Virus record (IMG/VR): IMGVR_UViG_3300045988_174062
Reading direction: 5' to 3' (one strand)
DNA length: 40,648 nucleotides
Source: a virus
Part shown: positions 1 through 40,648 of the stretch, piece by piece
Layout of the letters: the number at the start of each line of letters is the position of its first letter
Position numbering within the stretch: position 1 is the first letter of the stretch
The notes under the pieces: generated by a model
Seen by the model: the letters and a program-made list of their open reading frames with translations, nothing else
What the model was told of the DNA's origin: nothing
Database searches by the model: none
Made by a program: the position numbers and the translations under genes

Positions 1-119
1 CCTCCTTAAAATTTGAATATAAAAAAATCACTCTAAAAAATAAAAAGAGTGATTAAAATAATTTCATTTGTTTTATAGCATTAGTTTTATCTATCTTTTT
101 TAATAAGTCACTATGGTCA
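1..119. repeat. Terminal direct repeat, copy A (identical to 40530-40648)
   Basis: Read directly: cctccttaaaatttgaatat...aataagtcactatggtca occurs at both window ends. This implies a circular or terminally redundant genome with a unit of about 40,529 bp. Confidence 0.95.
19..54 (-). terminator. Rho-independent terminator (minus strand); second copy at 40548-40583
   Basis: Stem aatcactct (26-34) / agagtgatt (46-54). On the minus strand it is followed by a T-run (the plus-strand A-run at 20-27). It overlaps the stop of ORF 53..202. Confidence 0.5.
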
Positions 120-202
120 ACATTCATCATTTCAGCTACTTCTCTACTATCTACAGTTAATACATCTATATTTTCATTTTGTATTTGCTCTAAATTATTC
201 AT
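53..202 (-). CDS. Small 49-aa protein with a Rha-type N-terminal motif (possibly a truncated regulator)
   Basis: My own translation, not in the track: MNNLEQIQNENIDVLTVDSREVAEMMNVDHSDLLKKIDKTNAIKQMKLF. GGAG lies upstream of the ATG at 202. The SREVAEMMNVDHSDLLKKI pattern resembles the start of phage Rha regulatory proteins. Confidence 0.3.
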   Translation of the reverse strand: MNNLEQIQNENIDVLTVDSREVAEMMNVDHSDLLKKIDKTNAIKQMKLF

Positions 203-279
203 ATATTTATCTCCAATCTTTTTATAATTTTGTACTAAAAAAGCTGTATTAATTTATTTTTAATACAGCTCTTTCATAA

Positions 280-3200
280 TTATATTTTTACTAAATTTTC
301 AAGTTTTGAGATTCTTTCTTCTAATATTTTTATTTGATTATCTCTAATATTAATTTCAGTTTTTAAAGCACCAACTATTACACTTATATAACTACCTACA
401 CTATATGAATACTCGCCTTTTTTACCTATGATTAACTTACTTCCAACTTTTGTACATACTATATCGTCTGCTATAAATCCAAATTCTTTATGCTTTTGAT
501 CAATATAATTATATTTAGCTAGATGTAAATCATTTTTAATAAATTCGTGCATATCTAAAAGAGTTATATCTTCATTTAACTTTGATATTCCAATATTTGA
601 ATTTACATACTCTATATTATCTTTATATGATCTATCAGAAGTATTTAAAGAATTTACTGAGTATACAGTTCTGTATCTATGAGTAGATTGTCCTAAATCT
701 AAACCATTATTATAACTAGGATACATTTTACCCGTTATAACTGTTGGATATATCTTTAATTCGCTTCCTAAGTATTCCATCAAAATTGGTTTACCACCAT
801 TTGTAGAGTAAAATTTATTACATTGGAATTCAGATGCACCTATTGCATTTGCACCTATTATATTGTTACCATTCATAGCTAAATATCCAGTTAGATTTAA
901 ATTGGTATACAAATATGCCCCTTTTGTAATTCCTGCACTTGATTTATCTACAAAATTTATATTAAATACACTTGTTAATCCTGCTCCAGCTATATTTTCT
1001 GTATCATTTACCCATGAAGGAGCATATGCAATTTGGAACATATCACAGTTTCCATTTGCTAAAAATCCAAAACTAGAATATGAGTTACTTGTAGGCAAAA
1101 TAGGCTGCATAGAACCTAAAAATTTTCCATTATTTGAATTATAACCATAAAGACCACCATTTTTAAGAGAAGATAGTTTTTGATTATTTTTAATAAAATG
1201 AAATCCATACTTATCCAGTTTTGTAGATGACGTATTTACTAATATATGACCATTATTAATTTGCTCTGTAATAGTGTTTGTTATGGCAGTTACTGTTATT
1301 TTTTGCTCTGCAGTATTCATTCTAGTTTGTAAATTAGTTACATTTCCATTTATAGTAGCTGTTGTATTCTCTACATTAGATACTCTACTTGTTATACTAG
1401 ATAAGTTAGTTTCTATAGACGAAACTTTATTATTTGTAGTAGTTATTTGAGTAGTATGAGTATCTATTTGATTTTGTAAATCATCAGATGATATTGACCA
1501 ATCACTAACTTTGTTACCTCTTTCTATTTGAGCCTTTTTAAAAGATATTTTTCCATTTCTAAATAAACTTAATCTTATTCCAAATGAAGTAGTATTTACA
1601 TTCGTGATTGTGTAAGTATATACAAATCTAACCCACTCATTATTTACAAGTGTTGGTTTATTAGAATTGTTATTAATTACAGATACATCCACATACTCAA
1701 TTCTTGCTTTTTTAGCATCATAGCCTTCAACTATAAAAGGTACTTTAACATCCCAATTATTAACACTCTCGACTTTAATGTATACTGATACTGTAAAAGT
1801 ATCACCTTTTTTACAAGGTATATATGAAGAAAATAATCCTTTTATAGTATTACGAGTTAAGCCACTAGCACTATGTGTTGCTATTTTATAACCACCTTCT
1901 TGTGTTATAGTAAATCCGCCTTGATTAAGCCAACCCTTCACTCTTGAATTGTCTATAGTAAAATCTTTAGTACCTAATATAAGATTTGAACTACCTATTT
2001 CAAGATTGTCTATTTTTGAATTGGCATCATTTGCTTTGTTCATAGCATTTGTAGCATTACTATTAGCTGTATTAGCTGTTGTCTTAGCAGTGTTCGCAGT
2101 TCCTTCCACTGCATTAACTTTAGAAGTTAAAGTAGTTGTTGTAGATTCAGTTGAACTAACTCTAGCTGTTATACTAGATAAATCTCTTTCTACTGTATTA
2201 ACTCTAGTTTCAACACCTTTTATTTTCCCTGTTGCTTCATTAATTTGTGTTGTATGGCTACCCAACGTACTATTTATACTATTTACCGTTTGTACAGTGC
2301 GGTTATAATCATCTTTAAGTAATATAGTTTGACCATCTTTTACTATTTGAGTATTGTTAATAGCAGTACTTATTTGACCTTGCATAATGCCTATAGTAGT
2401 AGAATGCGATTCTGTTAATGCTTTAGTTGTATCAACCTGAGTTTTAATGCTATTAAATGCAATATCTAAAGTTTGATTCTGATTATTAAGCATTATCTTA
2501 GTAGACTTAATAGTATTAGTGTTAGTATCTTTATTAAACCCTGTAACAAAAGAACTATAATTAATTTGTTTTTCTCCTACTGAATCACTCGCTATCATAT
2601 CACTAACAATTAAATCATTAGCTATAGCTCCTTTTTTAATTCCTGTATGATCTATTAATACTCCTACGCCTGTTTCATCGAATAAAGAAAAAGTAAAATT
2701 ATTATTTTTATCTCTTCCTATTTGAACTCTTACTTTATTATTCTTATCCTTGAACTGTTGAGTTGCTCCTACAATTTCTATTCCACCATCATCTGACTTG
2801 ATTCTAAATTTATTAGTTGATATATCTCCAGCATTAACTTTAGATACATCTAAATTCTCTATCATTGCATTTTTAATAAATCCATTTTCAACTGTTACAG
2901 AAGCACTTGTTAAGTGTAAAGAGTGAATATTTTCAGATGTCAAATTCCCATTTACAAGTATTTGTATCTTAGCAACTTCTGCCTCTACTGTTCCTATAGT
3001 TGCAAAAACTGCTTCTAATTGAACTATACTAGCCTTCTTTGCTTCTAAATTATTTATTTGTGCTGTATGAGTTACTGTAATCTTATCTATTGTAGCTACA
3101 TTTGCTTTTAATGTACCAAACTCCCCTTCTATAGCATTTAATTTACCAGTAATAGTAACATTAGCTGCTTCTAAGTTATTTACTTTTATACTTATTGCTT

Positions 3201-4305
3201 CTAAATTAACTATTTTAGCTACTTCTACATCCAAGTTAGTAATATTCTCGGCTGGTAAATTTTCTACTTTTGAACCATCTATAGTTCCATTATCACTAGT
3301 GATTGCATCTATCGTATTGTTCTTAGCTTCATTTTCTTTTTGTAATTCTTCAAAAGTTAATGTAGTGTTTCCTAACTCACAACTATTTTGCGAAGGATCA
3401 TCAGGATACTGAATATACTTAACTATTCTTTGTTTATCTCTAAATTTTTCTTGTTTAGATAAAAGAGTTATAGTATCACCTAAAAAGAAGTCTAAAAAAT
3501 TATATTCTTCACTTTGCTTAGCTAAATCCGATATACTTGCTTGATAGGTCCTTTTAGGCTTTGATAATTCATCTAATTTAACCTCGGCATCTTCCTTAAG
3601 ACTATTTACATCTGTATATCTATTATCTTCCCAAATAAGTTCTAAAACTTTGTTTGAGTACTGGAAGTTTTCAATATACTCTTTGCCATTATTTATACTT
3701 GCTATGGTAAGTCCATCTTTCCCTTTAGGATATAATCTAGTTGCATAATCATATGTATCAGAAGGTATGCTAAAAGATTTTAGGTTTAATTCATCACTAA
3801 AATAAACTCCTCTATCTTCTCCAAACTGTTCATATACATATATAATTTTATTTATTGCATCATACCTAATATCGACTCTAAATACTTTTCTAACTTCTCT
3901 TAGTACTTCTAAAGCATTTGTATTAGTAAGTCTTACTGTTCTTCTTTTAGTTATATTATTATCTGCTAATATCCAACCTGTTCCAGCTATAGCTAATCTT
4001 ATAGTGTCATTTACATTATTATTACTTGTATCAAAACTAGCTATAGCTTTTCCAACTAAAGCCTCAACATTTATATTACAACTAAATCTTTTAAAATTAT
4101 CACTAGGATCTATTGCTTTAATAACATACTCATTATCTTTAGTTCTTATATATCCTTCTTCTTCAAGTAAGTTTATTTTTTCATCAGAAATAGAAAGAGA
4201 GAACTCAAGTAAGTCCTCTCCACTAAGTACATATTCTATTTTTAAATCTTTAGTATCTGTAAGAGTATCTATTGCAACATGCTCTTTGTTATATAATTTC
4301 AACAT
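280..4305 (-). CDS. Tail-associated lysin-position protein / tail fibre (Tal-like N-terminus, coiled-coil shaft, CBM-like insert, C-terminal S74-type intramolecular chaperone)
   Basis: 1341 aa. The N-terminus (MLKLYNKEHVAIDTL...NEYVIKAI) is typical of the siphovirus minor structural protein / Tal N-terminal region. Long T/S/N-rich heptad segments are present. A beta-rich insert (NLILGTKDFTIDNS...FKKAQIERGNKVSDWS) is flanked by two similar coiled-coil segments. The C-terminus (NTSDRSYKDNIEY...IKILEERISKLENL) resembles the autoproteolytic chaperone domain of tail fibres. Confidence 0.85.
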   Translation of the reverse strand: MLKLYNKEHVAIDTLTDTKDLKIEYVLSGEDLLEFSLSISDEKINLLEEEGYIRTKDNEYVIKAIDPSDNFKRFSCNINVEALVGKAIASFDTSNNNVNDTIRLAIAGTGWILADNNITKRRTVRLTNTNALEVLREVRKVFRVDIRYDAINKIIYVYEQFGEDRGVYFSDELNLKSFSIPSDTYDYATRLYPKGKDGLTIASINNGKEYIENFQYSNKVLELIWEDNRYTDVNSLKEDAEVKLDELSKPKRTYQASISDLAKQSEEYNFLDFFLGDTITLLSKQEKFRDKQRIVKYIQYPDDPSQNSCELGNTTLTFEELQKENEAKNNTIDAITSDNGTIDGSKVENLPAENITNLDVEVAKIVNLEAISIKVNNLEAANVTITGKLNAIEGEFGTLKANVATIDKITVTHTAQINNLEAKKASIVQLEAVFATIGTVEAEVAKIQILVNGNLTSENIHSLHLTSASVTVENGFIKNAMIENLDVSKVNAGDISTNKFRIKSDDGGIEIVGATQQFKDKNNKVRVQIGRDKNNNFTFSLFDETGVGVLIDHTGIKKGAIANDLIVSDMIASDSVGEKQINYSSFVTGFNKDTNTNTIKSTKIMLNNQNQTLDIAFNSIKTQVDTTKALTESHSTTIGIMQGQISTAINNTQIVKDGQTILLKDDYNRTVQTVNSINSTLGSHTTQINEATGKIKGVETRVNTVERDLSSITARVSSTESTTTTLTSKVNAVEGTANTAKTTANTANSNATNAMNKANDANSKIDNLEIGSSNLILGTKDFTIDNSRVKGWLNQGGFTITQEGGYKIATHSASGLTRNTIKGLFSSYIPCKKGDTFTVSVYIKVESVNNWDVKVPFIVEGYDAKKARIEYVDVSVINNNSNKPTLVNNEWVRFVYTYTITNVNTTSFGIRLSLFRNGKISFKKAQIERGNKVSDWSISSDDLQNQIDTHTTQITTTNNKVSSIETNLSSITSRVSNVENTTATINGNVTNLQTRMNTAEQKITVTAITNTITEQINNGHILVNTSSTKLDKYGFHFIKNNQKLSSLKNGGLYGYNSNNGKFLGSMQPILPTSNSYSSFGFLANGNCDMFQIAYAPSWVNDTENIAGAGLTSVFNINFVDKSSAGITKGAYLYTNLNLTGYLAMNGNNIIGANAIGASEFQCNKFYSTNGGKPILMEYLGSELKIYPTVITGKMYPSYNNGLDLGQSTHRYRTVYSVNSLNTSDRSYKDNIEYVNSNIGISKLNEDITLLDMHEFIKNDLHLAKYNYIDQKHKEFGFIADDIVCTKVGSKLIIGKKGEYSYSVGSYISVIVGALKTEINIRDNQIKILEERISKLENLVKI

Positions 4306-4323
4306 GCTCTTACTCCTTTTTCA

Positions 4324-4707
4324 TTATTCTTCTATCATATAGTCTATTAGCATAAGTTCTGCAGGAGTTATATTACAGTTACTATTAAATAAATCATCTT
4401 TACTAAACTTATGTATATTTATATCAATTTCTATGTCTAATAACTCATTCATATCTTTATTCCAAGCTTCTAAGTTTCCATCAGCTATTTTAAATTGATT
4501 GTTTTCATCAATTAAATTACCTTCTTCATCTTTTAGACAATATTTATCTATTAATTTTTGTCTTTCTTTATTATATATTTCTAATTCTTTTTCTATCTTA
4601 GAGATATTCTTTGCTATAGCATAAGAAACTTTGATAGGTAATTGCTTATGTGTTAAATTCCCTAATAAATTTGCATCATTTACTATTTTTCTATTTGTTA
4701 ATTTCAT
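4324..4707 (-). CDS. Hypothetical tail-module protein
   Basis: 127-aa ORF, tightly packed (3-nt gap) with the upstream ORF. No motif recognised. Confidence 0.55.
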   Translation of the reverse strand: MKLTNRKIVNDANLLGNLTHKQLPIKVSYAIAKNISKIEKELEIYNKERQKLIDKYCLKDEEGNLIDENNQFKIADGNLEAWNKDMNELLDIEIDINIHKFSKDDLFNSNCNITPAELMLIDYMIEE

Positions 4708-4709
4708 AA

Positions 4710-4994
4710 TTATTTACCATCCTTTTTTATTGATTTTGTTGTTAATTTACCATCTAAGATGACTGATATTTCACTATTTATTGAATCCTCAACCTTATAT
4801 ACTTCATCTTCAAACTTTGCAAAATCAGCTCTAATTGATGCTTTATTTGCATTGTATAAGTCTTGATTAGCTATACTTTTGTTTATATTTGCACTTTGAC
4901 CATCTGTGCTTATGCTCGCACTCATATATGCTACTACTTGTCCATTAATTTCGCTTGTTCCATTTAAATTTATAGTTGTATTTATCTTTAACAT
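4710..4994 (-). CDS. Hypothetical tail-module protein
   Basis: 94-aa ORF in the operon between Dit and Tal. No motif recognised. Confidence 0.55.
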   Translation of the reverse strand: MLKINTTINLNGTSEINGQVVAYMSASISTDGQSANINKSIANQDLYNANKASIRADFAKFEDEVYKVEDSINSEISVILDGKLTTKSIKKDGK

Positions 4995-5020
4995 AGTTAT
5001 TATCCTTTCAAATTTAAGTA

Positions 5021-5050
5021 TAAAAAAAGACCCTAACCTTAGGATCTTCT
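5021..5050 (-). terminator. Rho-independent terminator after the 98-aa ORF
   Basis: Minus-strand RNA gauccu-aagguu-aggguc followed by U7 (the plus-strand run aaaaaaa at 5021-5027). Confidence 0.55.
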
Positions 5051-5056
5051 AATTAT

Positions 5057-5353
5057 TTATTTAATTTTTATGGAATGAATATTATTCATATGTTCTACAA
5101 GTTCATCAAAATCATTTATATTATCTATGATTTTAACAGTTTCTTCTGGAGCGTTTGTATACTCTTTGAATATTTCAATTGAACCATTGTTATTTAGGAT
5201 ATCTCTACATCTATTTACAATATACTGCAGTTCATCTAAATAGTGTTTTTTTTCCTGTATATCTCCCTTAGATGCCATTACATAGAAATCTCCAAATCTA
5301 GTACTATTTATTTTTCCAGTATTTTTAAAACATTCATTAGTATCTAAATACAT
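5057..5353 (-). CDS. Hypothetical protein; moron-like insert with its own promoter-like box and terminator
   Basis: 98-aa ORF with a GGGAGG RBS. A TGTATAAT extended -10 lies on the minus strand at 5390-5383 and a terminator at 5021-5050. Confidence 0.55.
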   Translation of the reverse strand: MYLDTNECFKNTGKINSTRFGDFYVMASKGDIQEKKHYLDELQYIVNRCRDILNNNGSIEIFKEYTNAPEETVKIIDNINDFDELVEHMNNIHSIKIK

Positions 5354-5397
5354 ATTTAACCTCCCTTCTATTTATTAAATTAATTATACAATATTTG

Positions 5398-6072
5398 CTA
5401 CCATCTTTCATTGTATTTAACAGTTACATTTACATCTTCTCTATTTACTTTAATTGTATTAGATCCTGGTCTTAATATAGGAAATTCCCATATATCAACA
5501 TCTTCTATTTTTGATTTACCTCCTGCTAATACTTTACCAGAGCCAATAGATATCGTTTCATTACCTTTTATATTATTTACAGTAATATCTGTATCGTTTA
5601 TAGAAATAACTGCTTCTGTTACATTTGTATTAGCTAATATTTCTAAATTAGCATAACAAGGTTTAGGACTATTTATAGTAATTGTTTTACTTGTATTTAT
5701 AGTTATACTTTTTTCTGATTCATACATATTAAATAAATCAAAAGTTAAGTTTAATTTACACGAGTTATTAGTTAATACAGTAGGTTCGGATGTAGTTTTT
5801 ATATTTATTTCATAATAAAAACTACCTATATTAACTATAGAGTATTTTATTTCTTCTATAAATCTACTAATATTCTTCTGTATATTTTCTTTACTCCCAT
5901 AAAAAATAAATATAGTTTCTACTGTTCTTAATTCTTCAACATTCATCCCTTTAAAAGGATTTATATTATTGCATGTATATACTATAGAATTATTTTTATA
6001 TGTAGAAGAATTTGGTGTGAATTTTATACATCTGCATTTAAATATATCTATATTTTTATTGTTTACTAACAT
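5398..6072 (-). CDS. Distal tail protein (Dit) candidate
   Basis: 224 aa, immediately downstream of the tape measure gene (4-nt gap). This is the canonical Dit position and size. Confidence 0.55.
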   Translation of the reverse strand: MLVNNKNIDIFKCRCIKFTPNSSTYKNNSIVYTCNNINPFKGMNVEELRTVETIFIFYGSKENIQKNISRFIEEIKYSIVNIGSFYYEINIKTTSEPTVLTNNSCKLNLTFDLFNMYESEKSITINTSKTITINSPKPCYANLEILANTNVTEAVISINDTDITVNNIKGNETISIGSGKVLAGGKSKIEDVDIWEFPILRPGSNTIKVNREDVNVTVKYNERW

Positions 6073-6076
6073 TTAA

Positions 6077-9000
6077 TTACATCCTTTTTCTAACATTTCT
6101 AGCCATTTTTTTGCTAACATAATCCACTATTTTTTCTCCTTCAAGATTTACCTGAATTATAATATCCTCATTATTAAGATTATTATTTTTCATTAGTGAG
6201 ATAAGTTGATTTAATAATTCATTTGTTTTAGAAATATTATCTTTATTTGAATCATTATGTTTAGCTTTAGTTATAGATACTCTCTCAGAATAACTTGAAT
6301 TATAATATCTACTTGATATAGCAAAATCACTAATATCTGGTGTTCTTAATTGGTATGTTGGCTCTAAGCTAGCTATTGTAGGTATATCATTATTAGTAGG
6401 AATACTTCTAACTTTAGACTGTGCAGAAATACTTTTATTAACTGTTGTCTTAGTAACAGTTCCTGTAATCGGTTTAGAGTAAGCTTTTCTAACTCTATTC
6501 CAATCTGAAATTGCTGCATCAGCCATTTTACGAGTACTAGTCGTAACTCCTTTATACATTTCTGATGCACTCTGACGTACTTTTAAAGACATTGCACTAG
6601 CACTATCTCTTACCCCATTATGCATATGACTTGCATCTTGTCTAGATTCATTTGCCATTTTATGCGTAGATGTATTAACGCCCTTCATCATATCTGTTGA
6701 GCTTTGTTTTGCTTTTTGCTCCATTTTATAGAATGAAGTACTTACACCTTTGTACATTGTTGTTGCATTTTGTTGCATAGCATTGTTAGCTGAACCCATA
6801 TCTGTATTAGTAGTATTTTTTATAGCATTTAAAGATTTAGATACATCTTTAGCCCCTTTATCTAAATTAGTATTAAGAGCATTAGTACCATCTTTAGTAT
6901 GAATGTCCATACTTTGTTCAATTTGTTTAGAATCAGCTTCAACATTATTGCTTAACTCATCTATACTAGTAGAACCATTTGTATTAGCTTGTTCAAAATA
7001 AGCCGACATTTGAGCTTCCATTTCTGCAACAAATTGAGGACTTGTTTGAGATAATTCTTGAAGTCTGCCTTTTATATGACCTTCCATATCTCCTATAGCA
7101 TCTTTTCCTGTTAATGCTATTCCTCCGAATAATGTCTCCCAATGACCACCCATTGATGCTAATTGAGCTATAGTTTCGTCACTCATATTATTTACAGAAC
7201 TTACTACATTTTCAACTGTAGCATCCATACCAAATTGAGATATAGTAGTTAAGTTATCAAACATATTTTGAGCAGATTGTTTTACTCTTTCAGATCCATC
7301 CATTACATTTTTATCTATTAGATTCATTGCATCTGAAATGTCTTGACTTATTTTATCTGATGTAAACTCTCCACTTTTGGCCATACTTTCAAGATTAGCA
7401 GTAAATTTATTATGAGCATCTTCTTTACTCATATTTTCATATATACCTTCAAATAATACCGCCATAGTGTCTGAAGTGCCTCGAAGGATAGTTAATGTAT
7501 CTGCATCTAAACCTTGCATTCTAGTTACAAATGTATCTGCCATTTCGCTAGCATTATCAGCTGTAAGTTTTGGTAATTCTTTTAATGCTACATCAAATGT
7601 ACCCGTTAAATTGTTTAATTCAATTTCTGTCATTTCTCGCATTAATGCAATCCCATTTGAACTTTCATAGTTGATGTTAGACATTGCTATTGCCGTATTA
7701 TTTTCTACTTTTGCCCAGCCTTCTGCCCAAATATCATCAATAGATTTAAAGTCACCTTTTAAAATTGCTAATATAGTTTTCCCTAGTGTAGATAGTAAAA
7801 TACCTATATTACCAACAGATAATTGTACAGTACCAGTCATATGCTCACAAATTTGTCCGATAACCTTCCCAAATGTTCCCCATTTTTCTTGTAAGTCAGA
7901 TAATTTATTTTCATTATCACCTAACTTAGCCATAAGAGCCACTAACATTCCAATTAAAGCAACAAAACCTGCTGGTCCAGAAACTAATCCAATTGCATTT
8001 TTTAATAATCCAAACATTTTTATATTCCCGGAACCAGCTGTCTTTAAGGCTCCAAATAAGTTTACTGCATTCCCACCTACAATTAAAATTTGTCCTAGTA
8101 CGGCAAGTAAAGGACCAGTAGCAGCGGCCACTCCAGCTATGGTTACTATATTTTTTTGCGCTTCTTCATCTAAATTACTAAACCAGTTTGCAGTTTCTGT
8201 TATCCATCCTACTATTTTTTCTAAAGTAGGCTCAAGAGCTTTAAATGCTTCAATTAATGCTCCCTCTATAGCAGATTTCATATTATCTATTTTACCGCCA
8301 AGGTTATCTTTCATAATAGTTGCCATTTCTTCTAAAGCACCGTTACTATTAATTAATTGACTATGTAACTCGTCGTATTCATTTGATACACCAGACAGAA
8401 GTTTCATTAATGTATCAAACTGCGTTTTGCCACCAACCATTGCAGCATATTGCTGCTTCTGTTGTTCAGTTAAATTAGAAGTTCCATCAGCCGTTACACC
8501 TAATTTTTTAGCCATTTCTTTTAATACTTCAACCATATTTCTTTGTTTTCCAGTTGAGTCGTATAAAGAAATACCCATTGCCTCAAGTGCTGTTCCTGCT
8601 TGACCAGTTTCTGTAATTAAATTTGAAAATACAGATATAAGAGCATTTCCAGCTTCTGAACCTTTAGTGCCTCTATTTGCAAGTATCCCTAATAAAGCAC
8701 CTGATTCTTCTAAAGGAATATTTAATGAACTAAACATTCCACCTGCAATTGTATAAGCTTCAAGCATTTGTTCCATAGATGTATTTGATTTTCTTTGAGC
8801 TTGTGCGACTATGTCTAAATAAGTAGCAAAGTCTTCTGATGCAATCGAAGCACTACTCATACTATCAGTTACTAAATCAGAACATCTTGCTAAATCCATT
8901 CCACCTGCTTCTGCAGCTCTAAGAACGGGTTCTATTCTTTCAATTTGTGTTTCTACATCCCAACTAGCTAATGCAAGATATGTCAATCCATCTGCTGCTT

Positions 9001-10204
9001 CACTAGCACTAAACGATGTTGAGCTTCCCATTTCTAAAGCCTTTTTCTCAAGATTTACATAGGATGTAGCAGTTTTATCTGCAATACCAGATGTTGCTTG
9101 AAGTTTACTCATTGCACTTGTAAAATCAGTTCCAGCTTTAGTTGCTGCAGCACCTGCTAATGTAATCGGTGCTGTTACTCCTGTTGTCATAGATTGACCA
9201 ATTGATTTTAAATCATTACCAACACCATTTAAACTACTACTAATTTTATCAAAGGGCATTTTTAAAAGTTCATTAGATAGTTCTTTTACCTCTGCTTGAG
9301 TATTATTAAGAGCAGTTTTATATTCTTTTAATTCATTCTCATTTTGATTTATTTCATTTTCAAGAGTATTAAATGAATCTTTTAATTGTAATAGTTTCTG
9401 CCTGTATTCATTAACTTGTGAACTATTTTCTCCATACATATTTGATGCTCTATCAAGATGTTGAGAGTATGTTTGTATTTTAGATTCTAATTGAGAGTAT
9501 TCATCTTTTTGTTTATTTAAAGTACTTGATAATTTATCAATTTCATTTTCATATGCATTTATTTTACTAGTACCTGATTTAATTTCAGATGAAAGTTTAT
9601 TTATTTCGTTACCTAACTTTTGAAAGTATGTACCATTTTGATTTAACTGTGTTCCTAATTTATTAAATTCTGATTGAGTTAATTCTGCTTCTCTTGATAT
9701 ATTCTCTAATTTTTCATCTAGTGTTTCAGTTTTATTTCCTAATTGTTCAAACTTAGTTTTAGATTCATTAAGCTCCGTTGTTAATTTTGATATATTACCT
9801 TTAGTTATTGTTATATCACTTGATAGTTTCGCCAATTTATCAGCATTTTTCTGAACTAGATCAGCTTGATCTTTCCACTCTTTAGAGTTTTTATCAATGC
9901 TTTCGTCCATTTCTTCTAATTTCTTTTTACTTGCTTCAAGGGCTTTAGCAACTGATTTATGCTCTTTTTCTTGTATTTCTAATTTTTTATTATTTGCATC
10001 AAGTTGTTTAGTTAATTTTTGTATTTTTGAATCTAAGCCTTGATATGTATCTTCAAAGTTTTTAACGCCTTTAGCTGCAGATTTAAACTCTTTTTCAGTT
10101 CTATTTATAAGTTTATTTAATGATGAAATTTGTTTGTCTGCACTCTGAGACTCAAAACTAAGGGATATGGCTAATTCTCCTACTTCTTCTTTTTTATTAG
10201 ACAT
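6077..10204 (-). CDS. Tail tape measure protein
   Basis: 1375 aa with an N-terminal coiled coil and a TP901-type core-like region (GMDLARCSDLVTDSMSSASIASEDF...). A Gly/Ala-rich hydrophobic segment (IVTIAGVAAATGPLLAVLGQILIVGG) is present. The position follows the major tail and chaperone genes. Confidence 0.9.
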   Translation of the reverse strand: MSNKKEEVGELAISLSFESQSADKQISSLNKLINRTEKEFKSAAKGVKNFEDTYQGLDSKIQKLTKQLDANNKKLEIQEKEHKSVAKALEASKKKLEEMDESIDKNSKEWKDQADLVQKNADKLAKLSSDITITKGNISKLTTELNESKTKFEQLGNKTETLDEKLENISREAELTQSEFNKLGTQLNQNGTYFQKLGNEINKLSSEIKSGTSKINAYENEIDKLSSTLNKQKDEYSQLESKIQTYSQHLDRASNMYGENSSQVNEYRQKLLQLKDSFNTLENEINQNENELKEYKTALNNTQAEVKELSNELLKMPFDKISSSLNGVGNDLKSIGQSMTTGVTAPITLAGAAATKAGTDFTSAMSKLQATSGIADKTATSYVNLEKKALEMGSSTSFSASEAADGLTYLALASWDVETQIERIEPVLRAAEAGGMDLARCSDLVTDSMSSASIASEDFATYLDIVAQAQRKSNTSMEQMLEAYTIAGGMFSSLNIPLEESGALLGILANRGTKGSEAGNALISVFSNLITETGQAGTALEAMGISLYDSTGKQRNMVEVLKEMAKKLGVTADGTSNLTEQQKQQYAAMVGGKTQFDTLMKLLSGVSNEYDELHSQLINSNGALEEMATIMKDNLGGKIDNMKSAIEGALIEAFKALEPTLEKIVGWITETANWFSNLDEEAQKNIVTIAGVAAATGPLLAVLGQILIVGGNAVNLFGALKTAGSGNIKMFGLLKNAIGLVSGPAGFVALIGMLVALMAKLGDNENKLSDLQEKWGTFGKVIGQICEHMTGTVQLSVGNIGILLSTLGKTILAILKGDFKSIDDIWAEGWAKVENNTAIAMSNINYESSNGIALMREMTEIELNNLTGTFDVALKELPKLTADNASEMADTFVTRMQGLDADTLTILRGTSDTMAVLFEGIYENMSKEDAHNKFTANLESMAKSGEFTSDKISQDISDAMNLIDKNVMDGSERVKQSAQNMFDNLTTISQFGMDATVENVVSSVNNMSDETIAQLASMGGHWETLFGGIALTGKDAIGDMEGHIKGRLQELSQTSPQFVAEMEAQMSAYFEQANTNGSTSIDELSNNVEADSKQIEQSMDIHTKDGTNALNTNLDKGAKDVSKSLNAIKNTTNTDMGSANNAMQQNATTMYKGVSTSFYKMEQKAKQSSTDMMKGVNTSTHKMANESRQDASHMHNGVRDSASAMSLKVRQSASEMYKGVTTSTRKMADAAISDWNRVRKAYSKPITGTVTKTTVNKSISAQSKVRSIPTNNDIPTIASLEPTYQLRTPDISDFAISSRYYNSSYSERVSITKAKHNDSNKDNISKTNELLNQLISLMKNNNLNNEDIIIQVNLEGEKIVDYVSKKMARNVRKRM

Positions 10205-10216
10205 TTAACCACCACC

Positions 10217-10756
10217 TTAAAATACTTCAACTTCTTCATCTTTTATATTGTTAAATTTCTTATATATATTAAGTTGTTCAAAATAATTTTTAGGAGTTAT
10301 ATTCCAAAAGTTATCATTTCTACCGATTATACTATTCCAAATATATTCCATATAATCTAACTCCCAATCCTTATCTTCATATAATAAATAATCATCTTCA
10401 AATATTGATTCTTCTTTACTCTCTTTAGTTTTTGGAAGACATTTAGTCATTACGTCATTTATATATGTAAAAATAGAATTAAATCTATTTAATGCTTCTA
10501 AATCATCTGTATCTTTTAAGTAAATTTCTAAGAATTTATTAGATTGTGATTTATCTATTCTTGCTAATGTATTAAGTACAAATGAAGAAATATAAAGCAT
10601 ATTGAACTCAGAAATTTTTATAAATATATTAGTAATACTTGTTTGTTCACCTTCATTTAAAAGGTCCTCTTGTATCTTCTTCAATGAATATATATCCATT
10701 GTTCCTTTAAATTCATGTCCATCTAAATTTAAAGTCGATGTATACATTTTTATCAC
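10217..10756 (-). CDS. Tail assembly chaperone-position protein
   Basis: 179 aa, acidic, between the major tail protein and the tape measure. The call rests on position only. Confidence 0.45.
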   Translation of the reverse strand: MIKMYTSTLNLDGHEFKGTMDIYSLKKIQEDLLNEGEQTSITNIFIKISEFNMLYISSFVLNTLARIDKSQSNKFLEIYLKDTDDLEALNRFNSIFTYINDVMTKCLPKTKESKEESIFEDDYLLYEDKDWELDYMEYIWNSIIGRNDNFWNITPKNYFEQLNIYKKFNNIKDEEVEVF

Positions 10757-10792
10757 CTACTTTTTATTAGCAATGCATACTATTAGTTAAAA

Positions 10793-10850
10793 TAAAAAGA
10801 CTGCATGAATTTAAAGCTATTCATACAGTCTTTTTATTTTCCTTTGATAT
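10793..10850. terminator. Bidirectional-looking hairpin terminator after the major tail gene
   Basis: agactgcatgaa (10797-10808) pairs with ttcatacagtct (10829-10840). An A-run precedes it and a T-run follows. Confidence 0.55.
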
Positions 10851-10856
10851 TTTATA

Positions 10857-11579
10857 TTACTTTGCCTCTGAAACTTCCTTAGAATCTAATTTTGTAGTTT
10901 CTATATCTTTTTCTATATTCTTCTCTGGTTGCTTTTTAGATTTTGTAACTTTAATTCTTCCTGTTCCATCATCTATATTAGTTTCTGTAGCTTTAAGTGA
11001 TTCTGTGTCTGTAATTTCTTGAGGAAACTGTACTTCTTTAAACCAGTTTGTAACTTGTTGCTGATCTACTGTTGAATCATCCGTATCTATGTAGAAATAC
11101 ACTAGATTTACGCCTTCATGTTCACATGAACTTATAGAGTATTCTATATCATTTGTTTCATAGTTACCTTTTCCTTCTTCTATTGTTTCACCTGATATAT
11201 CTGTTGGAGAACACTTACATGCATATACAACATATAGTCTTCTAGCACCGCCTGTTATTCTTCTCTCGAATAAAAATGCTCCTATAGGTGCTTCGTCTGT
11301 ATCAGATACAGCTATCCCACCTTTAACGGCTTTATTTCCAAATAATAATACTCTTTCTTCCTTACTTAATCCTAATACAGTAAGAGATCCTTCTCCACCA
11401 CCGTATAAGAATTCATTTATAACCGCTATATTATCAGCCCATTCTTGTATATTCTCATATTTGAATTTATTCTCTATTTTTTTCGCATGAAATATATGAA
11501 CTGGAGAATCAAATGTAGAACCGTTAAACGGTGCAAAATGTATATTACTTAATCCTACGCACGCTTTTGTTTTTTTCAT
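10857..11579 (-). CDS. Major tail protein
   Basis: 240 aa. The N-terminus KACVGLSNIHFAPF resembles phi13-family major tail proteins. It is followed by a terminator, consistent with a highly expressed gene, and sits in the expected position. Confidence 0.7.
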   Translation of the reverse strand: MKKTKACVGLSNIHFAPFNGSTFDSPVHIFHAKKIENKFKYENIQEWADNIAVINEFLYGGGEGSLTVLGLSKEERVLLFGNKAVKGGIAVSDTDEAPIGAFLFERRITGGARRLYVVYACKCSPTDISGETIEEGKGNYETNDIEYSISSCEHEGVNLVYFYIDTDDSTVDQQQVTNWFKEVQFPQEITDTESLKATETNIDDGTGRIKVTKSKKQPEKNIEKDIETTKLDSKEVSEAK

Positions 11580-11645
11580 ATTGCTACCTTCTTTCTTATA
11601 TATTTTTATATTTTTAACACAAAAAGAGTAGTTTCATATACAAAA

Positions 11646-11987
11646 CTACTCTTTTATATCTGTTGTATCCATTACATATATAAAGTCCATGCTTTTACCA
11701 CGAACTCCTTCTCCTTTTAAATCATTACCGCCATCATAGATAAATCCATTTTCTTTTAATAATGATTTAATTTTTCTATATTTATTTATATTATCTAAAT
11801 TCTTATACCAGTAATTAACTGTTATATAATATGTTTCAGTTAAATTGCCTTCTGTTGTTATATTAGAATCTTTATCATCGTATATGCTAAATACTATATA
11901 TTCATCTAAAGACTCTGTGTTATCTAACTCTTCCCATCCAATATCTATTCCGAATTGTTCAAGCAAATCGACTAATATTTGATGCAT
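11646..11987 (-). CDS. Tail terminator / completion-position protein
   Basis: 113-aa ORF directly upstream of the major tail gene. The call rests on position only. Confidence 0.4.
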   Translation of the reverse strand: MHQILVDLLEQFGIDIGWEELDNTESLDEYIVFSIYDDKDSNITTEGNLTETYYITVNYWYKNLDNINKYRKIKSLLKENGFIYDGGNDLKGEGVRGKSMDFIYVMDTTDIKE

Positions 11988-11996
11988 TTATTCCAC

Positions 11997-12446
11997 CTAC
12001 TTTTTTATTCCTGATGTTATTTCTTTCATTACAGTTTTATTTATAGCTTCATTAGCTTTTTTTATAGAATTATTGAATGATTTTTTCATCCATTTCCTAC
12101 CTGCAACGGCTTTACCTCCTCTAGAGTAACCATGTTCTTGATAATATCCATATACTACTTCTCTTTCTTGAGCATTTTGAATCCCTACATGAACTTTTCT
12201 CTTTAAATCAGTTCCTTGTTTTTTACCAATATCTAAACTAGCTTTTAATCTTCCACCAGCTCTACGATTCTTTTTGTTAGGTGTATGCACAGGAACATTT
12301 TTCCTTTCTTCTTCAAGAATTATTTCTGCTCCCGCATCAAGGCTTTTGTCTATTACATTTTTTCTAATATTCTTCTGAATAGTCATTAGATTAGCTTTAA
12401 CTTTGCTAAAATCAAATTCCAAGCCCATTTTAAGACTCCTTTTCAA
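11997..12446 (-). CDS. HK97 gp10-like tail-component protein
   Basis: 149 aa. The size, position and the KNVPVHT...GRLKASL segment resemble the gp10 family. Confidence 0.5.
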   Translation of the reverse strand: MKRSLKMGLEFDFSKVKANLMTIQKNIRKNVIDKSLDAGAEIILEEERKNVPVHTPNKKNRRAGGRLKASLDIGKKQGTDLKRKVHVGIQNAQEREVVYGYYQEHGYSRGGKAVAGRKWMKKSFNNSIKKANEAINKTVMKEITSGIKK

Positions 12447-13092
12447 TTTCTAGTTGAATTAATTTATTTTCATTATTTATATTTAATGAACTAATTATCT
12501 TATACTTAACGCCATTAATGCCAATTTTATATTTTGATAAAATATCTTTACTTATCGATGAATCCAACTCTTTAATATATTTTAAAGTTATCTTTTTCTG
12601 AACAATAATTTTAGATATATCATTAGATGTCTTTTCTCTAGTCGACTTATCTAAAATATTTTCTACTTTACACCAAGCATTTTTAAAAATATTTAAAGTT
12701 TGATTTGCTATAGGGCTAATTCTATTTGCTTTATAAATAGATATATATGTATCCATTTCATCTTCATAATTACTTAAAAACATATATAAATTCTTTTTAG
12801 TAAAATCAGGTTCTATGTATTTAATACTATATACATTATCATCAATTAAAACTATATGATCACTCTTTATTTTATTCATATATGGAGTGTTAATCTTCAG
12901 TTCTATTTTATACCCTGTATCATCAAACTTTAACCTATCCTGCTCTCTAATGGTTTTATATGAAAAAAAGAGCTTACCCTCTTGAATAAACTCTTTTTCA
13001 TCTAATAAAATTTCATTATTATCATACTTTTCTACATATCTACCAAACTTCAATACTCCATCATTATATTGATTGATTTTTCTTTTCAGCAT
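12430..13092 (-). CDS. Head closure / head-tail adaptor candidate
   Basis: 220 aa. It overlaps both neighbours (translational coupling). The call rests on position. Confidence 0.4.
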   Translation of the reverse strand: MLKRKINQYNDGVLKFGRYVEKYDNNEILLDEKEFIQEGKLFFSYKTIREQDRLKFDDTGYKIELKINTPYMNKIKSDHIVLIDDNVYSIKYIEPDFTKKNLYMFLSNYEDEMDTYISIYKANRISPIANQTLNIFKNAWCKVENILDKSTREKTSNDISKIIVQKKITLKYIKELDSSISKDILSKYKIGINGVKYKIISSLNINNENKLIQLEIEKES

Positions 13093-13372
13093 ATTGCTTT
13101 ACCTCATATATAGCTCTTATTTGGTATATCTCGTTCATATATTTTTTATCAAACTCATCTAAACAATCATTCCATGCATACAGACAATAATTTAAAAATA
13201 ATCTACGCTCCATACCTTTTACAGAATAATCTATCGTAGCACCTAACTTATGATTTAATGCTATTTCTGCATCTTCTATCATACTATCTATTTTTTTATT
13301 GATAGATTCATCTTCCCAAGTTATGTTGCAAATATTTTTAACTTTTATTATTAAGGATTCTTTAGATTCCAT
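13064..13372 (-). CDS. gp6-like head-tail connector protein
   Basis: 102 aa directly after the capsid gene. The pattern SMIEDAEIALNHKLG is typical of the connector / DNA-packaging family. Confidence 0.5.
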   Translation of the reverse strand: MESKESLIIKVKNICNITWEDESINKKIDSMIEDAEIALNHKLGATIDYSVKGMERRLFLNYCLYAWNDCLDEFDKKYMNEIYQIRAIYEVKQYAEKKNQSI

Positions 13373-14613
13373 TACTTAGTCTTTCTTGATGCTTGTTTAG
13401 CTAAAGTTTGAGTATCTGTATTAATATTAACTGTTGTATATGTTGGTTCTAATTCTGATATATCTAATAATAACGCTGACGTATTATCATAAGCTTTACC
13501 ATCTCCAAAAGTTTTTATTTTGTAATACCTCATATCTTCTAAGAATTTATACTCATCTGAATACTCTATAATTCCATCTTTAGATCCACCCATACCCATA
13601 AAATACTCTTCTATTAAACATAGTATAGCTTCACCCTCAGGTATAAAATTAGATTTTATAACATCAGTAGGAATCACAAAAACATTACGATTGTATCCTC
13701 CAAATGTTTCAACAGTTGTTGCAGGCATTATTTTATTATAATAATCAATAGGATTACATATAAGTGTAACTGGGTTCTTTTCTATTTTTCTCATTCTTTC
13801 ATTTTCTGTTTTAATTAATTTAGATACTAATTTCGGATATTCCTCTTTAGAAAAAGATGTTACAGATATTGTATCTTTTTTAGGATAAACTCCATCTGAA
13901 ACACTTACTCCTTTAGATATATTTCTATTTAATCCTATAGGTTCATTCTTACCTGTTCCATCTATTATAGCTTTTTCAAGTCCTGAAGAAATAGCTTCTT
14001 TTAAAACTTCTCTTATGTATTTATCTATAAATGTTGGTCCTATATCTAGCATATCTTTAGGTATTGCAGCAAATGCAGATAACTTATTTTGAGATATATC
14101 TACAATTTTGAATGCTGATGTTATCTCTTTCTCTATGTCTGAGTTTAATTCGCCCCAGAATGCAGTATCTCTTGTATGATCATTCAATACCCATTTAGTT
14201 AAAAATTTTGTATGAGTAAAATTTATCTTGTTTAATAATGGATGCTCTTCTCTTAAATCTTTAAATACATCTTCTATTATAGTTTCTGGCATTATACCTT
14301 CTGGAGATGTTAAAAAATTCGAGAATTCTTGCTTTGGTGTTCTACTTTTTGATGCTTCTATAAATTTTTGATACCAAACTTTTTCTTTATTTGTTAATTG
14401 TCTATATCCTCTTTGTGCTAATACAGCTCTATCTGCTTCTTCGTTATACTTATCAGAATCAGCCTTAACTTCATCAATTATATGTTGTTTAAATATTAAA
14501 AGAGCTTCTTCCATAGCTAAATTATCACCTTCTTGCGCTCCACTTCCTAATGCAGCTTGGACAACTGCTCCTACTCCTGGGTCTTGTATTTTAGTATTTA
14601 CTGATATTGGCAT
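13372..14613 (-). CDS. Major capsid protein (HK97 fold family)
   Basis: 413 aa, immediately after the ClpP-type prohead protease (overlapping stop and start). The size and order are canonical. Confidence 0.85.
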   Translation of the reverse strand: MPISVNTKIQDPGVGAVVQAALGSGAQEGDNLAMEEALLIFKQHIIDEVKADSDKYNEEADRAVLAQRGYRQLTNKEKVWYQKFIEASKSRTPKQEFSNFLTSPEGIMPETIIEDVFKDLREEHPLLNKINFTHTKFLTKWVLNDHTRDTAFWGELNSDIEKEITSAFKIVDISQNKLSAFAAIPKDMLDIGPTFIDKYIREVLKEAISSGLEKAIIDGTGKNEPIGLNRNISKGVSVSDGVYPKKDTISVTSFSKEEYPKLVSKLIKTENERMRKIEKNPVTLICNPIDYYNKIMPATTVETFGGYNRNVFVIPTDVIKSNFIPEGEAILCLIEEYFMGMGGSKDGIIEYSDEYKFLEDMRYYKIKTFGDGKAYDNTSALLLDISELEPTYTTVNINTDTQTLAKQASRKTK

Positions 14614-15350
14614 TATTTTTCTCCTCCCACTATTTTATTTATTGCATTAAAAAAAGAACCGCTTATTATTTGTTTATTTGGTTCTTTTTCGCCTTCTTTT
14701 AATTTTTGATGTAATTCTTCTAATTTCTTTTCTTTTTCTTGTTCTTGTCTTTCTAGTATCATAGACATTAAATAATTTCTAATATCTTGGCTTACTGATT
14801 CATTTTTCTTTTCATTTGTTATGGTAGTTGCAAATCCTTTTTCAAATGCTTCTTGAGGCGTTAGCCATGTTTCATTATCTAAAAGTTGCCTTAATTCTTC
14901 CTCTGATATATTCACATCTTGTAAATATACATTTATAGATGCTTGAGTTATTTTTTCTAAATCATCCGCCTGTTTTCTAAGTTCATTTGCATTACCAGAA
15001 ATATTTGTCCAAGCATTATGTATCATTAATAAACTAGCATTAGACATTATTCTTTCATCTCCAGCCATAAATATAACACTGGCTATAGAACATGCGAAAC
15101 CGTCACAGTATGTTCTAACTGTTGCTTTATGTCTTTTTAATGTATTATAAATAGCTAATCCTTCTGCGACTTCTCCACCATATGAGTTAATATATATATT
15201 TATGAAATCAACATCAAGATCTTCTAATTGCTTTGAAAGATTATACGCTGATGTATTTCTTTCATTCCAACTCCACGATGATATATTCCCATAAATGACT
15301 ATATTAGCTTCATTATCTGATTTTTGTAATGAATAATATTGCTTATTCAT
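14613..15350 (-). CDS. ClpP-family prohead (head maturation) protease
   Basis: IYINSYGGEVAEGLAIYNTLK...CDGFACSIASVIFMAGD...LLMIHNAW is the Clp protease Ser/His core. The C-terminal coiled coil looks scaffold-like. Confidence 0.85.
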   Translation of the reverse strand: MNKQYYSLQKSDNEANIVIYGNISSWSWNERNTSAYNLSKQLEDLDVDFINIYINSYGGEVAEGLAIYNTLKRHKATVRTYCDGFACSIASVIFMAGDERIMSNASLLMIHNAWTNISGNANELRKQADDLEKITQASINVYLQDVNISEEELRQLLDNETWLTPQEAFEKGFATTITNEKKNESVSQDIRNYLMSMILERQEQEKEKKLEELHQKLKEGEKEPNKQIISGSFFNAINKIVGGEK

Positions 15351-16506
15351 TTTTTATATCCTCTCCTTTCAATCGATTTTCAATAGTATCATAATTTTTA
15401 GTTATAAAATGAGTCTTACTAAAGTCATTATTTATTAAGTTCATTCCAGTTAAACTTCTTAAGTCATCTATACACACAAATCCACTTGCTATTAATTTAT
15501 CTATATTATTAGCAGATTCTAATATGTCAATATGATTAATTTTAGACGTATCTACTTTAAAATATTGACCTTGTTTCCATGCATTACAACTATGTTTTCT
15601 ATTACTTCCTTGTTTTCTAGTCAATTCATCACTCATCATAATTGCAATTGGATCTATTGCGAATGTTATAAATGCTTTGACTACATCATTAATATTAGTA
15701 ATATTACCTGACATTAATGATAAAGGAATATTACACGCTTGAGCTACAATTTTAAATATTTCTTCTCTTAAATCTATAATATCTTTTACATCTTTACTCT
15801 TTCCATTTTGAGTCATATCTATAAGCTCATAGCCTTCATATTCAGTGTAAACAGCTTCGTTGCTATTAATAAAAATTTTTAATTGATCTTCTATCGCTTT
15901 TTCAAATGCTTCATTAAATTCATCATCTCCTATTTTCGTCATAGGCATTTTAACTTTATATTTTGAACCATTTGATTTCATATAAATTTTTTGTGCAAAT
16001 CCAATTAATTCACTATATCCTTGATATATTCCGTTAATTAAATCTTTGACTTTTTTATTGTCTAATTCAAATAAATAAACTTCTTTAGCATGAAAAATTC
16101 CTTCTATATCTTTTCCATCAACAACTATATTTTTATATATATTTCCTTCAATAGGATCTTCATCTACATAAAAACTATCTGCACAAAATAATTTATTTTC
16201 TTTACTTATAACTAAAGCTTCTCCATCATAGTACATTTTTTCAATAACTTTATGCCAAAACTTACTTGCATTATAATTTTCATTTGGAGATATGTTCATA
16301 AGAAAATATGAATCTTCTTTAATTTCCACTCCATTTCTATAAGTTTTTATTTCACATTTTGATATTGCATTAGCTATATAACTTACCGCAGTATATAAAG
16401 CCATTTCTTTAAAATATATTTCTTGAATTAACGGTGTCATAATAACTTTTGTCGTGTTATTTTTTTTAGATGGAATCAGTTTTTCTAAAAAATCATACCA
16501 AGCCAT
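15343..16506 (-). CDS. Portal protein
   Basis: 387 aa, between the terminase large subunit and the protease. Size is HK97-type. Confidence 0.8.
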   Translation of the reverse strand: MAWYDFLEKLIPSKKNNTTKVIMTPLIQEIYFKEMALYTAVSYIANAISKCEIKTYRNGVEIKEDSYFLMNISPNENYNASKFWHKVIEKMYYDGEALVISKENKLFCADSFYVDEDPIEGNIYKNIVVDGKDIEGIFHAKEVYLFELDNKKVKDLINGIYQGYSELIGFAQKIYMKSNGSKYKVKMPMTKIGDDEFNEAFEKAIEDQLKIFINSNEAVYTEYEGYELIDMTQNGKSKDVKDIIDLREEIFKIVAQACNIPLSLMSGNITNINDVVKAFITFAIDPIAIMMSDELTRKQGSNRKHSCNAWKQGQYFKVDTSKINHIDILESANNIDKLIASGFVCIDDLRSLTGMNLINNDFSKTHFITKNYDTIENRLKGEDIKNE

Positions 16507-16521
16507 ACTATCACCTTCTTT

Positions 16522-18192
16522 CTAAGTAATAACTCTAATCTTTGGTATTTTTATTTTATCTTTTATTTCATCAGAGATAATCATTGCATTAACTAAAGCC
16601 ATGAATCCATCTGTTTTTCTATAATTAGGCTCTATTTTTTCATATGTCATATTTCCATTTTTCTCAACTTTTTTAGTGTTATGTGTATACCAACACATTA
16701 TAGGATTTGTACCATCTTCCGATACATCTCCCCATGCAAAGTTATGATTTATAAATACAGAATTAATAATCGGAGCAACTTTCATTATATCGTTAGGTCT
16801 AATTAGTCTTATGTTCTTTTTTTCAAAAGCATCAAACCCTATTTTCTTAAATGTTGAGTTTAATAAAGAATATCTGAAATTATCTATAGCAATTTTTAAA
16901 ATGTTATATTTAGAACCCATTTCATAGAACCAATTAACTACATAGTCAGGAGATATTTCAACATCATTTACAAAAGTAAGATGTCCCATTTTCGCATACT
17001 TTTCTAATGGAGCTTTTATTCCTGGTAAATCTCTTGATTTCATACATACAAATGTATGATGGATAACATAATATACTTTATCTACTCTAAATACTAAACA
17101 ACAAGCCACAAAGTCATTAGTTTTAGCATAATCAACACCTCCTACACATTCAAACCCTGTTAAATCTATAAGAGGTCTATTAGCTGCTAGAATATCATCC
17201 CATGTAGCAACTTCTAATTCTTTATTTCCTATAGGGAAGTTCATTCTTTTAGCCATAAACTCTGGAAAATAGTCCATATTATGTGGCATATCAATTACTT
17301 CTTTTTGTATCCTTGATTTTAACTCAGTAAAATCATTTAAAGATGGTATAGCTTTAATCCATTTTGTTGGATCATTCCATTCATTTTCATCTTCAATCCT
17401 ACACCAAAATATCAAAGTTCTATTTAAAGGATTATATTCTTTTAAAATATCTTTAGCTTGATCTAATTCTCTGTCTAAAACTCCACCTCTTACATGACCA
17501 TTAGTAGTTATAGTTATCGTTCTTCCATGTTTAACTTTACCTAAACCAGATGTAAGAGTGTTCATATTAGATACATCTACATATTCATGTTTTTCGTCAA
17601 AAATAATACATCCTGTTCTTTTTGAGTCTTTGCCTCGTTTAGACGATGTATTAAATCTTAAAACCGATTTTGTCTTTAATCCTGTTATTTCTTCTTTAGT
17701 CGCATTAAAATTTTTCTTAAGCTTTTCTTCATATGATTTTTTAACTGGTTCTTTTACTATTTCGTATACATCTTTAAATGTTGTTTTAGCTTGATCTTCA
17801 CTGTTTGCTAATAAGTCAATATTATATCCTCGTATTCCATGAAGTGGACTTAAAAAATAAAAGCTTAAATATGAAATAAATCCATTTTTACCACTACCTC
17901 TACCAACAATGATGCGTATATCATTGAATACTATATCTCCATTATCAAAGAATACTCCTACTATTAATGCAAATAAAAATACTTCCCACTCAATCAACTT
18001 GTATGGAAAGTATTTCTGTAAAGATAAACCATCTTCTATTCTTTTTTCATCTATGTATACATCTTCTCTTTCAAGAACTGGAATTATTATATTGTTAATC
18101 ATCAATTCTTGCTCATTACAGTGTTCTATTTCATTATTTAATATTTTATTTATATAAGGATCGATGTATTTACTATAACTCTTCATCGTCAT
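16522..18192 (-). CDS. terL: Terminase large subunit
   Basis: 556 aa. Walker A-like GRGSGKNGF, CIIFDEKHE (Walker B-like) and a C-terminal nuclease-type region. It overlaps terS. Confidence 0.9.
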   Translation of the reverse strand: MTMKSYSKYIDPYINKILNNEIEHCNEQELMINNIIIPVLEREDVYIDEKRIEDGLSLQKYFPYKLIEWEVFLFALIVGVFFDNGDIVFNDIRIIVGRGSGKNGFISYLSFYFLSPLHGIRGYNIDLLANSEDQAKTTFKDVYEIVKEPVKKSYEEKLKKNFNATKEEITGLKTKSVLRFNTSSKRGKDSKRTGCIIFDEKHEYVDVSNMNTLTSGLGKVKHGRTITITTNGHVRGGVLDRELDQAKDILKEYNPLNRTLIFWCRIEDENEWNDPTKWIKAIPSLNDFTELKSRIQKEVIDMPHNMDYFPEFMAKRMNFPIGNKELEVATWDDILAANRPLIDLTGFECVGGVDYAKTNDFVACCLVFRVDKVYYVIHHTFVCMKSRDLPGIKAPLEKYAKMGHLTFVNDVEISPDYVVNWFYEMGSKYNILKIAIDNFRYSLLNSTFKKIGFDAFEKKNIRLIRPNDIMKVAPIINSVFINHNFAWGDVSEDGTNPIMCWYTHNTKKVEKNGNMTYEKIEPNYRKTDGFMALVNAMIISDEIKDKIKIPKIRVIT

Positions 18193-18673
18193 CTTCCTCT
18201 TTAACAGTTATAATGTCATTTAATCCTAAGAACTCTAATATCTTTCTTCTTTCATTTGATGATTTTGTTTTCAAAGTTGCACTTTCATTATGTTTTATAC
18301 CTTTTTTAGTTTCTATTAAATGACCTCTTTCATCTAAATCATTTTTATATTTATAATAATCCTTTAAACTATCAATATAAGATTCTATTTCTATTATACT
18401 TTGAATATTTTTTTTTCCTACTATCTCTAATTGATTTAAAAGTTCTTCTCTTATTTGGTATAAATTTTTACCATCAATTATTATTTCTGTCTGCTTATCT
18501 GATTTTTTTTGAATTTCTGTCCGCTTCCACCTATGCCTTTTTATCCATGTTTTTACGGTGGCTTCTTTTACAGAATACTTCCTAGATATTTCAGGTATAC
18601 TCATACCTAAAACGTAGTCTTTTTCAGCTTCCTGATACTTTTTTATTTTTTTAACATCTTTCAAATTCACCAC
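18173..18673 (-). CDS. terS: Terminase small subunit
   Basis: 166 aa. N-terminal HTH (GMSIPEISRKYSVKEATVKTWIKRHRW) and an acidic tail. It lies directly upstream of and overlaps terL. Confidence 0.65.
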   Translation of the reverse strand: MVNLKDVKKIKKYQEAEKDYVLGMSIPEISRKYSVKEATVKTWIKRHRWKRTEIQKKSDKQTEIIIDGKNLYQIREELLNQLEIVGKKNIQSIIEIESYIDSLKDYYKYKNDLDERGHLIETKKGIKHNESATLKTKSSNERRKILEFLGLNDIITVKEEDDDEEL

Positions 18674-18771
18674 CTCAAAAATAAAATTTTATTATATTTT
18701 TTATAAGTGAAAATTGCATTTTCATCTGAAAAAATTACATTTTTTTAAAAATGGAATTTCTCTGCATACAA

Positions 18772-18832
18772 GGACCCCCCTTCCGCTCGCACATCCCCTA
18801 ATTTTAAAAAGGGTATATAGGGATAGGGGGGC
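18772..18832. other. GC-rich island between HNH and terS: candidate cos / terminase recognition site
   Basis: ggaccccccttccgctcgcacatcccctaattttaaaaagggtatatagggataggggggc. The C6 and G6 runs and ATCCCCT/AGGGAT form an imperfect inverted repeat. This is the only such GC-rich stretch I noticed in the window. Confidence 0.35.
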
Positions 18833-18918
18833 TTTATTGCCATTCTAAGACGTTTTATTTTATGTTTAAATAAAATATGCGTTTATTATTTATAAAAGCT
18901 TTTAAGTACGTTATTTTA

Positions 18919-19269
18919 TTACCATCGCTCCTTATTAATAAGCTTCTCTTTTAAATTATTCTTTTGCTTTTCAGGATGTAATTTATTATGGCAATCAGGA
19001 CAAACACATATTAAATTTCTATATTGTTTTCCTTTGTATGTATAAAACTTACTCAAAGCAAGTTCTGGATGCTTGTCTACAAACTGAACATGATGTACTG
19101 TATTAGCTTTAGTTATTTTCCCTAACTTTAAACATTCTTGACATTCTTCCTTTTGTTCCTTAAGAACTTCTTTTCTTAACTTTCTCCAGTACTTAGATTT
19201 ATAAAAATCATCTATCTTGCCTTGGTATAATAACTCTTCTATCCATTTCTTAAGTTCTAATTTATTCAT
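18919..19269 (-). CDS. HNH endonuclease (terminase-associated)
   Basis: HHVQFVDKHPE...CVCPDCHNKLH is the HNH motif with a Cys pair. The gene sits just upstream of terS, as in HK97-like cos phages. Confidence 0.85.
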   Translation of the reverse strand: MNKLELKKWIEELLYQGKIDDFYKSKYWRKLRKEVLKEQKEECQECLKLGKITKANTVHHVQFVDKHPELALSKFYTYKGKQYRNLICVCPDCHNKLHPEKQKNNLKEKLINKERW

Positions 19270-19277
19270 ATTATCAC

Positions 19278-19562
19278 CTATAATAAATCAATAACTTTAA
19301 GCTTCAATCTATCGCTATGAACCTTCATATTTTTTAAAGCTTTCATAGTAGATTCATTTTTACCATTCTGTCTAGATAATCTTAAATATCTTCTTTGTTC
19401 TTTGAGTATATATTGATCTACACATTCTATTATATATTTTTGTTTACAGTTACTACACTCAAAGTAACTAACATTTATCATTAGCTCATCTATAGCTCTA
19501 TGCTTTATATCTTTAGCTTCTAATAAGAACTCTTGCTCACAATTATCACATATGCACTTCAT
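19278..19562 (-). CDS. Zinc-ribbon protein
   Basis: 94 aa with CICDNC...CSNC (two CxxC pairs). Confidence 0.5.
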   Translation of the reverse strand: MKCICDNCEQEFLLEAKDIKHRAIDELMINVSYFECSNCKQKYIIECVDQYILKEQRRYLRLSRQNGKNESTMKALKNMKVHSDRLKLKVIDLL

Positions 19563-20268
19563 AACTTGTCTCCTTATTTTGTTTAGTAGAAACTGAATCT
19601 AATTTACCATGCATACAAGTTGTGACTTTACATTCTTCTACTTTACATTTCTCTAAATTATCCCTTTCAAATAATCTGTCTATTTCTTCTACACTATAGT
19701 ATCTATATGATATAGGATCTTCTTTAAGCAAAACAAAATTATGCCCTTTAGATATTCTATTCCATTGTATATTAAGTGTATTTAGGTCTGCTTTTCCTGC
19801 CATTTGTGATATGTACATATCTTTAGTCACAACCTTAAAGCTATCTTTATCTTTTATATTATAATTTAATACTTTTTCTAATTCTTCTTTAGCTTCATTT
19901 AGTTTTTTATGAAATTCTTCTGTGTTTAATTCTAAGTCAACTACAACACAATTATTTTCCTTATCTTCTACAACTTCAAACATTTCTTCAAAATTATCAG
20001 ATTTCATAGTTCTTATTCTATGCTTTTGATTATGTGTCTCTTTTATTACATAATCCCCTGCTTCTACTGTCTCATACTCTCTAGTCCAACTATCGAATAT
20101 CAATAATAAAGGTTCTTTATCATATTCATCATTCATTGCTAATATAACTCTATCTTCTTTTATTTCATCTTCTAGCCATTTGTTATCATTTATTGTTTCT
20201 ATCTTCCCATCCCATTTTACAGCTTCGATTATAGATTTCATTTTTTCTGTTTTAACTACATATCGCAT
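19546..20268 (-). CDS. Hypothetical protein (first gene after the late terminator)
   Basis: 240-aa ORF with an AGGAAGGTGG RBS. No motif recognised. Confidence 0.6.
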   Translation of the reverse strand: MRYVVKTEKMKSIIEAVKWDGKIETINDNKWLEDEIKEDRVILAMNDEYDKEPLLLIFDSWTREYETVEAGDYVIKETHNQKHRIRTMKSDNFEEMFEVVEDKENNCVVVDLELNTEEFHKKLNEAKEELEKVLNYNIKDKDSFKVVTKDMYISQMAGKADLNTLNIQWNRISKGHNFVLLKEDPISYRYYSVEEIDRLFERDNLEKCKVEECKVTTCMHGKLDSVSTKQNKETSYEVHM

Positions 20269-20301
20269 CTATACAACCACCTTCCTATATTTTTACAAAA
20301 C

Positions 20302-20329
20302 AAAAAGACTAGATCTCTCTAGCCTTTTT
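20302..20329. terminator. Hairpin terminator / attenuator upstream of the late gene block
   Basis: gactaga-tctc-tctagcc is flanked by an A5 run and a T5 run. On the minus strand it lies between the ArpU-like gene and ORF 19546..20268. Confidence 0.45.
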
Positions 20330-20511
20330 CAACATTAAACAATTAGACAACTTACTTATTTTTTATTTTAGGTCTACTATTACCCTAGCGACCGTACAAA
20401 TAAAAATACATCATTTCTCTTTTTTCATTAAGTCATATTTTTTCTATATTATCATATTAACATGTTTGAACCACCATTAAAACACCATCTTTTCACCATC
20501 TTTTCACCAAT

Positions 20512-21084
20512 TTACATTTGTATTGCATCAATCCCCCATAAAAGTATACTTAATTCTTTCAATATCTTATCTCTCCATCTTTTAGGAGTATTTTGTCCGC
20601 ATGTATGTTTTTCTCTTATTTCATCATCCGTTTTCCCTTCTATATAAAACATTACAAATGAGTCTATAATCTCATATTGTCCTTTCTCTTCATATTCATA
20701 TATCAAATATTTTATTTTAGTATCTACATATTCCATCATTTCAATTGTTCTTGCTTTACTTTTAGCTATACTCTCTAACCACAGATAATCCGATTTTACA
20801 AAAATAATATTATCTTCATCTCTAAATTCAATTTTAAGATTTATTTCATCTTTTATGCCATTAACATGCTCTTTCAATATTTTATAGTTTTCCATCAACA
20901 ACTTAGTATTTTGATATCGTCTATCTTTTTTACTATTTACTATTTCAAATAAAGCTTCTTTTGCAATTTCTTTAGATAATTTCTTTACAAATTCTTTATC
21001 TACACTTTCATTTATAGCTCTTTTTAAAATTTCTTTCGATAATTCTTTAGCTCTATTTTCCATATTTATATCTTCACTTCTCAT
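20512..21084 (-). CDS. ArpU/RinA-like late transcriptional regulator (sigma region-4-like HTH)
   Basis: 190 aa. The C-terminus IEGKTDDEIREKHTCGQNTPKRWRDKILKELSILLWG resembles the phage ArpU/RinA family. It lies upstream of the packaging genes. Confidence 0.5.
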   Translation of the reverse strand: MRSEDINMENRAKELSKEILKRAINESVDKEFVKKLSKEIAKEALFEIVNSKKDRRYQNTKLLMENYKILKEHVNGIKDEINLKIEFRDEDNIIFVKSDYLWLESIAKSKARTIEMMEYVDTKIKYLIYEYEEKGQYEIIDSFVMFYIEGKTDDEIREKHTCGQNTPKRWRDKILKELSILLWGIDAIQM

Positions 21085-21099
21085 CTAATCATACACCCA

Positions 21100-21468
21100 C
21101 TAACTTATCAAATATTCTTCTATTGTATTTCTAGCTTCTTCAAATCCATTACATACTACAGCTTTGTATCCTTGCTCATTAAGTTTTTTTATCCACTCTT
21201 TTTGTTCTTTGCTAGTTCTTCCATTTCCATACTTCATTTCTATGTATAATCCATTATAATTTTTCTTTGGCACTGGCAAGCATAAATCTGGAACGCCTTT
21301 CTTAACTCCAGCACGCTTTAATCTAATAGCTTCTGATTTGTTTCTTTTCCCACCATTTGGAACATGATATATTAATTCTAATTCAGGATATTTGCATATA
21401 TTGACATTGCACCAATGTATTAATGTTATTTGTTCTGTTTCTTCACTTCGCTTCATGTATTGCAACAC
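21100..21468 (-). CDS. VRR-NUC domain nuclease
   Basis: 122 aa. The pattern HVPNGGKR...GVKKGVPDL...YIEMKYG...S.EQ..W matches the VRR-NUC PD-(D/E)xK signature. Confidence 0.75.
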   Translation of the reverse strand: MLQYMKRSEETEQITLIHWCNVNICKYPELELIYHVPNGGKRNKSEAIRLKRAGVKKGVPDLCLPVPKKNYNGLYIEMKYGNGRTSKEQKEWIKKLNEQGYKAVVCNGFEEARNTIEEYLIS

Positions 21469-21535
21469 TTTTATCTCCTACGCCTTTTCTCATTTTTATT
21501 ATTTATTAATTCCTTCAAATTTTATTTAAACAATA

Positions 21536-21745
21536 TTACTTTCTATATTTCTTTAAATACTCTTCGAGCTCTTCCTTGCTCATTTTATAAGTCTTAACTT
21601 CATTAGCATGTTCATTCTTGTATTCATACTTAAGTTCATCCTTGTATTGACCCCAGTCCCAAACTTTTGCAACTGAATCTTGTCTTATATAATTTTCTCT
21701 AAGTTTCATTTTCTCTGCTCTACTTCTTATATTTTCTAACTGCAA
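21536..21745 (-). CDS. Hypothetical protein (start uncertain)
   Basis: 69-aa track ORF. The internal Met13 (MKLRENY...) is an alternative start, because the 5' end overlaps the small peptide ORF. Confidence 0.45.
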   Translation of the reverse strand: MQLENIRSRAEKMKLRENYIRQDSVAKVWDWGQYKDELKYEYKNEHANEVKTYKMSKEELEEYLKKYRK

Positions 21746-21821
21746 TAGCTAAAGCATCTAGTACTCCAACTACTACAACTGAAATTACTATAATTGCACC
21801 TAATATCGTTAAATCTTTCAT
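21720..21821 (-). CDS. Possible 33-aa single-pass membrane peptide
   Basis: My own translation: MKDLTILGAIIVISVVVVGVLDALAIAVRKYKK. Its ATG overlaps the stop of the upstream ORF (ATGA). Confidence 0.3.
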   Translation of the reverse strand: MKDLTILGAIIVISVVVVGVLDALAIAVRKYKK

Positions 21822-22204
21822 GTATCTACCCTTTCATATACTATTTTCCTCATCATATAATCTTCTATTTTTCTATCACATTTATCTTTAACTCTTGATT
21901 TCTTAGTTCGTCTTTTGATATTTTCATATCGTTTTATATTCTTATCAGCGTCAAACTTCAATAGATTAGTTAATATGAATATTTTTCTTTTGCTTTCTTC
22001 TAAGTTCTCATTTAAATCGAAATTTTCTAGCGTTAGCTTACTTATTTGTTCTTTACTAGATTCTAATTTATGCTCAACACTATTTAACTTTTTAACTTTA
22101 GCTTCTAACTGCTCTATAGTTTTCTTTAAGTTGTTTATTTCTTCGTCTTTTTCTTCAATGATTCTATTATGTTTCTTTTTAGGTATTACTACCATTCCAC
22201 CCAT
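21818..22204 (-). CDS. Coiled-coil hypothetical protein
   Basis: 128 aa, rich in heptad K/E/L. Confidence 0.55.
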   Translation of the reverse strand: MGGMVVIPKKKHNRIIEEKDEEINNLKKTIEQLEAKVKKLNSVEHKLESSKEQISKLTLENFDLNENLEESKRKIFILTNLLKFDADKNIKRYENIKRRTKKSRVKDKCDRKIEDYMMRKIVYERVDT

Positions 22205-22216
22205 ACTCTCATCCCC

Positions 22217-22399
22217 TTATATTTCTTTAACTATTGAGTCAAATTCTTTATGATAGGTTATTTTTTCTTTAGTTTTTATATTAAAAAATACAGTAAATTC
22301 CGAAGTGTTTCGTTCTACCAGGTAATTTTTACTTTCAACACCTAATTTTCTAACTAAAAATTCCTTTTGATTTCTAGTTAGTTTCTTTAATCTTTTCAT
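22217..22399 (-). CDS. Hypothetical protein
   Basis: 60-aa ORF with an AAAGGTGA RBS. Confidence 0.5.
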   Translation of the reverse strand: MKRLKKLTRNQKEFLVRKLGVESKNYLVERNTSEFTVFFNIKTKEKITYHKEFDSIVKEI

Positions 22400-22409
22400 A
22401 TGTATTATT

Positions 22410-22571
22410 TCACCTTTCTAGTTTTTGTCTCCTGTCATACTCTCTAACAGCTAGTATATATATGTCATAGCATCTATCTGAATGTTGTATTTCATGTTTT
22501 TCTATTCCCATATCTTTTGCTATTTCTTCTGCTATTTTTATAATTTCTTCCTTGCCTTTTATTAATGACAC
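22410..22571 (-). CDS. Possible 53-aa protein (GTG start)
   Basis: My own translation: VSLIKGKEEIIKIAEEIAKDMGIEKHEIQHSDRCYDIYILAVREYDRRQKLER. A GAGGTG RBS lies inside the end of the upstream gene. The ORF fills an otherwise empty gap. Confidence 0.35.
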   Translation of the reverse strand: MSLIKGKEEIIKIAEEIAKDMGIEKHEIQHSDRCYDIYILAVREYDRRQKLER

Positions 22572-23597
22572 TTAATTCACCTCTACAAACTCAACGTTTT
22601 TTACTATCAAGTCATACGTTCCTTCATCATTTTCTTTTATAGTGAAGTTTAAGTTATTTCTAATATCATCTAATTTAGCTGATATTTTAATGCCCGTATT
22701 AGTTTTGATATTCCTATTATTTAGCATTTTTTCAGCTACTTTTTTATCTATATTGAATCTAGATATATCATTCTTTTTAAAACGCTCTATAAAGTTATAT
22801 TTAAGCTCTTTATCTTCATGGCTATTGAATATTTCATCTGCTATTTCTTTTACATCTATAACTGAATTATTTAACGCAATATGTTCTAGTACTTCCATAG
22901 CTCTATCGCATTTTATTAAGTTTACTATATGTCTATCCTTTATCCACGCATTTGATAGACACGCTTTAACTGATGCAATGAATACTTTAGTCTTATATGA
23001 ATCATCATCTATCTTATAAGCTTCTAAGAAGTCATTTATAAACTTAGAGCTAATATTTTCTTTTTCAGAATCTTTATCTAGTATTTCTAAGTCATACTCG
23101 CTATTTAAGCTACTGATACCTACTAATGCACATTGCTTCGGTTTCTTAGTATCTGATATTAATTCTTCATTTAACTTCATTTGTATATTAAACTTATCAC
23201 CCTCAAATTCTATTGAACGATTATATGCTGCTCTATAATCTAACTTTATTATTGCTACTCTATATTGATCTTTAACTGTATATAAGCATATAACTAAATC
23301 ACATGAATCTGCATCTGAATCTAATTTCATTATGTCAAATAAATATGCTGCTATTTCTTTTGAGTTTTCTATAAATGTACTTTCATTATGTATTATAGAT
23401 TCACAGCAATCTCTAACTATACAATCTTTTGTATTATCAAATTTAGCTCTTCTTAATAAATCATCTTTGCTTACTTTCTTTATAATGCTTTGTAAAAACT
23501 TATCTATCTGAGGATTTATATTACCCTCAAAATCATTTAATATCGGTTCATCTGATACTTTTGATAATACGTGCGTTATATATCTATGAATTATCAT
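22572..23597 (-). CDS. Nucleoid-associated protein, NdpA/YejK-like
   Basis: The N-terminus MIIHRYITHVLSK... and the length (about 341 aa) resemble the 37-kDa nucleoid-associated protein family. I prefer the ATG at 23597 (AAGGAG RBS, ATGA overlap with the upstream stop) over the track start at 23621. Confidence 0.55.
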   Translation of the reverse strand: MIIHRYITHVLSKVSDEPILNDFEGNINPQIDKFLQSIIKKVSKDDLLRRAKFDNTKDCIVRDCCESIIHNESTFIENSKEIAAYLFDIMKLDSDADSCDLVICLYTVKDQYRVAIIKLDYRAAYNRSIEFEGDKFNIQMKLNEELISDTKKPKQCALVGISSLNSEYDLEILDKDSEKENISSKFINDFLEAYKIDDDSYKTKVFIASVKACLSNAWIKDRHIVNLIKCDRAMEVLEHIALNNSVIDVKEIADEIFNSHEDKELKYNFIERFKKNDISRFNIDKKVAEKMLNNRNIKTNTGIKISAKLDDIRNNLNFTIKENDEGTYDLIVKNVEFVEVN

Positions 23598-23755
23598 TTC
23601 AATCTCCTTTTTTCTATGCACTTGTCACATATAATTTCATTTTTTATTTTTTCTAGCTTTATTGCTCTATTTTTATCAACTAATATATTTTGCTTATCAT
23701 CACAACATTTACACAATAATGTAAATAGTATTAATTCAACTTTTCTCTTCTGCAT
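23594..23755 (-). CDS. Small CxxC...CxxC zinc-ribbon protein (paralog 1)
   Basis: My own translation: MQKRKVELILFTLLCKCCDDKQNILVDKNRAIKLEKIKNEIICDKCIEKRRLK. It is a paralog of 24647..24802. Confidence 0.5.
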   Translation of the reverse strand: MQKRKVELILFTLLCKCCDDKQNILVDKNRAIKLEKIKNEIICDKCIEKRRLK

Positions 23756-23758
23756 CTT

Positions 23759-24505
23759 TTACTCCCAAATCACTTGGTTATTTAATATACCTATTTGTTC
23801 TTTTAATGCTATTGTTAATCTATATTTTTCTACTATATCAAGTACATCCTCTAAATATCGTCTTTTTATAGCTTTATAACTATTAACATCAAATTCTCTT
23901 TTTATTTCTCGATATATATCACTATATACTTTCGCTCTTAGAGACTTATTTTTATACGCTTTACTAGCTTTTCCACCAAGAACTTGAGTGCCTACTCTTT
24001 TAACAGCTTTTGCTACTTCTTCACACTCTACAGCGAATAAAGGTATATCATCTTTAAACTCATTTAGATTATCTTTTACTTCTATCACTTCTTTTTGTAC
24101 TGCTTGTATTTTCTTATCATGCATAATTAATGCTTTCATTTCTGTACTTAAATGCTGATAAGGATCTTGTTTTAACTTATTTTCTAATGCTTCTATGTAT
24201 TGTTGTGTTTTATATCTAACTAATGCACTTTCTTTATTTAGCATTTGCATTATTCCTGATTTGTTCATTTTGTAGCATGGTCTTTCTTGATTATTTTTAT
24301 CTATATATGAGCCCAGCGAAAAATTTCCCTCGGCTTTTATTCCAACACCTTTAAGTGTTTCAATCTCATTTCTAATACTTTTCATAAAGTCTTTGTGTTC
24401 TTTTTTAGTTGTATTTCCTTCTTCTTCTCTAAATTTATTTATTAGATTAACTATCTCTAAACTTGTCATTGTTACTACTTCCGTTATATTCATTATTTCA
24501 TTCAT
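23759..24505 (-). CDS. Rha-like N-terminal / ORF6C-like C-terminal antirepressor-type regulator
   Basis: 248 aa. The N-terminus TSLEIVNLINKF...KEHKDFMKSIRNEIE is a Rha/KilA-type pattern. The C-terminus VYSDIYREIKREFDVNSYKAIKRRYLEDVLDIVEKY is an ORF6C-type pattern. Confidence 0.6.
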   Translation of the reverse strand: MNEIMNITEVVTMTSLEIVNLINKFREEEGNTTKKEHKDFMKSIRNEIETLKGVGIKAEGNFSLGSYIDKNNQERPCYKMNKSGIMQMLNKESALVRYKTQQYIEALENKLKQDPYQHLSTEMKALIMHDKKIQAVQKEVIEVKDNLNEFKDDIPLFAVECEEVAKAVKRVGTQVLGGKASKAYKNKSLRAKVYSDIYREIKREFDVNSYKAIKRRYLEDVLDIVEKYRLTIALKEQIGILNNQVIWE

Positions 24506-24650
24506 TTGAAATCTCCTTATATTCTTCCAGTCTTTTTATTTGTATTGGTAATATAGCATTGTTTAATTTATTGCTATACTCAATTACTATCGGATGTGTA
24601 AGTCCATATTTTTCAATTAATCTATTCAATTCTTTTCTTAATTTTTTCAT
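24498..24650 (-). CDS. Spo0E-like small protein (candidate aspartyl-phosphate phosphatase)
   Basis: My own translation: MKKLRKELNRLIEKYGLTHPIVIEYSNKLNNAILPIQIKRLEEYKEISNE. It has the size and helical-hairpin pattern of the Spo0E family (L..L..LIEKYGL....V.E.S.KL). The canonical SQELD is replaced by SNKLN. Confidence 0.4.
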   Translation of the reverse strand: MKKLRKELNRLIEKYGLTHPIVIEYSNKLNNAILPIQIKRLEEYKEISNE

Positions 24651-24802
24651 TTTATTCTCCTTTGCTCTATGCACTTATCACATATAATTTCATTTTTTAT
24701 TTTTTCTAGCTTTATTGCTCTATTTTTATCAACTAATATATTTTGCTTATCATCACAATGTTTGCACGATAATGTAAAAACTATTAATTCATTATTTTTC
24801 AT
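24647..24802 (-). CDS. Small CxxC...CxxC zinc-ribbon protein (paralog 2)
   Basis: My own translation: MKNNELIVFTLSCKHCDDKQNILVDKNRAIKLEKIKNEIICDKCIEQRRIK. Confidence 0.5.
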   Translation of the reverse strand: MKNNELIVFTLSCKHCDDKQNILVDKNRAIKLEKIKNEIICDKCIEQRRIK

Positions 24803-24804
24803 GT

Positions 24805-25002
24805 TTAATCACCTAAAGTTTCATATGGAACTTCTATACCTATTATTTGAGCGTCTAAAGCTTTTCTAGTGCCACTTTGAATATTTATATTAAATACTTT
24901 ACATTTGTTTCTACAAGCCGATTTATGCTCTTTATTTCCTATATAATTTTCACAGAAGCCATCTTCTGATAATTTAAACTTTTCGCATTTATTTTTCGTC
25001 AT
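24805..25002 (-). CDS. Cys-rich hypothetical protein
   Basis: 65-aa ORF with four Cys residues. Confidence 0.45.
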   Translation of the reverse strand: MTKNKCEKFKLSEDGFCENYIGNKEHKSACRNKCKVFNINIQSGTRKALDAQIIGIEVPYETLGD

Positions 25003-25030
25003 ATTTCCCTCTCATATTTTGTTATTTATA

Positions 25031-25972
25031 TCAATTTATTTTTCGCATCATAACATGGATATAAGGCATCCCTGTCCATTTATTTCTTGTTGCTTTAAAT
25101 CCAACAACTTTATATCCAGGATTTAATTTTTCCATTTCTTTTTCAATTAAGTTATGATCACTTTCCATCTTGAATATTTTTCTCTTTGATACTTTTTTAG
25201 ATGTAGTTATAATAGGCTCTTTTAATCCTTGACTACATCCCCAACGTTTTTTTCCTTTTGGGTCTTTTGATAGGTAGTTAGCTAAGTCAGTTAAATGTTT
25301 TTCATCAGGATCTATTCGTCTTATATTATTTCTTCTTCCATACTTCCAGCAGTTTTCAACTTGATCCATTGATAATTCAGAACTCATAATCATATGTACA
25401 TGATATTTTCCTTTGCCTTCTTTTGAAATCTCAATTACATACATATACTTAATTTTCTTGTACTTTTTCTTATTTATTTTGTGCGATAACTTTTTTCCTT
25501 CTTGGTGTACTTGAAGTTTCATGTATTCATAATTAAGTTTGTTTATGTATGCTCTTACGTGCTTTTTAGCTTCTTCATAACTTTTAGGTCTATTATCATT
25601 TCTGTAGTTAAGAGTTAAATAATAATCACCTTTTCCAAAGTTAGCATTTACTTTTCTTATGAAGTTCTTAACTGCATTTTTATTATTGAGATTCTTTTGA
25701 GCCTTCTTAGTAGTTTTAACTCTAAATTCTTCAGGTATATCTTTTTTTAAGAATACTGGGTACATTTCAAGTTCTCTTATTGGTCCTGATGTTATTGTTT
25801 TTGTTTCATATATACAATTACTTCTTGCATCTAGTATTTGATCTATATTGTTTAGACTTACAACTTCACTATCTATAGTTACTTGATGCTCCATCATTGA
25901 ATCTATTAAGTTTTCAAAATCAACTTCTGTATATAGATTTTTCTTTCTCCTTTGACTTTTTTTAACTGACAT
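25031..25972 (-). CDS. HUH-type rolling-circle replication initiator (Rep)
   Basis: 313 aa. KYHVHMIM is an HUH motif (H-hydrophobic-H). It is followed about 40 aa later by a Tyr motif, LANYLSKDPKGKK. The N-terminus is basic. Confidence 0.55.
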   Translation of the reverse strand: MSVKKSQRRKKNLYTEVDFENLIDSMMEHQVTIDSEVVSLNNIDQILDARSNCIYETKTITSGPIRELEMYPVFLKKDIPEEFRVKTTKKAQKNLNNKNAVKNFIRKVNANFGKGDYYLTLNYRNDNRPKSYEEAKKHVRAYINKLNYEYMKLQVHQEGKKLSHKINKKKYKKIKYMYVIEISKEGKGKYHVHMIMSSELSMDQVENCWKYGRRNNIRRIDPDEKHLTDLANYLSKDPKGKKRWGCSQGLKEPIITTSKKVSKRKIFKMESDHNLIEKEMEKLNPGYKVVGFKATRNKWTGMPYIHVMMRKIN

Positions 25973-26114
25973 TCTAACTACCTCTTTTTATTATTTCTTA
26001 CTCAAACTTTAATACTTAGTACAAGTCCGTTAAAAGGCTCACCGAACCATTTAAAAGACTTGTATCTATTAAGTTTTTTGGGGTGTATTATTTTTAGTTA
26101 ATATCACACCTTTT

Positions 26115-26267
26115 TTAATTTTTATCTGTTATATATTCAGTGTCTTTTTCAATTTCCATTTCGTATAATGCTTCTAAACGACCTTTAAAATTTTCAAATT
26201 TTAACGGATTTATTTTTTCTAGGTAAGCCAACTTCCTAGAAAGAGATTCAACTTCTTCACTTGTCAT
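26115..26267 (-). CDS. First early-operon protein (Cro-position), 50 aa
   Basis: I prefer the ATG at 26267 (AGGAGGG RBS 6 nt upstream) over the track start at 26321. Product: MTSEEVESLSRKLAYLEKINPLKF... Confidence 0.45.
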   Translation of the reverse strand: MTSEEVESLSRKLAYLEKINPLKFENFKGRLEALYEMEIEKDTEYITDKN

Positions 26268-26409
26268 ATTATCCCTCCTATTTTTCATGTCTTTGACATA
26301 AATTATATATGTCTTTGTCATGTTTTGTCAATATTTTTCTTTTTTTGACATAATTTTTATTTTTATTATATTGCAATGACATATTTCTTGCTATATAATA
26401 TGTCATGAG
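26268..26409. promoter_or_regulatory. Divergent early/repressor promoter region with repeated ATGTC/GACAT operator-like half-sites
   Basis: Plus strand: TTGCAA (26371-26376), N17, TATAAT (26394-26399), flanked by the perfect 9-bp inverted repeat atgacatat (26375-26383) / atatgtcat (26397-26405). Minus strand: TTGACA (complement of 26326-26331), then about 17-18 nt, then TATAAT. The palindrome ATGTCtttGACAT lies at 26287-26299 and the related atgtctttgtcat at 26309-26321. Confidence 0.6.
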
Positions 26410-26763
26410 GTGATTATTTTGAACACTAGATTAAAAGAATTAAGAAATCATCTTGGGCTATCTCAAAAAGATTTTGGAAGTAAAATTTTTCTATCTCAAG
26501 ATCATATATCTTCACTAGAAAAAGGTAGAAGGAGTATTACAGATAGATCTATAAAAAATATTTGTAATGAGTTCAATGTCAATGAGGAATGGTTACGTTC
26601 TGGAAAAGGTAGTATGTTCCAAGATATAACAAAGGATATATCTGCTCCTGATCATATTAAAGAATTATTAAGAAAATTTAGTTTATTAAGTGAAGATGAT
26701 CAGAAAAAAATGAATATTATGTTAGATGCATTTATATCTGAAAGCAAAAAAGAGGAGAATTAA
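26410..26763 (+). CDS. XRE-family HTH repressor (CI-like)
   Basis: LKELRNHLGLSQKDFGSKIFLSQDHISSLEKGRRSITDRSIKNICNEFNV is a classic XRE HTH. The gene is divergent from the early lytic operon. Confidence 0.8.
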   Translation: MIILNTRLKELRNHLGLSQKDFGSKIFLSQDHISSLEKGRRSITDRSIKNICNEFNVNEEWLRSGKGSMFQDITKDISAPDHIKELLRKFSLLSEDDQKKMNIMLDAFISESKKEEN

Positions 26764-26780
26764 TTTTTCTCCTCTTTTTC
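26751..26780 (+). terminator. Rho-independent terminator of the repressor gene
   Basis: agaggagaa (26751-26759) / ttctcctct (26767-26775) followed by TTTT. The stop codon lies in the loop. Confidence 0.7.
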
Positions 26781-27112
26781 ATTTATTTTAGCATCCATAT
26801 ATCCTTTTAAATATTCAATTTTAGGTTTATTTATTTTATCTAAAAGTATTAATTTTTCTAAAAAAATATTAATCATTTCTGTTTTAACGTTTTCTATCAT
26901 AATTCCGTTCACTACCTCCAAATTTTATACTTTTAAGTATTTTTAGTAATAAATATAGTCACATAAAGAACATATGTTCTCGGCATAACTATACCATTTA
27001 ATGGAATTATTTTCAATATATAACTTCAAAAGTTTGTGAAACCAAAAAAGGCGTATCTACTCTTGTTTATAAAGAATAAATACGCCTTTTATTTTTCATT
27101 TTTATTTTTTAT

Positions 27113-27141
27113 TTGACAAATCCTTTTAAAGGTTTTATTAT
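27113..27141 (+). promoter_or_regulatory. Sigma-A-type promoter for the replication-gene leader
   Basis: TTGACA (27113-27118), N17, TATTAT (27136-27141). Confidence 0.5.
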
Positions 27142-27164
27142 TATCTTAAAATTAAACATAAAAA

Positions 27165-27253
27165 AAGCCTACACCTTGATGGACATCTCACCTTCCATCT
27201 TGGCGAACTTATGATATCCAACCATATCAAAAGCTACTGTAGACTTATTTTTT
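27165..27253. ncRNA. Structured leader / candidate countertranscript element upstream of the replication initiator
   Basis: Long-range stem aagcctaca (27165-27173) / tgtagactt (27238-27246) with inner small hairpins (gatat-ccaacc-atatc). An A-run precedes it and a T-run follows, so it looks terminator-like on both strands. A minus-strand promoter-like TTGAAG-N17-TAATAT lies at 27303-27275. Confidence 0.35.
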
Positions 27254-27340
27254 ACATATATAATTTATGTAATAATATTAACATATATACGTTAATACTT
27301 CAATACTTAAGTTTATTTTTGTATAAAAATTTGTCCTCTT

Positions 27341-27372
27341 AGCCTTGATATTTTGATATCAAGGCTTTTTTA
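27341..27372 (+). terminator. Strong intrinsic terminator / attenuator immediately upstream of the replication-gene RBS
   Basis: agccttgatat (27341-27351), loop tttg, atatcaaggct (27356-27366), then TTTTT. The GGAGGAG RBS and the ATG at 27393 follow within 25 nt. Confidence 0.7.
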
Positions 27373-27392
27373 ATACGGAGGAGAATGACAAA

Positions 27393-28391
27393 ATGAGTAA
27401 TAATAAACCAAGAAAACATAATTTAAAATTTACATTACAAGGATTTAATCAATTAGAAGCTATAAAATTAGGATTAAACAATGATGATCTAACTGTATTA
27501 AGATGGTTTATAGATTTTAAAAATACAGGAGAAATGGAAAAAAACTACATACCAAGTATAAATGACATGGGGCATTGGGTTAATTACTCTACGTTAGTAG
27601 ATAGTTTACCTATTTTATTAAAAGATGGAAATAAATATTTAGAAGAATACTTAGAACTTGAGAAAGCTTATTATAAACTAGATGAAGATTCATATAAAAA
27701 ACTTCGTAAAAAATACATGGAGAAGTATTTAAAGAAAGTACAAAGAATACTATCAGGTAACTTAAGCAAGGTATTAAAAAGAGATTTAACTAAATTAGGA
27801 GAAGAAAAAGGAACTAAAGTATATTTATATGTTGATGAAGAAGCATATAAGAAACTTATATCTAATACAAATATGAATGATTTTTTAAGAGATAATGGTG
27901 TCCAGTACACACAGGACAAAAGTGTCCAGTACACACAGGACAAAAGTGTCCAGTACACACAGGACAAAAGTGTCCAGTCAGATTCTTCTACTAATGATTC
28001 TTCTACTAATGATTCTTCTACTACACAGTCGGAACAAAATGTTCCTGTAGTGGAAACAAATAAAGAACTTATAGAATCAAAAACTCATTTACTTTTAGAT
28101 AGTAAAAATAAAATAGATAAAGTTGCTAAATGGAATAAAGATAGATTAGTAAAAGCTATAGATATATTTGTAGAGCAAGGTGGACAATACTTCTCTTTAT
28201 TAGAAAAGATATACAAAGATGATAAGAACTTTGCACCAAAAGAATTTAAAGTTACTAATAATCAAATGACACAATCTGAAGTTATTTATAAGCCAAATAG
28301 AGCACATAATGTAAATAATACATTTTTAAATTATACTCCAGAGGAGCTTGAAAAACTTCTTCAAGAAAGTCAAAAAAATAAGTTTAAATAA
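27393..28391 (+). CDS. Replication initiator / replisome-organiser-like protein with internal iterons
   Basis: 332 aa. The N-terminal winged-helix-like segment (LTVLRWFIDFKNTG...WVNYSTLVDSLPIL) resembles the plasmid RepA_N / phage replisome organiser / DnaD-type N-termini. The central part is encoded by tandem DNA repeats. The gene lies beside the partition genes. Confidence 0.5.
   Translation: MSNNKPRKHNLKFTLQGFNQLEAIKLGLNNDDLTVLRWFIDFKNTGEMEKNYIPSINDMGHWVNYSTLVDSLPILLKDGNKYLEEYLELEKAYYKLDEDSYKKLRKKYMEKYLKKVQRILSGNLSKVLKRDLTKLGEEKGTKVYLYVDEEAYKKLISNTNMNDFLRDNGVQYTQDKSVQYTQDKSVQYTQDKSVQSDSSTNDSSTNDSSTTQSEQNVPVVETNKELIESKTHLLLDSKNKIDKVAKWNKDRLVKAIDIFVEQGGQYFSLLEKIYKDDKNFAPKEFKVTNNQMTQSEVIYKPNRAHNVNNTFLNYTPEELEKLLQESQKNKFK
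27898..27980. repeat. 3.4 tandem copies of a 24-bp iteron (gtgtccagtacacacaggacaaaa)
   Basis: Perfect copies at 27898-27921, 27922-27945 and 27946-27969, plus a partial copy at 27970-27980. Each unit contains the imperfect palindrome TGTCCAGT..ACAGGACA. The repeats encode (S/G)VQYTQDK x3. Confidence 0.9.
27981..28023. repeat. 2.9 tandem copies of a 15-bp repeat (gattcttctactaat)
   Basis: Copies at 27981-27995 and 27996-28010, with a partial copy at 28011-28023. The repeats encode DSSTN x3. Confidence 0.9.
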
Positions 28392-28526
28392 AAACTTATG
28401 ATGAGACAAGCTTAAGGGAGAAAGAAATTCTTTCTTATTTGATGAAACTGAACCTTGGTAGATAGATAATATAGATAAATTAGTTAATAAATTAAAAAAC
28501 AATCCAATAAACAGGAGGTATAAATA

Positions 28527-28877
28527 ATGAATGAAAAATGGGCAAATAAAGCTAATGAGAATTTATATTCATACTATATGGAACATCCTCTTGAATTTAG
28601 AGAAAAACATGTAGCTATACAAACAATATTAGTTGATTATGCAGAAGAAAATAAGTTACTTTTGCATCCAGATTGGTTTGACTATCCAGAAAATATAATT
28701 AAATATACTAATATTGAACAAAATTTAAATACTAAAAATAAAAGAGAACGTAGTGAAGAAGCATATCATAATGCTGCCTTTGGAGCATGGCATGAATATG
28801 ATGATAGACAAAAAGAATATGTTTTAAATTACGCTAAAGAAAATGGATACTTTATACCATCTAATTGGATAAAGTAA
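28527..28877 (+). CDS. Hypothetical protein
   Basis: 116-aa ORF with a strong AGGAGG RBS. Confidence 0.6.
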   Translation: MNEKWANKANENLYSYYMEHPLEFREKHVAIQTILVDYAEENKLLLHPDWFDYPENIIKYTNIEQNLNTKNKRERSEEAYHNAAFGAWHEYDDRQKEYVLNYAKENGYFIPSNWIK

Positions 28878-28957
28878 TAAGTTGTATTGATAAATTTCAT
28901 AAAACTTATTTAAAAATTACTTAGACTTAAAAAACATACGTGATATATGGAGGGGTT

Positions 28958-29356
28958 ATGACTAAAAAAACAATGCTAGACTTTGAAGATTTAATTTTTG
29001 ATGTATATTTTGCAATTAATGGTGTATCTATACATGATCAAGAATTATTTGATGATATTGAATTAAGAGGGAATTCAAAACTAATATCATACTTGATAAA
29101 CAATAGATTTTATATATTAGTATTAAATGACTTTGATATTGTTATGGCTATAGTTTACAACCATGAAATTTACCATAATTTGATTGAAGAAATCGAAGCT
29201 GATGCAACTAATATTGATTTTTATGATGTAAGAAAAATTTTTACTGATACTAATGGAGTATATACACCAAGTTTACTTGATGTAAAAAGAATAATCACTA
29301 GATGCTACTATAAAAATGAATTAGATAATTTAAGTAATATCGTAAAAAATAGCTAA
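28958..29356 (+). CDS. Hypothetical protein
   Basis: I prefer the ATG at 28958 (GGAGGGG RBS) over the track's GTG at 28940. 132 aa. Confidence 0.55.
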   Translation: MTKKTMLDFEDLIFDVYFAINGVSIHDQELFDDIELRGNSKLISYLINNRFYILVLNDFDIVMAIVYNHEIYHNLIEEIEADATNIDFYDVRKIFTDTNGVYTPSLLDVKRIITRCYYKNELDNLSNIVKNS

Positions 29357-29670
29357 TGATAATACTATTTGAACCAATTCTATTATTATCTAAATAAAAT
29401 AATCATAAAGAGTATGCAATAAAAGATGATGAATAAAAACAATGTAAAAAAATAAAATTCGAAATTACTTCTTAGTAGAAAAAAGCACTTGGACAACAAA
29501 AGAGTAAGAGGAAATTATATAACATTCCTCTACTCTATTTTTTAAGTTAATAGTATAAAACATAGTACTATCAATATGTATATGATATAATAATAGAGGA
29601 ATTGAAATCTATAGAGTGGTGTTTCATTCAAGAACTTACCTACTTCTTTGCAGGAAGGAGGTGAGGAAGT

Positions 29671-29850
29671 ATGGAACAAAAGATAATTGTCGGTATTATA
29701 AGTGCTATTGGTGCAATATGTCTTGGTCTAATGACTAATTATATATCTGACAAATTAAAAAGCCACTCTATGCGAGAGAGTGGCTTAGAGATTAAAATTA
29801 AGTTAAAATTTTTTGAACTTAATTTTAAACTTAAAAATTCTAAAAAATAA
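29671..29850 (+). CDS. Type I toxin candidate 1 (59-aa membrane peptide with Lys-rich tail)
   Basis: My own translation: MEQKIIVGIISAIGAICLGLMTNYISDKLKSHSMRESGLEIKIKLKFFELNFKLKNSKK. A GGAAGGAGGTGAGG RBS is present. An extended -10 TGATATAAT lies at 29583-29591 and a downstream terminator at 29942-29974. Confidence 0.6.
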   Translation: MEQKIIVGIISAIGAICLGLMTNYISDKLKSHSMRESGLEIKIKLKFFELNFKLKNSKK

Positions 29851-29898
29851 TTTTTAGGAACATCACTCTACTGCTAAATAGATTTCAATTCCTTTTAT
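29752..29898 (-). ncRNA. Candidate antitoxin sRNA 1 (antisense to the 3' half of toxin 1 mRNA)
   Basis: A minus-strand extended -10 TGTTATAAT lies at 29913-29905. The hairpin agccactct/agagtggct (29761-29785) is followed on the minus strand by a T-run, so the terminator is embedded in the toxin ORF. The ends are approximate. Confidence 0.4.
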
Positions 29899-29941
29899 AT
29901 TTATATTATAACATAATCAAATATGTTTTAAACTAATTTTT

Positions 29942-29974
29942 GAGATATAGATTAATTTCTATATCTCTTTTTTT
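29942..29974 (+). terminator. Rho-independent terminator (toxin 1 mRNA)
   Basis: gagatatag(a) ... (t)ctatatctc followed by T7. Confidence 0.65.
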
Positions 29975-30134
29975 ACTATTTTGAATAAATTAAAATTATT
30001 ATTGATATATAAATTATTTCTTAGTAGAAAAAAGCACTTTGATAAAATAAGAATATGAAAAAATGATTAATAATAATGCAACAGTATATTAACTAAAATA
30101 AGTATAAAGTTAATATATTATTTATTTTTCAAAG

Positions 30135-30321
30135 TTAAAATTTTATAAAAAATTATAAAATTTTATAAAAATACGATTTGTATAAATTTTATAATTTTTT
30201 ACACTAATTTATAATTTTTTGCAAAATTTTATAAAAAATAATGAAATTAAATATTGCAAAATTTTATAAAATTTGGTAAAATTCAATTAAAGTTGAATAA
30301 GTTTTATAAAGTTTTGTAAAA
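30135..30321. repeat. Centromere-like array (parC candidate) of TTTTATAAAA palindromic decamers, overlapping the par promoter
   Basis: Perfect ttttataaaa at 30141, 30161, 30227 and 30262. There are at least 5 degenerate copies (30151, 30187, 30207, 30302, 30312). ttgcaaaattttataaaa is duplicated at 30219 and 30254. The promoter TTGCAA (30254-30259), N17, TAAAAT (30277-30282) lies inside the array. Confidence 0.6.
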
Positions 30322-30334
30322 GGAGGTGATAAAC

Positions 30335-30550
30335 TTGAGTAGGATTGTTTTAACTTTCAAAAATAACGATAAAGAAAAAGCAATAGAATCTTTTTTAGAT
30401 AGCAAAGTTTCTCCTACTGCTTATATAAAGGAGCTAGTATGGGAGGCTATGAATAACGGAACTATAACAATACCTGTTATATCAGAAGAGCAAAACCAAG
30501 AACAAGAATCCACTAAAAAAAGTAAACCTAAAGTTGGTGGATTTAGATAA
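30335..30550 (+). CDS. parR: ParR-like centromere-binding adaptor (ribbon-helix-helix-type N-terminus)
   Basis: I prefer the TTG at 30335 (AAGGAGG RBS 8 nt upstream). The track's GTG at 30326 sits inside the RBS. The product is about 71 aa: SRIVLTFKNNDKEKAIESFL... (beta strand then helices), with a basic tail. It lies directly upstream of parM. Confidence 0.5.
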   Translation: MSRIVLTFKNNDKEKAIESFLDSKVSPTAYIKELVWEAMNNGTITIPVISEEQNQEQESTKKSKPKVGGFR

Positions 30551-30593
30551 ATGTACATTTAAAATTTAATATTAGAACATTGGAGGAATGAGT

Positions 30594-31535
30594 ATGAAAT
30601 TTGTTAGCGCAGGAATAGACTTAGGAAATAGTATGCTAAAGGCTACTAAAGAATTAAATGGTAAAAAGGTTAATGTGAAAGTTCCAAATAGAGTTCAGTA
30701 TGAAAAATCAATTAACCCTAAAGCAAAAAAAGTTGAATTTAATGGACAAACAATATACATAGGAGTCGGAGAACTTAACAATAATGTTCAAAAACATTCA
30801 AGAAAACATCTGTTAGAGCAAACTTTTGTTATGTTACATGAATTATATCCAAATGAATCAGCTTTAAAAGTTGATTTGAGATTAGGTTTACCACCAGTTC
30901 AATATTTTAATGATGCTCATAAAAGTAATTTTGCAAATATGTTCCCTATAGGTAAGCAATTTGATTTTACTGTAAATGGAATAAATAAGAAGGTTACTTT
31001 TGTATCGTTAGAAATATTTGTAGAAGGATATTCTGCTTTTGTTTCAAATATAGAAAGCATTGGAGATAATAAACAAGATATACTTTCAATTGATGTAGGT
31101 GGAGGTACAACTGATATATGTAGCTTCTCATATGATTATGATGATGAAATGTATTATCCAAATGATACTTTAACTGTACCAAAAGGAGTTATAGATTACG
31201 GTATAGAGATAGCCAATCATTTTAATGAAGTTGAAAATGCAGATATATCAAGTAAATATATAGATAATTTACTTAAAAATAATATTGAAGTAATTGAATA
31301 TAAAGGTAATAAATATAATCTTGAAAATTATTTATCTTCAATAGAGCCAATAGTAAATGACACTACTAATAAGATAACTAATAAGTTCGGTGAACTTGAT
31401 AGATATATTGTAGTTGGAGTTGGTGGTGGTTATAAGACATATAACAGAATGATTAAAGATAGAATAGCAGCAGAGATAGAATTAGATGAATATGCTCAAT
31501 TTTTCGGCAATTCAGAAGGATATTTAGAGCAATAA
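30594..31535 (+). CDS. parM: ParM/StbA-family actin-like segregation ATPase
   Basis: GIDLGNSMLKA (phosphate-1) and LSIDVGGGTTDI (phosphate-2) are actin-fold motifs. About 313 aa. I prefer the ATG at 30594 on RBS spacing. Confidence 0.8.
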   Translation: MKFVSAGIDLGNSMLKATKELNGKKVNVKVPNRVQYEKSINPKAKKVEFNGQTIYIGVGELNNNVQKHSRKHLLEQTFVMLHELYPNESALKVDLRLGLPPVQYFNDAHKSNFANMFPIGKQFDFTVNGINKKVTFVSLEIFVEGYSAFVSNIESIGDNKQDILSIDVGGGTTDICSFSYDYDDEMYYPNDTLTVPKGVIDYGIEIANHFNEVENADISSKYIDNLLKNNIEVIEYKGNKYNLENYLSSIEPIVNDTTNKITNKFGELDRYIVVGVGGGYKTYNRMIKDRIAAEIELDEYAQFFGNSEGYLEQ

Positions 31536-31540
31536 AATAA

Positions 31541-31573
31541 AAGTCAGTAGGTATCACTCTACTCTACTGACTT
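31541..31573 (+). terminator. Hairpin after parM (no clear U-tract)
   Basis: aagtcagtag (31541-31550) pairs with ctactgactt (31564-31573). Confidence 0.35.
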
Positions 31574-31682
31574 AAGACAATATAATTACAATAAAAAAGA
31601 CACATCCAAAGTGGAATATGCCTTTACCCTCGCAAGTAATAGTATATACCACTTGGATGCAAAATTCAAGGAGGAAAATACA

Positions 31683-31871
31683 ATGATATTAAAATACATA
31701 AATACAATGGCAAGATTAGAAAAAAGAGAGGGTAAATTAGGAACTATGATAGGGATTTTATTATCAATAGTGATGTTATTAATCGGTATTATGATAGTTA
31801 TGTTTGGATTACATATAATGAGTAAAGCATCTATAAATTTACTTGAATATATAAATGATATATTTTATTAA
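31683..31871 (+). CDS. Small membrane protein (62 aa)
   Basis: An AAGGAGG RBS lies 8 nt upstream of the ATG at 31683. Hydrophobic core: MIGILLSIVMLLIGIMIVMFGLHIM. The track's longer start at 31611 lacks an RBS. Confidence 0.5.
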   Translation: MILKYINTMARLEKREGKLGTMIGILLSIVMLLIGIMIVMFGLHIMSKASINLLEYINDIFY

Positions 31872-31880
31872 GGAGTTTTT

Positions 31881-32024
31881 ATGATGGAGCAATTATATTT
31901 TGAGGAAGTATTAGATAATCTTTTTGTATCTAATACTTGTAGAAAATGCAAGAATAATTGTAAAGTATTATGTATATCTGAAGATGCAATTATATATTGT
32001 AGGAACTTTGAAATAATTTACTAG
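31881..32024 (+). CDS. Small Cys-rich protein (47 aa)
   Basis: My own translation: MMEQLYFEEVLDNLFVSNTCRKCKNNCKVLCISEDAIIYCRNFEIIY. An AAGGAG RBS is present and the terminator at 32032-32065 follows. Confidence 0.4.
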   Translation: MMEQLYFEEVLDNLFVSNTCRKCKNNCKVLCISEDAIIYCRNFEIIY

Positions 32025-32031
32025 ATAATAA

Positions 32032-32065
32032 AAAGGCATATGAGGTTAATCATATGCCTTTTTAT
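32032..32065 (+). terminator. Rho-independent terminator
   Basis: aaaggcatatga / tcatatgccttt with loop ggttaa, then a T-run. Confidence 0.75.
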
Positions 32066-32230
32066 TGTAAAAATTAATTGTAAAAAATGTCCCTTTTAAT
32101 ATATCATATATATGTTTTTTTGAAAACCTAAAAATCCGAGTAGAGAAAAACAACTTAACCAAAAGGATTAGATGTTTCTTGTATAGAAATAGTTTCTTAT
32201 AGAATTGAAAATATAAAAGGTGGTGTTTCA

Positions 32231-32539
32231 TTGCTAAAGAAACTAAAGAAAAATGATTATAATTGGACTGGAAAATACATTAAAGAATATAATCAAATGG
32301 TTTCATATTATGAGAAACAGTTAGAGGAAAAGAATAGGATCATCGACTCTTTAAGTATAGAAAATAAGAATTTAAAAAATAGCATAAAGTTTCAAGGGAA
32401 ACAGAAACAAATTTCAGATAAAGACATAAATAAAATAAGAAAATTAAAAAATGAAGGTAAGAGTTATAGTTACATATCGAGTGAAACGGGATGGAGCAAG
32501 GCAACTATAAGTAGAGTTATTAATAATAAAAATTATTAA
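32231..32539 (+). CDS. Coiled-coil protein with a resolvase-type C-terminal HTH only (no catalytic domain)
   Basis: 102 aa with a TTG start. The C-terminus KIRKLKNEGKSYSYISSETGWSKATISRVINNK looks like the HTH_7-type domain of serine recombinases. Confidence 0.55.
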   Translation: MLKKLKKNDYNWTGKYIKEYNQMVSYYEKQLEEKNRIIDSLSIENKNLKNSIKFQGKQKQISDKDINKIRKLKNEGKSYSYISSETGWSKATISRVINNKNY

Positions 32540-32625
32540 AAAAATAGTCGATAAAATAAACAAAATTTGTTTACAAAAACAACCAAAAATGGTATTATAA
32601 TATTAAAGTTGAGGAGGGTAAGACA

Positions 32626-32979
32626 ATGAAAGTAACTGAATTTGGAAAATTCTCAAGAAAATTACGAATTGAGAATGATGAATTACTTAGAGATATGGCT
32701 AATAAGCTAGGTGTTACAGCTTCTTATTTATCTGCTGTAGAAATAGGTAAAAGAAATATACCAAAAAAATGGGAAAATATTATTGTTAACGCTTATCAGC
32801 TTGATAATAGTAAAGCCTTGGAATTAAGAGAGTCAATAGAGTACTCTATAAAAGTAATAAATATAGAGGTAGAACAATTAAATAATGAAGATAAAAATTT
32901 AATATTTATGTTAGCTAGAAAGGTTAATAATCTTGATGAAAAAGATAAAAATGAATTAAGAGAAATTTTATTTAGGTAA
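32626..32979 (+). CDS. XRE-family HTH protein (ImmR-like partner of the metallopeptidase)
   Basis: FGKFSRKLRIENDELLRDMANKLGVTASYLSAVEIGKRNIP is an XRE HTH. A GAGGAGGG RBS is present. Confidence 0.75.
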   Translation: MKVTEFGKFSRKLRIENDELLRDMANKLGVTASYLSAVEIGKRNIPKKWENIIVNAYQLDNSKALELRESIEYSIKVINIEVEQLNNEDKNLIFMLARKVNNLDEKDKNELREILFR

Positions 32980-32992
32980 AGAGGTGATAGAT

Positions 32993-33538
32993 TTGTCCTA
33001 TAAAACCAGGCCAAGATCTATAAAAGAAATACGCAATAAAGCAGAGATAGTTAGATCAATTATCCAAATTACAACAAACACATCTGGTGATAGTATAGAT
33101 ATTTTAAGGTTTGTGGAAAATGAAATAAGAGATAAAATAGATGAAAATTTCAATTTTATAGTATGTACTGAAGATGAGATGAAATCTAACTATGGAACAA
33201 CTTATTTAAATAAAAATACTATATGTATACGTGAAGATGTATACTATAGAGCTTGTGATGGTAATAGTAGAGATTTATTTACTATAGCCCATGAGTTAGG
33301 ACATTTATTTCTTCATTCGAATCAAAATGTTGAGTTAGCTAGGTCATCATCAGACGTGAAATTATATGAAGATGCAGAATGGCAAGCTAATACATTTGCT
33401 GCAGAATTGCTTATGCCTGCTAAATTAATAACTGAATGTGATACTCATTTTACTTTGATGAATCGATTTGGAGTTTCATATGAAGCAGCAGATATAAGAT
33501 TGAAAAAATTAGGTATTTATAACACTCAGTGTTGTTGA
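32993..33538 (+). CDS. ImmA/IrrE-family zinc metallopeptidase (COG2856-like)
   Basis: The HEXXH motif TIAHELGHLFLH plus downstream EWQANTFAAELLMP. The start is ambiguous: TTG at 32993 is preferred on RBS spacing, against the track's GTG at 32984. Confidence 0.8.
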   Translation: MSYKTRPRSIKEIRNKAEIVRSIIQITTNTSGDSIDILRFVENEIRDKIDENFNFIVCTEDEMKSNYGTTYLNKNTICIREDVYYRACDGNSRDLFTIAHELGHLFLHSNQNVELARSSSDVKLYEDAEWQANTFAAELLMPAKLITECDTHFTLMNRFGVSYEAADIRLKKLGIYNTQCC

Positions 33539-33565
33539 TATAAATATAAATAAAATAAAATAAAA

Positions 33566-33624
33566 AAAGTCTATTTGTCGATAGACTTTGTAAAAAGATT
33601 AAACTAAATTTGTCGATTTAGTTT
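33566..33624 (+). other. Twin stem-loops with identical TTGTCG loops
   Basis: aaagtctat-TTGTCG-atagacttt (33566-33589) and aaactaaat-TTGTCG-atttagttt (33601-33624). Both have 9-bp stems and they lie 35 bp apart. Confidence 0.6.
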
Positions 33625-33705
33625 TGTATATTTAAATATCACTAAATAACATTGTATACAAATTATTATCTTTTTGCAATTATTTTATTTGGAAAGGAGA
33701 TAATA

Positions 33706-33834
33706 ATGTACATTTTTAGAGCTTCTAAAACTGTAAATGGACAAAAAATATATGCTAAAGATTATGGAAAAAAAGCATTCCCTATATGGGTAGGTCCTAA
33801 AGGAAAACAAGAGAAGAATAAAATAAAAAAATAA
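33706..33834 (+). CDS. Small basic protein (42 aa)
   Basis: A GGAAAGGAG RBS lies upstream. Product: MYIFRASKTVNGQKIYAKDYGKKAFPIWVGPKGKQEKNKIKK. Confidence 0.4.
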   Translation: MYIFRASKTVNGQKIYAKDYGKKAFPIWVGPKGKQEKNKIKK

Positions 33835-33904
33835 GAAAATATATATTAAAATATAACTAAATATATACTGTTTATTTTTATATATTTTGTAGTATAATAT
33901 AAAT

Positions 33905-34036
33905 ATAAAAGGAACTTCAATCTATTTGCACTAGAGTGATGTTTCCAAAACTTTAATTTTTGGTAATTTTGAACTTGATTTTTATTTCAAGTTCCACGCC
34001 ACTCTTAGTTTTCCTAGAACTAGAGTGGCTTTTTAA
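33905..34036 (+). ncRNA. Candidate antitoxin sRNA 2
   Basis: Promoter ...ttttgtagTATAAT (33893-33898). The terminator gccactct (33998-34005) / agagtggc (34022-34029) plus T5 is embedded in the toxin 2 ORF. The ends are approximate. Confidence 0.4.
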
Positions 34037-34117
34037 TTTGTCGGATATGTAGTTAGTCAATAGACCAAGACATATTGTGCAAATAGCACCTATGACAATA
34101 TTTATCATTTGTTCCAT
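33953..34117 (-). CDS. Type I toxin candidate 2 (54 aa; paralog of toxin 1)
   Basis: My own translation: MEQMINIVIGAICTICLGLLTNYISDKLKSHSSSRKTKSGVELEIKIKFKITKN. A GGAAGGAGGTGAG RBS is present. The promoter TGATATAAT lies on the minus strand at 34207-34199. Confidence 0.6.
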   Translation of the reverse strand: MEQMINIVIGAICTICLGLLTNYISDKLKSHSSSRKTKSGVELEIKIKFKITKN

Positions 34118-34365
34118 ACTTCTCACCTCCTTCCGTTAAGAAGTAGGCTTTATATTTAGTATGGAAACACCACTCTATAAATTGAAATTCCTATATTTAT
34201 TATATCATATCCATATAAGTTTTTATATACTTCAATCATTTCTTTGTTTTTATTATATAAATAAAACAAAATTTCATAAATTAATAAATGAACAAAAAAC
34301 ATTAATAAATGTATATTTTGTTCATTTATTAATTTATGAACGAAATAAAATAATTAGAGCTATGC

Positions 34366-34467
34366 CGAAAACTAAAAAACGAAGGCAAAAGTTATAGTTA
34401 CATATCAAGTGTAACAGGCTGGAGCAAAGCAATTATAAGCAGAGTTATAAATAATAAAAATTATTAA
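34366..34467 (+). pseudogene. 3' remnant of a paralog of the 32231..32539 HTH gene
   Basis: About 88% identical over about 110 bp to 32440-32550. It would encode ...KLKNEGKSYSYISSVTGWSKAIISRVINNKNY*. An in-frame stop lies 5 codons upstream and there is no start codon. Confidence 0.7.
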
Positions 34468-34495
34468 AAAAATAGTATTATTTAACTGAAATATA

Positions 34496-34524
34496 TTGAC
34501 TCACCGTAACGGTTATGTTATAAT
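34496..34524 (+). promoter_or_regulatory. Near-consensus sigma-A promoter
   Basis: TTGACT (34496-34501), N17 ending in TGT (extended -10), TATAAT (34519-34524). Confidence 0.65.
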
Positions 34525-34551
34525 ATAAATATAGAAAGGGAGGTGAAGAAA

Positions 34552-34671
34552 GTGGCAAATAGAAGAAAACAAAAGAAAAAAAAGAAGAACACAGAACTTG
34601 CGACGGCTCGAATTCTTCTTTTGATAGAAATACTTAGCATAGTAAATACTATACTAGATAAGTTTTTCTAA
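34552..34671 (+). CDS. Small protein (39 aa) with a poly-Lys N-terminus and a hydrophobic C-terminus
   Basis: GTG start with an AGGGAGGTG RBS. Product: VANRRKQKKKKKNTELATARILLLIEILSIVNTILDKFF. The hairpin at 34671-34698 follows. Confidence 0.35.
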   Translation: MANRRKQKKKKKNTELATARILLLIEILSIVNTILDKFF

Positions 34672-34698
34672 TACTTAGGGGCGAAAGCCCTTAAGTAT
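34671..34698 (+). terminator. GC-rich hairpin (weak U-tract)
   Basis: atacttagggg-cgaaag-cccttaagtat. Confidence 0.4.
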
Positions 34699-34818
34699 AT
34701 AAGTTTTCTTTCATTATACCACAATGTACTATGAACGATACAAATAAATTATTAAAAATATCAATTGCATTAGCAATAGTAAATATAGTTCTACAAATAT
34801 TTTTATAGGAGATTAAAA

Positions 34819-34998
34819 ATGAGTAAAAAAAGATTAAAAGTAAATTTTAATAAAGGTGGTAATGGTGGAGTTAGTGCAAAGCTAACTCTTCCAATAACAA
34901 TGGTTAGAGAATTAGGAATTGATGAAGAAAATAAGTTCATTGATGTAGTTTGTGAAGATGGCAAAATAATAATTGTTAAATCAGAAACTCAAGAATAG
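34819..34998 (+). CDS. AbrB/MazE/SpoVT-type DNA-binding protein (59 aa)
   Basis: My own translation: MSKKRLKVNFNKGGNGGVSAKLTLPITMVRELGIDEENKFIDVVCEDGKIIIVKSETQE. The pattern G..S..LTLP....RELGI.....I.V..EDGKIII.K is the looped-hinge-helix fold signature. Confidence 0.6.
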   Translation: MSKKRLKVNFNKGGNGGVSAKLTLPITMVRELGIDEENKFIDVVCEDGKIIIVKSETQE

Positions 34999-35081
34999 TA
35001 TAAATATATTATAATAATATGAAAAAAATACATTAAAATATATACTGTGTATTTTTCTGCATTTTGTAGTATAATAAAAAC

Positions 35082-35192
35082 ATAGAAATAAAAAAGAGAA
35101 ATTATAATCTAGTGGAATAGAGTGTGATTTCTATAAATACATGTTTTTATTTATTAGAATCACTCTTATTGCCAGTAAGAGTGATTTTTAAT
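35082..35192 (+). ncRNA. Candidate antitoxin sRNA 3
   Basis: The promoter ...ttttgtagTATAAT (35070-35075) is homologous to the sRNA 2 promoter region. The terminator is aatcactctta (35158-35168) / taagagtgatt (35176-35186) plus T-run. It overlaps the 3' end of toxin 3. Confidence 0.4.
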
Positions 35193-35269
35193 TTATCATA
35201 AATAAATGCTCCGATGATGCTAATGATTATAGCATCAGAGTTATTTAATAATAACTTTAAAATTTCCAT
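35147..35269 (-). CDS. Type I toxin candidate 3 (40 aa)
   Basis: I prefer the ATG at 35269 (AAAGGAGGTG RBS). Product: MEILKLLLNNSDAIIISIIGAFIYDKLKITLTGNKSDSNK. The promoter TGTTATAAT lies on the minus strand at 35374-35366. Confidence 0.5.
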   Translation of the reverse strand: MEILKLLLNNSDAIIISIIGAFIYDKLKITLTGNKSDSNK

Positions 35270-35501
35270 ACTTACACCTCCTTTCTTTCGTGAAAGTAGG
35301 TGTTTTTTCTTTTGTATAGAAATCATCACTCTTAGATTATAATTTCTCTAAAAATATTATAACATAAAACCATTTACTAAAATAAAATAAATTGTTAACA
35401 GTTTTACTAAACACTTTATTTTCATAAATTAATTATTGAATAAAAATAAATATAAATGATATAATATTTTCATAAGTTAATTTATGAAAATAGGTGATGA
35501 A

Positions 35502-36140
35502 ATGAAAATTTTTAAAGAAATATTAGATACACATACTAAGATATGTACTTGTAGAAAAGTGTATAAAATAAATGATGATATTGAAATTATAATTGACCAG
35601 AAGGACAATAAATTAGTTATGTGGGGAGTTAATCATAAAACAGATAGGTTTTTAAATTTATCTACAAAGAGATTTAAAATGCTTATGGATGGATTTAAGT
35701 CAGTAGCTAGTGATTTATATTCAAGCGGAAGTAAGAATCAAAATTACTATTACATAACTATAGGTAAATCTATTAATAATTCTAAGGCTACAGAAAATAA
35801 TGATAAAGTAGATATTGATTTATTGAAAGAAGAAATAAAAAGTTTGAAAGAAAAGTTATTGTTGCTAGATAGTGAAAATAATAAGTTAAAGGAAGATCTG
35901 GAAAGATATAAAAGAGAGTATTTATATTATTCTAATGAATATACAAATTTGAAAAAAGAAAATGAAAAAGGAAAATTAAATATTCATAATGCTAGAGGAG
36001 CAGGTAGAAAGGCTAAATTTACTGATTGTCAAGTTGATGAGATAAAAAGACTTAGGGAAAGTGGAAATACTATAAACGAAATAGCAAAAGTATTTAATTG
36101 TTCAGTTGGTTTAATTCATAAATTAATAAATGAAAAATAA
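35502..36140 (+). CDS. Coiled-coil protein with a resolvase-type C-terminal HTH (no recombinase catalytic domain)
   Basis: I prefer the ATG at 35502 (AGGTGA RBS). The C-terminus ARGAGRKAKFTDCQVDEIKRLRESGNTINEIAKVFNCSVGLIHKLINEK is HTH_7-like. The extended -10 TGATATAAT lies at 35457-35465. Confidence 0.6.
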   Translation: MKIFKEILDTHTKICTCRKVYKINDDIEIIIDQKDNKLVMWGVNHKTDRFLNLSTKRFKMLMDGFKSVASDLYSSGSKNQNYYYITIGKSINNSKATENNDKVDIDLLKEEIKSLKEKLLLLDSENNKLKEDLERYKREYLYYSNEYTNLKKENEKGKLNIHNARGAGRKAKFTDCQVDEIKRLRESGNTINEIAKVFNCSVGLIHKLINEK

Positions 36141-36286
36141 ATCTAAAAACATACAATATATTCATTTATTAATTTATAAACAAAATATATATGAAATTTA
36201 TATGGCATAAAAGTATTAGTTTTATGCCTATATTGAAATTTCAACGTTTTATAGAATTTAAGAACTGACATTACCAGTTTTCAACA

Positions 36287-36350
36287 TTATCAACAAGTTT
36301 ATCAACAAAAATATATGATTTACTAACAAAAAAATATAAATTATCAACAA
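36287..36350. repeat. Three perfect TTATCAACAA repeats plus one variant (DnaA-box-like, one mismatch)
   Basis: ttatcaacaa at 36287-36296, 36299-36308 and 36341-36350. The variant tactaacaaa lies at 36321-36330. Confidence 0.7.
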
Positions 36351-36445
36351 AAATACCTACTTTTATCAGGAGGTAATAATCTAATTATAGTTTATTTGAT
36401 TAATATGTATATGTATTATATAATTGTAAATAAATGGAGGTTATT

Positions 36446-36853
36446 ATGAAAAAAAAACATGTACTTACAATTAGTTTATTAGTAATTATTTTTATTATAG
36501 GAAATATAGTATATATTTCAAAATTTAGAGGTTTAAATATTTTAGATAGGGATAGTATAAGTATTATTAAAGAAATAAAATCACCTGATGGTAAGAATAA
36601 GGCAATTGTTTATTTAGATAGTGGCAGTGCAACAGTACCTAATAACATTAGAGTTGCGATTGTTAAAAATAATAAAAAAAATGCATATGAGTCTAATATC
36701 GTATACTTACAGAATAGATCAGATTTTATAAATGTAAAATGGAAAAGTTATAATACTTTATTAATTGAATATAAAGAAGATGGTGATTCTGACATTATAA
36801 TAAATAAAACTTTATATAAAAATATTAATATTGAATATAAAAAGCAAGGTTAA
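36446..36853 (+). CDS. N-terminally membrane-anchored protein (135 aa)
   Basis: MKKKHVLTISLLVIIFIIGNIVYI is a signal-anchor, followed by a beta-rich domain. A GGAGG RBS lies 5 nt before the ATG at 36446. The gene is convergent with the effector gene. Confidence 0.6.
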   Translation: MKKKHVLTISLLVIIFIIGNIVYISKFRGLNILDRDSISIIKEIKSPDGKNKAIVYLDSGSATVPNNIRVAIVKNNKKNAYESNIVYLQNRSDFINVKWKSYNTLLIEYKEDGDSDIIINKTLYKNINIEYKKQG

Positions 36854-36872
36854 TTAATAACCTTGCTTTTTA
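36838..36872. terminator. Bidirectional terminator shared by convergent genes
   Basis: aaagcaaggtta (36841-36852) / taaccttgcttt (36858-36869), with an A-run before and a T-run after. Confidence 0.7.
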
Positions 36873-36873
36873 T

Positions 36874-37818
36874 CTAAGAATGAACTCTTCTATAGAAATT
36901 CATTCCTATTTTAATACTTTCTTGATCTTTAGGGTCATCTCCATAAGGATAAGATCCATTCCATTTACCCCACTCAGGCTTATTTGTACCGGCTTGTGCT
37001 TGAGCATATCCAGCAGCCCTTTGTAGTAATTCATCTGTATATTTAAAACATTTACCAACATATCCATAAAGTATGTTGCCTGGAGAATCTCCTCTTACAA
37101 CTTTATTATCAAATATATAATTTGTTTTACTACTCCATCCTTGATTTTTTAAATCTAATTCTCCATTATTTCTAACTAAATTATAAAATACATATAATTG
37201 AGCCGGAGTAGAAAGTTTACTATATTGTTCTTTATATTTATGTTCATATTTTACAAAAAGAGATAATAATTTATCTGTAATATTTTTTAAATTTGATCCT
37301 TCTATAAGTTTTTTCCAAGTAGCAGGTCCTACCATTCCATCTACAGTTAATCCAGATGCTTGTTGGAATTTTTTTACTTCTCTTTGTGTAGCAGGACCAA
37401 AATATCCATCTGCAGAGTCTAAACTATACCAAAGAGATATAAGTTTCTTTTGAACAGATTTAACGTCTTCACCATACATTTGTGGACTTGTTAATTTTAG
37501 TACTCTTGTATATCCAGCTCCTGAACTAGAAGGTTTAGGTTTAGCAGTTGAGCTAAATAATTTATTCCAAGTAGCAGGACCAACTGATCCATCTACTGCT
37601 AAACCATTAACTCCTTGGAAATCTTTAACTGCAGCGACTCCTGTTGGACCATAGTATCCATCTACTGTTCCTGCACTATACTTTAATTCGTTTAATCTTC
37701 TTTGAACAGCTTTGACATCCTCACCATACATTTGTGGACTTGTTAATTTTAGTACTCTTGTATAAGATACACGAGCCTCGATATCAGTCTTTTCTAATAT
37801 TAATTCTTTTTCTTTCAT
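36874..37818 (-). CDS. Signal-less protein with two PG_binding_1-type repeats and an uncharacterised C-terminal effector-like domain
   Basis: 314 aa. YTRVLKLTSPQMYGEDVK...VDGY(Y/F)GP...V..FQ...GL.VDG.VGPATW.KL is repeated twice (peptidoglycan-binding domain 1 signature). The C-terminal ~135 aa carry GNILYGYVG and YPYGDDPKDQESIKIG. From memory these resemble a polymorphic-toxin C-terminal module (Ntox44-like); this is unverified. There is no N-terminal signal peptide. Confidence 0.6.
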   Translation of the reverse strand: MKEKELILEKTDIEARVSYTRVLKLTSPQMYGEDVKAVQRRLNELKYSAGTVDGYYGPTGVAAVKDFQGVNGLAVDGSVGPATWNKLFSSTAKPKPSSSGAGYTRVLKLTSPQMYGEDVKSVQKKLISLWYSLDSADGYFGPATQREVKKFQQASGLTVDGMVGPATWKKLIEGSNLKNITDKLLSLFVKYEHKYKEQYSKLSTPAQLYVFYNLVRNNGELDLKNQGWSSKTNYIFDNKVVRGDSPGNILYGYVGKCFKYTDELLQRAAGYAQAQAGTNKPEWGKWNGSYPYGDDPKDQESIKIGMNFYRRVHS

Positions 37819-37903
37819 AAATTAATTTCTCCTTTGAAAATTTTATTTATAAGCCAATATTATTTACGACTCACATTAAATACAAATGATTTTTTATGCA
37901 AAA

Positions 37904-37911
37904 TGTAAACC
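37904..37911 (-). promoter_or_regulatory. GGTTTACA box (-35-like) upstream of the effector gene
   Basis: Minus-strand sequence ...tcaaaGGTTTACAttttgcATAAAAAAtcatttgtatt..., about 86 nt upstream of the ATG at 37818. The same octamer plus ATAAAAAA occurs upstream of the sigma gene. Confidence 0.45.
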
Positions 37912-37933
37912 TTTGAGTAAAATAATTTTTAAA

Positions 37934-38455
37934 TTATTTAAGATATATTTTTTTTATTTTATTTAAAGCTCTTACATGGGTTTTATGAATAGCCTGTCTT
38001 GATACGCCAAGCTTTCGTCCTACTTCTGATTCAGATTTATTATTTAAATATATATTCTTGATTACATTTTGTTCTTTAATAGTTAAGCTTTTAATAATAT
38101 CATTAAGAATGATATTACTTAAATCTTCTGTATATCCAATATTAAATACATCTTCATTTAAATATAAAGTATTATTATTTTTATTTTGATGAATTTTATT
38201 TATATGTATATATTGATACTTAATAGACTTAGCTATATATGAAATTATATATCTATCACTTTTTAAATTAACTAATTCTATAGGAATCTTATCTAATAAA
38301 ATAAATAAAAATAATGTTAGCTCATTTTTCATATCCTCATAACAGCTATTTCTTTGTAACTTATTAAGTAATGGATCAAATTTAAGTAGTATATCTAAGA
38401 ATTTATTTTTATCTCCCTTTTTAAATTCTTCTACTAACAAATAAATATATCTCAT
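37934..38455 (-). CDS. Small sigma-70-family factor, TcdR/UviA/BotR/TetR-like (group 5-like)
   Basis: I prefer the ATG at 38455 (AAGGAG RBS); the track start at 38515 lacks one. 173 aa. The region-2-like part is FLDILLKFDPLLNKLQRNSCYEDMKNELTLFLFILLDKI. The region-4 HTH is LTIKEQNVIKNIYLNNKSESEVGRKLGVSRQAIHKTHVRALNKIKKIY. The size and layout match clostridial toxin/bacteriocin sigma factors as I recall them. Confidence 0.65.
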   Translation of the reverse strand: MRYIYLLVEEFKKGDKNKFLDILLKFDPLLNKLQRNSCYEDMKNELTLFLFILLDKIPIELVNLKSDRYIISYIAKSIKYQYIHINKIHQNKNNNTLYLNEDVFNIGYTEDLSNIILNDIIKSLTIKEQNVIKNIYLNNKSESEVGRKLGVSRQAIHKTHVRALNKIKKIYLK

Positions 38456-38498
38456 AAAAAACTCCTTTTCGATTTTAAAAATCAAAAAGGAGTTTTTT
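38456..38498 (-). promoter_or_regulatory. 20-bp-arm hairpin plus U6 abutting the sigma start codon; the 3' arm contains the RBS
   Basis: The plus-strand arm 38456-38475 (aaaaaactccttttcgattt) pairs with 38479-38498 (aaatcaaaaaggagtttttt), with 1 mismatch and a 3-nt loop. On the minus-strand RNA the second arm carries AAGGAG, followed by UUUUUU and then AUG. Confidence 0.6.
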
Positions 38499-38505
38499 AT
38501 TGTAT

Positions 38506-38513
38506 TGTAAACC
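38506..38513 (-). promoter_or_regulatory. GGTTTACA box (-35-like) upstream of the sigma gene
   Basis: Minus-strand sequence ...agatGGTTTACAatacaATAAAAAActcc... With 17-bp spacing, the predicted start site would fall near the hairpin loop (about 38476). Confidence 0.45.
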
Positions 38514-38588
38514 ATCTTTAGACATTTTTTTACATTTTTTTCCGAATAATCTCATATTTCTTCAATATCATAAAATTTAATAGCCTAA

Positions 38589-39299
38589 CTATATAAGCTC
38601 TATATAGTCTGCAGATACATAACATGGTTTATTATTATACTTATAATCATACGTAGAGAACCAATTATTTAAGCAGTAGTTGACTTCTAATACAGTACCT
38701 TTTGGTATTGTTTTAATTATTTTACTAGATGTACTTCTTTCATTTCTTATATTTAAATTTGCTGTTGTTCTAGCTTTTCTATTATAATCTCCATTTTTAT
38801 ATTTAATTGAAGAATTAGATGTAGGTGCTCCTTTTAATTCTTTTTCGATTAGCTTCTTAAATTCATTCATATTAGTTCTATGAGGACAGTTCTTATTAGC
38901 AAAATCTCTGTGAGCCTTAACTCTATTAATTCCCCAACCATATTTTCTAAGAAGTTCAGCGACTACTTTAGCTGCTCTTTTTTCAGCAGCAATAAACTTA
39001 GTTCCGCCATCTTTAGAATAACAAATTTCTATAGATATATGATTTCTATTACCTTGACCACTTCCATCTCCACAACTCCAAGAGTTTCTATCAAGTGGTA
39101 ATCCTTGTATAGCTTCTACATCATCAACTGCTATATGAAAACTTACTTTATTATTATTAGATTTCATATAAGAAATCTCATTTTTAGCACTAGCATTGTT
39201 ATATGTATTATGTATAGATATTCCAATTGGATTCATACTATATGGACATTTTATATTATACTTGCTACTTTTTACTAAATCTTGTTTTATTAAACTCAT
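38589..39299 (-). CDS. Endolysin: N-acetylmuramoyl-L-alanine amidase (Amidase_2/PGRP type) with a C-terminal SH3b-like domain
   Basis: GISIHNTYN...FHIAVDD...HRDF..KNCPHR are Zn-amidase motifs. The C-terminus ARTTANLNIRNERSTSSKIIKTIPKGTVLEV is SH3-like. It lies directly after the holin. Confidence 0.85.
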   Translation of the reverse strand: MSLIKQDLVKSSKYNIKCPYSMNPIGISIHNTYNNASAKNEISYMKSNNNKVSFHIAVDDVEAIQGLPLDRNSWSCGDGSGQGNRNHISIEICYSKDGGTKFIAAEKRAAKVVAELLRKYGWGINRVKAHRDFANKNCPHRTNMNEFKKLIEKELKGAPTSNSSIKYKNGDYNRKARTTANLNIRNERSTSSKIIKTIPKGTVLEVNYCLNNWFSTYDYKYNNKPCYVSADYIELI

Positions 39300-39300
39300 A

Positions 39301-39726
39301 TTAATTTACCTCGCTTTTATTATTATATTTTTTATTTCCTTGCTTAAGTTGAACTAATGCATCAACTAATTGCTGTGGAATAGGGAGACCTATAGATGCT
39401 GCATTCTCTAAAATACTAGCGCCTTCATTAGCTGTGTACCAAAAACAAACTAAGCTTCTAAATATAAAGCCATGTCCAATTAATCGATCTATTAGTACAG
39501 CTAATATCATTATGTAAAATATAGTTACTTTTTTATAAATACCTCTAAATCCATATTCACTGCTTAATTGTTTATAAAAATATGCTCTAGTTATTCCAGT
39601 AATATAATCAATAAACATTACGGTAACTAATGTCATTAAAGGTATATCCCATGCTCCAAACAGCCACACAAACACTGTTCCTAATAAAGATATGATATAG
39701 TTAATTTTTTCATTATAAATATTCAT
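39301..39726 (-). CDS. Holin (toxin-secretion / phage-lysis holin family, TcdE-type)
   Basis: 141 aa with three hydrophobic helices. DYITGI...YGFRGIYKKV..F..I..A...D...G...FR....F.Y.ANEG.SILEN is characteristic of this holin family. Confidence 0.8.
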   Translation of the reverse strand: MNIYNEKINYIISLLGTVFVWLFGAWDIPLMTLVTVMFIDYITGITRAYFYKQLSSEYGFRGIYKKVTIFYIMILAVLIDRLIGHGFIFRSLVCFWYTANEGASILENAASIGLPIPQQLVDALVQLKQGNKKYNNKSEVN

Positions 39727-39983
39727 ATAATCCTCCTCTTATCTCATAATTAAAAAATCAAATAATATACAAAAAGTAAACCTAATTTTGTATAAAAAAA
39801 GAACTCTTAAAGTTCCAATGTTATATTATTTATATCTGTAAAGTCTTCTGGGTATAGGGCATATGCAAGAGACTGAATATCTGCTCTTAAAACTGCCTGT
39901 AGCCCATCCTCTAATCTCTTATTTTTAGCTTCTAAAATGTTTCTTTCCTGCAATAAAAAAAGAACCTCTCCTGGTCCTATAAT

Positions 39984-40523
39984 CTATACTTCTGGAATTG
40001 TAGTTGGTATATCATATACTGGCGGATATAATAAATCGAATAACTGATCATACTCTTCTTGAGTTATTCTTGGTCTAGATCCTGTTGCATATTTATTTAA
40101 TATTCTCTCCATATCTTCTTTACTATCATAATTTTCCATTTCTATTATTTGCTTTAATTGATTAAAGTAAGTTGCACTTCTTCCGAACATACTAAATACC
40201 TCCATTAAATTTATTTTGGCTGTTGGATTTATACTTGTTATTAAGTCCTCTAATGCCCATTCTAAATCCATCATACGCATATCATTTTCAACTATAGTTC
40301 TATTTTGGACTTTCTGACTTTCTAATAGAGCCGAATTTTCAGCTTGTAAAATGGATATTTTTTCACCTTGTTCTTTTTGTAATACTTCAATAGGAGGCGA
40401 ATCTGAAAAAATTAAATATTTTTCATTATATAATTCAGCATGTTCTATTAAATACATATCTTTATTTTCTTCTAAAATACTATTTCTCTCATCTTCACTA
40501 TAGTAATTAATTTTTTTAATCAT
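39984..40523 (-). CDS. Hypothetical protein between the tail fibre and the lysis cassette
   Basis: 179-aa ORF. Its AGGAGG RBS lies in the terminal repeat (40530-40535). Confidence 0.6.
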   Translation of the reverse strand: MIKKINYYSEDERNSILEENKDMYLIEHAELYNEKYLIFSDSPPIEVLQKEQGEKISILQAENSALLESQKVQNRTIVENDMRMMDLEWALEDLITSINPTAKINLMEVFSMFGRSATYFNQLKQIIEMENYDSKEDMERILNKYATGSRPRITQEEYDQLFDLLYPPVYDIPTTIPEV

Positions 40524-40529
40524 AACTAA

Positions 40530-40648
40530 CCTCCTTAAAATTTGAATATAAAAAAATCACTCTAAAAAATAAAAAGAGTGATTAAAATAATTTCATTTGT
40601 TTTATAGCATTAGTTTTATCTATCTTTTTTAATAAGTCACTATGGTCA
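40530..40648. repeat. Terminal direct repeat, copy B (identical to 1-119)
   Basis: Same 119-nt string as 1-119. It contains the AGGAGG RBS of the ORF starting at 40523 and the 3' part of the 53..202 ORF. Confidence 0.95.

Follow-up and report, generated by a model that had tools for sequence, protein, structure and literature searches.

The window, by which we mean the whole 40,648-nucleotide stretch of viral DNA analyzed here, is likely to represent the whole circular genome of a temperate siphovirus that infects Peptostreptococcaceae of the gut, with Romboutsia as the most probable host, and its lysogens probably keep the phage as a low-copy plasmid without integration. This plasmid-type lifestyle is already known from relatives, e.g., phiSM101. 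An earlier note on this DNA had read it as a phage-plasmid, and this reading was supported by the absence of a recombinase, the partition cassette, a DnaD-like initiator, the contigs of relatives, circles in a cultured isolate and the layout of phiSM101. The features it had named, i.e., the Rep, the iteron-containing initiator with its leader, the partition cassette and isolated helix-turn-helix (HTH) domains, were all present where it had placed them. The first 119 bases (1-119) are an exact direct repeat of the last 119 (40530-40648), and the true genome length is therefore about 40,529 bp (40.5 kb). Since a relative 99.6% identical to the window is a MEGAHIT contig named k119_, the 119-bp overlap is an assembler signature of a circular path.

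Rolling-circle Rep and immunity region

The HUH rolling-circle Rep (25031-25972, minus strand, 313 aa) was supported by PF23343 (5e-9; 36.7 bits against a cut-off of 27.8), by phrog_3584 (3e-61) and by all three motifs, which could be read directly: motif I (YYLTLNY), HUH (YHVHMIM) and YxxK (LANYLSK). Its gene lies in the early minus-strand operon, directly downstream of an ORF in the Cro position, and is kept in relatives L012-L018, G001, C11, C12 and L019. No nick site was found for Rep. An inverted repeat between the Cro-position ORF and rep (26020-26064; 21-nt arms, 3-nt loop, 81% complementary) is a candidate double-strand origin or terminator.

The Cro-position ORF (26115-26267, minus strand, 50 aa; RBS AGGAGGG, promoter -10 ending at 26302) starts at ATG 26267, a small correction to the earlier reading; relatives have ORFs of 50-56 aa at this position. 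It is included in an exchangeable immunity module that spans 26115-26915. Divergent promoters occupy 26294-26405, one on the minus strand (26331-26302, 12/12 match) and one on the plus strand (26345-26372, 11/12 match), and the region also contains three operator-like sites of the TGACATA type. A CI-type HTH_3 repressor (26410-26763, plus strand, 117 aa; HTH_3 2.8e-11, phrog_8 2e-19) is followed by a terminator at 26747-26779. The repressor, the divergent consensus promoters, an ImmR/ImmA pair and an antirepressor are signs of a temperate phage.

DnaD-like initiator and its repeats

The initiator gene is preceded by a promoter (TTGACA-17-TATTAT at 27113-27141, 11/12 match) and a structured leader (together 27113-27392, plus strand); the leader RNA fold has an MFE of -54.4 kcal/mol (z = -5.39), and a terminator hairpin in the leader (27341-27366) abuts the initiator RBS. 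The ORF at 27393-28391 (plus strand, 332 aa) was identified, from sequence comparison, as a DnaD-like replication initiator by a profile-profile match to host proteins, its tail and its genomic slot. Pfam, NCBIfam and PDB sequence searches gave no match to this ORF, and neither RepA_N nor DnaB_2 of Pfam matched the window's initiator or 10 relatives. The relationship to DnaD is visible only in profile-profile comparison (C-terminus against host DnaD/DnaB_2 proteins; hhalign 98.6%, E 9e-16) and in the shared tail. The latter, the last 30 residues (aa 303-332), is 67-77% identical to host DnaD-type tails; the best match was to the element's own host in four of the five elements with known hosts, the fifth (L020) was tied, and one pair reaches 97%. 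The rest of the protein, for which an AF2 model was made, comprises an N-terminal domain (aa 10-170), a disordered, repeat-encoded linker (aa 173-220) and a DDBH2-like domain (aa 222-283). A homolog, P0263, has DnaB_2 and DnaA_N, and a BFVD search with the initiator gave a match at 1.3e-6.

Iteron-like tandem repeats are located inside the initiator gene (27898-28023): a 24-bp unit in 3.4 copies (27898-27978) and a 15-bp unit in 2.9 copies (27981-28023), the copies being 100% identical in both arrays. This region is a candidate plasmid origin. Thus, the iteron-containing initiator with a regulated leader proposed for 27113-28391 was recovered with its repeats, promoter, terminator hairpin and leader fold. 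The 24-bp unit occurs 3.4, 2.4 or about 1.4 times in relatives that are 95-98% identical, and the existence of a relative with about 1.4 copies suggests that this repeat may not be essential. Central tandem repeats were present in every initiator-family gene examined, with differing units, some of which are not multiples of 3. Leader and initiator are exchanged as a single module among relatives. In sister phages L029 and L031, the initiator slot holds Rep_3, a plasmid theta initiator, and a homolog of the window's initiator is found on a non-phage plasmid of Paraclostridium tenue (CP191263.1). Two conserved ORFs of 116 aa and 138 aa (28527-29356, plus strand) were recognized by synteny, and family searches gave no match to either; the 116-aa ORF is retained beside P0001-type and Rep_3-type initiators alike.

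Partition and toxin-antitoxin-like cassettes

The region 30136-31535 is, as far as sequence can tell, a ParMRC-type cassette whose centromere co-varies with the adaptor. The centromere- or operator-like array (30136-30321) contains 7-9 copies of AAATTTTATAA(A) with a period of about 10 bp (TRF: period 10, 18.5 copies) and overlaps promoter-like sites. Eight of the 11 AWTTTATAAW sites in the genome fall in 30140-30272, and the array is 96% conserved in L012 and L014. The actin-like partition ATPase (ParM/ALP; 30588-31535, plus strand, 315 aa) matched ALP_N (1.4e-8), phrog_691 'partition protein' (5e-39) and the C. botulinum ParM structures PDB 7x54/7x3h (7e-13); its closest homologs in the phage database (47.6% identity) are on Clostridioides phage records of about 132 kb. 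These ALP matches and the clustered motif confirmed the ParM gene and centromere array that had been placed at 30135-31535.

The 71-aa protein in the ParR position (30335-30550, plus strand; phrog_4223, 3e-18) starts at TTG 30335, as in its homologs, which is again a small correction. It consists of one beta-strand (RIVLTF) and two helices, along with an acidic linker and, at the C-terminus, a conserved basic peptide (KSKPKVGGFR). In a distant cassette (C12), the array motif occurs 8-10 times upstream, and the adaptor is common with the window (about 77% identical over 43 aa) whereas the ALP is not (only 25% identical). Alternative partition cassettes each have their own array. The proposal of a ParR-like adaptor was supported by the conservation of this protein and by the way it co-varies with the repeats. 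A ribbon-helix-helix fold could not be shown; the AF2 model contained two helices at low confidence (pLDDT 58).

Upstream of the array is a type I toxin-antitoxin-like cassette (29583-29974, plus strand) that encodes a 59-aa membrane peptide (29671-29850) and has terminators at 29786-29760 (minus) and 29942-29967 (plus); paralogous segments are located at about 33893-34207 and 35070-35374. Three units for maintenance lie on the repressor-side (plus) strand, and each has a promoter of its own: the initiator, the ParMRC-type cassette and the toxin-antitoxin-like cassettes. Phages with near-identical backbones differ in which initiator and par cassettes they carry, and each of the two units appears to be a module that is exchanged independently of the other, as one would expect of incompatibility determinants.

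It is possible, though rather unlikely, that these genes have different roles or share them. In that case, the DnaD-like protein would serve as a lytic replisome organizer like SPP1 G38P, which binds an origin within its own gene, and the ALP cassette, similarly to AlpAC of prophage CGP3, would position phage DNA that replicates after induction; the element might be an episome even so, but maintenance would not be the dedicated function of these genes, and Rep might also act in lysogeny. DnaD-like replisome organizers whose origin lies within the gene itself typify the lytic replication modules of Firmicutes phages, and sub-threshold BFVD matches of the initiator were 'replisome organizer' proteins. 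An integrated Romboutsia relative has both types of genes. AlpAC, a phage actin-like protein with its adaptor from Corynebacterium glutamicum, has the same adaptor-then-actin order, its adaptor binds repeats in the promoter region upstream of the operon, and the system is needed for phage replication (PMC4446434). However, the initiator and par units of the window lie outside the early operon, on the repressor-side strand, where each has a promoter of its own; the early operon already has a dedicated Rep that is kept across all relatives. The Rep_3 in the initiator slot of sister phages and the initiator homolog on a non-phage plasmid also argue against a lytic role, as does the swapping of cassettes among near-identical backbones. 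Incompatibility determinants show this pattern, and incompatibility is defined by ParR-parC specificity (PMC9426499), in agreement with the swapped cassettes in the window's relatives.

Search for a recombinase and for host junctions

The earlier claim that a recombinase is absent was examined by profile (HMM) searches, and it held. The Pfam search (E <= 0.01) covered every one of the 130 six-frame ORFs with a length of 40 aa or more, and the PHROGs search covered 20 ORFs; no tyrosine or serine recombinase and no transposase was found in these sets, and Phage_integrase, Resolvase, Recombinase, rve and DDE domains had zero Pfam matches in the 130 ORFs. Only two isolated HTH domains were detected, HTH_7 in 35484-36140 (aa 174-208) and HTH_38 in 32231-32539. 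PHROGs 'DNA invertase' matches were rejected as evidence of a recombinase, as they covered only positions of about 152-204 of the 254-position profile, i.e., the HTH. A small integrase-like ORF of relatives used as a tblastn query had no match within the window. The integrated relative, a distant one in Romboutsia (G003), has a genuine 213-aa tyrosine recombinase (72 bits) with adjoining host genes, together with P0001-like and ALP-like genes. Thus, in the wider family, integration is compatible with the presence of these modules, and recombinases of this lineage are detectable.

All close relatives are metagenome-derived. The nearest variant, P0002, occurred in 143 collection blocks; its longest contig was 20-50 kb in 45 of these and >50 kb in none, and its contigs opened the circle at differing points. 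Two further phage proteins gave a like picture in 57 and 150 blocks. Across the 143, 150 and 57 blocks, no contig with host flanks was seen, the only contigs >50 kb being two MEGAHIT outliers, of which one (63.7 kb) is a phage-phage chimera and the other was inspected in part. A 94-kb contig and a 48-kb scaffold carrying close relatives were inspected in part only. It should be noted that metagenome contigs could partly derive from replicating or encapsidated DNA, which is likewise without host flanks. Relatives are also present in cultured isolates: one of these (G004) has two related stand-alone contigs with end overlaps of 181 bp and 124 bp, its other contigs being > 500 kb, and no recombinase was found on either of the two.

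That the phage integrates after all, by a recombinase missed by profiles, by host XerCD at a dif-like site or with the HUH Rep as integrase, and that circular contigs represent excised or replicating DNA, appears very improbable. Host Xer or HUH enzymes are used for integration by some phages and mobile elements (e.g., CTX-phi and HUH transposases), about a third of the window's ORFs have no known function, and the integrated distant relative and the partly inspected over-length contigs would also fit. However, the Pfam result, the recognizable recombinase of the integrated relative, the lack of host flanks across the blocks and the two circular contigs in a cultured isolate speak against integration, and an integrated prophage would have no need of a partition system or TA cassettes. 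A phage in a carrier state or in chronic replication, with no stable lysogen and with plasmid-like genes left over from recombination with plasmids, would fit the metagenomic origin of the close relatives, but this can hardly be reconciled with intact, conserved maintenance genes under evident selection (centromere-adaptor co-variation, host-tracking tail, precise cassette exchange), a repressor with operators, the ImmR/ImmA pair and relatives residing in cultured isolates.

Proposed mechanism

For the preferred plasmid lifestyle, we propose that in lysogeny the CI-type repressor would silence the early operon, including Rep. The N-terminal domain of the initiator may bind the in-gene repeats, and its DnaD-like domain and host-copying C-terminal tail may recruit the host primosome for theta replication, while the leader, through attenuation or by sequestering the RBS, would restrict how much initiator is made. 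By binding the AAATTTTATAAAA array, the adaptor might couple sister copies to ALP filaments, and the TA cassettes would kill cells that lose the element. Upon induction, Rep would nick its putative origin and initiate rolling-circle (sigma) replication, and the resulting concatemers would feed the HNH/TerS/TerL packaging machine. We infer the division between theta replication by the iteron initiator in lysogeny and rolling-circle replication by Rep in the lytic cycle from gene position and orientation: rep lies on the strand opposite the maintenance units, behind a perfect-consensus promoter and the Cro-position ORF.

Comparison with known systems

RepA_N initiators of Firmicutes plasmids (pSK41, pAD1 type) and SPP1 G38P have an N-terminal DNA-binding domain, a central repeat origin within the gene and a C-terminal host-contact domain; both have DnaD-like folds, and RepA_N genes have antisense-controlled leaders. 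The window's initiator resembles them in this three-part layout, whereas a Pfam RepA_N/DnaB_2 match is absent. Phage P1 has separate plasmid and lytic replicons, an iteron-controlled plasmid replicon, active partition with a centromere and an addiction module. The window shares iterons, partition and addiction with P1, and probably also the separate replicons. However, P1 uses RepA/oriR, ParA/ParB (type I) and Cre/lox dimer resolution, whereas the window has a DnaD-like initiator, actin-based (type II) partition, an HUH nickase as presumed lytic initiator and no resolvase.

phiSM101 of C. perfringens SM101 (NC_008265) is likewise a siphovirus; its circular genome is about 38 kb long and follows the gene order of the window: HNH/TerS/TerL and head/tail genes on one strand, an early operon with an HUH Rep homolog (31% identity), a divergent repressor, a separate 'plasmid replication protein' and an actin-like 'partition protein' with a small ORF. 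Like the window, it has no annotated integrase. It has been described as an episome (PMC9234517), and PMC7969092 cites it as one of the phage-plasmids. However, its second initiator is unrelated to that of the window (BLASTP E 0.49) and is encoded on the opposite strand, its ALP shares only 23% identity and comes before the small ORF, and its host is a Clostridium rather than a Peptostreptococcaceae genus.

Clostridial ParMRC systems (CBgs-ParMRC and roughly 10 C. perfringens plasmid families) have, as in the window, an actin-like ATPase, a small adaptor and a repeat array beside the operon. CBgs-ParM is the closest solved relative of the window's ALP, although identity is low, and parC and ParR of CBgs-ParMRC of C. 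botulinum were validated by EMSA (bioRxiv 10.1101/2022.03.07.483215). The window differs in that the adaptor gene precedes the ATPase gene and the cassette is phage-borne. AlpAC shares both of these properties with the window; however, CGP3 is integrated and alpAC are induced early and aid lytic replication, whereas the window's cassette is on the repressor-side strand of a phage without a recombinase. Finally, no shared nucleotide similarity was found between the window and the extrachromosomal C. difficile phages (phiCD38-2, phiCD6356, phiCD211 type), temperate phages reported as plasmid prophages (PMC10778935, PMC9234517). Their bacterial family is that of the window's host, but predicted integrases have been reported for them, and some (phiCDHM14, phiCD6356) carry parA.

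Genome organization and host

The first 119 bases of the window are identical to the last 119 bases, giving a closed circle of ~40,529 bp (G+C content 26%), as the earlier note had assumed. Because a 99.6% identical relative is a MEGAHIT contig (k119_71736), this overlap was regarded as the usual mark of a circular assembly path. Pfam and PHROGs searches revealed a siphovirus gene set, so that the full complement of virion, packaging and lysis genes expected of a phage-plasmid is present. Genes for TerS, TerL, HNH, portal, ClpP protease, capsid, head-tail adaptors, tape measure, Dit and tail endopeptidase are located on the minus strand, and the early operon lies on the same strand as these packaging and structural genes. 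A plus-strand arm extends from ~26,400 to 36,900, and past it the holin, amidase, sigma factor and a peptidoglycan-binding toxin-domain protein are again encoded on the minus strand. The organism names on homologs (uncultured Romboutsia sp., Romboutsia sp., Paraclostridium and Terrisporobacter) suggest that the host is a member of Peptostreptococcaceae, probably Romboutsia. No tRNA was found in the window, and megablast against the phage collection gave no nucleotide match to 25000-32000. Besides the amidase and holin, the segment 36434-39726 encodes a DUF5412 membrane protein, a sigma factor resembling TcdR/BotR (TIGR03209, 2e-6), and a protein that combines an Ntox44 domain with two PG_binding_1 domains.

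Search for recombinases

Six-frame translation gave 130 ORFs of 40 aa or more (16,058 aa in total), all of which were scanned against Pfam at E <= 0.01. None of them contained a Phage_integrase, Resolvase, Recombinase, rve or DDE transposase domain, and the integrase catalytic domains PF00589, PF00239 and PF07508 were likewise not detected in these ORFs at that threshold. The same models detected a 213-aa tyrosine recombinase in a relative (G003, Romboutsia sp. Marseille-P6047). The only recombinase-related signals in the window were HTH_7 in ORF 35484-36140 (aa 174-208) and HTH_38 in ORF 32231-32539. Both ORFs match the PHROGs "DNA invertase" profile only over positions ~152-204 of 254, which correspond to its DNA-binding (HTH) end. 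Thus, the profile search bears out the earlier claims that the genome has no tyrosine or serine recombinase and that its resolvase-like sequences are isolated HTH domains.

An ORF of 194-204 aa flagged "Phage_integrase (weak)" occurs in the early operon of some 95-99% identical relatives (L015 4505-5089; L018 1621-2205; the edge of L012). We rejected it as an integrase, as it had no Pfam match at 1e-5 and no HxxR...Y signature by eye; it might be what is left of a degenerate recombinase. No homolog of this ORF is present in the window (best tblastn E 0.36).

Relation to host DNA

The question of host junctions was addressed by contig statistics across collection blocks. A 98% identical variant of the window's second initiator (P0002) occurred in 143 blocks, and the longest contig was 20-50 kb in 45 of these and above 50 kb in none. 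The listed contigs were 38.7-40.9 kb long and opened at differing points of the circle; therefore, reads span any packaging end. Two other phage proteins, found in 57 and 150 blocks, showed the same size ceiling with one outlier each. The 63.7-kb outlier was rejected as a host junction, since it carries two different head modules and none of the 40 kb read contains a host gene; a phage-phage chimera or a co-assembly accounts for it. The 94.3-kb outlier (ERZ27259161:k141_3592) had phage genes only in the 24 kb read, and its proteins, as well as those of a 48-kb scaffold (ERZ28663598 scaffold_413), are identical to those of standard-size contigs. In a cultured isolate, MGYG-HGUT-00102, two related elements each occupy a contig of their own, one of 38,608 bp whose ends overlap exactly over 181 bp and one of 36,456 bp with an exact 124-bp overlap, and neither has a tyrosine or serine recombinase.

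Integration was found in a distant relative in Romboutsia sp. Marseille-P6047, whose initiator is 44% identical to that of the window. This element lies within a 196-kb contig, adjoins a riboflavin operon, a response regulator, MgtE and an ABC-F gene, and carries the genuine 213-aa tyrosine recombinase (72 bits). Therefore, where there is a recombinase, an integrated prophage can carry an initiator of this type together with an actin-like ATPase. An ABC ATPase gene beside this relative (G003:C12 155256-155876) looks 3'-truncated and is a possible marker of the attachment site. AlpAC, from the integrated C. glutamicum prophage CGP3, is an example of a phage actin, with its adaptor encoded upstream, that can function in lytic replication (PMC4446434). 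The integrated relative and AlpAC lowered our confidence in the roles assigned to the maintenance genes; confidence in the lifestyle was lowered much less, because the window is without the recombinase that the integrated relative has.

Genes of plasmid type for replication and partition, also expected of a phage-plasmid, were found in the form of a ParM-type ATPase, a slot that holds Rep_3 in sister phages, and an initiator with a plasmid homolog. Phage-plasmids are established and common in Clostridia, and the classic phage with distinct plasmid and lytic replicons is P1. The C. perfringens phage phiSM101 has the same layout as the window and no annotated integrase; it was described as a complete episomal phage (PMC9234517) and cited among the phage-plasmids of Clostridiales (PMC7969092), and several C. 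difficile phages were reported as plasmid prophages (PMC10778935). The earlier proposal of a phage-plasmid is supported by the lack of a recombinase, the maintenance genes, the phiSM101 layout and, as indirect evidence of extrachromosomal maintenance, the contig sizes and isolate circles, and we consider it highly likely that the window is a non-integrating phage-plasmid. That the iteron-containing initiator acts in lysogeny and the HUH Rep after induction is the reading we lean to, with more reserve. The lifestyle itself is not new, since phiSM101 already shows the layout; what is new is that the initiator family has been identified, along with its host-copying tail and the matched exchange of cassettes.

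A DnaD-like initiator with host-like tail

ORF 27393-28391 (+), here P0001, had no family match in Pfam, PHROGs, NCBIfam or PDB sequences, and a profile of its family had no match to PDB sequences at E <= 10. It occupies a slot between the repressor gene and a conserved 116-aa ORF. In two sister phages (L029 and L031) this slot holds a 416-aa Rep_3 protein (Rep3_N and Rep3_C); G001 has a winged-helix protein of the HTH_36 type there, and phiSM101 has a "plasmid replication protein". A homolog is present on a true 36.8-kb plasmid of Paraclostridium tenue, and large P. sordellii plasmids carry one as well. The protein is modular, with an N-terminal domain that has two interchangeable versions, a disordered linker and a strongly conserved C-terminal domain.

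In four related host genomes, the family profile matched chromosomally encoded replication proteins with a DnaB_2 domain, and hhalign gave 98.6% probability (E 9e-16) over 86 columns, of which the confident ones are mostly in the C-terminal tail. Motif Y266xxxL270xxxY274 aligns opposite host YINGIIEKW, which we take to be the YxxxIxxxW signature of DnaD-type domains; Y274 is the sole invariant column among 75 sequences. Neither P0001 nor 10 relatives had a Pfam match to DnaB_2 (PF07261). P0263, a full-length homolog, has Pfam DnaB_2 at the equivalent position (3e-5) and ends in a DnaA N-terminal domain. Foldseek comparison with DnaD domains gave TM scores of 0.49-0.58, not significant, and the whole model had no significant match in PDB, a search that the disordered linker probably hampers. 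One structural match in BFVD was significant (1.3e-6, a "phage conserved C-terminal domain" protein), and matches below the threshold included replisome organisers and replication initiators.

Over its last 30 residues (RAHNVNNTFLNYTPEELEKLLQESQKNKFK), P0001 shares 67-77% identity with the very C-terminal end of these host DnaB_2 proteins. The tail of an element's own host was the best match in four of the five elements with known host and tied in the fifth (L020), one element/host pair being 97% identical; the tail in the window is closest to Romboutsia. Membership in RepA_N (PF06970) or Rep_3 was rejected for lack of a profile match, P0001 and 10 relatives having been compared with RepA_N. 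RepA_N initiators have an in-gene origin and a regulated leader, features that P0001 would share, but P0001 lacks the Pfam RepA_N match. Based on seven lines of evidence (position, plasmid homolog, domains, host homology, tail, related architectures and repeats), we identify ORF 27393-28391 as a DnaD-like replication initiator.

Downstream of the initiator, ORFs 28527-28877 (+, 116 aa) and 28940-29356 (+, 138 aa) had no family match. The 116-aa ORF is kept with either the DnaD-like protein or Rep_3 in the slot, and because it stands beside both initiator types, it may act in maintenance or control independently of the replicon.

Repeats and leader of the initiator gene

Within the part of the gene encoding the disordered linker there are 3.4 copies of a 24-bp repeat and 2.9 copies of a 15-bp repeat, all copies identical. 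Relatives 95-98% identical to the window have 2.4 or ~1.4 copies, and therefore initiators of 324 or 316 aa. Central tandem repeats occur at the same position in every gene of the family examined, the plasmid homolog included, and the units differ by lineage: 27 bp (GTAC-N6-GTAC), 34/23 bp (GTGCA-AAA-TGCAC) and 12 bp. Several units have palindromic cores, and some periods are not multiples of three. Such repeats are hard to explain by selection for a peptide repeat; they look like iterons placed inside the initiator gene.

The promoter (27113-27141, +) matches the consensus at 11 of 12 positions and is followed by a 250-nt leader whose folding is much more stable than that of shuffled controls (z = -5.4); at the end of the leader, a terminator hairpin abuts the initiator RBS. 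No part of the window came near any gathering score in an Rfam scan; therefore, the leader is not a known riboswitch or sRNA. Leader and gene are swapped together as a single module among relatives. Thus, the description of 27113-28391 as an iteron-containing initiator with a regulated leader agrees with the perfect tandem repeats, promoter and structured leader. A one-mismatch copy of the repressor-operator-like motif (TTACATAAATTATA) lies within the leader (27259-27272, -). It could link initiator expression to the repressor or could have arisen by chance; the motif has 5 sites genome-wide versus 3.2 expected.

Partition cassette

The ATPase, which had been read as a ParM, is encoded at 30588-31535 and matches ALP_N (1.4e-8; 35.5 bits, cut-off 26.3) and phrog_691, "partition protein" (5e-39). 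Among proteins of known structure, C. botulinum ParMs are the nearest to it (7e-13; PDB 7x54 at 6.6e-13). For the C. botulinum system, EMSA showed binding of ParR to palindromic parC repeats that precede the operon (bioRxiv 10.1101/2022.03.07.483215). The upstream adaptor of the window really starts at TTG 30335 and is 71 aa long. The earlier note called it ParR-like, and the conservation pattern of its homologs (a beta-strand, two helices and a basic C-terminal peptide, KSKPKVGGFR) fits this description; however, the AF2 model, two helices with a pLDDT of 58, is too uncertain for a ribbon-helix-helix call, and the adaptor has no match among PDB sequences.

Upstream of the adaptor, AAATTTTATAA(A) is repeated 7-9 times with a period of ~10 bp. 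Eight of the 11 genomic AWTTTATAAW sites lie within 133 bp, where ~0.04 would be expected, and the candidate target of the adaptor is this AAATTTTATAAAA array. In C12, a circular element of the cultured isolate, the adaptor is ~77% identical over the first 43 aa, the ATPase is only 25% identical to that of the window and the flanks are unrelated; the array motif is present there in 8-10 copies upstream of the cassette. Cassettes with other adaptors carry other arrays: 3.3 copies of 95 bp, AAAGTTGTAAAAA, ATAACGT palindromes or GGTTC palindromes. This co-variation of array and adaptor is the strongest argument for a ParMRC-type cassette, and it points to the array as a putative centromere specific for the adaptor, in line with the centromere array noted earlier.

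CBgs-ParM (7x54), the closest solved ParM, was published as "genome-encoded"; its reported neighbors include a Cro/CI regulator, an N-acetylmuramoyl-L-alanine amidase and a factor for replication initiation. Because these resemble the maintenance arm of the window, it is possible that "chromosomal" ParMRCs sit on phage-plasmids.

HUH Rep and early operon

The rolling-circle Rep placed in the early operon by the earlier note (25031-25972, -) scored 36.7 bits against PF23343 (REP_ORF2-G2P; cut-off 27.8) and matched phrog_3584 at 3e-61. All three rolling-circle motifs are readable: YYLTLNY (motif I), YHVHMIM (HUH) and LANYLSK (catalytic Tyr). The early promoter (26331-26302, -) matches the consensus at 12 of 12 positions and is followed by a 50-aa ORF in the Cro position and then by rep. 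A CI-type repressor gene, whose promoter matches at 11 of 12 positions, is divergent from this unit, and three TGACATA-type operator-like sites lie between the two. A Rep homolog was present at the same place in every relative examined, phiSM101 included. No nick site or motif for Rep was found in the window, and a hairpin at 26020-26064 is the sole candidate double-strand origin.

The early operon also encodes NA37, an NdpA-type nucleoid-associated protein of 349 aa (22572-23621, -). In three relatives (C11, C12 and L019) its gene is directly downstream of that for the HUH Rep, an adjacency which suggests that the two might form a functional pair. At the edge of the immunity module, a small ORF (26760-26921, -; 39-53 aa in relatives) runs convergently towards the repressor gene, and a promoter-like site of its own lies at 27016-26988.

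Module exchange and implications

Alignment boundaries with relatives delimit an immunity module (26,115-26,915), an initiator module (~26,915-28,513) and a partition module (~29,550/29,990-31,531). At least four ATPase cassettes were found among backbones otherwise 95-99% identical, and three initiator types occupy one slot in sister phages. This swapping has the pattern of incompatibility determinants; in C. perfringens, ParR-parC specificity governs plasmid compatibility (PMC9426499). It is a clear case of replication and partition cassettes swapped with matched DNA sites among near-identical phages. With its nearest variant in more than 140 collection blocks, the element is also a well-documented and widespread example, from the gut, of the probable phage-plasmid lifestyle. 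For a family without Pfam, NCBIfam or PDB match, the analysis provides a functional assignment, a DnaD-like initiator with a putative in-gene origin.

A broader proposal, which we put forward tentatively and which in its entirety has somewhat less than an even chance, combines new host-tail-copying initiators, roles for tail and N-terminal domain, coexistence of sister elements and CBgs-type ParMRCs on phage-plasmids. If it is true, ORF 27393-28391 would found a family of plasmid and phage-plasmid initiators that capture the host primosome through a near-copy of the last 30 residues of the host DnaD/DnaB_2 protein. Host range would then be determined by the tail, and incompatibility by the N-terminal domain and the iterons within the gene. 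Combined with four or five swappable ParMRC cassettes, such initiators would let several sister phage-plasmids share one cell, as in the cultured isolate (G004), and CBgs-type "genome-encoded" clostridial ParMRCs may sit on such elements. Possible uses include forecasting host range and compatibility of gut phage-plasmids, annotating elements now labeled hypothetical or "chromosomal ParM", and picking minimal replicons for genetic tools in Peptostreptococcaceae.

Insertions of the IS200/IS605 type were also observed in the maintenance arm of relatives, with TnpB and a Y1 transposase in L014 (11753-13244) and TnpB alone in G004:C12 (23101-24228). In another relative (L045 1-10000; ERZ27287163:k141_163208), the tail, lysis and maintenance genes are of the window type, but the head and packaging module joined to them is a different one (Terminase_2/3, SPP1 portal and scaffold); therefore, whole structural modules are exchanged mosaically in this phage group.

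What the first reader, a model, noticed from the sequence alone, without database searches (positions are those of the whole stretch)
29583..29974. Type I toxin-antitoxin-like cassette 1, with a 5'/3' fold-back repeat and an antitoxin terminator embedded in the toxin ORF
**Toxin.** A 59-aa ORF missed by the ORF track (29671-29850) encodes an N-terminal transmembrane helix (IIVGIISAIGAICLGLM) and a Lys-rich tail. It has a very strong RBS and an extended -10 (TGATATAAT, 29583-29591).

**Antisense RNA.** A convergent extended -10 (TGTTATAAT) lies on the minus strand at 29913-29905. It would drive an antisense RNA of about 150 nt. That RNA's intrinsic terminator (agccactct/agagtggct, 29761-29785, plus a T-run on the minus strand) sits inside the toxin coding sequence.

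**Fold-back repeat.**
- The two transcription units begin with the same sequence. A perfect 16-bp inverted repeat, aggaattgaaatctat (29597-29612) / atagatttcaattcct (29878-29893), extends imperfectly to about 29 bp.
- The toxin mRNA's 5' end can therefore pair with its own 3' region. Such a long-range fold-back is known to keep hok-, AapA1- and similar type I toxin mRNAs translationally inert.
- The AGAGTGG/CCACTCT elements recur in the 5' UTR, the ORF and the 3' UTR, which offers alternative pairings.

Type I TA modules with similar small Lys-tailed peptides are known in Clostridioides prophages, where they stabilise the element. That would suit a plasmid-like prophage.
Basis: partly seen in the sequence, partly recalled or inferred. 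Interest (0 to 1): 0.8.

Follow-up and report, generated by a model that had tools for sequence, protein, structure and literature searches.

The report
Type I toxin-antitoxin cassette on phage-plasmid
This roughly 400-bp stretch is very probably a small "addiction" module, a membrane-toxin gene silenced by an overlapping antisense RNA, that is distantly related to modules already characterised in Clostridioides difficile and sits beside the partition genes of a gut phage that replicates as a plasmid.

Summary
Comparison with about 40 related loci supports the type I toxin-antitoxin reading.

- **Coding:** the 59-aa ORF is under purifying selection (dN/dS about 0.19 over the membrane-helix codons).
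- **Conserved signals:** both extended -10 promoters, the minus-strand terminator inside the ORF and the plus-strand terminator after it.
- **Fold-back:** the 5'/3' helix is longer than reported, 26 bp in two segments around an 8-nt bulge. It is 98% paired across 22 distinct cassettes, with 5 compensatory pairs. Mismatches are G·U only in the toxin-mRNA sense (43 G·U versus 1 A·C).
- **Family:** the peptide is a sub-threshold relative of NCBIfam NF047374, the C. difficile type I toxin. C. difficile phage loci share the same RNA architecture, fold-back included.
- **Copies and spread:** the window holds three such cassettes. The same module occurs on plasmids of C. difficile, Paraclostridium and Terrisporobacter.

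in silico, the ribosome-binding site is hidden by a local anti-SD hairpin. The fold-back does not do this.

**Verdict:** a new, diverged member of a known kind. No transcript or toxicity data exist for it.

The parts
29583..29591 (+). Toxin promoter, extended -10 TGATATAAT. Predicted TSS at about 29597.
   Evidence: Read directly from the sequence. TGnTATAAT is invariant in 22 aligned cassettes. The TSS is inferred.
29597..29622 (+). 5' arm of the fold-back: outer segment AGGAATTGAAATCTAT (29597-29612) and inner segment AGAGTGGTGT (29613-29622).
   Evidence: Present in the MFE and centroid folds, z = -8.9. Helices are 98.4% and 98.8% paired, with 5 pairs showing double changes. G·U 43 versus A·C 1.
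29623..29627 (+). Leader bases UUCAU, predicted to pair with the start codon region AUGGA (29671-29675).
   Evidence: The pairing is longer in cassette 2 (UUUCCAUAC/GUAUGGAA).
29635..29665 (+). Local anti-SD/SD hairpin: CUUACCUACUUCU pairs with AGGAAGGAGGUGAG. GGAGG lies at 29657-29661.
   Evidence: CCTACTTC and GGAAGGAGG are invariant or nearly so. P(unpaired SD) is about 0.27 in the full-length RNA and in every truncation.
29671..29850 (+). Toxin ORF, 59 aa: N-terminal hydrophobic helix and a Lys-rich tail.
   Evidence: dN/dS is 0.19 over codons 10-27 and all indels are in frame. NF047374 E = 1.2e-3. AF2 predicts a single helix, pLDDT 79. The exact peptide is listed in 1021 blocks of the assembly collection.
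29750..29786 (-). Intrinsic terminator of the antisense RNA, inside the toxin codons DKLKSHSMRESGL: hairpin at 29786->29760, T-run at 29759->29750.
   Evidence: The stem is 94% paired, with a compensatory G-C to A-U change in 5 sequences. The two single changes (L013, L019) are U·G on the minus-strand RNA but C·A on the plus strand. No T-run follows on the plus strand.
29788..29833 (.). A/U-rich hairpin within the Lys-tail codons. It forms in both the toxin mRNA and the antisense RNA and is a candidate kissing site.
   Evidence: Helix 12 is 87% paired with 3 covarying pairs. The kissing role is inferred.
29860..29893 (+). 3' arm of the fold-back: inner ACATCACTCT (29860-29869), bulge (29870-29877), outer ATAGATTTCAATTCCT (29878-29893).
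29905..29932 (-). Antisense (antitoxin) promoter: -35-like TTTAAA (29932->29927), 16-nt spacer, extended -10 TGTTATAAT (29913->29905).
   Evidence: TATAAT is invariant in 22 cassettes and the TG is present in most.
29752..29898 (-). Predicted antitoxin RNA of about 147 nt, fully complementary to the toxin mRNA from codon 28 through the 3' arm.
   Evidence: Ends are inferred from the promoter and terminator. It folds into three hairpins, z = -4.05. The length matches the 131-134-nt overlaps and the 134-140-nt short RCd8/9/10 transcripts reported in PMC5961336.
29942..29974 (+). Intrinsic terminator of the toxin mRNA: GAGATATAGA/TCTATATCTC plus T7.
   Evidence: 85% paired with 4 covarying pairs.

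Best explanation
Cassette 1 is a type I toxin-antitoxin module of the same superfamily as the C. difficile CD2517.1/RCd8 and CD0956.2/RCd10 modules. It is carried by a circular 40.5-kb siphovirus-like phage-plasmid, immediately upstream of the ParR/ParM partition locus.

**Shown by sequence and comparison**
- A sigma-A-type extended -10 promoter would drive a roughly 378-nt mRNA (about 29597-29975). It encodes a 59-aa single-helix membrane peptide.
- The mRNA's first 26 nt pair with nt 29860-29893, forming a closed fold-back.
- A local anti-SD hairpin and a leader/AUG pairing bury the translation start.
- A convergent extended -10 promoter would drive a roughly 147-nt antisense RNA. It ends at a terminator embedded in toxin codons 27-39, and it is perfectly complementary to the 3' half of the mRNA, including the 3' arm of the fold-back.

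**Inferred by homology with the C. difficile systems**
- The unstable antisense RNA anneals through loop-loop contacts at the mirrored hairpins, and the extended duplex is then degraded by RNase III, J or Y.
- The stable, closed toxin mRNA outlasts the antitoxin in cells that lose the element. After an unknown activating step it is translated, and the peptide damages the membrane, so the phage-plasmid is maintained.
- The fold-back most plausibly protects the 5' end and locks the inert conformation.
- The 3' arm can pair either with the mRNA's own 5' end or with the antitoxin's 5' end, so the two compete for it.
For: **Anatomy:**

**Folds:** toxin mRNA z = -8.9 (cassette 1), -9.3 (cassette 2) and -8.7 (cassette 3). 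All three show the same fold-back, SD hairpin and ORF hairpin.

**Covariation over 22 distinct cassettes:**
- Fold-back 98% paired, with 5 pairs changed on both sides.
- Covariation score 0.122 against 0.076 in shuffles (0 of 500 reach it) and at most 0.043 when the partner is slid.
- 43 G·U against 1 A·C in the fold-back.
- Terminator-stem changes are compensatory, or are wobble pairs only on the minus-strand RNA.

**Coding:** dN/dS 0.19. Synonymous sites are frozen where the antisense terminator overlaps the ORF.

**Homology:**
- NF047374 is hit by 17 of 18 family members, best E = 7e-7.
- 289 relatives were found; one Romboutsia protein is named a type I TA toxin by NCBI.
- C. difficile phage loci phiCD146 and LIBA2945 have the same layout with different arm sequences.

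**Published dimensions of the C. difficile modules**, and plasmid stabilisation by them: PMC5961336 and PMC7699646.

**Context:**
- The exact peptide is always directly upstream of an ALP_N ParM gene, on contigs that mostly fall in the 20-50-kb class, about 37-60 kb in the six places shown.
- Relatives occur on C. difficile, P. sordellii, P. bifermentans and T. petrolearius plasmids.
Against: - No RNA-seq, Northern, toxicity or stability data exist for this cassette or its close relatives.
- Both TSSs and both 3' ends are predictions.
- The peptide scores 19 bits against NF047374, whose cut-off is 60 bits, so formal family membership fails.
- The scan tool did not report the toxin promoter, because no -35 hexamer passes its filter. 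The promoter rests on the extended -10 alone.
- In silico, the fold-back is not needed for SD sequestration, so its role is unproven.
- The activation step is unknown.
- Many of the 22 sequences are closely related, so covarying cells are not independent events.
Confidence: 0.85

Rival explanations
1. It is a type I TA module of the same build, but its main role is defence (abortive infection or exclusion of competing phages and plasmids), not maintenance of the phage-plasmid.
For: - Three diverged cassettes sit in one 40-kb element, which is more than addiction would seem to need.
- The antitoxin-overlap region is the most diverged part between cassettes 1 and 2: 61% against 80% identity.
- The C. 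difficile relatives sit next to CRISPR arrays and respond to stress (PMC5961336).
Against: - The cassette is tightly and consistently linked to the ParM partition locus, and it occurs on plasmids.
- Homologous C. difficile modules raise plasmid retention from 1% to 22-64% (PMC7699646).
- The two roles are not mutually exclusive.
Confidence: 0.1
2. The inverted repeat is a DNA-level element, such as two copies of an operator placed just downstream of the two convergent promoters, or a remnant of a promoter duplication. On this view it is not an RNA fold-back.
For: - Both predicted transcripts begin with nearly the same sequence, (A)AGGAATTGAAATCTAT.
- The arms lie at similar distances from the two -10 boxes.
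Against: - The arms covary; they are not simply conserved.
- Mismatches are almost all G·U in the plus sense, 43 against 1 A·C. Symmetric DNA sites would not favour one sense.
- Cassette 3 and the C. difficile phage loci keep the pairing with unrelated arm sequences.
- The helix continues across a bulge into the AGAGTGGTGT/ACATCACTCT segment.
Confidence: 0.04
3. The ORF is a small membrane protein with another job, such as a holin-like or regulatory peptide, and the antisense RNA merely tunes it. There would be no toxin-antitoxin logic.
For: Toxicity is untested. Small single-helix peptides with basic tails have many roles. AF2 shows only a generic helix.
Against: - Sequence and RNA-architecture homology to experimentally toxic C. 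difficile peptides (PMC5961336).
- It is not next to the endolysin at 36874-37818.
- The module is a discrete roughly 400-bp unit that moves between contexts.
Confidence: 0.04

Closest known systems
C. difficile type I TA modules: CD2517.1/RCd8, CD2907.1/RCd9, CD0956.2/RCd10, CD0977.1/RCd11 and the 34-35-aa CD0956.3/CD0904.1 type (NCBIfam NF047374; Maikova 2018 PMC5961336; Peltier 2020 PMC7699646)
   Same: - Convergent toxin mRNA and antisense RNA overlapping at the 3' end by about 130-150 nt.
- A 5' UTR of about 75-88 nt with the SD sequestered.
- A toxin under 60 aa with an N-terminal membrane helix and a Lys-rich tail.
- Shared motifs: IYDK[IL]K[NS]HS...KSG in the peptide, and AAGAGTGG / CCACTC in the RNA.
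- Location on phages and plasmids of Peptostreptococcaceae.
- Detectable sequence homology (E = 1e-3 to 7e-7).
   Different: - It scores 19-30 bits, below the 60-bit family cut-off.
- At 59 aa it is longer, with an FFELNFKLKNSKK tail extension.
- The host is probably Romboutsia- or Terrisporobacter-like, not C. difficile.
- It is linked to a ParM partition locus, not to CRISPR arrays.
- I found no mention of a 5'/3' fold-back in the C. difficile papers I could read.
hok/Sok (plasmid R1) and AapA1/IsoA1 (Helicobacter pylori)
   Same: The full-length toxin mRNA is closed by a long-range 5'-3' pairing and is translationally inert. It acts as an addiction module on a mobile element.
   Different: - No sequence homology.
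- In those systems the antitoxin targets the 5' region and the fold-back or anti-SD pairing itself controls translation, with activation by 3' processing (from my own knowledge of those systems).
- Here the antitoxin covers the 3' half, and in silico the SD is hidden by a local hairpin that does not depend on the fold-back.
Bacillus subtilis bsrG/SR4 and txpA/RatA
   Same: Gram-positive, prophage-borne modules with convergent 3'-overlapping RNAs. Duplex degradation involves RNase III, and the SD lies in a local structure (as summarised in PMC6563280).
   Different: No sequence homology. The toxin families differ. In the papers read here, no conserved 5'/3' clamp comparable to this one was noted.

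Membership tests
Type I toxin-antitoxin system (generic) | Small (<60 aa) hydrophobic toxin ORF with a membrane helix and a charged C-terminus, genuinely coding | tested here: met
   59 aa. dN/dS is 0.19 over the helix codons, indels are in frame, and the RBS and ATG are invariant. AF2 predicts a single helix.
Type I toxin-antitoxin system (generic) | Cis-encoded antisense RNA overlapping the toxin mRNA | tested here: inconclusive
   The promoter and intrinsic terminator are predicted, conserved, and covary in the minus-strand sense. No transcript data are available.
Type I toxin-antitoxin system (generic) | Toxin expression arrests growth and the antisense RNA neutralises it | not testable with these tools
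   This needs induction experiments.
C. difficile type I toxin family (NCBIfam NF047374 CD_typeI_toxin) | Score at or above the curated cut-off of 60 bits | tested here: not met
   Cassette 1 scores 19.2 bits (E = 1.2e-3) and cassette 2 scores 29.5 bits (E = 7e-7). The phiCD146 phage peptide itself reaches only 48 bits.
C. difficile type I toxin family (NCBIfam NF047374 CD_typeI_toxin) | Homology through intermediates | tested here: met
   17 of 18 family members hit the model. The profile search found 289 relatives, including intermediates scoring 34-44 bits and one that NCBI names a type I TA toxin. The alignment shows the shared IYDK[IL]K[NS]HS..KSG motif.
C. difficile RCd-type TA locus architecture | Convergent transcripts with about 130-nt 3' overlap, antitoxin of about 125-150 nt, 5' UTR of about 85 nt, SD sequestered | tested here: met
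   Predicted values are 147-nt overlap and antitoxin, 74-nt 5' UTR and an SD hairpin. Published values are in PMC5961336. The same layout is seen in C. difficile phage loci L039 and L040.
hok/Sok or AapA1/IsoA1 | Sequence homology of toxin or RNAs; antitoxin acting on the 5' translation-initiation region | tested here: not met
   No Pfam, NCBIfam or Rfam hit to these families. The antisense RNA overlaps the 3' half, not the 5' UTR. Only the fold-back principle is shared.

The most novel reading that the evidence does not exclude
The conserved 5'/3' clamp may be a regulatory device particular to this clostridial superfamily. The toxin mRNA's 5' end is a near copy of the antitoxin's 5' end, and both compete for the same 3' arm. 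Antitoxin binding would then open the clamp and expose the mRNA 5' end to decay, while loss of the antitoxin would leave a closed, long-lived mRNA. In addition, much of the peptide's conserved C-terminal sequence (KSHS..SG, ELEIKIKF) would be dictated by antitoxin RNA hairpins, not by protein function. I found neither point in the C. difficile papers I could read.
Probability: 0.3. Interest if true: 0.5.

Novelty: new member of a known kind. Interest (0 to 1): 0.35.

Why it matters
- **Reach of the family.** It extends the experimentally defined C. difficile type I TA family to a widespread group of gut phage-plasmids and to plasmids of Romboutsia, Terrisporobacter and Paraclostridium. The exact peptide is listed in 1021 blocks of the assembly collection. 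These small genes are annotated as hypothetical or not annotated at all.
- **A testable RNA model.** Comparison gives a covariation-supported secondary-structure model: a 5'/3' clamp, an anti-SD hairpin, and an antitoxin terminator embedded in the coding sequence. This model could guide mechanistic work on the C. difficile systems, including the CD2517.1-based counter-selection tool.
- **Constraint on the peptide.** Part of the toxin's conserved sequence is probably constrained by the antisense RNA's structure.
- **Limit.** It does not reveal a new kind of system.

Tried and rejected
- **Nucleotide searches.** Megablast of the cassette against phage and plasmid collections found nothing. tblastn of the peptide against phages also found nothing.
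- **Rfam.** No hit at gathering thresholds across the window. At permissive E-values only far-sub-threshold sRNA, miRNA and snoRNA look-alikes appeared, which I judged to be chance.
- **Pfam.** The only hit was DUF5362 at E = 0.009, below its cut-off; I disregarded it.
- **Wasted searches.** A single-sequence search with P0036 returned only itself.
- **Peltier 2020 Supplementary Fig. 16** (plasmid homologues) is not held as text. I could not check whether p_TW11 and pCS1 are the plasmids they noted.
- **Fold-back and the SD.** I tested whether removing either arm, or blocking the antitoxin target, frees the SD. It does not in silico, so I rejected the idea that the fold-back itself hides the RBS.
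- **Plus-strand terminator reading.** I considered the ORF hairpin as a plus-strand attenuator or terminator and rejected it. No T-run follows on the plus strand, and the single-base stem changes are wobble pairs only on the minus-strand RNA.

Full report
**1. Observation**

The region reads as the first-stage reader described.
- TGATATAAT lies at 29583-29591.
- GGAGG at 29657-29661 sits 9 nt before an ATG at 29671, which opens a 59-aa ORF ending at 29850.
- The peptide has a hydrophobic N-terminal half and a Lys-rich tail.
- The consensus scan independently reports a minus-strand promoter: TTTAAA, 16 nt, TATAAT with an upstream TG (29932->29905).
- It also reports two intrinsic-terminator-like sites, against 0.0 expected in shuffles. 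One is on the minus strand inside the ORF (29786->29760, 10 bp, then TTTAATTT). The other is on the plus strand after the ORF (29942-29967, then T7).
- The perfect 16-nt inverted repeat at 29597-29612 / 29878-29893 is real. It is longer than any repeat in 200 dinucleotide-preserving shuffles, where the mode is 9 nt and the maximum 15 nt.

**2. Structure of the predicted RNAs**

*Toxin mRNA.* Folding 29597-29975 gives -114.4 kcal/mol, z = -8.9. The MFE and centroid folds contain:
- the 16-bp outer helix;
- its continuation AGAGUGGUGU/ACAUCACUCU (29613-29622 / 29860-29869) across an 8-nt bulge, making a 26-bp 5'/3' clamp;
- leader bases 29623-29627 paired with AUGGA of the start codon;
- a local hairpin in which CUUACCUACUUCU pairs with AGGAAGGAGGUGAG, burying the SD;
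- the ORF hairpin, an A/U-rich hairpin in the tail codons, and the terminator.

*Antisense RNA.* The predicted RNA (29898->29750) folds into three hairpins ending in the terminator, z = -4.05.

*What the fold-back does not do.* Removing the 3' arm, removing the 5' arm, or blocking the antitoxin target all leave the SD hairpin intact. P(unpaired) stays near 0.27 in every case. The fold-back is therefore not what hides the RBS in silico.

**3. Paralogues in the window**

Self-comparison and an nhmmer profile find two more cassettes of the same build on the minus strand.
- *Cassette 2* (about 34216->33890) encodes MEQMINIVIGAICTICLGLLTNYISDKLKSHSSSRKTKSGVELEIKIKFKITKN.
- *Cassette 3* (about 35364->35060) encodes MEILKLLLNNSDAIIISIIGAFIYDKLKITLTGNKSDSNK.

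Their mRNAs fold the same way, with z = -9.3 and -8.7. Cassette 3 uses unrelated arm sequences (AGAGAAAUUAUAAUCUA/UAGAUUAUAAUUUCUCU).

Cassettes 1 and 2 are 80% identical upstream of the antisense overlap. Within the overlap they are 61% identical, and only 43% in its central part. This fits non-cross-reacting antitoxins, which is an inference.

**4. Relatives elsewhere**

- The peptide has 28 close clusters in Romboutsia, Terrisporobacter muris, a Clostridium sp. MAG and gut metagenomes, all annotated as hypothetical.
- I fetched 35 loci from genomes, IMG/VR and metagenomes.
- Plasmid copies occur in C. difficile p_TW11, P. sordellii pCS1 plasmids, P. bifermentans and T. petrolearius pTPHSE1.
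- The homology shared by all these loci is a discrete block, about 29575-29990. The module is thus a roughly 400-bp unit found in different contexts.
- The exact 59-aa peptide is listed in 1021 blocks of the assembly collection. Its contigs mostly fall in the 20-50-kb class (about 37-60 kb in the six places shown), and the gene always lies directly upstream of an ALP_N (ParM-like) gene. The upstream neighbours vary.

**5. Comparative tests on 22 distinct cassettes (alignment A2)**

*Invariant elements:* both TATAAT boxes, the leader ATAGAGTGGTGTTTCC, CCTACTTC, and GGAAGGAGGTGA-N-GTATGGAAC.

*Counting the cassette 1 MFE pairs:*
- The fold-back helices are 98.4% and 98.8% paired.
- Five pairs are changed on both sides. 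For example, columns 47/374 read UA 10, GC 8, AU 2, and columns 48/373 read AU 11, CG 8.
- The whole-structure covariation score is 0.122. Column shuffles give 0.076 (0 of 500 reach the observed value), and slid partners give at most 0.043.

*Strand sense of the mismatches:* in the fold-back, 521 cells are Watson-Crick, 43 are G·U in the plus sense, and 1 is A·C. This argues for pairing in the toxin mRNA. It argues against a symmetric DNA site.

*The ORF hairpin:*
- It is 94% paired.
- Five sequences carry a compensatory G-C to A-U change.
- The two single changes (L013, L019) are C·A on the plus strand but U·G on the minus strand. That is the pattern expected if the hairpin serves the antisense RNA.

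*The toxin terminator* covaries at 4 pairs.

*Caveat:* many of these sequences are close relatives, so the cell counts overstate the number of independent events.

**6. Coding status**

- Over helix codons 10-27, mean dN is 0.126 and mean dS is 0.661, a ratio of 0.19.
- All indels are in frame.
- Codons 28-33 (DKLKSH), which encode the antisense T-run and the 5' half of its stem, show no synonymous variation across the 22 sequences. This is consistent with a second, RNA-level constraint.
- The conserved peptide motifs K[SN]HS...SG and ELEIKIKF are translations of the two hairpin stems.
- AlphaFold2 predicts a single helix, pLDDT 79. This is consistent with a membrane peptide but generic.

**7. 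Relation to known systems**

*Protein homology.*
- NCBIfam NF047374 (CD_typeI_toxin) is the only meaningful family hit. Cassette 1 gives E = 1.2e-3 (19 bits) and cassette 2 gives 7e-7 (29.5 bits). 17 of 18 family members hit the model, all below the 60-bit cut-off.
- A profile search finds 289 relatives, with intermediates at 34-44 bits. One Romboutsia protein is named 'type I toxin-antitoxin system toxin' by NCBI.

*RNA architecture in C. difficile phages.* The phiCD146 and LIBA2945 loci carry short toxins (35 and 38 aa; the phiCD146 peptide scores 48 bits against the model) with the same layout:
- an extended -10 promoter;
- a leader containing AAGAGTGG;
- an anti-SD element;
- an AACCACTC/GAGTGGTT hairpin preceded by an A-run;
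- a 3' arm followed by a convergent TGnTATAAT;
- an MFE 5'/3' fold-back built from different sequences.

*Published data on the C. difficile modules* (PMC5961336, PMC7699646, PMC6563280):
- mRNAs of about 300 nt with 5' UTRs of 83-88 nt;
- short antitoxin transcripts of 134-140 nt, with overlaps of 131-134 nt;
- toxins of 50-53 aa;
- sequestered RBS (reported as data not shown);
- kissing followed by full duplex formation, and RNase III cleavage in vitro;
- plasmid retention raised from 1% to 22-64%;
- homologues noted on C. difficile and P. sordellii plasmids.

*What I did not find.* The terms 'long-range' and 'long-distance' do not occur in the 2018 paper, and 'secondary structure' does not occur in the 2020 paper. 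I therefore found no prior description of the fold-back for this family. 5'-3' long-distance interactions are, however, a recognised general feature of type I toxin mRNAs (T1TAdb, PMC8594479).

**8. Context**

- The window is a circularly assembled genome with a 40,529-bp unit and an exact 119-nt terminal overlap.
- It encodes terminase, portal, major head, tape-measure and endolysin proteins, a replication initiator, and a ParR/ParM partition locus. None of the 16 larger ORFs I scanned was called an integrase (one weak sub-hit inside the endolysin). It is thus a phage-plasmid.
- Cassette 1 lies between roughly 57-nt direct repeats. A relative (L003) has a single repeat copy directly abutting the par site, that is, an empty site.

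**9. Verdict**

The finding is real and the type I TA interpretation is well supported in silico. It is a diverged new member of the C. difficile-type family, not a new kind of system.

The added value is the covariation-backed RNA model, the evidence that the antisense terminator constrains the coding sequence, and the breadth of distribution.

Expression, toxicity, the activation step, and the functional role of the clamp all remain untested.

Noticed in passing
window 33890-34216 (minus strand): Cassette 2 is a paralogue of the finding. It has the same TGATATAAT promoter, a 54-aa peptide (ATG at 34117), the same hairpin stem with a longer loop, and compensatory changes in the fold-back arms. 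Its antisense -10 is TAGTATAAT, with no TG, and it lacks the conserved plus-sense terminator.
   Followed up: partly
window 35060-35364 (minus strand): Cassette 3 has the same architecture with unrelated arm sequences. It encodes a 40-aa peptide, MEILKLLLNNSDAIIISIIGAFIYDKLKITLTGNKSDSNK (ATG at 35269). nhmmer gives E = 3e-14 against the cassette profile, the mRNA folds with z = -8.7, and the peptide has no NCBIfam hit.
   Followed up: partly
window 34513-34671: A copy of the antitoxin-type promoter (plus strand TGTTATAAT; 21 nt identical to 29896-29916) here precedes an RBS and a 42-aa plus-strand ORF at 34543-34671, MKKVANRRKQKKKKKNTELATARILLLIEILSIVNTILDKFF. The peptide has a basic N-terminus and a hydrophobic C-terminus.
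   Followed up: no
window 29462-29518 and 30011-30067; L003 5850-6010: Cassette 1 is flanked by roughly 57-nt direct repeats (82% identical; the core 29 nt are 97% identical). The upstream copy keeps a terminator hairpin, while the downstream copy has decayed. Relative L003 has one copy directly abutting the par site. This looks like an empty site, so the cassette may have been inserted there.
   Followed up: partly
window 30112-31535: Partition locus just downstream of cassette 1. It consists of an array of AAAATTTTATAAAA-type direct and inverted repeats (30112-30321, parC-like), a 74-aa ORF (phrog_4223, ParR-like by position), and a ParM/Alp actin-like ATPase (ALP_N; phrog_691 'partition protein').
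   Followed up: partly
window 1-119 and 40530-40648: An exact 119-nt terminal overlap shows that the window is a circular assembly with a 40,529-bp unit. It carries phage structural genes, a replication initiator and a par locus. None of the 16 larger ORFs scanned was called an integrase, so it is a phage-plasmid.
   Followed up: partly
window 29752-29833 (and alignments A2, A4): The conserved peptide motifs K[SN]HS..SG and ELEIKIKF are encoded by the stems of the antisense terminator and of the A/U-rich hairpin. Synonymous sites are frozen there. Part of the apparent protein conservation is therefore probably an RNA constraint.
   Followed up: partly
L039 (phage phiCD146) 740-890: Downstream of the complete C. 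difficile phage cassette lies an orphan 3' half: hairpin, tail hairpin, 3' arm and antisense promoter, with no toxin 5' part. It may be a stand-alone antitoxin gene or a decayed copy.
   Followed up: no
L010 368-807: This is a natural recombinant, with the cassette 2-type 5' half joined to the cassette 1-type 3' half. Its fold-back arms no longer match at the two covarying positions.
   Followed up: no
L041 2261-3752: In one relative, an IS605-type TnpA (Y1_Tnp) and TnpB (OrfB_IS605) pair sits directly upstream of the identical cassette.
   Followed up: no

Follow-up and report, generated by a model that had tools for sequence, protein, structure and literature searches.

Cassette 2, a segment of about 320 bp within a 40,648-nt stretch of viral DNA (the whole stretch analysed, hereafter the window), is very probably a type I toxin-antitoxin (TA) module of the C. 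difficile phage/plasmid family, carried by a plasmid-like temperate phage of gut Peptostreptococcaceae, and its most likely role is the killing of cells that lose the element. The family itself is known already, and what is new here is some family-level detail. The sequence anatomy of the cassette, its homology, its conserved base-pairing and the recombination between copies were observed directly. The features that an earlier sequence-only reading had reported for cassette 2 were all found at their places in the sequence, and the elements of the cassette are the following:

33893-34209, toxin on the minus strand: cassette 2, about 320 bp
34199-34207, minus strand: toxin 2 promoter, an extended -10 box TGATATAAT read in the sequence, with a predicted transcription start near 34192
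33900-34192, minus strand: toxin mRNA 2 with both ends predicted, about 290 nt, of which 75 nt are 5' UTR
34162-34191, minus strand: 5' arm of the long-range helix, AGGAAUUUCAAUUUAUAGAGUGGUGUUUCC, from inverted repeats and covariation
34138-34147, minus strand: anti-SD element CCUACUUCUU, pairing with the SD or the start-codon region in every fold
34115-34134, minus strand: toxin 2 ribosome-binding site GGAAGGAGGUG (GGAAGGAGGTG, 34134-34124) and start codon (34117-34115), read in the sequence
33953-34117, minus strand: toxin 2 CDS, an ORF of 54 aa and a stop codon, whose product has a hydrophobic helix at the N-terminus and a tail rich in Lys
33971-33994, minus strand: second hairpin conserved in the family (GAACUUGA..UCAAGUUC), lying in the 3' portion of the CDS, from covariation
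33910-33946, minus strand: 3' arm of the long-range helix with a U-rich tail after it, from inverted repeats, folding and covariation; the opposite strand is the antitoxin 5' end
33893-33898, plus strand: antitoxin 2 promoter, -10 box TATAAT preceded by TAG, not TGn, read in the sequence
33905-34034, plus strand: antitoxin RNA 2 with both ends predicted, about 130 nt, complementary along its whole length to the last 130 nt of toxin mRNA 2
33998-34034, plus strand: antitoxin 2 intrinsic terminator, GCCACUCU-U-AGUU..AACU-AGAGUGGC followed by U5, located in the toxin CDS, from folding

The minus-strand toxin ORF that had been claimed runs from an ATG at 34117-34115 to a stop codon at 33955-33953 and encodes a 54-aa peptide, MEQMINIVIGAICTICLGLLTNYISDKLKSHSSSRKTKSGVELEIKIKFKITKN. 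As in the family, the peptide is shorter than 60 aa, has a hydrophobic N-terminus (Kyte-Doolittle 15-residue maximum of 2.55, residues 7-21) and a Lys-rich C-terminal part (nine K+R, net charge +7), and CDMH1 gp18 has the same hydrophobicity/charge profile. Toxin 2 matches the NCBIfam model NF047374 'CD_typeI_toxin' with 29.5 bits (E = 7e-7), a score that is significant yet below the equivalog cut-off of 60 bits, and the peptide is therefore placed in a divergent 'MEQ' subfamily; the toxin of cassette 1 scores 19.2 bits. Bona fide members above this cut-off include CDMH1 gp18 (78.8 bits), phiMMP02 gp38 (82 bits) and phiSemix9P1 phi44 (88 bits). Toxin 2 has 32 homologs in public data, and the model matches every aligned toxin homolog (33/33). 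A Pfam search gave no match for toxin 2, Hok included, and only a sub-threshold match to DUF5362 for toxin 1.

Cassette 2 and the CDMH1 gp18 cassette can be aligned over their full length, with a homology that extends to the non-coding parts: the elements in register comprise both promoters, the 5' UTR, the AGAGTGG arm, the start-site region, the hairpin within the CDS and the 3' arm. By blastn, cassette 2 shares 68-69% identity over 312 nt with the cassettes of CDMH1, phiC2 and phiMMP01/03 (E = 1e-15 to 1e-18), and identical or near-identical cassette sequences were found repeatedly in many independent metagenomes. The predicted sizes for cassette 2 (toxin mRNA of about 290 nt, 5' UTR of 75 nt, antitoxin and overlap of about 130 nt) match the values measured in the family, namely 298-306 nt for the toxin mRNA, 83-88 nt for the 5' UTR, 134-140 nt for the antitoxin and 131-134 nt for the overlap (PMC5961336). 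The earlier reading of the locus as a type I TA module is thus borne out by the NF047374 match, by the full-length cassette alignment with CDMH1 gp18 and by these matching predicted sizes. A search of the whole window against Rfam returned no family at gathering score. A consensus promoter/terminator scan flagged neither the cassette 2 promoters, because these are extended -10 boxes without a -35, nor the hairpin, because of a 1-nt bulge in its stem; the promoter and terminator calls made here rest instead on family conservation and folding.

Covariation, assessed on 32 distinct cassettes, backs three features: a helix of about 30 bp that brings the two ends of the toxin mRNA together, a hairpin over the translation start, and the antitoxin terminator hairpin within the CDS. 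In the consensus structure 97.3% of the alignment cells are paired, and 27 pairs show double changes, versus 8.9 +/- 1.8 in shuffles (0/500) and 3-8 in slid controls. The predicted toxin mRNA 2 folds at -98.6 kcal/mol versus -51.8 +/- 4.1 in shuffles (z = -11.5, compared with -10.3 for cassette 1 and -10 for cassette 3), which is far beyond AT-rich low complexity, the trivial source of similarity for which the earlier reading had allowed. The flanking inverted repeats and 5'/3' fold-back that it described are present (33893-33925 with 34177-34209, 33 nt, 76%; 33932-33947 with 34162-34177, 16 nt, 94%) and are backed by covariation: the 5'-3' helix (columns 49-77 with 359-395) has double changes in 13 of its 28 pairs, with 97.6-97.9% of the alignment cells paired; columns 55/389 and 56/388 (UC...GA in the arms) are among the covarying pairs. 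Its non-Watson-Crick cells comprise 71 G.U versus 11 A.C, and the helix therefore belongs to the toxin-sense RNA. Minimum-energy folding of the three bona fide phage members named above yields this clamp as well, with 14-32 long-range pairs. The local hairpin of the 3' arm is weak (-8.6 kcal/mol), and the 3' end of toxin mRNA 2 is uncertain because it has no strong local terminator. In the second conserved hairpin (columns 255-262 with 292-299), 97.8% of the alignment cells are paired and two pairs show double changes.

At the 5' end of the toxin transcript, the TGnTATAAT of the promoter is invariant in the aligned cassettes (32/32), and the ribosome-binding site and start codon are invariant or nearly so in the family alignment. 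The predicted 75-nt UTR has a structured ribosome-binding site, with 92-96.5% of the alignment cells paired depending on the register of the start-site hairpin, which is ambiguous: the anti-SD hairpin in the RNAalifold register is paired in 96.5% of the cells and has double changes in four pairs, and the alternative register (SD/anti-SD plus AUG/CCAUAC) is paired in 92%, with covariation not beyond that of shuffles. In the predicted folds the translation start is still covered after removal of the 3' arm; this does not support a hok-like activation by 3' trimming, and it counts against the module as proposed in that the folds show no route to toxin translation.

On the opposite strand, a convergent antisense RNA is predicted from the sequence, with its own promoter, its own terminator and a 3' overlap of about 130 nt, at the right spacing and conserved or covarying in the 32 cassettes. 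The plus-strand TATAAT claimed earlier is present at 33893-33898; its context reads TAGTATAAT, without the TGn extension common to most family members, and since this extension and a recognisable -35 are both absent, the strength of the promoter is uncertain. The antitoxin promoters of cassettes 2 and 3 have about 80 bp of upstream sequence in common. Antitoxin RNA 2 has a fold z of -5.8. Its terminator hairpin is formed by GCCACTCT (33998-34005) pairing with AGAGTGGC (34022-34029), followed by T5 (34030-34034, plus strand); the stem predicted by RNAfold has 8+6 bp with a 1-nt bulge, and the same nucleotides code for the KSHS...SG motif of the toxin. At pair 220-251 of this hairpin, 16 cassettes have A-U and 15 have G-C, an Asn/Ser codon covarying with a synonymous Gly codon. 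Read on the sense strand, its non-Watson-Crick cells comprise 8 A.C and 0 G.U, that is, G.U on the antisense strand, which agrees with the role of antisense terminator that had been assigned to it. Taken over both structures, the strand asymmetry of G.U and A.C cells fits a clamp in the sense strand and a terminator in the antisense strand. Four copies of the motif AGAGUGG/CCACUCU are present in the cassette (5' arm, both arms of the in-CDS hairpin, 3' arm), and the motif never varies although its neighbours covary; pairing of the motif with two alternative partners would fit this invariance.

Two further copies of the cassette are found in the window, and cassettes 1 and 2 share a block identical in both:

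29583-29913, plus strand: cassette 1, the paralog in opposite orientation
29671-29850, plus strand: cassette 1 toxin CDS, 59 aa
29760-29786, minus strand: cassette 1 antitoxin terminator
29905-29913: cassette 1 antitoxin -10
34021-34042, minus strand: 22-bp block GACAAAUUAAAAAGCCACUCUA, among the longest exact runs that cassettes 1 and 2 share
35062-35372, minus strand: cassette 3, a third and divergent copy, oriented like cassette 2 (nhmmer E = 2e-17)

The paralogy proposed for cassettes 1 and 2 was upheld by alignment, with a mean column identity of 84% over about 420 columns for the DNA and 62% identity for the toxin proteins (E = 9e-18), and a profile built from 32 family cassettes recovers cassette 2 with E = 4e-101 and cassette 1 with E = 6e-75. 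Cassette 3, which was absent from the earlier list, has a 40-aa ORF (35147-35269) and the same RNA architecture as cassette 2; its peptide gave no match to NF047374, and in relatives the position is occupied by a 51-aa toxin of the MEQ type. The suggestion that cassettes 1 and 2 could cross-regulate each other did not hold up. Judged from the sequences, cross-regulation is unlikely, with an identity between the two of just 44% in the antitoxin-target core and 6% in the hairpin loop; the computed duplex energies are -90/-95 kcal/mol for the non-cognate pairs versus -218/-221 kcal/mol for the cognate ones. In the tested family, non-cognate antitoxins gave no rescue and only about three mismatches were tolerated.

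The inverted copies do recombine, as had been anticipated from their inverted homology. Indeed, metagenome contigs contain both reciprocal chimeric junctions (L048, L050-L052 and L034), with the intervening partition segment inverted in one of them, and the crossover site in the recombinant contigs is the shared 22-bp block, with breakpoints in L048 and L034. Assembly chimeras are an unlikely source of these contigs: the block is only 22 bp long, the same junction is found in at least four separate assemblies and the reciprocal junction is present.

Besides phage structural genes, the window has genes for a Rep protein and for a ParM-like partition protein; no integrase family was matched among the ORFs scanned, a subset of those of the window. 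Its relatives are stand-alone contigs of 38-41.5 kb. The cassettes lie in the lysogeny/accessory region, beside an ImmA/HTH module, and two of the three bracket the ParM partition module, while a holin (39301-39726) and endolysins are encoded separately, in the lysis module. A megablast search with positions 20000-40648 found nothing among phages and, among plasmids, the cassette only, with 87% identity to C. difficile pTW11.

Three other explanations were weighed against a TA module serving maintenance. The same module could have defence as its main role, through abortive infection or exclusion of competing phages or plasmids. CRISPR arrays adjoin family members and SigB co-regulates both (PMC5961336), the cassettes of the window sit in the lysogeny/accessory region next to the ImmA/HTH module, and three divergent copies on a 40-kb element seem more than maintenance alone needs. 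This role is nevertheless unlikely: the family functions that have been tested are plasmid stabilisation and prophage maintenance only, an anti-phage phenotype is not reported in the family papers, and two of the three cassettes flank the ParM module.

Far less probable still is a miniature mobile element, whose terminal repeats would serve as recombination or transposition ends with the RNA pairing being incidental. The cassette homology found in unrelated contexts ends within a few bases of the -10 boxes (34209, 33893), but such sharp borders are equally expected if the promoters are the outermost selected elements; likewise, within 20000-40648 only the cassette matches a public plasmid at high identity (87%, pTW11), and copy number varies among relatives, some of which have a different allele at the cassette 3 position. 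A MITE-like element is disfavoured by the repeats themselves, which tolerate G.U and not A.C (71 versus 11), as does an RNA helix of one strand and not DNA ends, and neither a transposase nor a target-site duplication was seen. It is about as improbable, or slightly more so, that the cassette is an inactive relic or encodes a small membrane protein for phage lysis timing (holin/antiholin) rather than an addiction toxin. The peptide does score below the curated NF047374 cut-off, two alleles elsewhere (L030 and L031) are visibly attenuated, with codon 3 turned into a stop and the ribosome-binding site weakened, and family similarity is lost in the cassette 3 peptide. Cassette 2, however, shows no damage to its ORF, its ribosome-binding site, either promoter or any helix; identical copies were found again across samples, the canonical holin and the endolysins lie elsewhere, in the lysis module, and the tested family members give growth arrest, not lysis.

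For the TA module, the transcription, toxicity, antitoxin route and maintenance role of cassette 2 are proposed from its homology to tested systems. Members of the family cause growth arrest, are rescued by the cognate antitoxin only, stabilise plasmids and help in the maintenance of phiCD630-1; growth arrest, cognate-only rescue, a membrane-located toxin and the combination of a short-lived antitoxin with a long-lived toxin mRNA have been shown only for members of C. difficile 630. In cassette 2, a constitutive extended -10 promoter would produce the minus-strand mRNA of about 290 nt encoding a 54-aa membrane peptide. This mRNA would be kept inert and stable by the clamp, in which its first 30 nt are paired with its last 37 nt, and the upstream CCUACUUCU element would mask the ribosome-binding site and start codon. 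The convergent plus-strand antitoxin of about 130 nt would start within the 3' arm of the clamp and end at the hairpin and U5 in the toxin CDS. By analogy with tested members, the hairpin loops of the antitoxin may touch the toxin mRNA first, and the contact may then grow to a full duplex that ousts the 5' arm and is cut by RNase III. With, again by analogy, a short-lived antitoxin and a long-lived toxin mRNA, cells losing the element would be arrested and the phage-plasmid would persist. The three cassettes have kept this architecture and have diverged in their antitoxin-target loops and core, so that they probably act independently.

Two more speculative and rather doubtful proposals are that the clamp and the antitoxin terminator form a conformational switch, by way of the invariant AGAGUGG/CCACUCU motif, and that the invariant 22-bp centre of the cassette is a recombination hot spot. 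If so, the switch would link antitoxin binding or 3' processing to toxin activation, and crossover at the hot spot would let co-resident copies exchange a half with the promoter and transmembrane part for one with the antitoxin and tail, yielding new toxin-antitoxin specificities and flipping the partition module of the phage-plasmid.

Through cassette 2, the experimentally defined C. difficile TA family now reaches plasmid-like phages of commensal gut Peptostreptococcaceae (Romboutsia, Paraclostridium), as a subfamily currently annotated 'hypothetical protein' or left uncalled. A testable comparative RNA model is obtained for the family, with a clamp joining the mRNA ends, a covered translation start and an antitoxin terminator within toxin codons. 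In addition, the recombinant contigs show co-resident copies swapping halves and inverting the intervening DNA, a half-exchange which bears on the diversification and independence of multiple addiction modules on one small replicon. The current picture of type I systems is unchanged by these findings.

Among known systems, the Bacillus subtilis prophage modules txpA/RatA, bsrG/SR4, bsrE/SR5 and yonT/SR6, with which the C. difficile family was compared in PMC5961336, resemble cassette 2 in being convergent, with overlapping 3' ends, a ribosome-binding site in a hairpin and antitoxin-triggered, RNase III-dependent decay. They differ in sharing no sequence homology with it. We know of no antitoxin terminator within the CDS and of no clamp of both transcript ends in txpA/RatA-type systems.

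With hok/Sok of plasmid R1 and AapA1/IsoA1 of Helicobacter pylori, cassette 2 shares a long-range 5'-3' pairing that would hold a stable toxin mRNA inactive and, by analogy, control by an unstable antisense RNA and post-segregational killing; T1TAdb lists 5'-3' interactions among the general features of type I systems (PMC8594479). However, Sok and IsoA1 target the 5' region, whereas antitoxin 2 overlaps the mRNA at its 3' end, the clamp's 3' arm included. Sequence homology to hok/Sok is absent, and cassette 2 falls outside Hok/Gef, with no Pfam match, no evident overlapping leader ORF and an antisense RNA at the 3' end, so that only the fold-back principle is common to hok/Sok and cassette 2.

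The closest counterparts are the C. difficile type I modules CD0956.2-RCd10, CD2907.1-RCd9 and CD2517.1-RCd8 (Maikova 2018, PMC5961336), CD0977.1-RCd11 and others (Peltier 2020, PMC7699646). Cassette 2 departs from them in its toxin, of the divergent 'MEQ...TNYI(S/Y)DKLK' subfamily (19-34 bits versus the 60-bit cut-off), and in that no CRISPR array is adjacent to it; the 5'-3' clamp and the covariation are not described in the C. difficile family papers, where structures are given as 'data not shown' (PMC5961336). Homologs on C. difficile and P. sordellii plasmids had been noted in the family literature, and the copy on pCS1-6 has a MEQ/MEP-type toxin. In common with the C. difficile modules, cassette 2 has a homologous toxin within a cassette homologous throughout, predicted convergent transcripts of like sizes with a 5' UTR of like length, a sequestered ribosome-binding site, a terminator hairpin coding for KSHS..SG, sigma-A type promoters for both RNAs and a location on Peptostreptococcaceae phages and plasmids.

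On sequence grounds, cassette 2 (33893-34209), carried on a phage-plasmid, joins a known family of type I toxin-antitoxin systems as a new and divergent member. The elements that the sequence-only reading had attributed to it, including the toxin open reading frame with its 54-aa peptide, the hairpin followed by T5, the TATAAT box and the flanking inverted repeats, were all found in place on inspection:

34117-33953, minus strand: toxin 2 open reading frame, 54 aa
6 nt upstream of the toxin 2 ATG, minus strand: GGAAGGAGGTG
34207-34199, minus strand: TGATATAAT
33998-34029: hairpin GCCACTCT/AGAGTGGC, followed by T5 on the plus strand
33893-33898, plus strand: TATAAT
33893-33925 with 34177-34209: flanking inverted repeat, pair 1
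33932-33947 with 34162-34177: flanking inverted repeat, pair 2

The toxin 2 peptide has a hydrophobic N-terminus and a Lys-rich tail, as in the C. difficile type I toxin family. NCBIfam model NF047374 ('CD_typeI_toxin') matches toxin 2 (29.5 bits, E = 7e-7) and toxin 1 (19.2 bits), both below its curated cut-off of 60 bits; the accepted members CDMH1 gp18, phiMMP02 gp38 and phiSemix9P1 phi44 score 78.8, 82 and 88 bits, respectively. Pfam and Rfam searches returned nothing useful. A distant DNA search retrieved the cassette from plasmids of C. difficile (pTW11, 87%), Paraclostridium and Terrisporobacter, and from the C. difficile phages CDMH1, phiC2 and phiMMP01/03 (68-69% across ~310 nt). The CD_typeI_toxin family has been characterised experimentally (Maikova et al. 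2018, PMC5961336; Peltier et al. 2020, PMC7699646), and the sizes predicted for cassette 2 match those measured (PMC5961336), namely a toxin mRNA of ~290 nt (298-306 nt in the family), a 5' UTR of 75 nt (83-88 nt), an antitoxin of ~130 nt (134-140 nt) and an overlap of ~130 nt (131-134 nt). The below-cut-off match, the cassette homology, the matching sizes and the peptide profile place cassette 2 in a divergent 'MEQ...TNYI(S/Y)DKLK' subfamily of this family, to which the copy on P. sordellii plasmid pCS1-6 also belongs; untested homologs on C. difficile and P. sordellii plasmids had already been noted by Peltier et al. (PMC7699646). The initial type I reading is thus borne out by the NF047374 match and by the homology to accepted C. 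difficile phage members.

The limits of homology between cassettes in unrelated contexts lie within a few bases of the two -10 boxes (window 34209 and 33893). In an alignment of 32 distinct full-length cassettes, drawn from genomes, IMG/VR and metagenomes, RNAalifold predicted 75 pairs, with compensatory changes in 27. For the 66 pairs within the transcript, 97.3% of cells are paired and double changes occur in 27 pairs, vs 8.9 +/- 1.8 in shuffles (0/500) and 3-8 in slid-partner controls. The helices are (a) the clamp, which joins the 5' and 3' ends of the toxin mRNA by ~28 pairs, including pair 55-389 (G-C in 15 cassettes, U-A in 11, A-U in 4) and pair 56-388 (A-U in 17, C-G in 12), (b) a hairpin over the ribosome-binding site and start codon, based on the conserved CCUACUUCU element, (c) the hairpin within the toxin coding sequence, in which pair 220-251 (A-U in 16 cassettes, G-C in 15) makes an Asn/Ser codon covary with a synonymous Gly codon, and (d) an additional hairpin in the 3' part of the coding sequence. 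Non-Watson-Crick cells, counted on the sense strand, tell apart the strand on which each helix acts: the clamp (71 G.U, 11 A.C) acts on the toxin-sense RNA, and the in-CDS hairpin (0 G.U, 8 A.C, a small count) on the antisense strand, as antitoxin terminator. Predicted minimum-energy folds contain 32 long-range clamp pairs in CDMH1 gp18, 30 in phiSemix9P1 phi44 and 14 in phiMMP02 gp38, so the clamp belongs to the family as a whole. Of structure, the published accounts consulted (including PMC5961336) mention only a sequestered ribosome-binding site ('data not shown'), and in T1TAdb 5'-3' interactions are counted among the general features of type I systems; the family gains an RNA model backed by covariation.

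Furthermore, each cassette has four copies of the motif AGAGUGG/CCACUCU (alignment columns 63-70, 220-227, 244-251 and 364-373; window 34169-34176, 34022-34029, 33998-34005 and 33932-33941). It is almost invariant while adjacent pairs covary freely, and its 5'-arm copy is invariant while the pairing partner drifts from C to U; the motif is constrained by something more than plain pairing.

Cassettes 1 and 2 had been proposed as paralogs. Indeed, mean column identity between cassette 2 and cassette 1 (29540-29960) is 84% in the DNA alignment, the toxin peptides are 62% identical (E = 9e-18), and low-complexity similarity was ruled out; against dinucleotide shuffles, both predicted toxin mRNAs are 10-11 standard deviations more stable. 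Identity is 100% in the -10 boxes and hairpin arms, 81-89% in both clamp arms, the start-site region and the N-terminal coding sequence, 44% in the C-terminal coding sequence plus 3' UTR, and 6% in the hairpin loop. The suggested cross-regulation of the two cassettes is unlikely, since the loops and core have diverged, the non-cognate duplexes are weaker (-90 and -95 vs -218 and -221 kcal/mol for cognate ones) and, in the tested family, non-cognate antitoxins gave no rescue 'despite extensive homology', three mismatches being tolerated. The inverted homology foreseen as a substrate for recombination fared better, both reciprocal chimeric junctions being present in contigs. In contig L048, the left flank of cassette 1 and its 5' half (100% identity) give way to the cassette 2 3' half with its 3' flank (100%), after which window 32541-30286 runs in reverse (99.4%); the crossover lies inside a 22-bp block, GACAAATTAAAAAGCCACTCTA, identical in both cassettes. 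The same junction recurs in L050, L051 and L052, and the reciprocal one (cassette 2 5' half with cassette 1 3' half) is found in L034 and L053. The chimeric peptides (P0006, P0017) are intact, and the chimeric mRNAs retain the clamp with two mismatches. Such junctions are expected if the DNA between the inverted cassettes has itself inverted, and the contigs fit an ongoing event or an old, fixed one; assembly error is an unlikely source. There is evidence that co-resident copies have diverged where specificity lies and recombine at the invariant cassette centre. In a Romboutsia MAG (L004, 2418-2784 and 2892-3241), two equally oriented cassettes stand in tandem with a gap of ~110 bp; the 3' half is cassette 1-type in one and cassette 2-like in the other.

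A profile built from the alignment revealed a third copy in the window (cassette 3, 35062-35372, minus strand, E = 2e-17), absent from the sequence-only reading. Cassette 3 carries its own TGTTATAAT box, a hairpin at the ribosome-binding site, a hairpin within the coding sequence that precedes T5 on the antisense strand, and a clamp whose arm sequence is new and covaries. The 40-aa peptide (35147-35269) has diverged out of reach of the family model; in relatives, this position encodes a MEQ-type toxin of 51 aa. TAGTATAAT and ~80 bp of sequence upstream (74% identity) recur in the antitoxin promoters of both cassette 2 (33814-33910) and cassette 3 (34991-35087), so either the duplicated stretch is longer than the cassette at this end or the two antitoxins have a common upstream regulatory region. 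Metagenome alleles L030 (1392-1735) and L031 (1392-1755) look like attenuated toxins: their ribosome-binding site is weakened (GGATG in place of GGAGG), and codon 3 is a stop, with an ATG in frame after it.

The window is a siphovirus-like temperate phage, encoding terminase, portal, major head protein, tape measure, holin and endolysins. It also encodes a replication initiator (25031-25972) and a ParM-like partition protein (30588-31535), the partition module being bracketed by cassettes 1 and 2. No integrase family match was obtained among the scanned ORFs, a subset of those in the window, and deposited phages and plasmids include no close relative at the DNA level; relatives are stand-alone contigs of 38-41.5 kb, including a Romboutsia faecis isolate contig and IMG/VR contigs. 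The window is read as a phage-plasmid of gut Peptostreptococcaceae. Around cassette 2, stretches 32542-33825 (HTH repressor, ImmA/IrrE peptidase, 60-aa ORF) and, on the opposite side, 34386-34541 (156 bp) are absent from close relatives L010 and L016-L019, and a 110-bp direct repeat (32439-32548, 34367-34476; 89% identity) lies near both borders. A ~69-bp palindromic element, TTCATAAATTAATAAATGAA ... TTCATTTATTAATTTATGAA, occurs at 34272-34340 (perfect 25-bp arms, ~65 bp upstream of the toxin 2 promoter), 35420-35489 and 36110-36187; these may be operator or centromere-like sites. ORF 37934-38515 (minus strand), between endolysin-like genes (36874-37818, 38589-39299) and near the holin (39301-39726), resembles sigma-70/ECF-type factors, with weak matches to a BotR/TcdR-type toxin-gene sigma factor model.

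The elements of cassette 2 are conserved and pair with one another. As in tested relatives, its toxin mRNA would be stable and translationally inert and its antitoxin short-lived; loop-loop contact would lead to a full duplex, cut by RNase III, and loss of the element would end antitoxin supply, letting the toxin arrest growth. Because the antitoxin begins within the 3' arm of the clamp, the full duplex would have to displace the 5' arm, which, we suggest, may also expose the mRNA 5' end to decay. A hok-like trimming model of activation is not supported: predicted 3'-truncated folds keep the start site covered.

What the first reader, a model, noticed from the sequence alone, without database searches (positions are those of the whole stretch)
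35070..35374. Type I TA-like cassette 3: a different toxin with the same architecture and a conserved antitoxin promoter
**Toxin.** The minus-strand ORF 35147-35269 (AAAGGAGGTG RBS) encodes MEILKLLLNNSDAIIISIIGAFIYDKLKITLTGNKSDSNK. It is hydrophobic and carries a (I/Y)(S/Y)DKLK motif related to toxins 1 and 2.

**Shared architecture.**
- Its promoter is TGTTATAAT (35374-35366, minus strand).
- The convergent plus-strand promoter region (attaaaatatatactgtgtatttttctgcattttgtagTATAAT, ending at 35075) is homologous to the antitoxin-2 promoter region (33846-33898).
- The antisense RNA would end at the hairpin aatcactctta/taagagtgatt (35158-35186) plus a T-run, overlapping the toxin's 3' end.
- Flanking inverted repeats (35095-35135 vs 35325-35359) again allow fold-back.

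Three such cassettes within 6 kb is a striking density for one phage genome.
Basis: partly seen in the sequence, partly recalled or inferred. Interest (0 to 1): 0.65.

Follow-up and report, generated by a model that had tools for sequence, protein, structure and literature searches.

The report
Divergent type I toxin-antitoxin cassette
This 300-bp stretch of a gut clostridial phage-plasmid carries a small membrane-peptide "killer" gene and an overlapping antisense RNA "antidote"; it belongs to an unnamed, divergent branch of a family already tested in Clostridioides difficile, so it is solid but not surprising.

Summary
The features are a 40-aa ORF (35147-35269, minus) with a strong RBS, an extended -10 promoter, a convergent TATAAT promoter, a 15-bp terminator hairpin inside the ORF, and long flanking inverted repeats. 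Two right-hand coordinates are 10 nt too high.

The peptide is a real gene. It has 42 database clusters at 80-100% identity in Paraclostridium, Paeniclostridium, Romboutsia and related genomes, matches in 17 of 112 family genomes, and pN/pS of about 0.21.

Eighteen distinct cassettes share the same RNA anatomy with compensatory changes:
- a 34-bp clamp between the 5' and 3' ends of the toxin mRNA;
- a hairpin that sequesters the Shine-Dalgarno sequence;
- the in-ORF hairpin.

Toxin 3 itself misses NCBIfam NF047374 (C. difficile type I toxin). A 72%-identical plasmid orthologue hits it weakly, and a profile-profile comparison gives 94% probability.

Predicted RNA sizes are close to the published C. 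difficile values, somewhat shorter for the antitoxin and the overlap. Antitoxin 3 does not match toxins 1 or 2, so it is an independent module.

Sister phages carry the cassette intact, with a swapped toxin body, or with the toxin's 5' half deleted.

Verdict: a new, divergent member of a known kind. Toxicity and transcription remain untested.

The parts
35356..35364 (-). Toxin promoter, extended -10 box TGTTATAAT. The transcription start is inferred at about 35349.
   Evidence: Exact match. TGnTA(T/A)AAT is kept at the same place in all 7 cassettes of the window and G001, and in the family members from other genomes inspected.
35314..35349 (-). 5' arm of the toxin mRNA (AGAGAAAUUAUAAUCUAAGAGUGAUGAUUUCUAUAC). 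It pairs with the 3' arm.
   Evidence: Inverted repeats I2 and I7. The arm is paired in the MFE structure. Covariation was counted. The G.U versus A.C asymmetry is.
35274..35303 (-). Hairpin that sequesters the Shine-Dalgarno sequence. The anti-SD CACCUACUUUC pairs with GAAAGGAGGUG. AGGAGG lies at 35277-35282.
   Evidence: Four of the 6 SD bases have an unpaired probability of 0-0.01 in every construct folded. Helix 3 is 93.7% paired across 18 cassettes, with U-A to C-G compensation in 6 of them.
35147..35269 (-). Toxin gene, 40 aa plus stop: MEILKLLLNNSDAIIISIIGAFIYDKLKITLTGNKSDSNK.
   Evidence: ORF list. 42 homologue clusters. pN/pS 0.21, with third-position changes dominating. AlphaFold2 gives helices 2-9 and 11-36 with a break at N10, mean pLDDT 80.
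35156..35195 (+). Intrinsic terminator of the antitoxin RNA: 15-bp stem 35156-35188, then a U-tract. It lies inside toxin codons 25-38. The U-tract is the complement of the DKLK codons.
   Evidence: Terminator scan, fold. The stem is invariant in the 16 ITLT-type cassettes of the 18 aligned, while the loop's synonymous sites vary.
35082..35192 (+). Predicted antitoxin RNA, about 110 nt. It is complementary to the last ~15 codons and the whole 3' UTR of the toxin mRNA. Both ends are inferred.
   Evidence: Promoter plus terminator. Fold -30.1 kcal/mol, z = -5.7. 105 nt of perfect complementarity to toxin 3 mRNA, against 8-9 nt to toxins 1 and 2.
35046..35075 (+). Antitoxin promoter: -35-like TGTGTA (35046-35051), 18-nt spacer, -10 TATAAT (35070-35075).
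   Evidence: Sequence. 90% identical to the cassette 2 counterpart. GTTTATTTTT...TAGTATAAT is conserved across the family.
35095..35135 (-). 3' arm of the toxin mRNA, followed by the U-run CUCUUUUUUAU (35086-35096). On the plus strand the same DNA is the 5' hairpin of the antitoxin.
   Evidence: The segment folds at a mean of -10.7 kcal/mol on the antitoxin strand against -5.8 on the toxin strand, across 18 cassettes.
35088..35349 (-). Predicted toxin mRNA, about 262 nt with an 80-nt 5' UTR. Both ends are inferred.
   Evidence: Positions of the promoter and U-run. MFE -80.2 kcal/mol for this construct, with the 5'-3' clamp closed; a slightly longer construct gave -80.7. The clamp is present in the MFE of all 18 family members.

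Best explanation
Cassette 3 is an intact type I toxin-antitoxin module of the Clostridioides difficile / Peptostreptococcaceae superfamily. It belongs to a distinct, unnamed subfamily of 40-41-aa toxins with the consensus MEILKLLLNNSDAIxISIxGAFIYDKLKITLTGNKSD.

Transcripts (ends inferred):
- A sigma-A-type extended -10 promoter makes a toxin mRNA of about 262 nt on the minus strand.
- A convergent promoter makes an antisense RNA of about 110 nt. Its terminator hairpin sits inside the toxin ORF.

Toxin mRNA structure (shown by folding and covariation):
- Its Shine-Dalgarno sequence is locked in a local hairpin.
- Its two ends are closed by a clamp of about 34 bp.

Mechanism (inferred from the C. 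difficile work):
- The antisense RNA is perfectly complementary to the last ~105 nt of the mRNA, including the 3' arm of the clamp. It pairs with that region and the duplex is degraded, with RNase III as one likely nuclease.
- If the phage-plasmid is lost, the short-lived antitoxin disappears first. The stable mRNA is then eventually translated, and the membrane peptide stops growth.
- The module therefore acts as an addiction (post-segregational killing) device.
- It is independent of cassettes 1 and 2, because antitoxin 3 cannot pair with their mRNAs.
For: 1. Real coding gene:
- 42 clusters at 80-100% identity and 40-45 aa (or 54-67 aa where an upstream start was called), named from Paraclostridium/Paeniclostridium sordellii, Romboutsia and other Peptostreptococcaceae.
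- Matches in 17 of 112 genomes of the family.
- pN/pS 0.21. In codons 1-24, variable sites are 19 at third positions against 3 at second positions.

2. Homology to tested toxins:
- hhalign of A2 against A4 gives 93.9% probability, E 1.6e-7.
- The orthologue MEILRLFLNNSDAIFFSIVGCFIYDKLKSHSNGNKSDLNK hits NF047374 at E 2.3e-4.
- BLASTP against phiCDHM14 gp35 gives 43% identity over 28 residues.

3. Same DNA skeleton as cassettes 1 and 2, the G001 cassettes and a C. difficile phage cassette.

4. RNA structure conserved in 18 distinct cassettes:
- 93.7% of cells are paired, against 42-54% when the partners are slid.
- 6 pairs show double-sided changes (2 of 500 shuffles reach this).
- Transition mismatches in the clamp are G.U on the toxin strand in 11 columns and A.C in 2.

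5. Predicted sizes: mRNA 262 nt, 5' UTR 80 nt, antitoxin ~110 nt, overlap ~105 nt. The measured C. difficile values are 298-306, 83-88, 125-140 and 131-134 nt (PMC5961336), so the 5' UTR agrees closely and the other three are 15-25% shorter.

6. Short toxins of 34-35 aa (CD0956.3, CD0904.1) are potent, and these modules stabilise plasmids (PMC7699646).

7. Setting: an actin-like partition ATPase gene (ALP_N, E 1.4e-8) lies 4 kb away.

8. Orthogonality: the antitoxin 3 duplex is -160 kcal/mol with its own mRNA, against -45 and -51 with toxins 1 and 2.
Against: - No expression or toxicity data.
- Toxin 3 is the least toxin-like of the set. Its longest uncharged apolar run is 12 residues, interrupted by the near-invariant N9-N10-S11-D12. 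Its tail has a net charge of only +2, against +4 to +6 in the others.
- It has no hit to NF047374, Pfam or a meaningful PHROG.
- The SD hairpin stays closed in every construct folded, so how translation is ever switched on is not explained.
- The -35 element of both promoters is poor.
- Several homologues elsewhere are pseudogenes, so the family does decay.
Confidence: 0.78

Rival explanations
1. The cassette keeps the type I TA chassis, but the peptide is no longer a growth-arresting toxin. It would be a small membrane protein with another role, for example superinfection exclusion, abortive infection, or modulation of the neighbouring lysis genes. It would remain under antisense control.
For: - Only 12 contiguous apolar residues and a weakly cationic tail.
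- A near-invariant polar NNSD block, predicted as a helix break at N10.
- No hit to the curated toxin model.
- Relatives in P. sordellii sit directly after the holin and amidase genes.
Against: - Homology and identical regulatory anatomy to tested toxins.
- The 34-35-aa C. difficile toxins with short tails are potent (PMC7699646).
- Tight antisense control and SD sequestration are costly features, expected for a harmful product.
- Sister phages that lost the toxin's 5' half kept the antitoxin. That is the expected order of loss for a true toxin.
Confidence: 0.13
2. The cassette is a decaying remnant: a toxin truncated at its C-terminus and drifting, with leftover RNA motifs.
For: - Compared with the G001 allele, about 35 nt encoding the beta-like tail (GFQVKFNIKVKFD) are missing.
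- Pseudogenised relatives exist: L035, L078 and L049.
Against: - The 40-41-aa form is the conserved state across genera, not a one-off truncation.
- pN/pS is 0.21.
- Start codon, SD, both promoters, both arms and the terminator are intact and co-vary.
Confidence: 0.05
3. The inverted repeats are terminal repeats of a miniature mobile element, not RNA-pairing arms. The cassette would spread by transposition.
For: - Arms of 17 + 11 bp lie about 220 bp apart, flanked by A-runs on both sides.
- Copies occur in phages, plasmids and chromosomes.
Against: - Both promoters lie outside the arms and are conserved along with them.
- In G001 the arms and promoters stay while the inside is swapped.
- Mismatches between the arms are biased towards G.U on the toxin strand, which is an RNA signature.
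- No transposase is associated.
Confidence: 0.02

Closest known systems
Short C. difficile prophage type I TA pairs CD0904.1-RCd13 and CD0956.3-RCd14 (PMC7699646); a similar short toxin is phiCDHM14 gp35 (MVINFLLSILAGVISAFIYDKIKNHSNATKSGLRK)
   Same: - Toxin of 34-35 aa with a short tail.
- Shared core (A/S)FIYDK(I/L)K followed by the CACUC hairpin.
- AGGAGG 7-8 nt before the ATG.
- A convergent antisense RNA.
- Carried on phages, next to a partition gene in phiCDHM14.
- Shown to be toxic and to stabilise plasmids.
   Different: - Toxin 3 has five extra N-terminal residues and the polar NNSD block.
- Its hairpin is read in another frame (ITLT instead of NHSN).
- Its tail charge is +2 rather than +4.
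- gp35 scores 47.5 bits on NF047374, whereas toxin 3 gives no hit.
- I could not retrieve the CD0904.1 or CD0956.3 sequences themselves, so their relationship to gp35 is not established and this comparison rests on gp35 alone.
CD2517.1-RCd8, CD2907.1-RCd9 and CD0956.2-RCd10 of C. difficile 630 (PMC5961336); NCBIfam NF047374
   Same: - Convergent overlapping transcripts.
- Long 5' UTR (83-88 nt against a predicted 80 nt).
- Sequestered ribosome binding site.
- Antitoxin of 125-140 nt overlapping the mRNA by 131-134 nt (predicted here: ~110 and ~105 nt).
- The duplex is degraded by RNase III in vitro.
- The mRNA is stable (~35 min) and the antitoxin less so (~13 min).
   Different: - Those toxins are 50-53 aa with lysine-rich tails, and sit next to CRISPR arrays.
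- Toxin 3 is 40 aa and sits on a phage-plasmid.
- A 5'-3' clamp is not mentioned in the passages I read of these papers. The same arms are visible in a C. difficile phage cassette.
Cassettes 1 (29.6 kb) and 2 (34.0 kb) of the same window
   Same: Same skeleton, column by column. The antitoxin promoter region is homologous to that of cassette 2.
   Different: - Toxins 1 and 2 (59 and 54 aa) hit NF047374 and phrog_738; toxin 3 does not.
- Antitoxins 1 and 2 share 19-nt runs with each other's targets. Antitoxin 3 shares only 8-10 nt with either.
hok/sok of plasmid R1
   Same: Works alike in one respect: the full-length toxin mRNA is closed by pairing between its 5' and 3' ends (fold-back inhibition) and has a sequestered ribosome binding site. 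This comparison is from established knowledge of hok/sok, not tested here.
   Different: - No sequence relation.
- Sok pairs with the 5' leader (mok), whereas here the antisense covers the 3' end and the 3' arm itself.
- Whether 3' trimming activates this mRNA is unknown.
txpA/RatA and bsrG/SR4 of Bacillus subtilis prophage-like elements
   Same: The antisense RNA overlaps the 3' end of the toxin mRNA. RNase III is involved. They sit on prophage-like elements (as summarised in PMC5961336).
   Different: No detectable sequence similarity: no Pfam hit. The toxin families and RNA folds differ.

Membership tests
C. difficile-type type I TA (toxins of NCBIfam NF047374; RCd antitoxins) | The toxin scores above the curated cut-off of NF047374 (60 bits). 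| tested here: not met
   Toxin 3 gives no hit at E <= 10. Its P. bifermentans orthologue scores 21.5 bits. The model is strict: C. difficile phage toxins gp35 and LIBA2945_00053 also fall below the cut-off, at 47.5 and 55.1 bits.
C. difficile-type type I TA (toxins of NCBIfam NF047374; RCd antitoxins) | Detectable protein homology to the family. | tested here: met
   hhalign of the toxin-3 family against C. difficile-type toxins gives 93.9% probability, E 1.6e-7, over 26 columns. BLASTP against gp35 gives E 7e-6 for the pair.
C. difficile-type type I TA (toxins of NCBIfam NF047374; RCd antitoxins) | Small peptide (<60 aa) with a hydrophobic N-terminal helix. | tested here: met
   40 aa. The N-terminal part has a mean Kyte-Doolittle score of 1.41, similar to toxins 1 and 2. 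AlphaFold2 predicts helices. Caveat: the apolar run is only 12 residues, with NNSD in front of it.
C. difficile-type type I TA (toxins of NCBIfam NF047374; RCd antitoxins) | Lysine-rich, positively charged C-terminal tail. | tested here: inconclusive
   The tail DKLKITLTGNKSDSNK has 4 K and 2 D, net +2. The other toxins compared have +4 to +6.
C. difficile-type type I TA (toxins of NCBIfam NF047374; RCd antitoxins) | A convergent antisense RNA with its own promoter, overlapping the 3' part of the toxin mRNA. | tested here: met
   Met at the sequence level only: a conserved TAGTATAAT promoter, an in-ORF terminator, and a predicted overlap of about 105 nt. The transcripts themselves were not observed.
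C. difficile-type type I TA (toxins of NCBIfam NF047374; RCd antitoxins) | AGGAGG 7-8 nt upstream of the ATG, a long 5' UTR, and a ribosome binding site sequestered in a double-stranded region. | tested here: met
   The SD lies 7 nt upstream. The predicted UTR is 80 nt. The SD hairpin is conserved with compensation.
C. difficile-type type I TA (toxins of NCBIfam NF047374; RCd antitoxins) | Ectopic toxin expression arrests growth, and the cognate antisense RNA neutralises it. | not testable with these tools
   Needs a bench experiment.
C. difficile-type type I TA (toxins of NCBIfam NF047374; RCd antitoxins) | [quoted passage not shown] | not testable with these tools
   Only suggested by structure: the mRNA ends are clamped at about -80 kcal/mol, against -30 for the antitoxin.
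C. difficile-type type I TA (toxins of NCBIfam NF047374; RCd antitoxins) | Carried on prophages or plasmids of Peptostreptococcaceae. | tested here: met
   Found in the window phage with a ParM-like gene, in sister IMG/VR phages, on P. bifermentans plasmids and in P. sordellii prophage-like contigs.
hok/sok | Hok-family toxin, a mok leader ORF, and Sok antisense RNA at the 5' leader. | tested here: not met
   No Pfam hit to Hok. The antisense RNA lies at the 3' end. Only the 5'-3' fold-back is analogous.

The most novel reading that the evidence does not exclude
The superfamily may be conserved and diversified mainly at the RNA level, in three linked ways.

1. The 'peptide motif' is largely an RNA motif.
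- YDK(L/I)K plus SHS is the antisense terminator read backwards. The lysine codons are the U-tract and CACUCU is the stem.
- In the toxin-3 subfamily the same CACUCU is read one frame over (ITL instead of SHS), after a compensated -1/+1 indel.
- C. difficile shows the same switch (SHSER against TTRSR).

2. Three frozen RNA blocks may act as recombination anchors.
- The blocks are the 5' arm, the DKLK hairpin and the 3' arm.
- Between them, phages would swap transmembrane modules and tails. Supporting cases are the G001 swap and the P0042 chimera.
- Swapping would create new, non-cross-reacting addiction specificities.

3. The toxin mRNA may lack a strong terminator of its own.
- It may rely on the 5'-3' clamp both to terminate and to stay silent.
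- The antitoxin targets the clamp's 3' arm.
Probability: 0.3. Interest if true: 0.55.

Novelty: new member of a known kind. Interest (0 to 1): 0.36.

Why it matters
- It extends the experimentally founded C. difficile type I TA family to an unannotated subfamily. The subfamily occurs in about 15% of sampled Peptostreptococcaceae species genomes and on their phages and plasmids. Current curated models miss it, and NCBI records label it 'hypothetical protein'.
- It gives a third, orthogonal addiction module on a single 40-kb phage-plasmid. That helps explain how such elements persist in gut clostridia.
- The family offers a compact natural example of dual coding, where an antisense terminator is written inside a toxin ORF.
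- It also shows module swapping at RNA-structured anchors.
- A new short toxin could serve as a counter-selection marker, as CD2517.1 already does.

Tried and rejected
Searches that found nothing useful:
- blastn of 34700-35700 and tblastn of the peptide against GenBank phages gave no match. Megablast of the structural genes gave only a 4% hit.
- Rfam at E <= 1 gave only sub-threshold chance hits: SpF22 at 28.9 bits against a gathering score of 55, plus CyaR and an astrovirus frameshift element. There is no curated RNA family for these antitoxins.
- Pfam gave only noise for all four toxins.
- The window's own assembly is not held.

Readings rejected:
- The longer 60-aa ORF (GTG at 35329). The upstream frame is not conserved and is closed after 5 codons in relatives, and the SD sits before the internal ATG.
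- The mid-ORF hairpins of the MFE structure. They are 79.6% paired and reach the shuffled level in 64 of 500 shuffles.
- A miniature-transposon reading of the arms. See the rival explanations.

Left unexplained:
- A simple switch in which removing either arm frees the SD. The SD hairpin stays closed in all truncations folded, so the activation step remains unexplained.
Full report
**What is there**

- The minus-strand ORF 35147-35269 encodes MEILKLLLNNSDAIIISIIGAFIYDKLKITLTGNKSDSNK. AGGAGG (35277-35282) lies 7 nt before the ATG.
- On the minus strand, TGTTATAAT, a perfect extended -10 box, lies at 35364-35356.
- On the plus strand, TATAAT is at 35070-35075. It sits in a stretch (35036-35076) that is 90% identical to the region upstream of cassette 2.
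- The plus strand has a 15-bp hairpin at 35156-35188 followed by a T-run. It was one of three terminator-like sites found where 0.1 were expected.
- Two perfect inverted-repeat blocks flank the gene: 35095-35111 with 35333-35349, and 35125-35135 with 35315-35325.
- Exactly three cassettes of this type lie in the window.

**The peptide is a real, selected gene**

- A search of 5.8 billion proteins gave 42 clusters at 80-100% identity. They are 40-45 aa long, or 54-67 aa where an upstream start was called.
- The few named clusters come from Paraclostridium/Paeniclostridium sordellii, Paraclostridium sp., Romboutsia sp. and other Peptostreptococcaceae.
- In their alignment, N9, N10, S11, D12, Y24, D25, K26, K28, I29-T32 and K35-D37 are invariant or nearly so. 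Substitutions in the hydrophobic part are I/L/V/F exchanges.
- Seventeen of 112 species genomes of the family carry a match, some of them interrupted by stop codons.
- Over 12 distinct coding sequences pN/pS is 0.21. In codons 1-24, 19 third positions vary against 3 second positions.
- AlphaFold2 with this alignment predicts helix 2-9, a break at N10, and helix 11-36 (mean pLDDT 80).

**It is homologous to the C. difficile type I toxins, but divergent**

- Toxins 1 and 2 and the G001 allele hit NCBIfam NF047374 (CD_typeI_toxin) at E 1e-3 to 7e-7. Toxin 3 gives no hit, and only E 0.08 on phrog_738.
- Two bridges close the gap:
  - Paraclostridium bifermentans plasmids (NZ_CP094935.1, CP124690.1) carry a 72.5%-identical orthologue, MEILRLFLNNSDAIFFSIVGCFIYDKLKSHSNGNKSDLNK. 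It hits NF047374 at E 2.3e-4.
  - A profile-profile comparison of the toxin-3 family with C. difficile-type toxins gives 93.9% probability.
- The closest phage toxin found is phiCDHM14 gp35, 35 aa...ISAFIYDKIKNHSNATKSGLRK.
- Short toxins of 34-35 aa (CD0956.3, CD0904.1) are potent in C. difficile (PMC7699646).

**The cassette anatomy is shared and co-varies**

- All seven cassettes of the window and the sister phage G001 align on one skeleton. A C. difficile phage cassette (LIBA2945) shows the same arms and promoters.
- I collected 18 distinct toxin-3-type cassettes from viral, genome and metagenome contigs and from plasmids. I aligned them.
- I tested a model of three elements:
  - a clamp between the mRNA's 5' and 3' ends (17 + 17 pairs);
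  - an SD/anti-SD hairpin;
  - the in-ORF hairpin.
- In that model 93.7% of cells are paired, against 42-54% when partners are slid. Six pairs show changes on both sides, a count reached by 2 of 500 shuffles.
- Examples of compensation are AAUUAUAAU/AUUAUAAUU against AAUUACAAU/AUUGUAAUU, and CUUUC/GAAAG against CUUCC/GGAAG.
- Transition mismatches between the clamp arms are G.U on the toxin strand in 11 columns and A.C in 2. That points to pairing in the toxin mRNA rather than mere DNA symmetry.
- The window's toxin mRNA folds at -80.7 kcal/mol (z = -10) with the clamp closed. The clamp appears in the MFE of all 18 members.
- The antitoxin promoter is conserved across most of the family as GTTTATTTTT-N10-11-TAGTATAAT.

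**Predicted transcripts**

| Feature | Predicted here | Measured in C. difficile (PMC5961336) |
|---|---|---|
| Toxin mRNA | 35349 to ~35088, 262 nt | 298-306 nt |
| 5' UTR | 80 nt | 83-88 nt |
| Antitoxin | 35082 to ~35192, ~110 nt | 125-140 nt |
| Overlap | ~105 nt | 131-134 nt |

- In C. difficile the ribosome binding sites are sequestered and the mRNA is more stable than the antitoxin.
- All ends here are inferred from the promoters and U-runs. No RNA data could be consulted.

**Mechanism, with its weak points**

- By analogy, the antisense RNA pairs with the 3' third of the mRNA and the duplex is degraded. Loss of the element lets the stable mRNA outlive the antitoxin. In C. difficile these modules raise retention of an unstable plasmid from 1% to 22-64% (PMC7699646).
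- The window carries a ParM-like ATPase gene.
- Antitoxin 3 is orthogonal. It has 105 nt of perfect complementarity to its own mRNA against 8-9 nt to toxins 1 and 2, and duplex energies of -160 against -45 and -51 kcal/mol.
- Unexplained: the SD hairpin stays closed in every truncation folded, so the activating step is unknown.
- Toxin 3 also has only 12 contiguous apolar residues and a +2 tail. A milder or different membrane activity therefore cannot be excluded.

**RNA-level constraint inside the ORF**

- The DKLK codons (GATAAATTAAAAA) are the complement of the antitoxin terminator's U-tract. The following codons are its stem.
- In the 16 ITLT-type cassettes the stem is invariant. The two loop codons run through ACT/ACA/ACG/ACC and GGC/GGG/GGA/GGT.
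- The hexamer CACTCT is read as H-S in KSHS toxins. In toxin 3 it is read one frame over, as (I)T-L. The plasmid orthologue shows the intermediate state.
- C. difficile toxins show the same alternation, SHSER against TTRSR.
- The same 3'-arm DNA folds at a mean of -10.7 kcal/mol on the antitoxin strand and -5.8 on the toxin strand. The toxin's own terminator hairpin is therefore weak, and the clamp may substitute for it. This last point is inference.

- Five IMG/VR contigs and several ENA contigs carry the cassette with an identical ORF and a few changes elsewhere. The changes in the 3' arm keep pairing, for example G-C to G.U.
- G001 keeps both promoters and both arms (97-100% identical) but has a different 51-aa toxin body.
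- L022 matches the window up to 35231 and then breaks. It has lost the toxin's 5' half and kept the antitoxin.
- One database protein is a chimera of the G001 N-terminus and the toxin-3 tail.

**Verdict**

- The cassette is a new, divergent member of a known kind. The density of cassettes is not unusual for this family: phiCD630-1 has four toxin genes (PMC7699646) and G001 has four cassettes.
- Interest is moderate.

Noticed in passing
L007 1189-1600 (G001, sister phage), equivalent to window 35040-35370: Cassette 3 keeps its promoters and both arms (97-100% identical). The toxin body is replaced by MEQKKKIIITVIVIPFIIGLAVNFVYDKIKNHSYGNKGGFQVKFNIKVKFD. The breakpoints fall at the conserved RNA blocks.
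   Followed up: yes
L022 3826-5171 (IMG/VR 38.5-kb contig), equivalent to window 33887-35231; also L051: The sister phage has lost the toxin promoter, SD and first ~12 codons but keeps an intact antitoxin promoter, 5' hairpin and terminator. This is an orphan antitoxin, possibly an anti-addiction remnant.
   Followed up: partly
P0042 (ENA, 709-nt contig): A chimeric toxin, MEQKKKIIITVIVIPFIIGLAVKFVYDKLKITLTGNKSDSNK. It combines the G001-type N-terminus with the toxin-3-type tail, as if recombined at the DKLK block.
   Followed up: no
L052 about 3600-3760; protein P0037 (25 contigs): A variant in which the terminator loop is inverted and the palindrome extended. The tail then reads ...ITLIARKSDFYFIINKF. 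It looks like a template-switch inversion fixed in a lineage.
   Followed up: no
P0048, P0051, P0052 (C. difficile): C. difficile toxins occur as DKLKSHSER... and as DKLKTTRSR.... The CCACTC stem is therefore read in two frames there too.
   Followed up: no
L065 4001-4562, L066 202-763, L072 (P. sordellii contigs): Two toxin-3-type cassettes lie in tandem, 436 nt apart, directly downstream of the holin and amidase genes.
   Followed up: no
L068 4001-4126 (350-kb contig): A copy lies between a ferredoxin-like gene and an acetyltransferase gene with no phage genes nearby. It appears to be a chromosomal, non-prophage location.
   Followed up: no
L035 (Terrisporobacter MAG), L078, L049/L082: Decayed copies. 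L035 has ATG changed to ATA, a frameshift and a lost 3' arm. L078 has ATG changed to ATT. L049/L082 have lost the 5' arm and the SD.
   Followed up: partly
window 32542-33825: A segment encoding an Xre-like HTH protein and a Peptidase_M78 (ImmA/IrrE-like) protein lies between cassettes in the window. It is absent from G001.
   Followed up: no
window 35110-35139 and 35148-35177: The antitoxin's 5' region (AGAGUGUGAUUUCUAUAAAUA) can pair with the 5' half of its own terminator (70% over 30 nt). AGAGUG/CACUCU occurs four times in the cassette, which allows alternative folds whose role is unknown.
   Followed up: no
window 34819-34998 (+): A 59-aa ORF just upstream of the antitoxin promoter contains an AbrB/SpoVT-like LTLPITMVRELGI stretch, judged by eye. 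It has no Pfam hit at E <= 0.01, and no terminator was noticed before the antitoxin promoter. Read-through could therefore give longer antitoxin transcripts.
   Followed up: no
window 35484-36140 (+): A 218-aa protein with only a C-terminal resolvase-type HTH (HTH_7, E 2.4e-6). It is transcribed divergently from the toxin promoter.
   Followed up: no

Follow-up and report, generated by a model that had tools for sequence, protein, structure and literature searches.

A phage-plasmid lysis cassette with a TcsR-clade sigma factor probably encodes a lysis-released bacteriocin and its immunity protein

The module and its setting

Why should a sigma factor of the kind found in clostridial toxin loci stand beside the lysis genes of a phage, and what does the gene that follows it encode? 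The window, the whole 40.6-kb stretch of DNA analysed here, contains a five-gene module whose open reading frames and profile matches lie at the coordinates given in an earlier note, which had also placed all five genes in the correct order. Our best reading of its source is a phage-plasmid of ~40 kb, known from human gut metagenomes, whose late region closes with the module; the host probably belongs to the Peptostreptococcaceae. Gene content and family memberships were established computationally, as follows.

39301–39726, minus strand: holin, Phage_holin_4_1 / 'toxin secretion-phage lysis' family (PF05105, 1.8e-38)
38589–39299, minus strand: endolysin, N-acetylmuramoyl-L-alanine amidase with Amidase_2 and a C-terminal SH3_3 wall-binding domain (profile match)
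37934–38455, minus strand: sigma-70 factor of the TcdR family (group 5), TcsR clade, 173 aa (profiles and sequence comparison)
36874–37818, minus strand: signal-less effector (candidate toxin), 314 aa, with two PG_binding_1 repeats and Ntox44 (profile matches)
36446–36853, plus strand: DUF5412 protein, the immunity candidate, anchored in the membrane at its N-terminus and carrying an exported domain (profile and hydropathy)

Because a toxin-locus-type sigma factor, a signal-less wall-binding candidate toxin and a membrane-anchored immunity candidate lie beside lysis genes, the phage most likely makes a lysis-released bacteriocin. We put the probability that the module is a sigma-driven, lysis-released bacteriocin with its immunity gene on a phage-plasmid at about 0.68.

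A sigma factor of the TcsR clade

Judged by its sequence, the sigma factor is a member of the TcdR family. It had been likened earlier to the TcdR/UviA/BotR/TetR group, and both full-length similarity and the SRQ at residues 152–154, a motif proposed as a marker of the TcdR family, bear this out. Its best tblastn match in plasmids was tcsR, the sigma gene that immediately precedes tcsH on pCS1 of P. sordellii; the phage protein and TcsR are 48 % identical from end to end (E 3e-52). With UviA the phage protein shares 33 % identity, and with a TcdR 30 %. As TcsR itself shares only 33 % identity with the same TcdR, the phage sigma factor lies inside the TcsR clade. Homologous sigma genes elsewhere adjoin a holin, an Amidase_3 protein and a PG_binding_1 effector; BoNT-like and Cry-type toxin genes; or a BhlA/UviB holin.

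The close link to toxin loci is the sigma factor and not the whole cassette, since the holin, despite scoring 107.6 bits (cut-off 40.2) against TIGR01593, 'toxin secretion/phage lysis holin', is just 21–23 % identical to TcsE and TcdE. On pHSJD-312 an amidase gene adjoins tcdE, and its product shares 33 % identity with the endolysin.

The start of the sigma gene is covered by an RNA fold.

38454–38500, minus strand: near-perfect palindrome with a 22-bp stem (dG −26.1 kcal/mol, z −6.7, 0 of 200 shuffles folding as well)

Its 5′ arm takes in the last part of the spacer and the −10 element of the sigma promoter; its 3′ arm runs across the ribosome-binding site and into the start codon, of which it includes the AU. 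Similar hairpins were seen in front of other family members, uviA included.

Promoters and terminator

The earlier note had reported one octamer, GGTTTACA, before both the sigma and effector genes. The window has two copies of it and no more, at 38513–38506 and 37911–37904, one in front of each of these genes. The count alone is not significant (at least 2 matches in 23 of 100 shuffles); the composite of GGTTTACA and ATAAAAAA has an expected count of 0 in the window. As a −10 element ATAAAAAA was rejected, as it falls inside the spacer; what is conserved as the second element is a hexamer rich in T, 17 nt past TTTACA (TTTGTA, TTTTTG). The TTTACA-type promoters proposed for the two genes are present, and the full pattern, GGTTTAC(A/T)-N17-TTTKTD, gave three matches in the window against 0.01 expected, all three of which front module genes.

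39752–39782, minus strand: holin promoter, TcdR-family type, GGTTTACT-N17-TTTTTT (pattern match; outside the span reported earlier)
38483–38513, minus strand: sigma-gene promoter, TcdR-family type, GGTTTACA-N17-TTTTTG (pattern match)
37881–37911, minus strand: effector promoter, TcdR-family type, GGTTTACA-N17-TTTGTA (pattern match)

A promoter of this type before the sigma gene implies autoregulation, one half of the earlier proposal of an autoregulated sigma factor with a single dedicated target; the other half is not supported, as the holin has such a promoter too. The holin and endolysin genes also close the late operon, and the scan called no terminator that would separate the holin from the tail genes, so ordinary late transcription may suffice for lysis.

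The three boxes could instead be ordinary housekeeping-type promoters, with the sigma factor regulating something else or being a passenger. TTTACA does resemble a sigma-A −35 element, at one mismatch from TTGACA, and GGTTTACA shows no significant enrichment by itself. Furthermore, a related phage locus (L005) keeps both the holin and effector promoters with no sigma gene within the 12.9 kb examined, which suggests that the sigma factor may be supplied in trans or be dispensable. We nevertheless consider the housekeeping explanation highly improbable, as the second hexamer is TTTKTD rather than TATAAT and the complete motif has no further match in the phage. In other DNA it appears only where family sigma genes or their known targets (tcsH, bcn) are present, apart from one stray match (L124) among ~100 unrelated loci. 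It stands before tcsR, tcsH and bcn and before sigma, holin or effector genes of L005, L009, L010, L012 and L138: equivalent boxes were found at the holin genes of L005, L010 and L138, like boxes at tcsR and the sigma homologues of L009, L010, L012, L133, L135 and L138, and the effector promoter is kept in L005 and L138. The phage effector promoter differs from that of tcsH by 1 mismatch within the first 14 nt.

The convergent gene has signals of its own, and the bidirectional terminator that had been proposed between it and the effector gene proved real.

36845–36865, both strands: bidirectional intrinsic terminator common to the effector and immunity genes (8-bp stem, flanking A-run and T-run; fold z −2.6 on the plus and −3.0 on the minus strand)
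36396–36424, plus strand: immunity-gene promoter, housekeeping type, TTGATT-17-TATAAT (consensus match only; a GGAGG ribosome-binding site follows)

The effector and its Ntox44 domain

The effector carries its PG_binding_1 repeats at residues ~30–90 and ~113–173, followed at ~176–314 by a domain that had been left unassigned and is here identified as the polymorphic-toxin domain Ntox44 (PF15607, 3.5e-16, 59.9 bits, cut-off 24). All three published motifs are present (DLK at 222, GNILYG at 247 and DDPKD at 294). The reported lack of a signal peptide was upheld: there is no hydrophobic N-terminus, the highest Kyte–Doolittle mean over 15 residues being 0.11 in the first 40. Structure prediction gave a confident model of the C-terminus, which matched no known fold.

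Such an architecture might simply be that of an accessory second endolysin or exolysin for lysis of the phage's own host, with the sigma factor as a regulator of lysis timing and DUF5412 as an unrelated moron. PG_binding_1 repeats are typical of endolysins, and those of the effector recur, at up to 73 % identity, on proteins with M23, GH24 or unknown C-termini; at one locus (L139) an effector-type N-terminus is joined to true peptidoglycan hydrolase domains (NlpC/P60, GH24, M23). Other proteins combine Ntox44 with Amidase_3 or with an Rv2525c-type glycoside-hydrolase-like domain, and the holin promoter is of the same type as the effector's. However, the phage already owns a complete amidase endolysin, and the gene partnership described below, needless for an endolysin, makes this explanation unlikely.

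A candidate immunity protein

The convergently encoded protein has a single N-terminal hydrophobic segment (Kyte–Doolittle mean 2.7 over 19 residues) and an exported domain with a conserved G(S/A)T(T/V) core. DUF5412 adjoins the effector in three different contexts, and the Ntox44–DUF5412 pair is intact where no lysis genes are involved (L001). Across phyla, a DUF5412-like exported open reading frame directly follows Ntox44 in 102 of 106 loci, which include T6SS-type PAAR effectors of Gram-negative bacteria, and this association makes DUF5412 the candidate immunity protein. Pfam's DUF5412 model picks up few members beyond the clostridial ones; the wider connection was drawn from an iterated HMM and a single, moderately strong hhalign match, a remote link between the Firmicutes and enterobacterial groups (84.5 % probability, E 6.9e-6).

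All 25 representatives read carry a signal-anchor or lipoprotein signal, so the candidate immunity domain is exported, which speaks for the cell envelope, and not RNA, as the target of Ntox44. Several papers do repeat a Pfam-derived label of 'predicted RNase' for Ntox44, in which case the effector would be colicin-like and cross the target membrane, with its peptidoglycan-binding repeats as the receptor-binding part. The literature searched held no primary biochemical evidence for this, and Zhang et al. 2012 (PMC3482391) list only motifs for Ntox44, with no immunity family. Fusion to wall-binding or wall-cleaving domains, the lack of any nuclease fold among the structural matches and the export of the immunity candidates leave the RNase reading quite improbable. 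The earlier suggestion of a phage-borne bacteriocin released by lysis or the holin fits, because the effector is signal-less and has both a polymorphic-toxin domain and a conserved immunity partner.

Proposed mechanism

We infer that the TcsR-clade sigma factor would recognize the three GGTTTAC(A/T)-N17-TTT(T/G)T(A/G/T) promoters, those of the holin–endolysin pair, its own gene (giving positive feedback) and the effector gene. Having no export signal, the effector would accumulate in the cytoplasm and be freed once the holin and amidase open the cell. Outside, its two repeats may dock it onto the walls of neighbouring Gram-positive cells, where Ntox44 would attack an extracytoplasmic target (wall, lipid-linked precursor or membrane surface). 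The membrane-anchored DUF5412 protein would shield phage-carrying cells and, given its own housekeeping-type promoter, could be made without the sigma factor. The 22-bp hairpin is predicted to hide the sigma ribosome-binding site on transcripts initiated upstream, whereas those from the sigma gene's own promoter would start in the hairpin loop and remain translatable, and the on/off switch would thereby be sharpened.

Comparison with known systems

Sequence comparison suggests, as our best reading, that the module follows the UviA–UviB–BCN5 and PaLoc design, and the toxin loci of C. difficile and P. sordellii most likely share the plan of their regulatory core with it. The proposed match to uviA-uviB-bcn of C. 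perfringens pIP404 holds for the sigma factor, promoters, holin and amidase genes and signal-less product. At this and other BCN5-family loci (review PMC9527704), GTTTACA-N17-TTTTTA promoters like the phage motif precede the bacteriocin and amidase genes, and the uviA hairpin likewise lies over the ribosome-binding site. The match does not hold for the holin type, which is BhlA/UviB there and Phage_holin_4_1 here, or for the bacteriocin: BCN5 combines Peptidase_M14 and SH3_3 with a hydrophobic tail, and the effector was rejected as its relative. Other clostridia have BCN5 scaffolds that carry Ntox44: in relatives from C. folliculivorans and C. algidicarnis it takes the place of the BCN5 C-terminus. 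The phage module also differs in having an identified immunity candidate and in its location, which is not a small plasmid but the lysis cassette of an entire phage-plasmid.

Likeness to the PaLoc was only partly sustained. With tcsR-tcsH-tcsE-tcsL of pCS1 and the C. difficile PaLoc, including mono-toxin tcdR-tcdB-tcdE-cwlH (PMC4597214), the module shares the sigma factor, a tcsH-like promoter, the holin family (the phage holin and tcsE each with a TTTACA box), an intact amidase, as on pHSJD-312, and a product without a signal peptide. However, that product is a 314-aa putative antibacterial toxin and not a glucosylating cytotoxin, the holins are distant, and holin and lysin are still phage property here. 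The convergent membrane protein, matched earlier to TcdC, was rejected as its analogue; TcdC has no counterpart in the phage.

Polymorphic toxins with Ntox44, such as the PAAR–Ntox44 T6SS effectors of Yersinia and Klebsiella, have the same domain and motifs, a conserved N-terminus with swappable C-termini and an adjacent DUF5412-like immunity gene. Unlike them, the phage effector has no secretion-system adaptor (PAAR, Rhs, LXG), the wall-binding repeats being proposed to deliver it once lysis or the holin has set it free; its immunity gene is convergent rather than downstream, and a dedicated sigma factor is proposed for its expression.

A homologue of the effector, known from annotation alone as a bacteriocin, is encoded on p6CSt, a 55-kb plasmid-prophage of C. 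botulinum group III (type C; PMC3098183). It is 45 % identical, with the same architecture, but has no adjoining sigma gene or holin and no TcdR-type promoter was found. This phage-like plasmid also pairs the toxin with DUF5412, there encoded downstream on the toxin's strand rather than convergently.

A far-reaching possible reading, and the gene content

A more far-reaching reading of this module has three parts, to which we jointly give a probability of about 0.3. Phages of the Peptostreptococcaceae may carry the ancestral control circuit of the clostridial toxin loci, in which the mRNA of a TcsR-clade sigma factor could be translated only when it starts at its own promoter: that promoter contains a hairpin, which in longer transcripts would sequester the ribosome-binding site. 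Such a circuit would act as a bistable switch, committing a few cells to lysis by holin and endolysin. The released cargo would be an envelope-targeting Ntox44 enzyme of unseen fold, mislabelled as an RNase, and an exported DUF5412-like family would be the universal immunity partner of Ntox44 in Gram-positive and Gram-negative bacteria alike. The sigma factor family concerned is common to the toxin loci of C. difficile, P. sordellii, C. botulinum and C. tetani and to the bacteriocin locus of pIP404, and a phage origin has already been proposed for the PaLoc.

The module consists of four minus-strand genes spanning 39726-36874 and a fifth, plus-strand gene that converges on them. The layout described in the earlier note, including an intact phage lysis cassette, was borne out, with the holin and amidase genes adjacent and downstream of the tail genes, as was a bidirectional terminator common to the effector and convergent genes.

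Features of the module and of the surrounding phage genome
39726-39301, minus strand: holin (PF05105, 1.8e-38; TIGR01593, 'toxin secretion/phage lysis holin')
39299-38589, minus strand: endolysin, Amidase_2 with an SH3_3 wall-binding domain
Start 38455, minus strand: sigma factor, 173-aa reading with a good ribosome-binding site
37818-36874, minus strand: effector, 314 aa, two PG_binding_1 repeats, hydrophobic N-terminus absent
Start 36446, plus strand: convergent gene with a GGAGG site ahead, one N-terminal hydrophobic segment in the product
36845-36865: terminator for both converging genes, 8-bp hairpin between an A-run and a T-run
32984-33538: ImmA/IrrE peptidase
30588-31535: ParM/actin-like protein
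25031-25972: replication initiator
22572-23621: 37-kDa nucleoid-associated protein

The phage genome in the window is circularly permuted; where the same phage was assembled from other metagenomes, the order is large tail protein, holin, amidase, sigma factor, effector and convergent gene; the contigs derive from human gut samples. The element is probably a phage-plasmid, since it has genes for replication initiation and for ParM-like partition, and no integrase was matched among the window ORFs scanned. No entry of the phage collection is more than 46% identical to its terminase, and a search of phage and plasmid collections for near-identical DNA returned nothing except one 317-bp plasmid stretch (window approximately 33893-34209), which is 87.5% identical to a 42-kb plasmid of C. 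difficile, where it is annotated as 'hypothetical protein'. Neither base composition nor tRNAs set the module apart as foreign. With regard to SOS (LexA) control, a GAAC-N4-GTTC box was not seen by eye, only a GAAC-N7-GTTC hairpin at 39790-39806.

Placement of the sigma factor

At 173 aa the sigma factor is as small as the TcdR-family (group 5) factors, which span about 170-200 aa and consist of regions 2 and 4. Pfam detected region 4 only in the 173-aa sigma factor (Sigma70_r4, 2.2e-8), and NCBIfam returned the general sigma-70 model TIGR02937 at a marginal 43.6 bits (cut-off 42.9). The BotR model TIGR03209 matched over the full length but weakly (28.8 bits, cut-off 138), and the protein is therefore not a BotR equivalog. 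The best translated-search match in plasmids was the sigma gene directly upstream of tcsH on the pCS1 plasmids of P. sordellii (the tcsR position), whose product is 48% identical end to end (pairwise E 3e-52), compared with 33% (E 2e-17) for UviA of pIP404 and 30% (E 3e-15) for the TcdR encoded beside tcdB on C. difficile pHSJD-312. Since TcsR and this TcdR share only 33% identity, the sequence comparisons place the phage sigma factor inside the TcsR clade, along with a P. ghonii protein that is 47% identical to TcsR. An SRQ motif in region 4.2 is a proposed marker of the TcdR-family sigma group (PMC4031146) and was found at residues 152-154 (context GVSRQAIHK). The earlier note had likened the layout of the protein to the TcdR group, and membership of the TcdR family is upheld by its full-length similarity to TcsR, UviA and TcdR, by the SRQ motif and by TTTACA promoters that include that of its own gene.

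A tblastn search of the phage collection with the sigma protein found nothing, and a search of 5.8 billion proteins yielded 18 homologues only. Several sigma homologues adjoin a holin (Phage_holin_4_1 or BhlA/UviB), an Amidase_3 and a 730-aa protein with PG_binding_1 and Rv2525c-like domains, and further ones sit behind a BhlA/UviB holin. Two paralogous sigma genes of the family (2368-2850 and 5010-5510) share one contig, L133, where the second follows a BhlA/UviB holin gene. At a locus of Paraclostridium ghonii (L009, 1508-8718), a 53%-identical homologue has split botulinum-neurotoxin-like genes on one side and a Cry-type toxin gene on the other; the neurotoxin-like pieces are a Peptidase_M27 protein of 395 aa and a Toxin_trans plus Toxin_R_bind_N protein of 846 aa.

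A shared promoter motif

The octamer GGTTTACA was present at both places given for it in the earlier note, ahead of the sigma and effector genes, and nowhere else in the 40.6 kb window. A count of two is unremarkable when taken alone (23 of 100 shuffles reach it). All occurrences of GTTTAC(A/T) were then listed in the window and related loci, which revealed a T-rich hexamer exactly 17 nt downstream.

Hexamers 17 nt downstream of the GTTTAC(A/T) element
Effector gene: TTTGTA
Sigma gene: TTTTTG
tcsH, bcn and the Cry-type toxin gene of P. ghonii: TTTTTA
39782-39752, before the holin gene (third site): GGTTTACT-N17-TTTTTT

The full motif, GGTTTACW-N17-TTTKTD, was expected 0.01 times in the window and occurs three times, once each ahead of the holin, sigma and effector genes. 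Over 137 fetched loci it was found only where a family sigma gene or known targets are present, with one stray match in addition, and tcsR, tcsH and bcn have this same motif. The published -35 element of TcdR-family promoters is TTTACA and the -10 varies among members. The box ATAAAAAA, previously taken as the second promoter element, has to be given up as a -10: it is a spacer sequence, which at the sigma gene also belongs to a hairpin arm. From the presence of the motif and from what is established for the TcdR family, we infer that the sigma factor would recognize these promoters.

A further locus, L138, resembles the window in having the motif at each of its sigma, holin and effector genes, and differs in gene order and in the C-terminus of the effector. 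The promoters are conserved in the related phage L005, where no sigma gene was found within 12.9 kb of them, a weak point of the proposed mechanism. The three-domain Cry-type toxin gene of L009 has GGTTTACA-N17-TTTTTA. In a Peptostreptococcaceae genome (L139, 1-5429), three neighbouring PG_binding_1 proteins have NlpC/P60, GH24 and M23 domains, the latter two with the effector-type two-repeat N-terminus; as the GH24 and M23 genes each lie behind TGTTTACA-N17-TTTKTA, a wider set of wall-active proteins may be under the control of this sigma family.

A hairpin across the start of the sigma gene

The minus strand at 38500-38454 can fold into a 22-bp hairpin that is nearly perfect (dG -26.1 kcal/mol, z -6.7). 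Its 5' arm takes in the last part of the spacer together with the -10 of the sigma promoter, and its 3' arm takes in the ribosome-binding site and reaches the second base of the start codon. A transcript begun approximately 7 nt past the -10 would start in the loop and be without the 5' arm, and a read-through transcript from the amidase gene would include both arms. The meaning that we propose is that the sigma factor would be translated from self-initiated transcripts only. Hairpins of equal layout and different sequence precede the homologues in L009, L010, L012, L133 and L135, a plasmid gene of C. tetani and uviA of pIP404.

Ribosome-binding-site hairpins in the fetched comparison loci
L009: 5930-6006
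L010: 1855-1931
L012: 6011-6087
L133: 4930-5006
L135: 907-983
L016: 6921-6997
L019: 7230-7306

The hairpin is weak or absent at tcsR and in L136, and none of this kind was seen at the holin and effector promoters. A hairpin over the ribosome-binding site thus recurs across the sigma family, and it could explain bimodal toxin expression.

The effector and its Ntox44 domain

The earlier note was right in giving the effector two peptidoglycan-binding repeats and no signal peptide, as a hydrophobic N-terminus is absent, but the C-terminal domain that it left unassigned was matched here. The C-terminal third is Ntox44 (PF15607, 59.9 bits vs 24), with residues 211-310 covering model positions 2-103 of 104. 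Zhang et al. 2012 (PMC3482391) used three motifs to define the polymorphic-toxin domain Ntox44, namely DxK, GNxxxG and DxxxD; in the effector these are DLK at 222, GNILYG at 247 and DDPKD at 294, and these residues are invariant in 21 homologues. No PAAR, Rhs, LXG, WXG or signal peptide was found in the effector, the PG_binding_1 repeats being the only domains besides Ntox44.

AlphaFold gave confident models both for the whole effector (86.9) and for the Ntox44 domain alone (pLDDT 93.6), the latter being mostly helical with one short beta-hairpin, where an all-alpha fold is the one given for Ntox44. Structure matches to the full-length model were to the PG_binding domains only, as were those from a profile search of PDB sequences. 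When the domain-only model was compared with the PDB, no solved fold was matched (best E 0.43, TM <0.3), and no fold was matched among viral models (best E 0.04). Three candidate identities considered for Ntox44, a TelC-like lipid II phosphatase, a lysozyme/transglycosylase and a nuclease, gained no support from the fold and profile searches. The insignificant tail of matches included several prenyl-diphosphate synthases, and Ntox44 has a DDxxD-like GDDPxD, which we mention as an idea only.

The N-terminal repeats are common to proteins with M23, GH24 or unknown C-termini, at up to 73% identity. One such protein, P0007, is 73% identical to the effector over the N-terminal 56% and divergent beyond; the alternative C-termini include M23 (P0031), GH24 (P0032) and Rv2525c-like domains (L010, L135 and L136). 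In other clostridia, Ntox44 also follows Amidase_3, an Rv2525c-like domain or pieces of BCN5. Because targeting part and warhead are shuffled among homologues in this way, the effector bears the signature of a polymorphic toxin, judged by sequence pattern.

Two characterized bacteriocins were considered as relatives and rejected. BCN5, rebuilt from pIP404, consists of Peptidase_M14 and SH3_3 and has no similarity to the effector. The precursor of closticin 574 has 309 aa; its published fragment, Pom-1, matched none of the 144 fetched proteins and no locus ORF. A homologue with 45% identity to the effector, annotated as a 'bacteriocin' in 2011 (PMC3098183) and never studied, is encoded on a 55-kb plasmid-prophage of C. 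botulinum C.

DUF5412 as a candidate immunity family

The protein encoded by the convergent gene matched DUF5412 (PF17428, 44.8 bits, threshold 25) and no other family; its earlier interpretation as a TcdC analogue is thereby replaced by one in which immunity is favoured. The scores were 43.1 for L005, 31.1 for the C. botulinum locus L001 and 25.5 for the Ntox44 locus L027. DUF5412 adjoins the effector gene in the window, L001, L005 and L020, being convergent in the window phage and in the 82%-identical relative L005, and on the same strand, 16 bp downstream of the toxin gene, in C. botulinum (L001).

To extend this comparison, 107 Ntox44 loci (L026-L132) were taken from genomes and viral contigs, 106 of them evaluable, and their ORFs were searched with an HMM seeded on three clostridial DUF5412 proteins and iterated three times. 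A DUF5412-like ORF lies directly after the Ntox44 gene in 102 of the 106 loci (100 same-strand, 2 convergent), and such pairs occur in Firmicutes, Proteobacteria, Acidobacteria, Spirochaetes and Bacteroidota. Even before iteration, the search matched Acidobacteria, Treponema and other Clostridia. Pfam's own DUF5412 model does not reach the enterobacterial members, whose link to the Firmicutes group is supported by hhalign (84.5% probability, E 6.9e-6). The 25 representatives inspected all begin with a signal-anchor or lipoprotein signal and have a G-A-T-T/V core. One of the four exceptions, L028 of C. tyrobutyricum (70-1858), encodes an Ntox44 protein that also has a glycoside-hydrolase-like domain, followed by a convergent multi-pass membrane ORF in place of DUF5412.

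Zhang et al. 2012 gave no immunity family for Ntox44 (PMC3482391). We propose the DUF5412-like family as the candidate, its putative function being read from gene neighbourhood and sequence. As these candidate immunity proteins are exported, the target of Ntox44 most likely lies outside the cytoplasm, which argues against a cytoplasmic target and the 'RNase' label; that label is repeated in the literature searched, where primary evidence for it was not found. The widespread Ntox44 domain hence gains a candidate immunity family and a predicted extracytoplasmic site of action, both unlike its current annotation. Given the pairing of toxin with immunity gene, and what is known of pIP404 and the PaLoc, neighbours would be killed after lysis.

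A good match to a housekeeping-type promoter (TTGATT-17-TATAAT) precedes the candidate immunity gene, although such matches are common in the AT-rich DNA here. The adjoining ORF (window 35484-36140, plus strand) retains a resolvase HTH_7 DNA-binding end behind a coiled-coil region, the rest being gone, and three resolvase genes flank the toxin-immunity pair of C. botulinum (L001, 5113-10468). This remnant and the flanking genes hint that the pair moves as a cassette.

Comparison with known toxin and bacteriocin loci

The parallels previously drawn with pIP404 and the PaLoc proved to be partial. The design shared with UviA-UviB-BCN5 and with the PaLoc is a dedicated sigma factor, a holin, an amidase and a signal-less product. 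The parallel does not extend to the holin family of pIP404, which has a BhlA/UviB holin where the window has PF05105, nor to the product, as BCN5 is unrelated to the effector, which is moreover accompanied here by an immunity gene. The glucosylating large toxin and the anti-sigma factor TcdC of the PaLoc and other large clostridial toxin loci are absent, and a 314-aa effector of PG_binding and Ntox44 domains is found instead. What is new relative to the known design is the toxin, the immunity gene, the holin family relative to pIP404 and the setting in a phage lysis cassette; the literature searched held no described counterpart of a family promoter on a holin inside an intact phage lysis cassette.

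It bears on the origin of the toxin loci that a phage lysis cassette which looks functional includes a sigma factor more similar to TcsR than TcdR is, with family-type promoters at the holin, sigma and signal-less toxin genes. The module thereby offers a tractable non-pathogen model for the activation of such loci and for the exit of toxins that lack a signal peptide. In the related phage L005, an agr-like quorum-sensing set (36-2848), consisting of AgrB, a 48-aa peptide gene, a histidine kinase and a LytTR regulator, lies upstream of the tail and holin genes.
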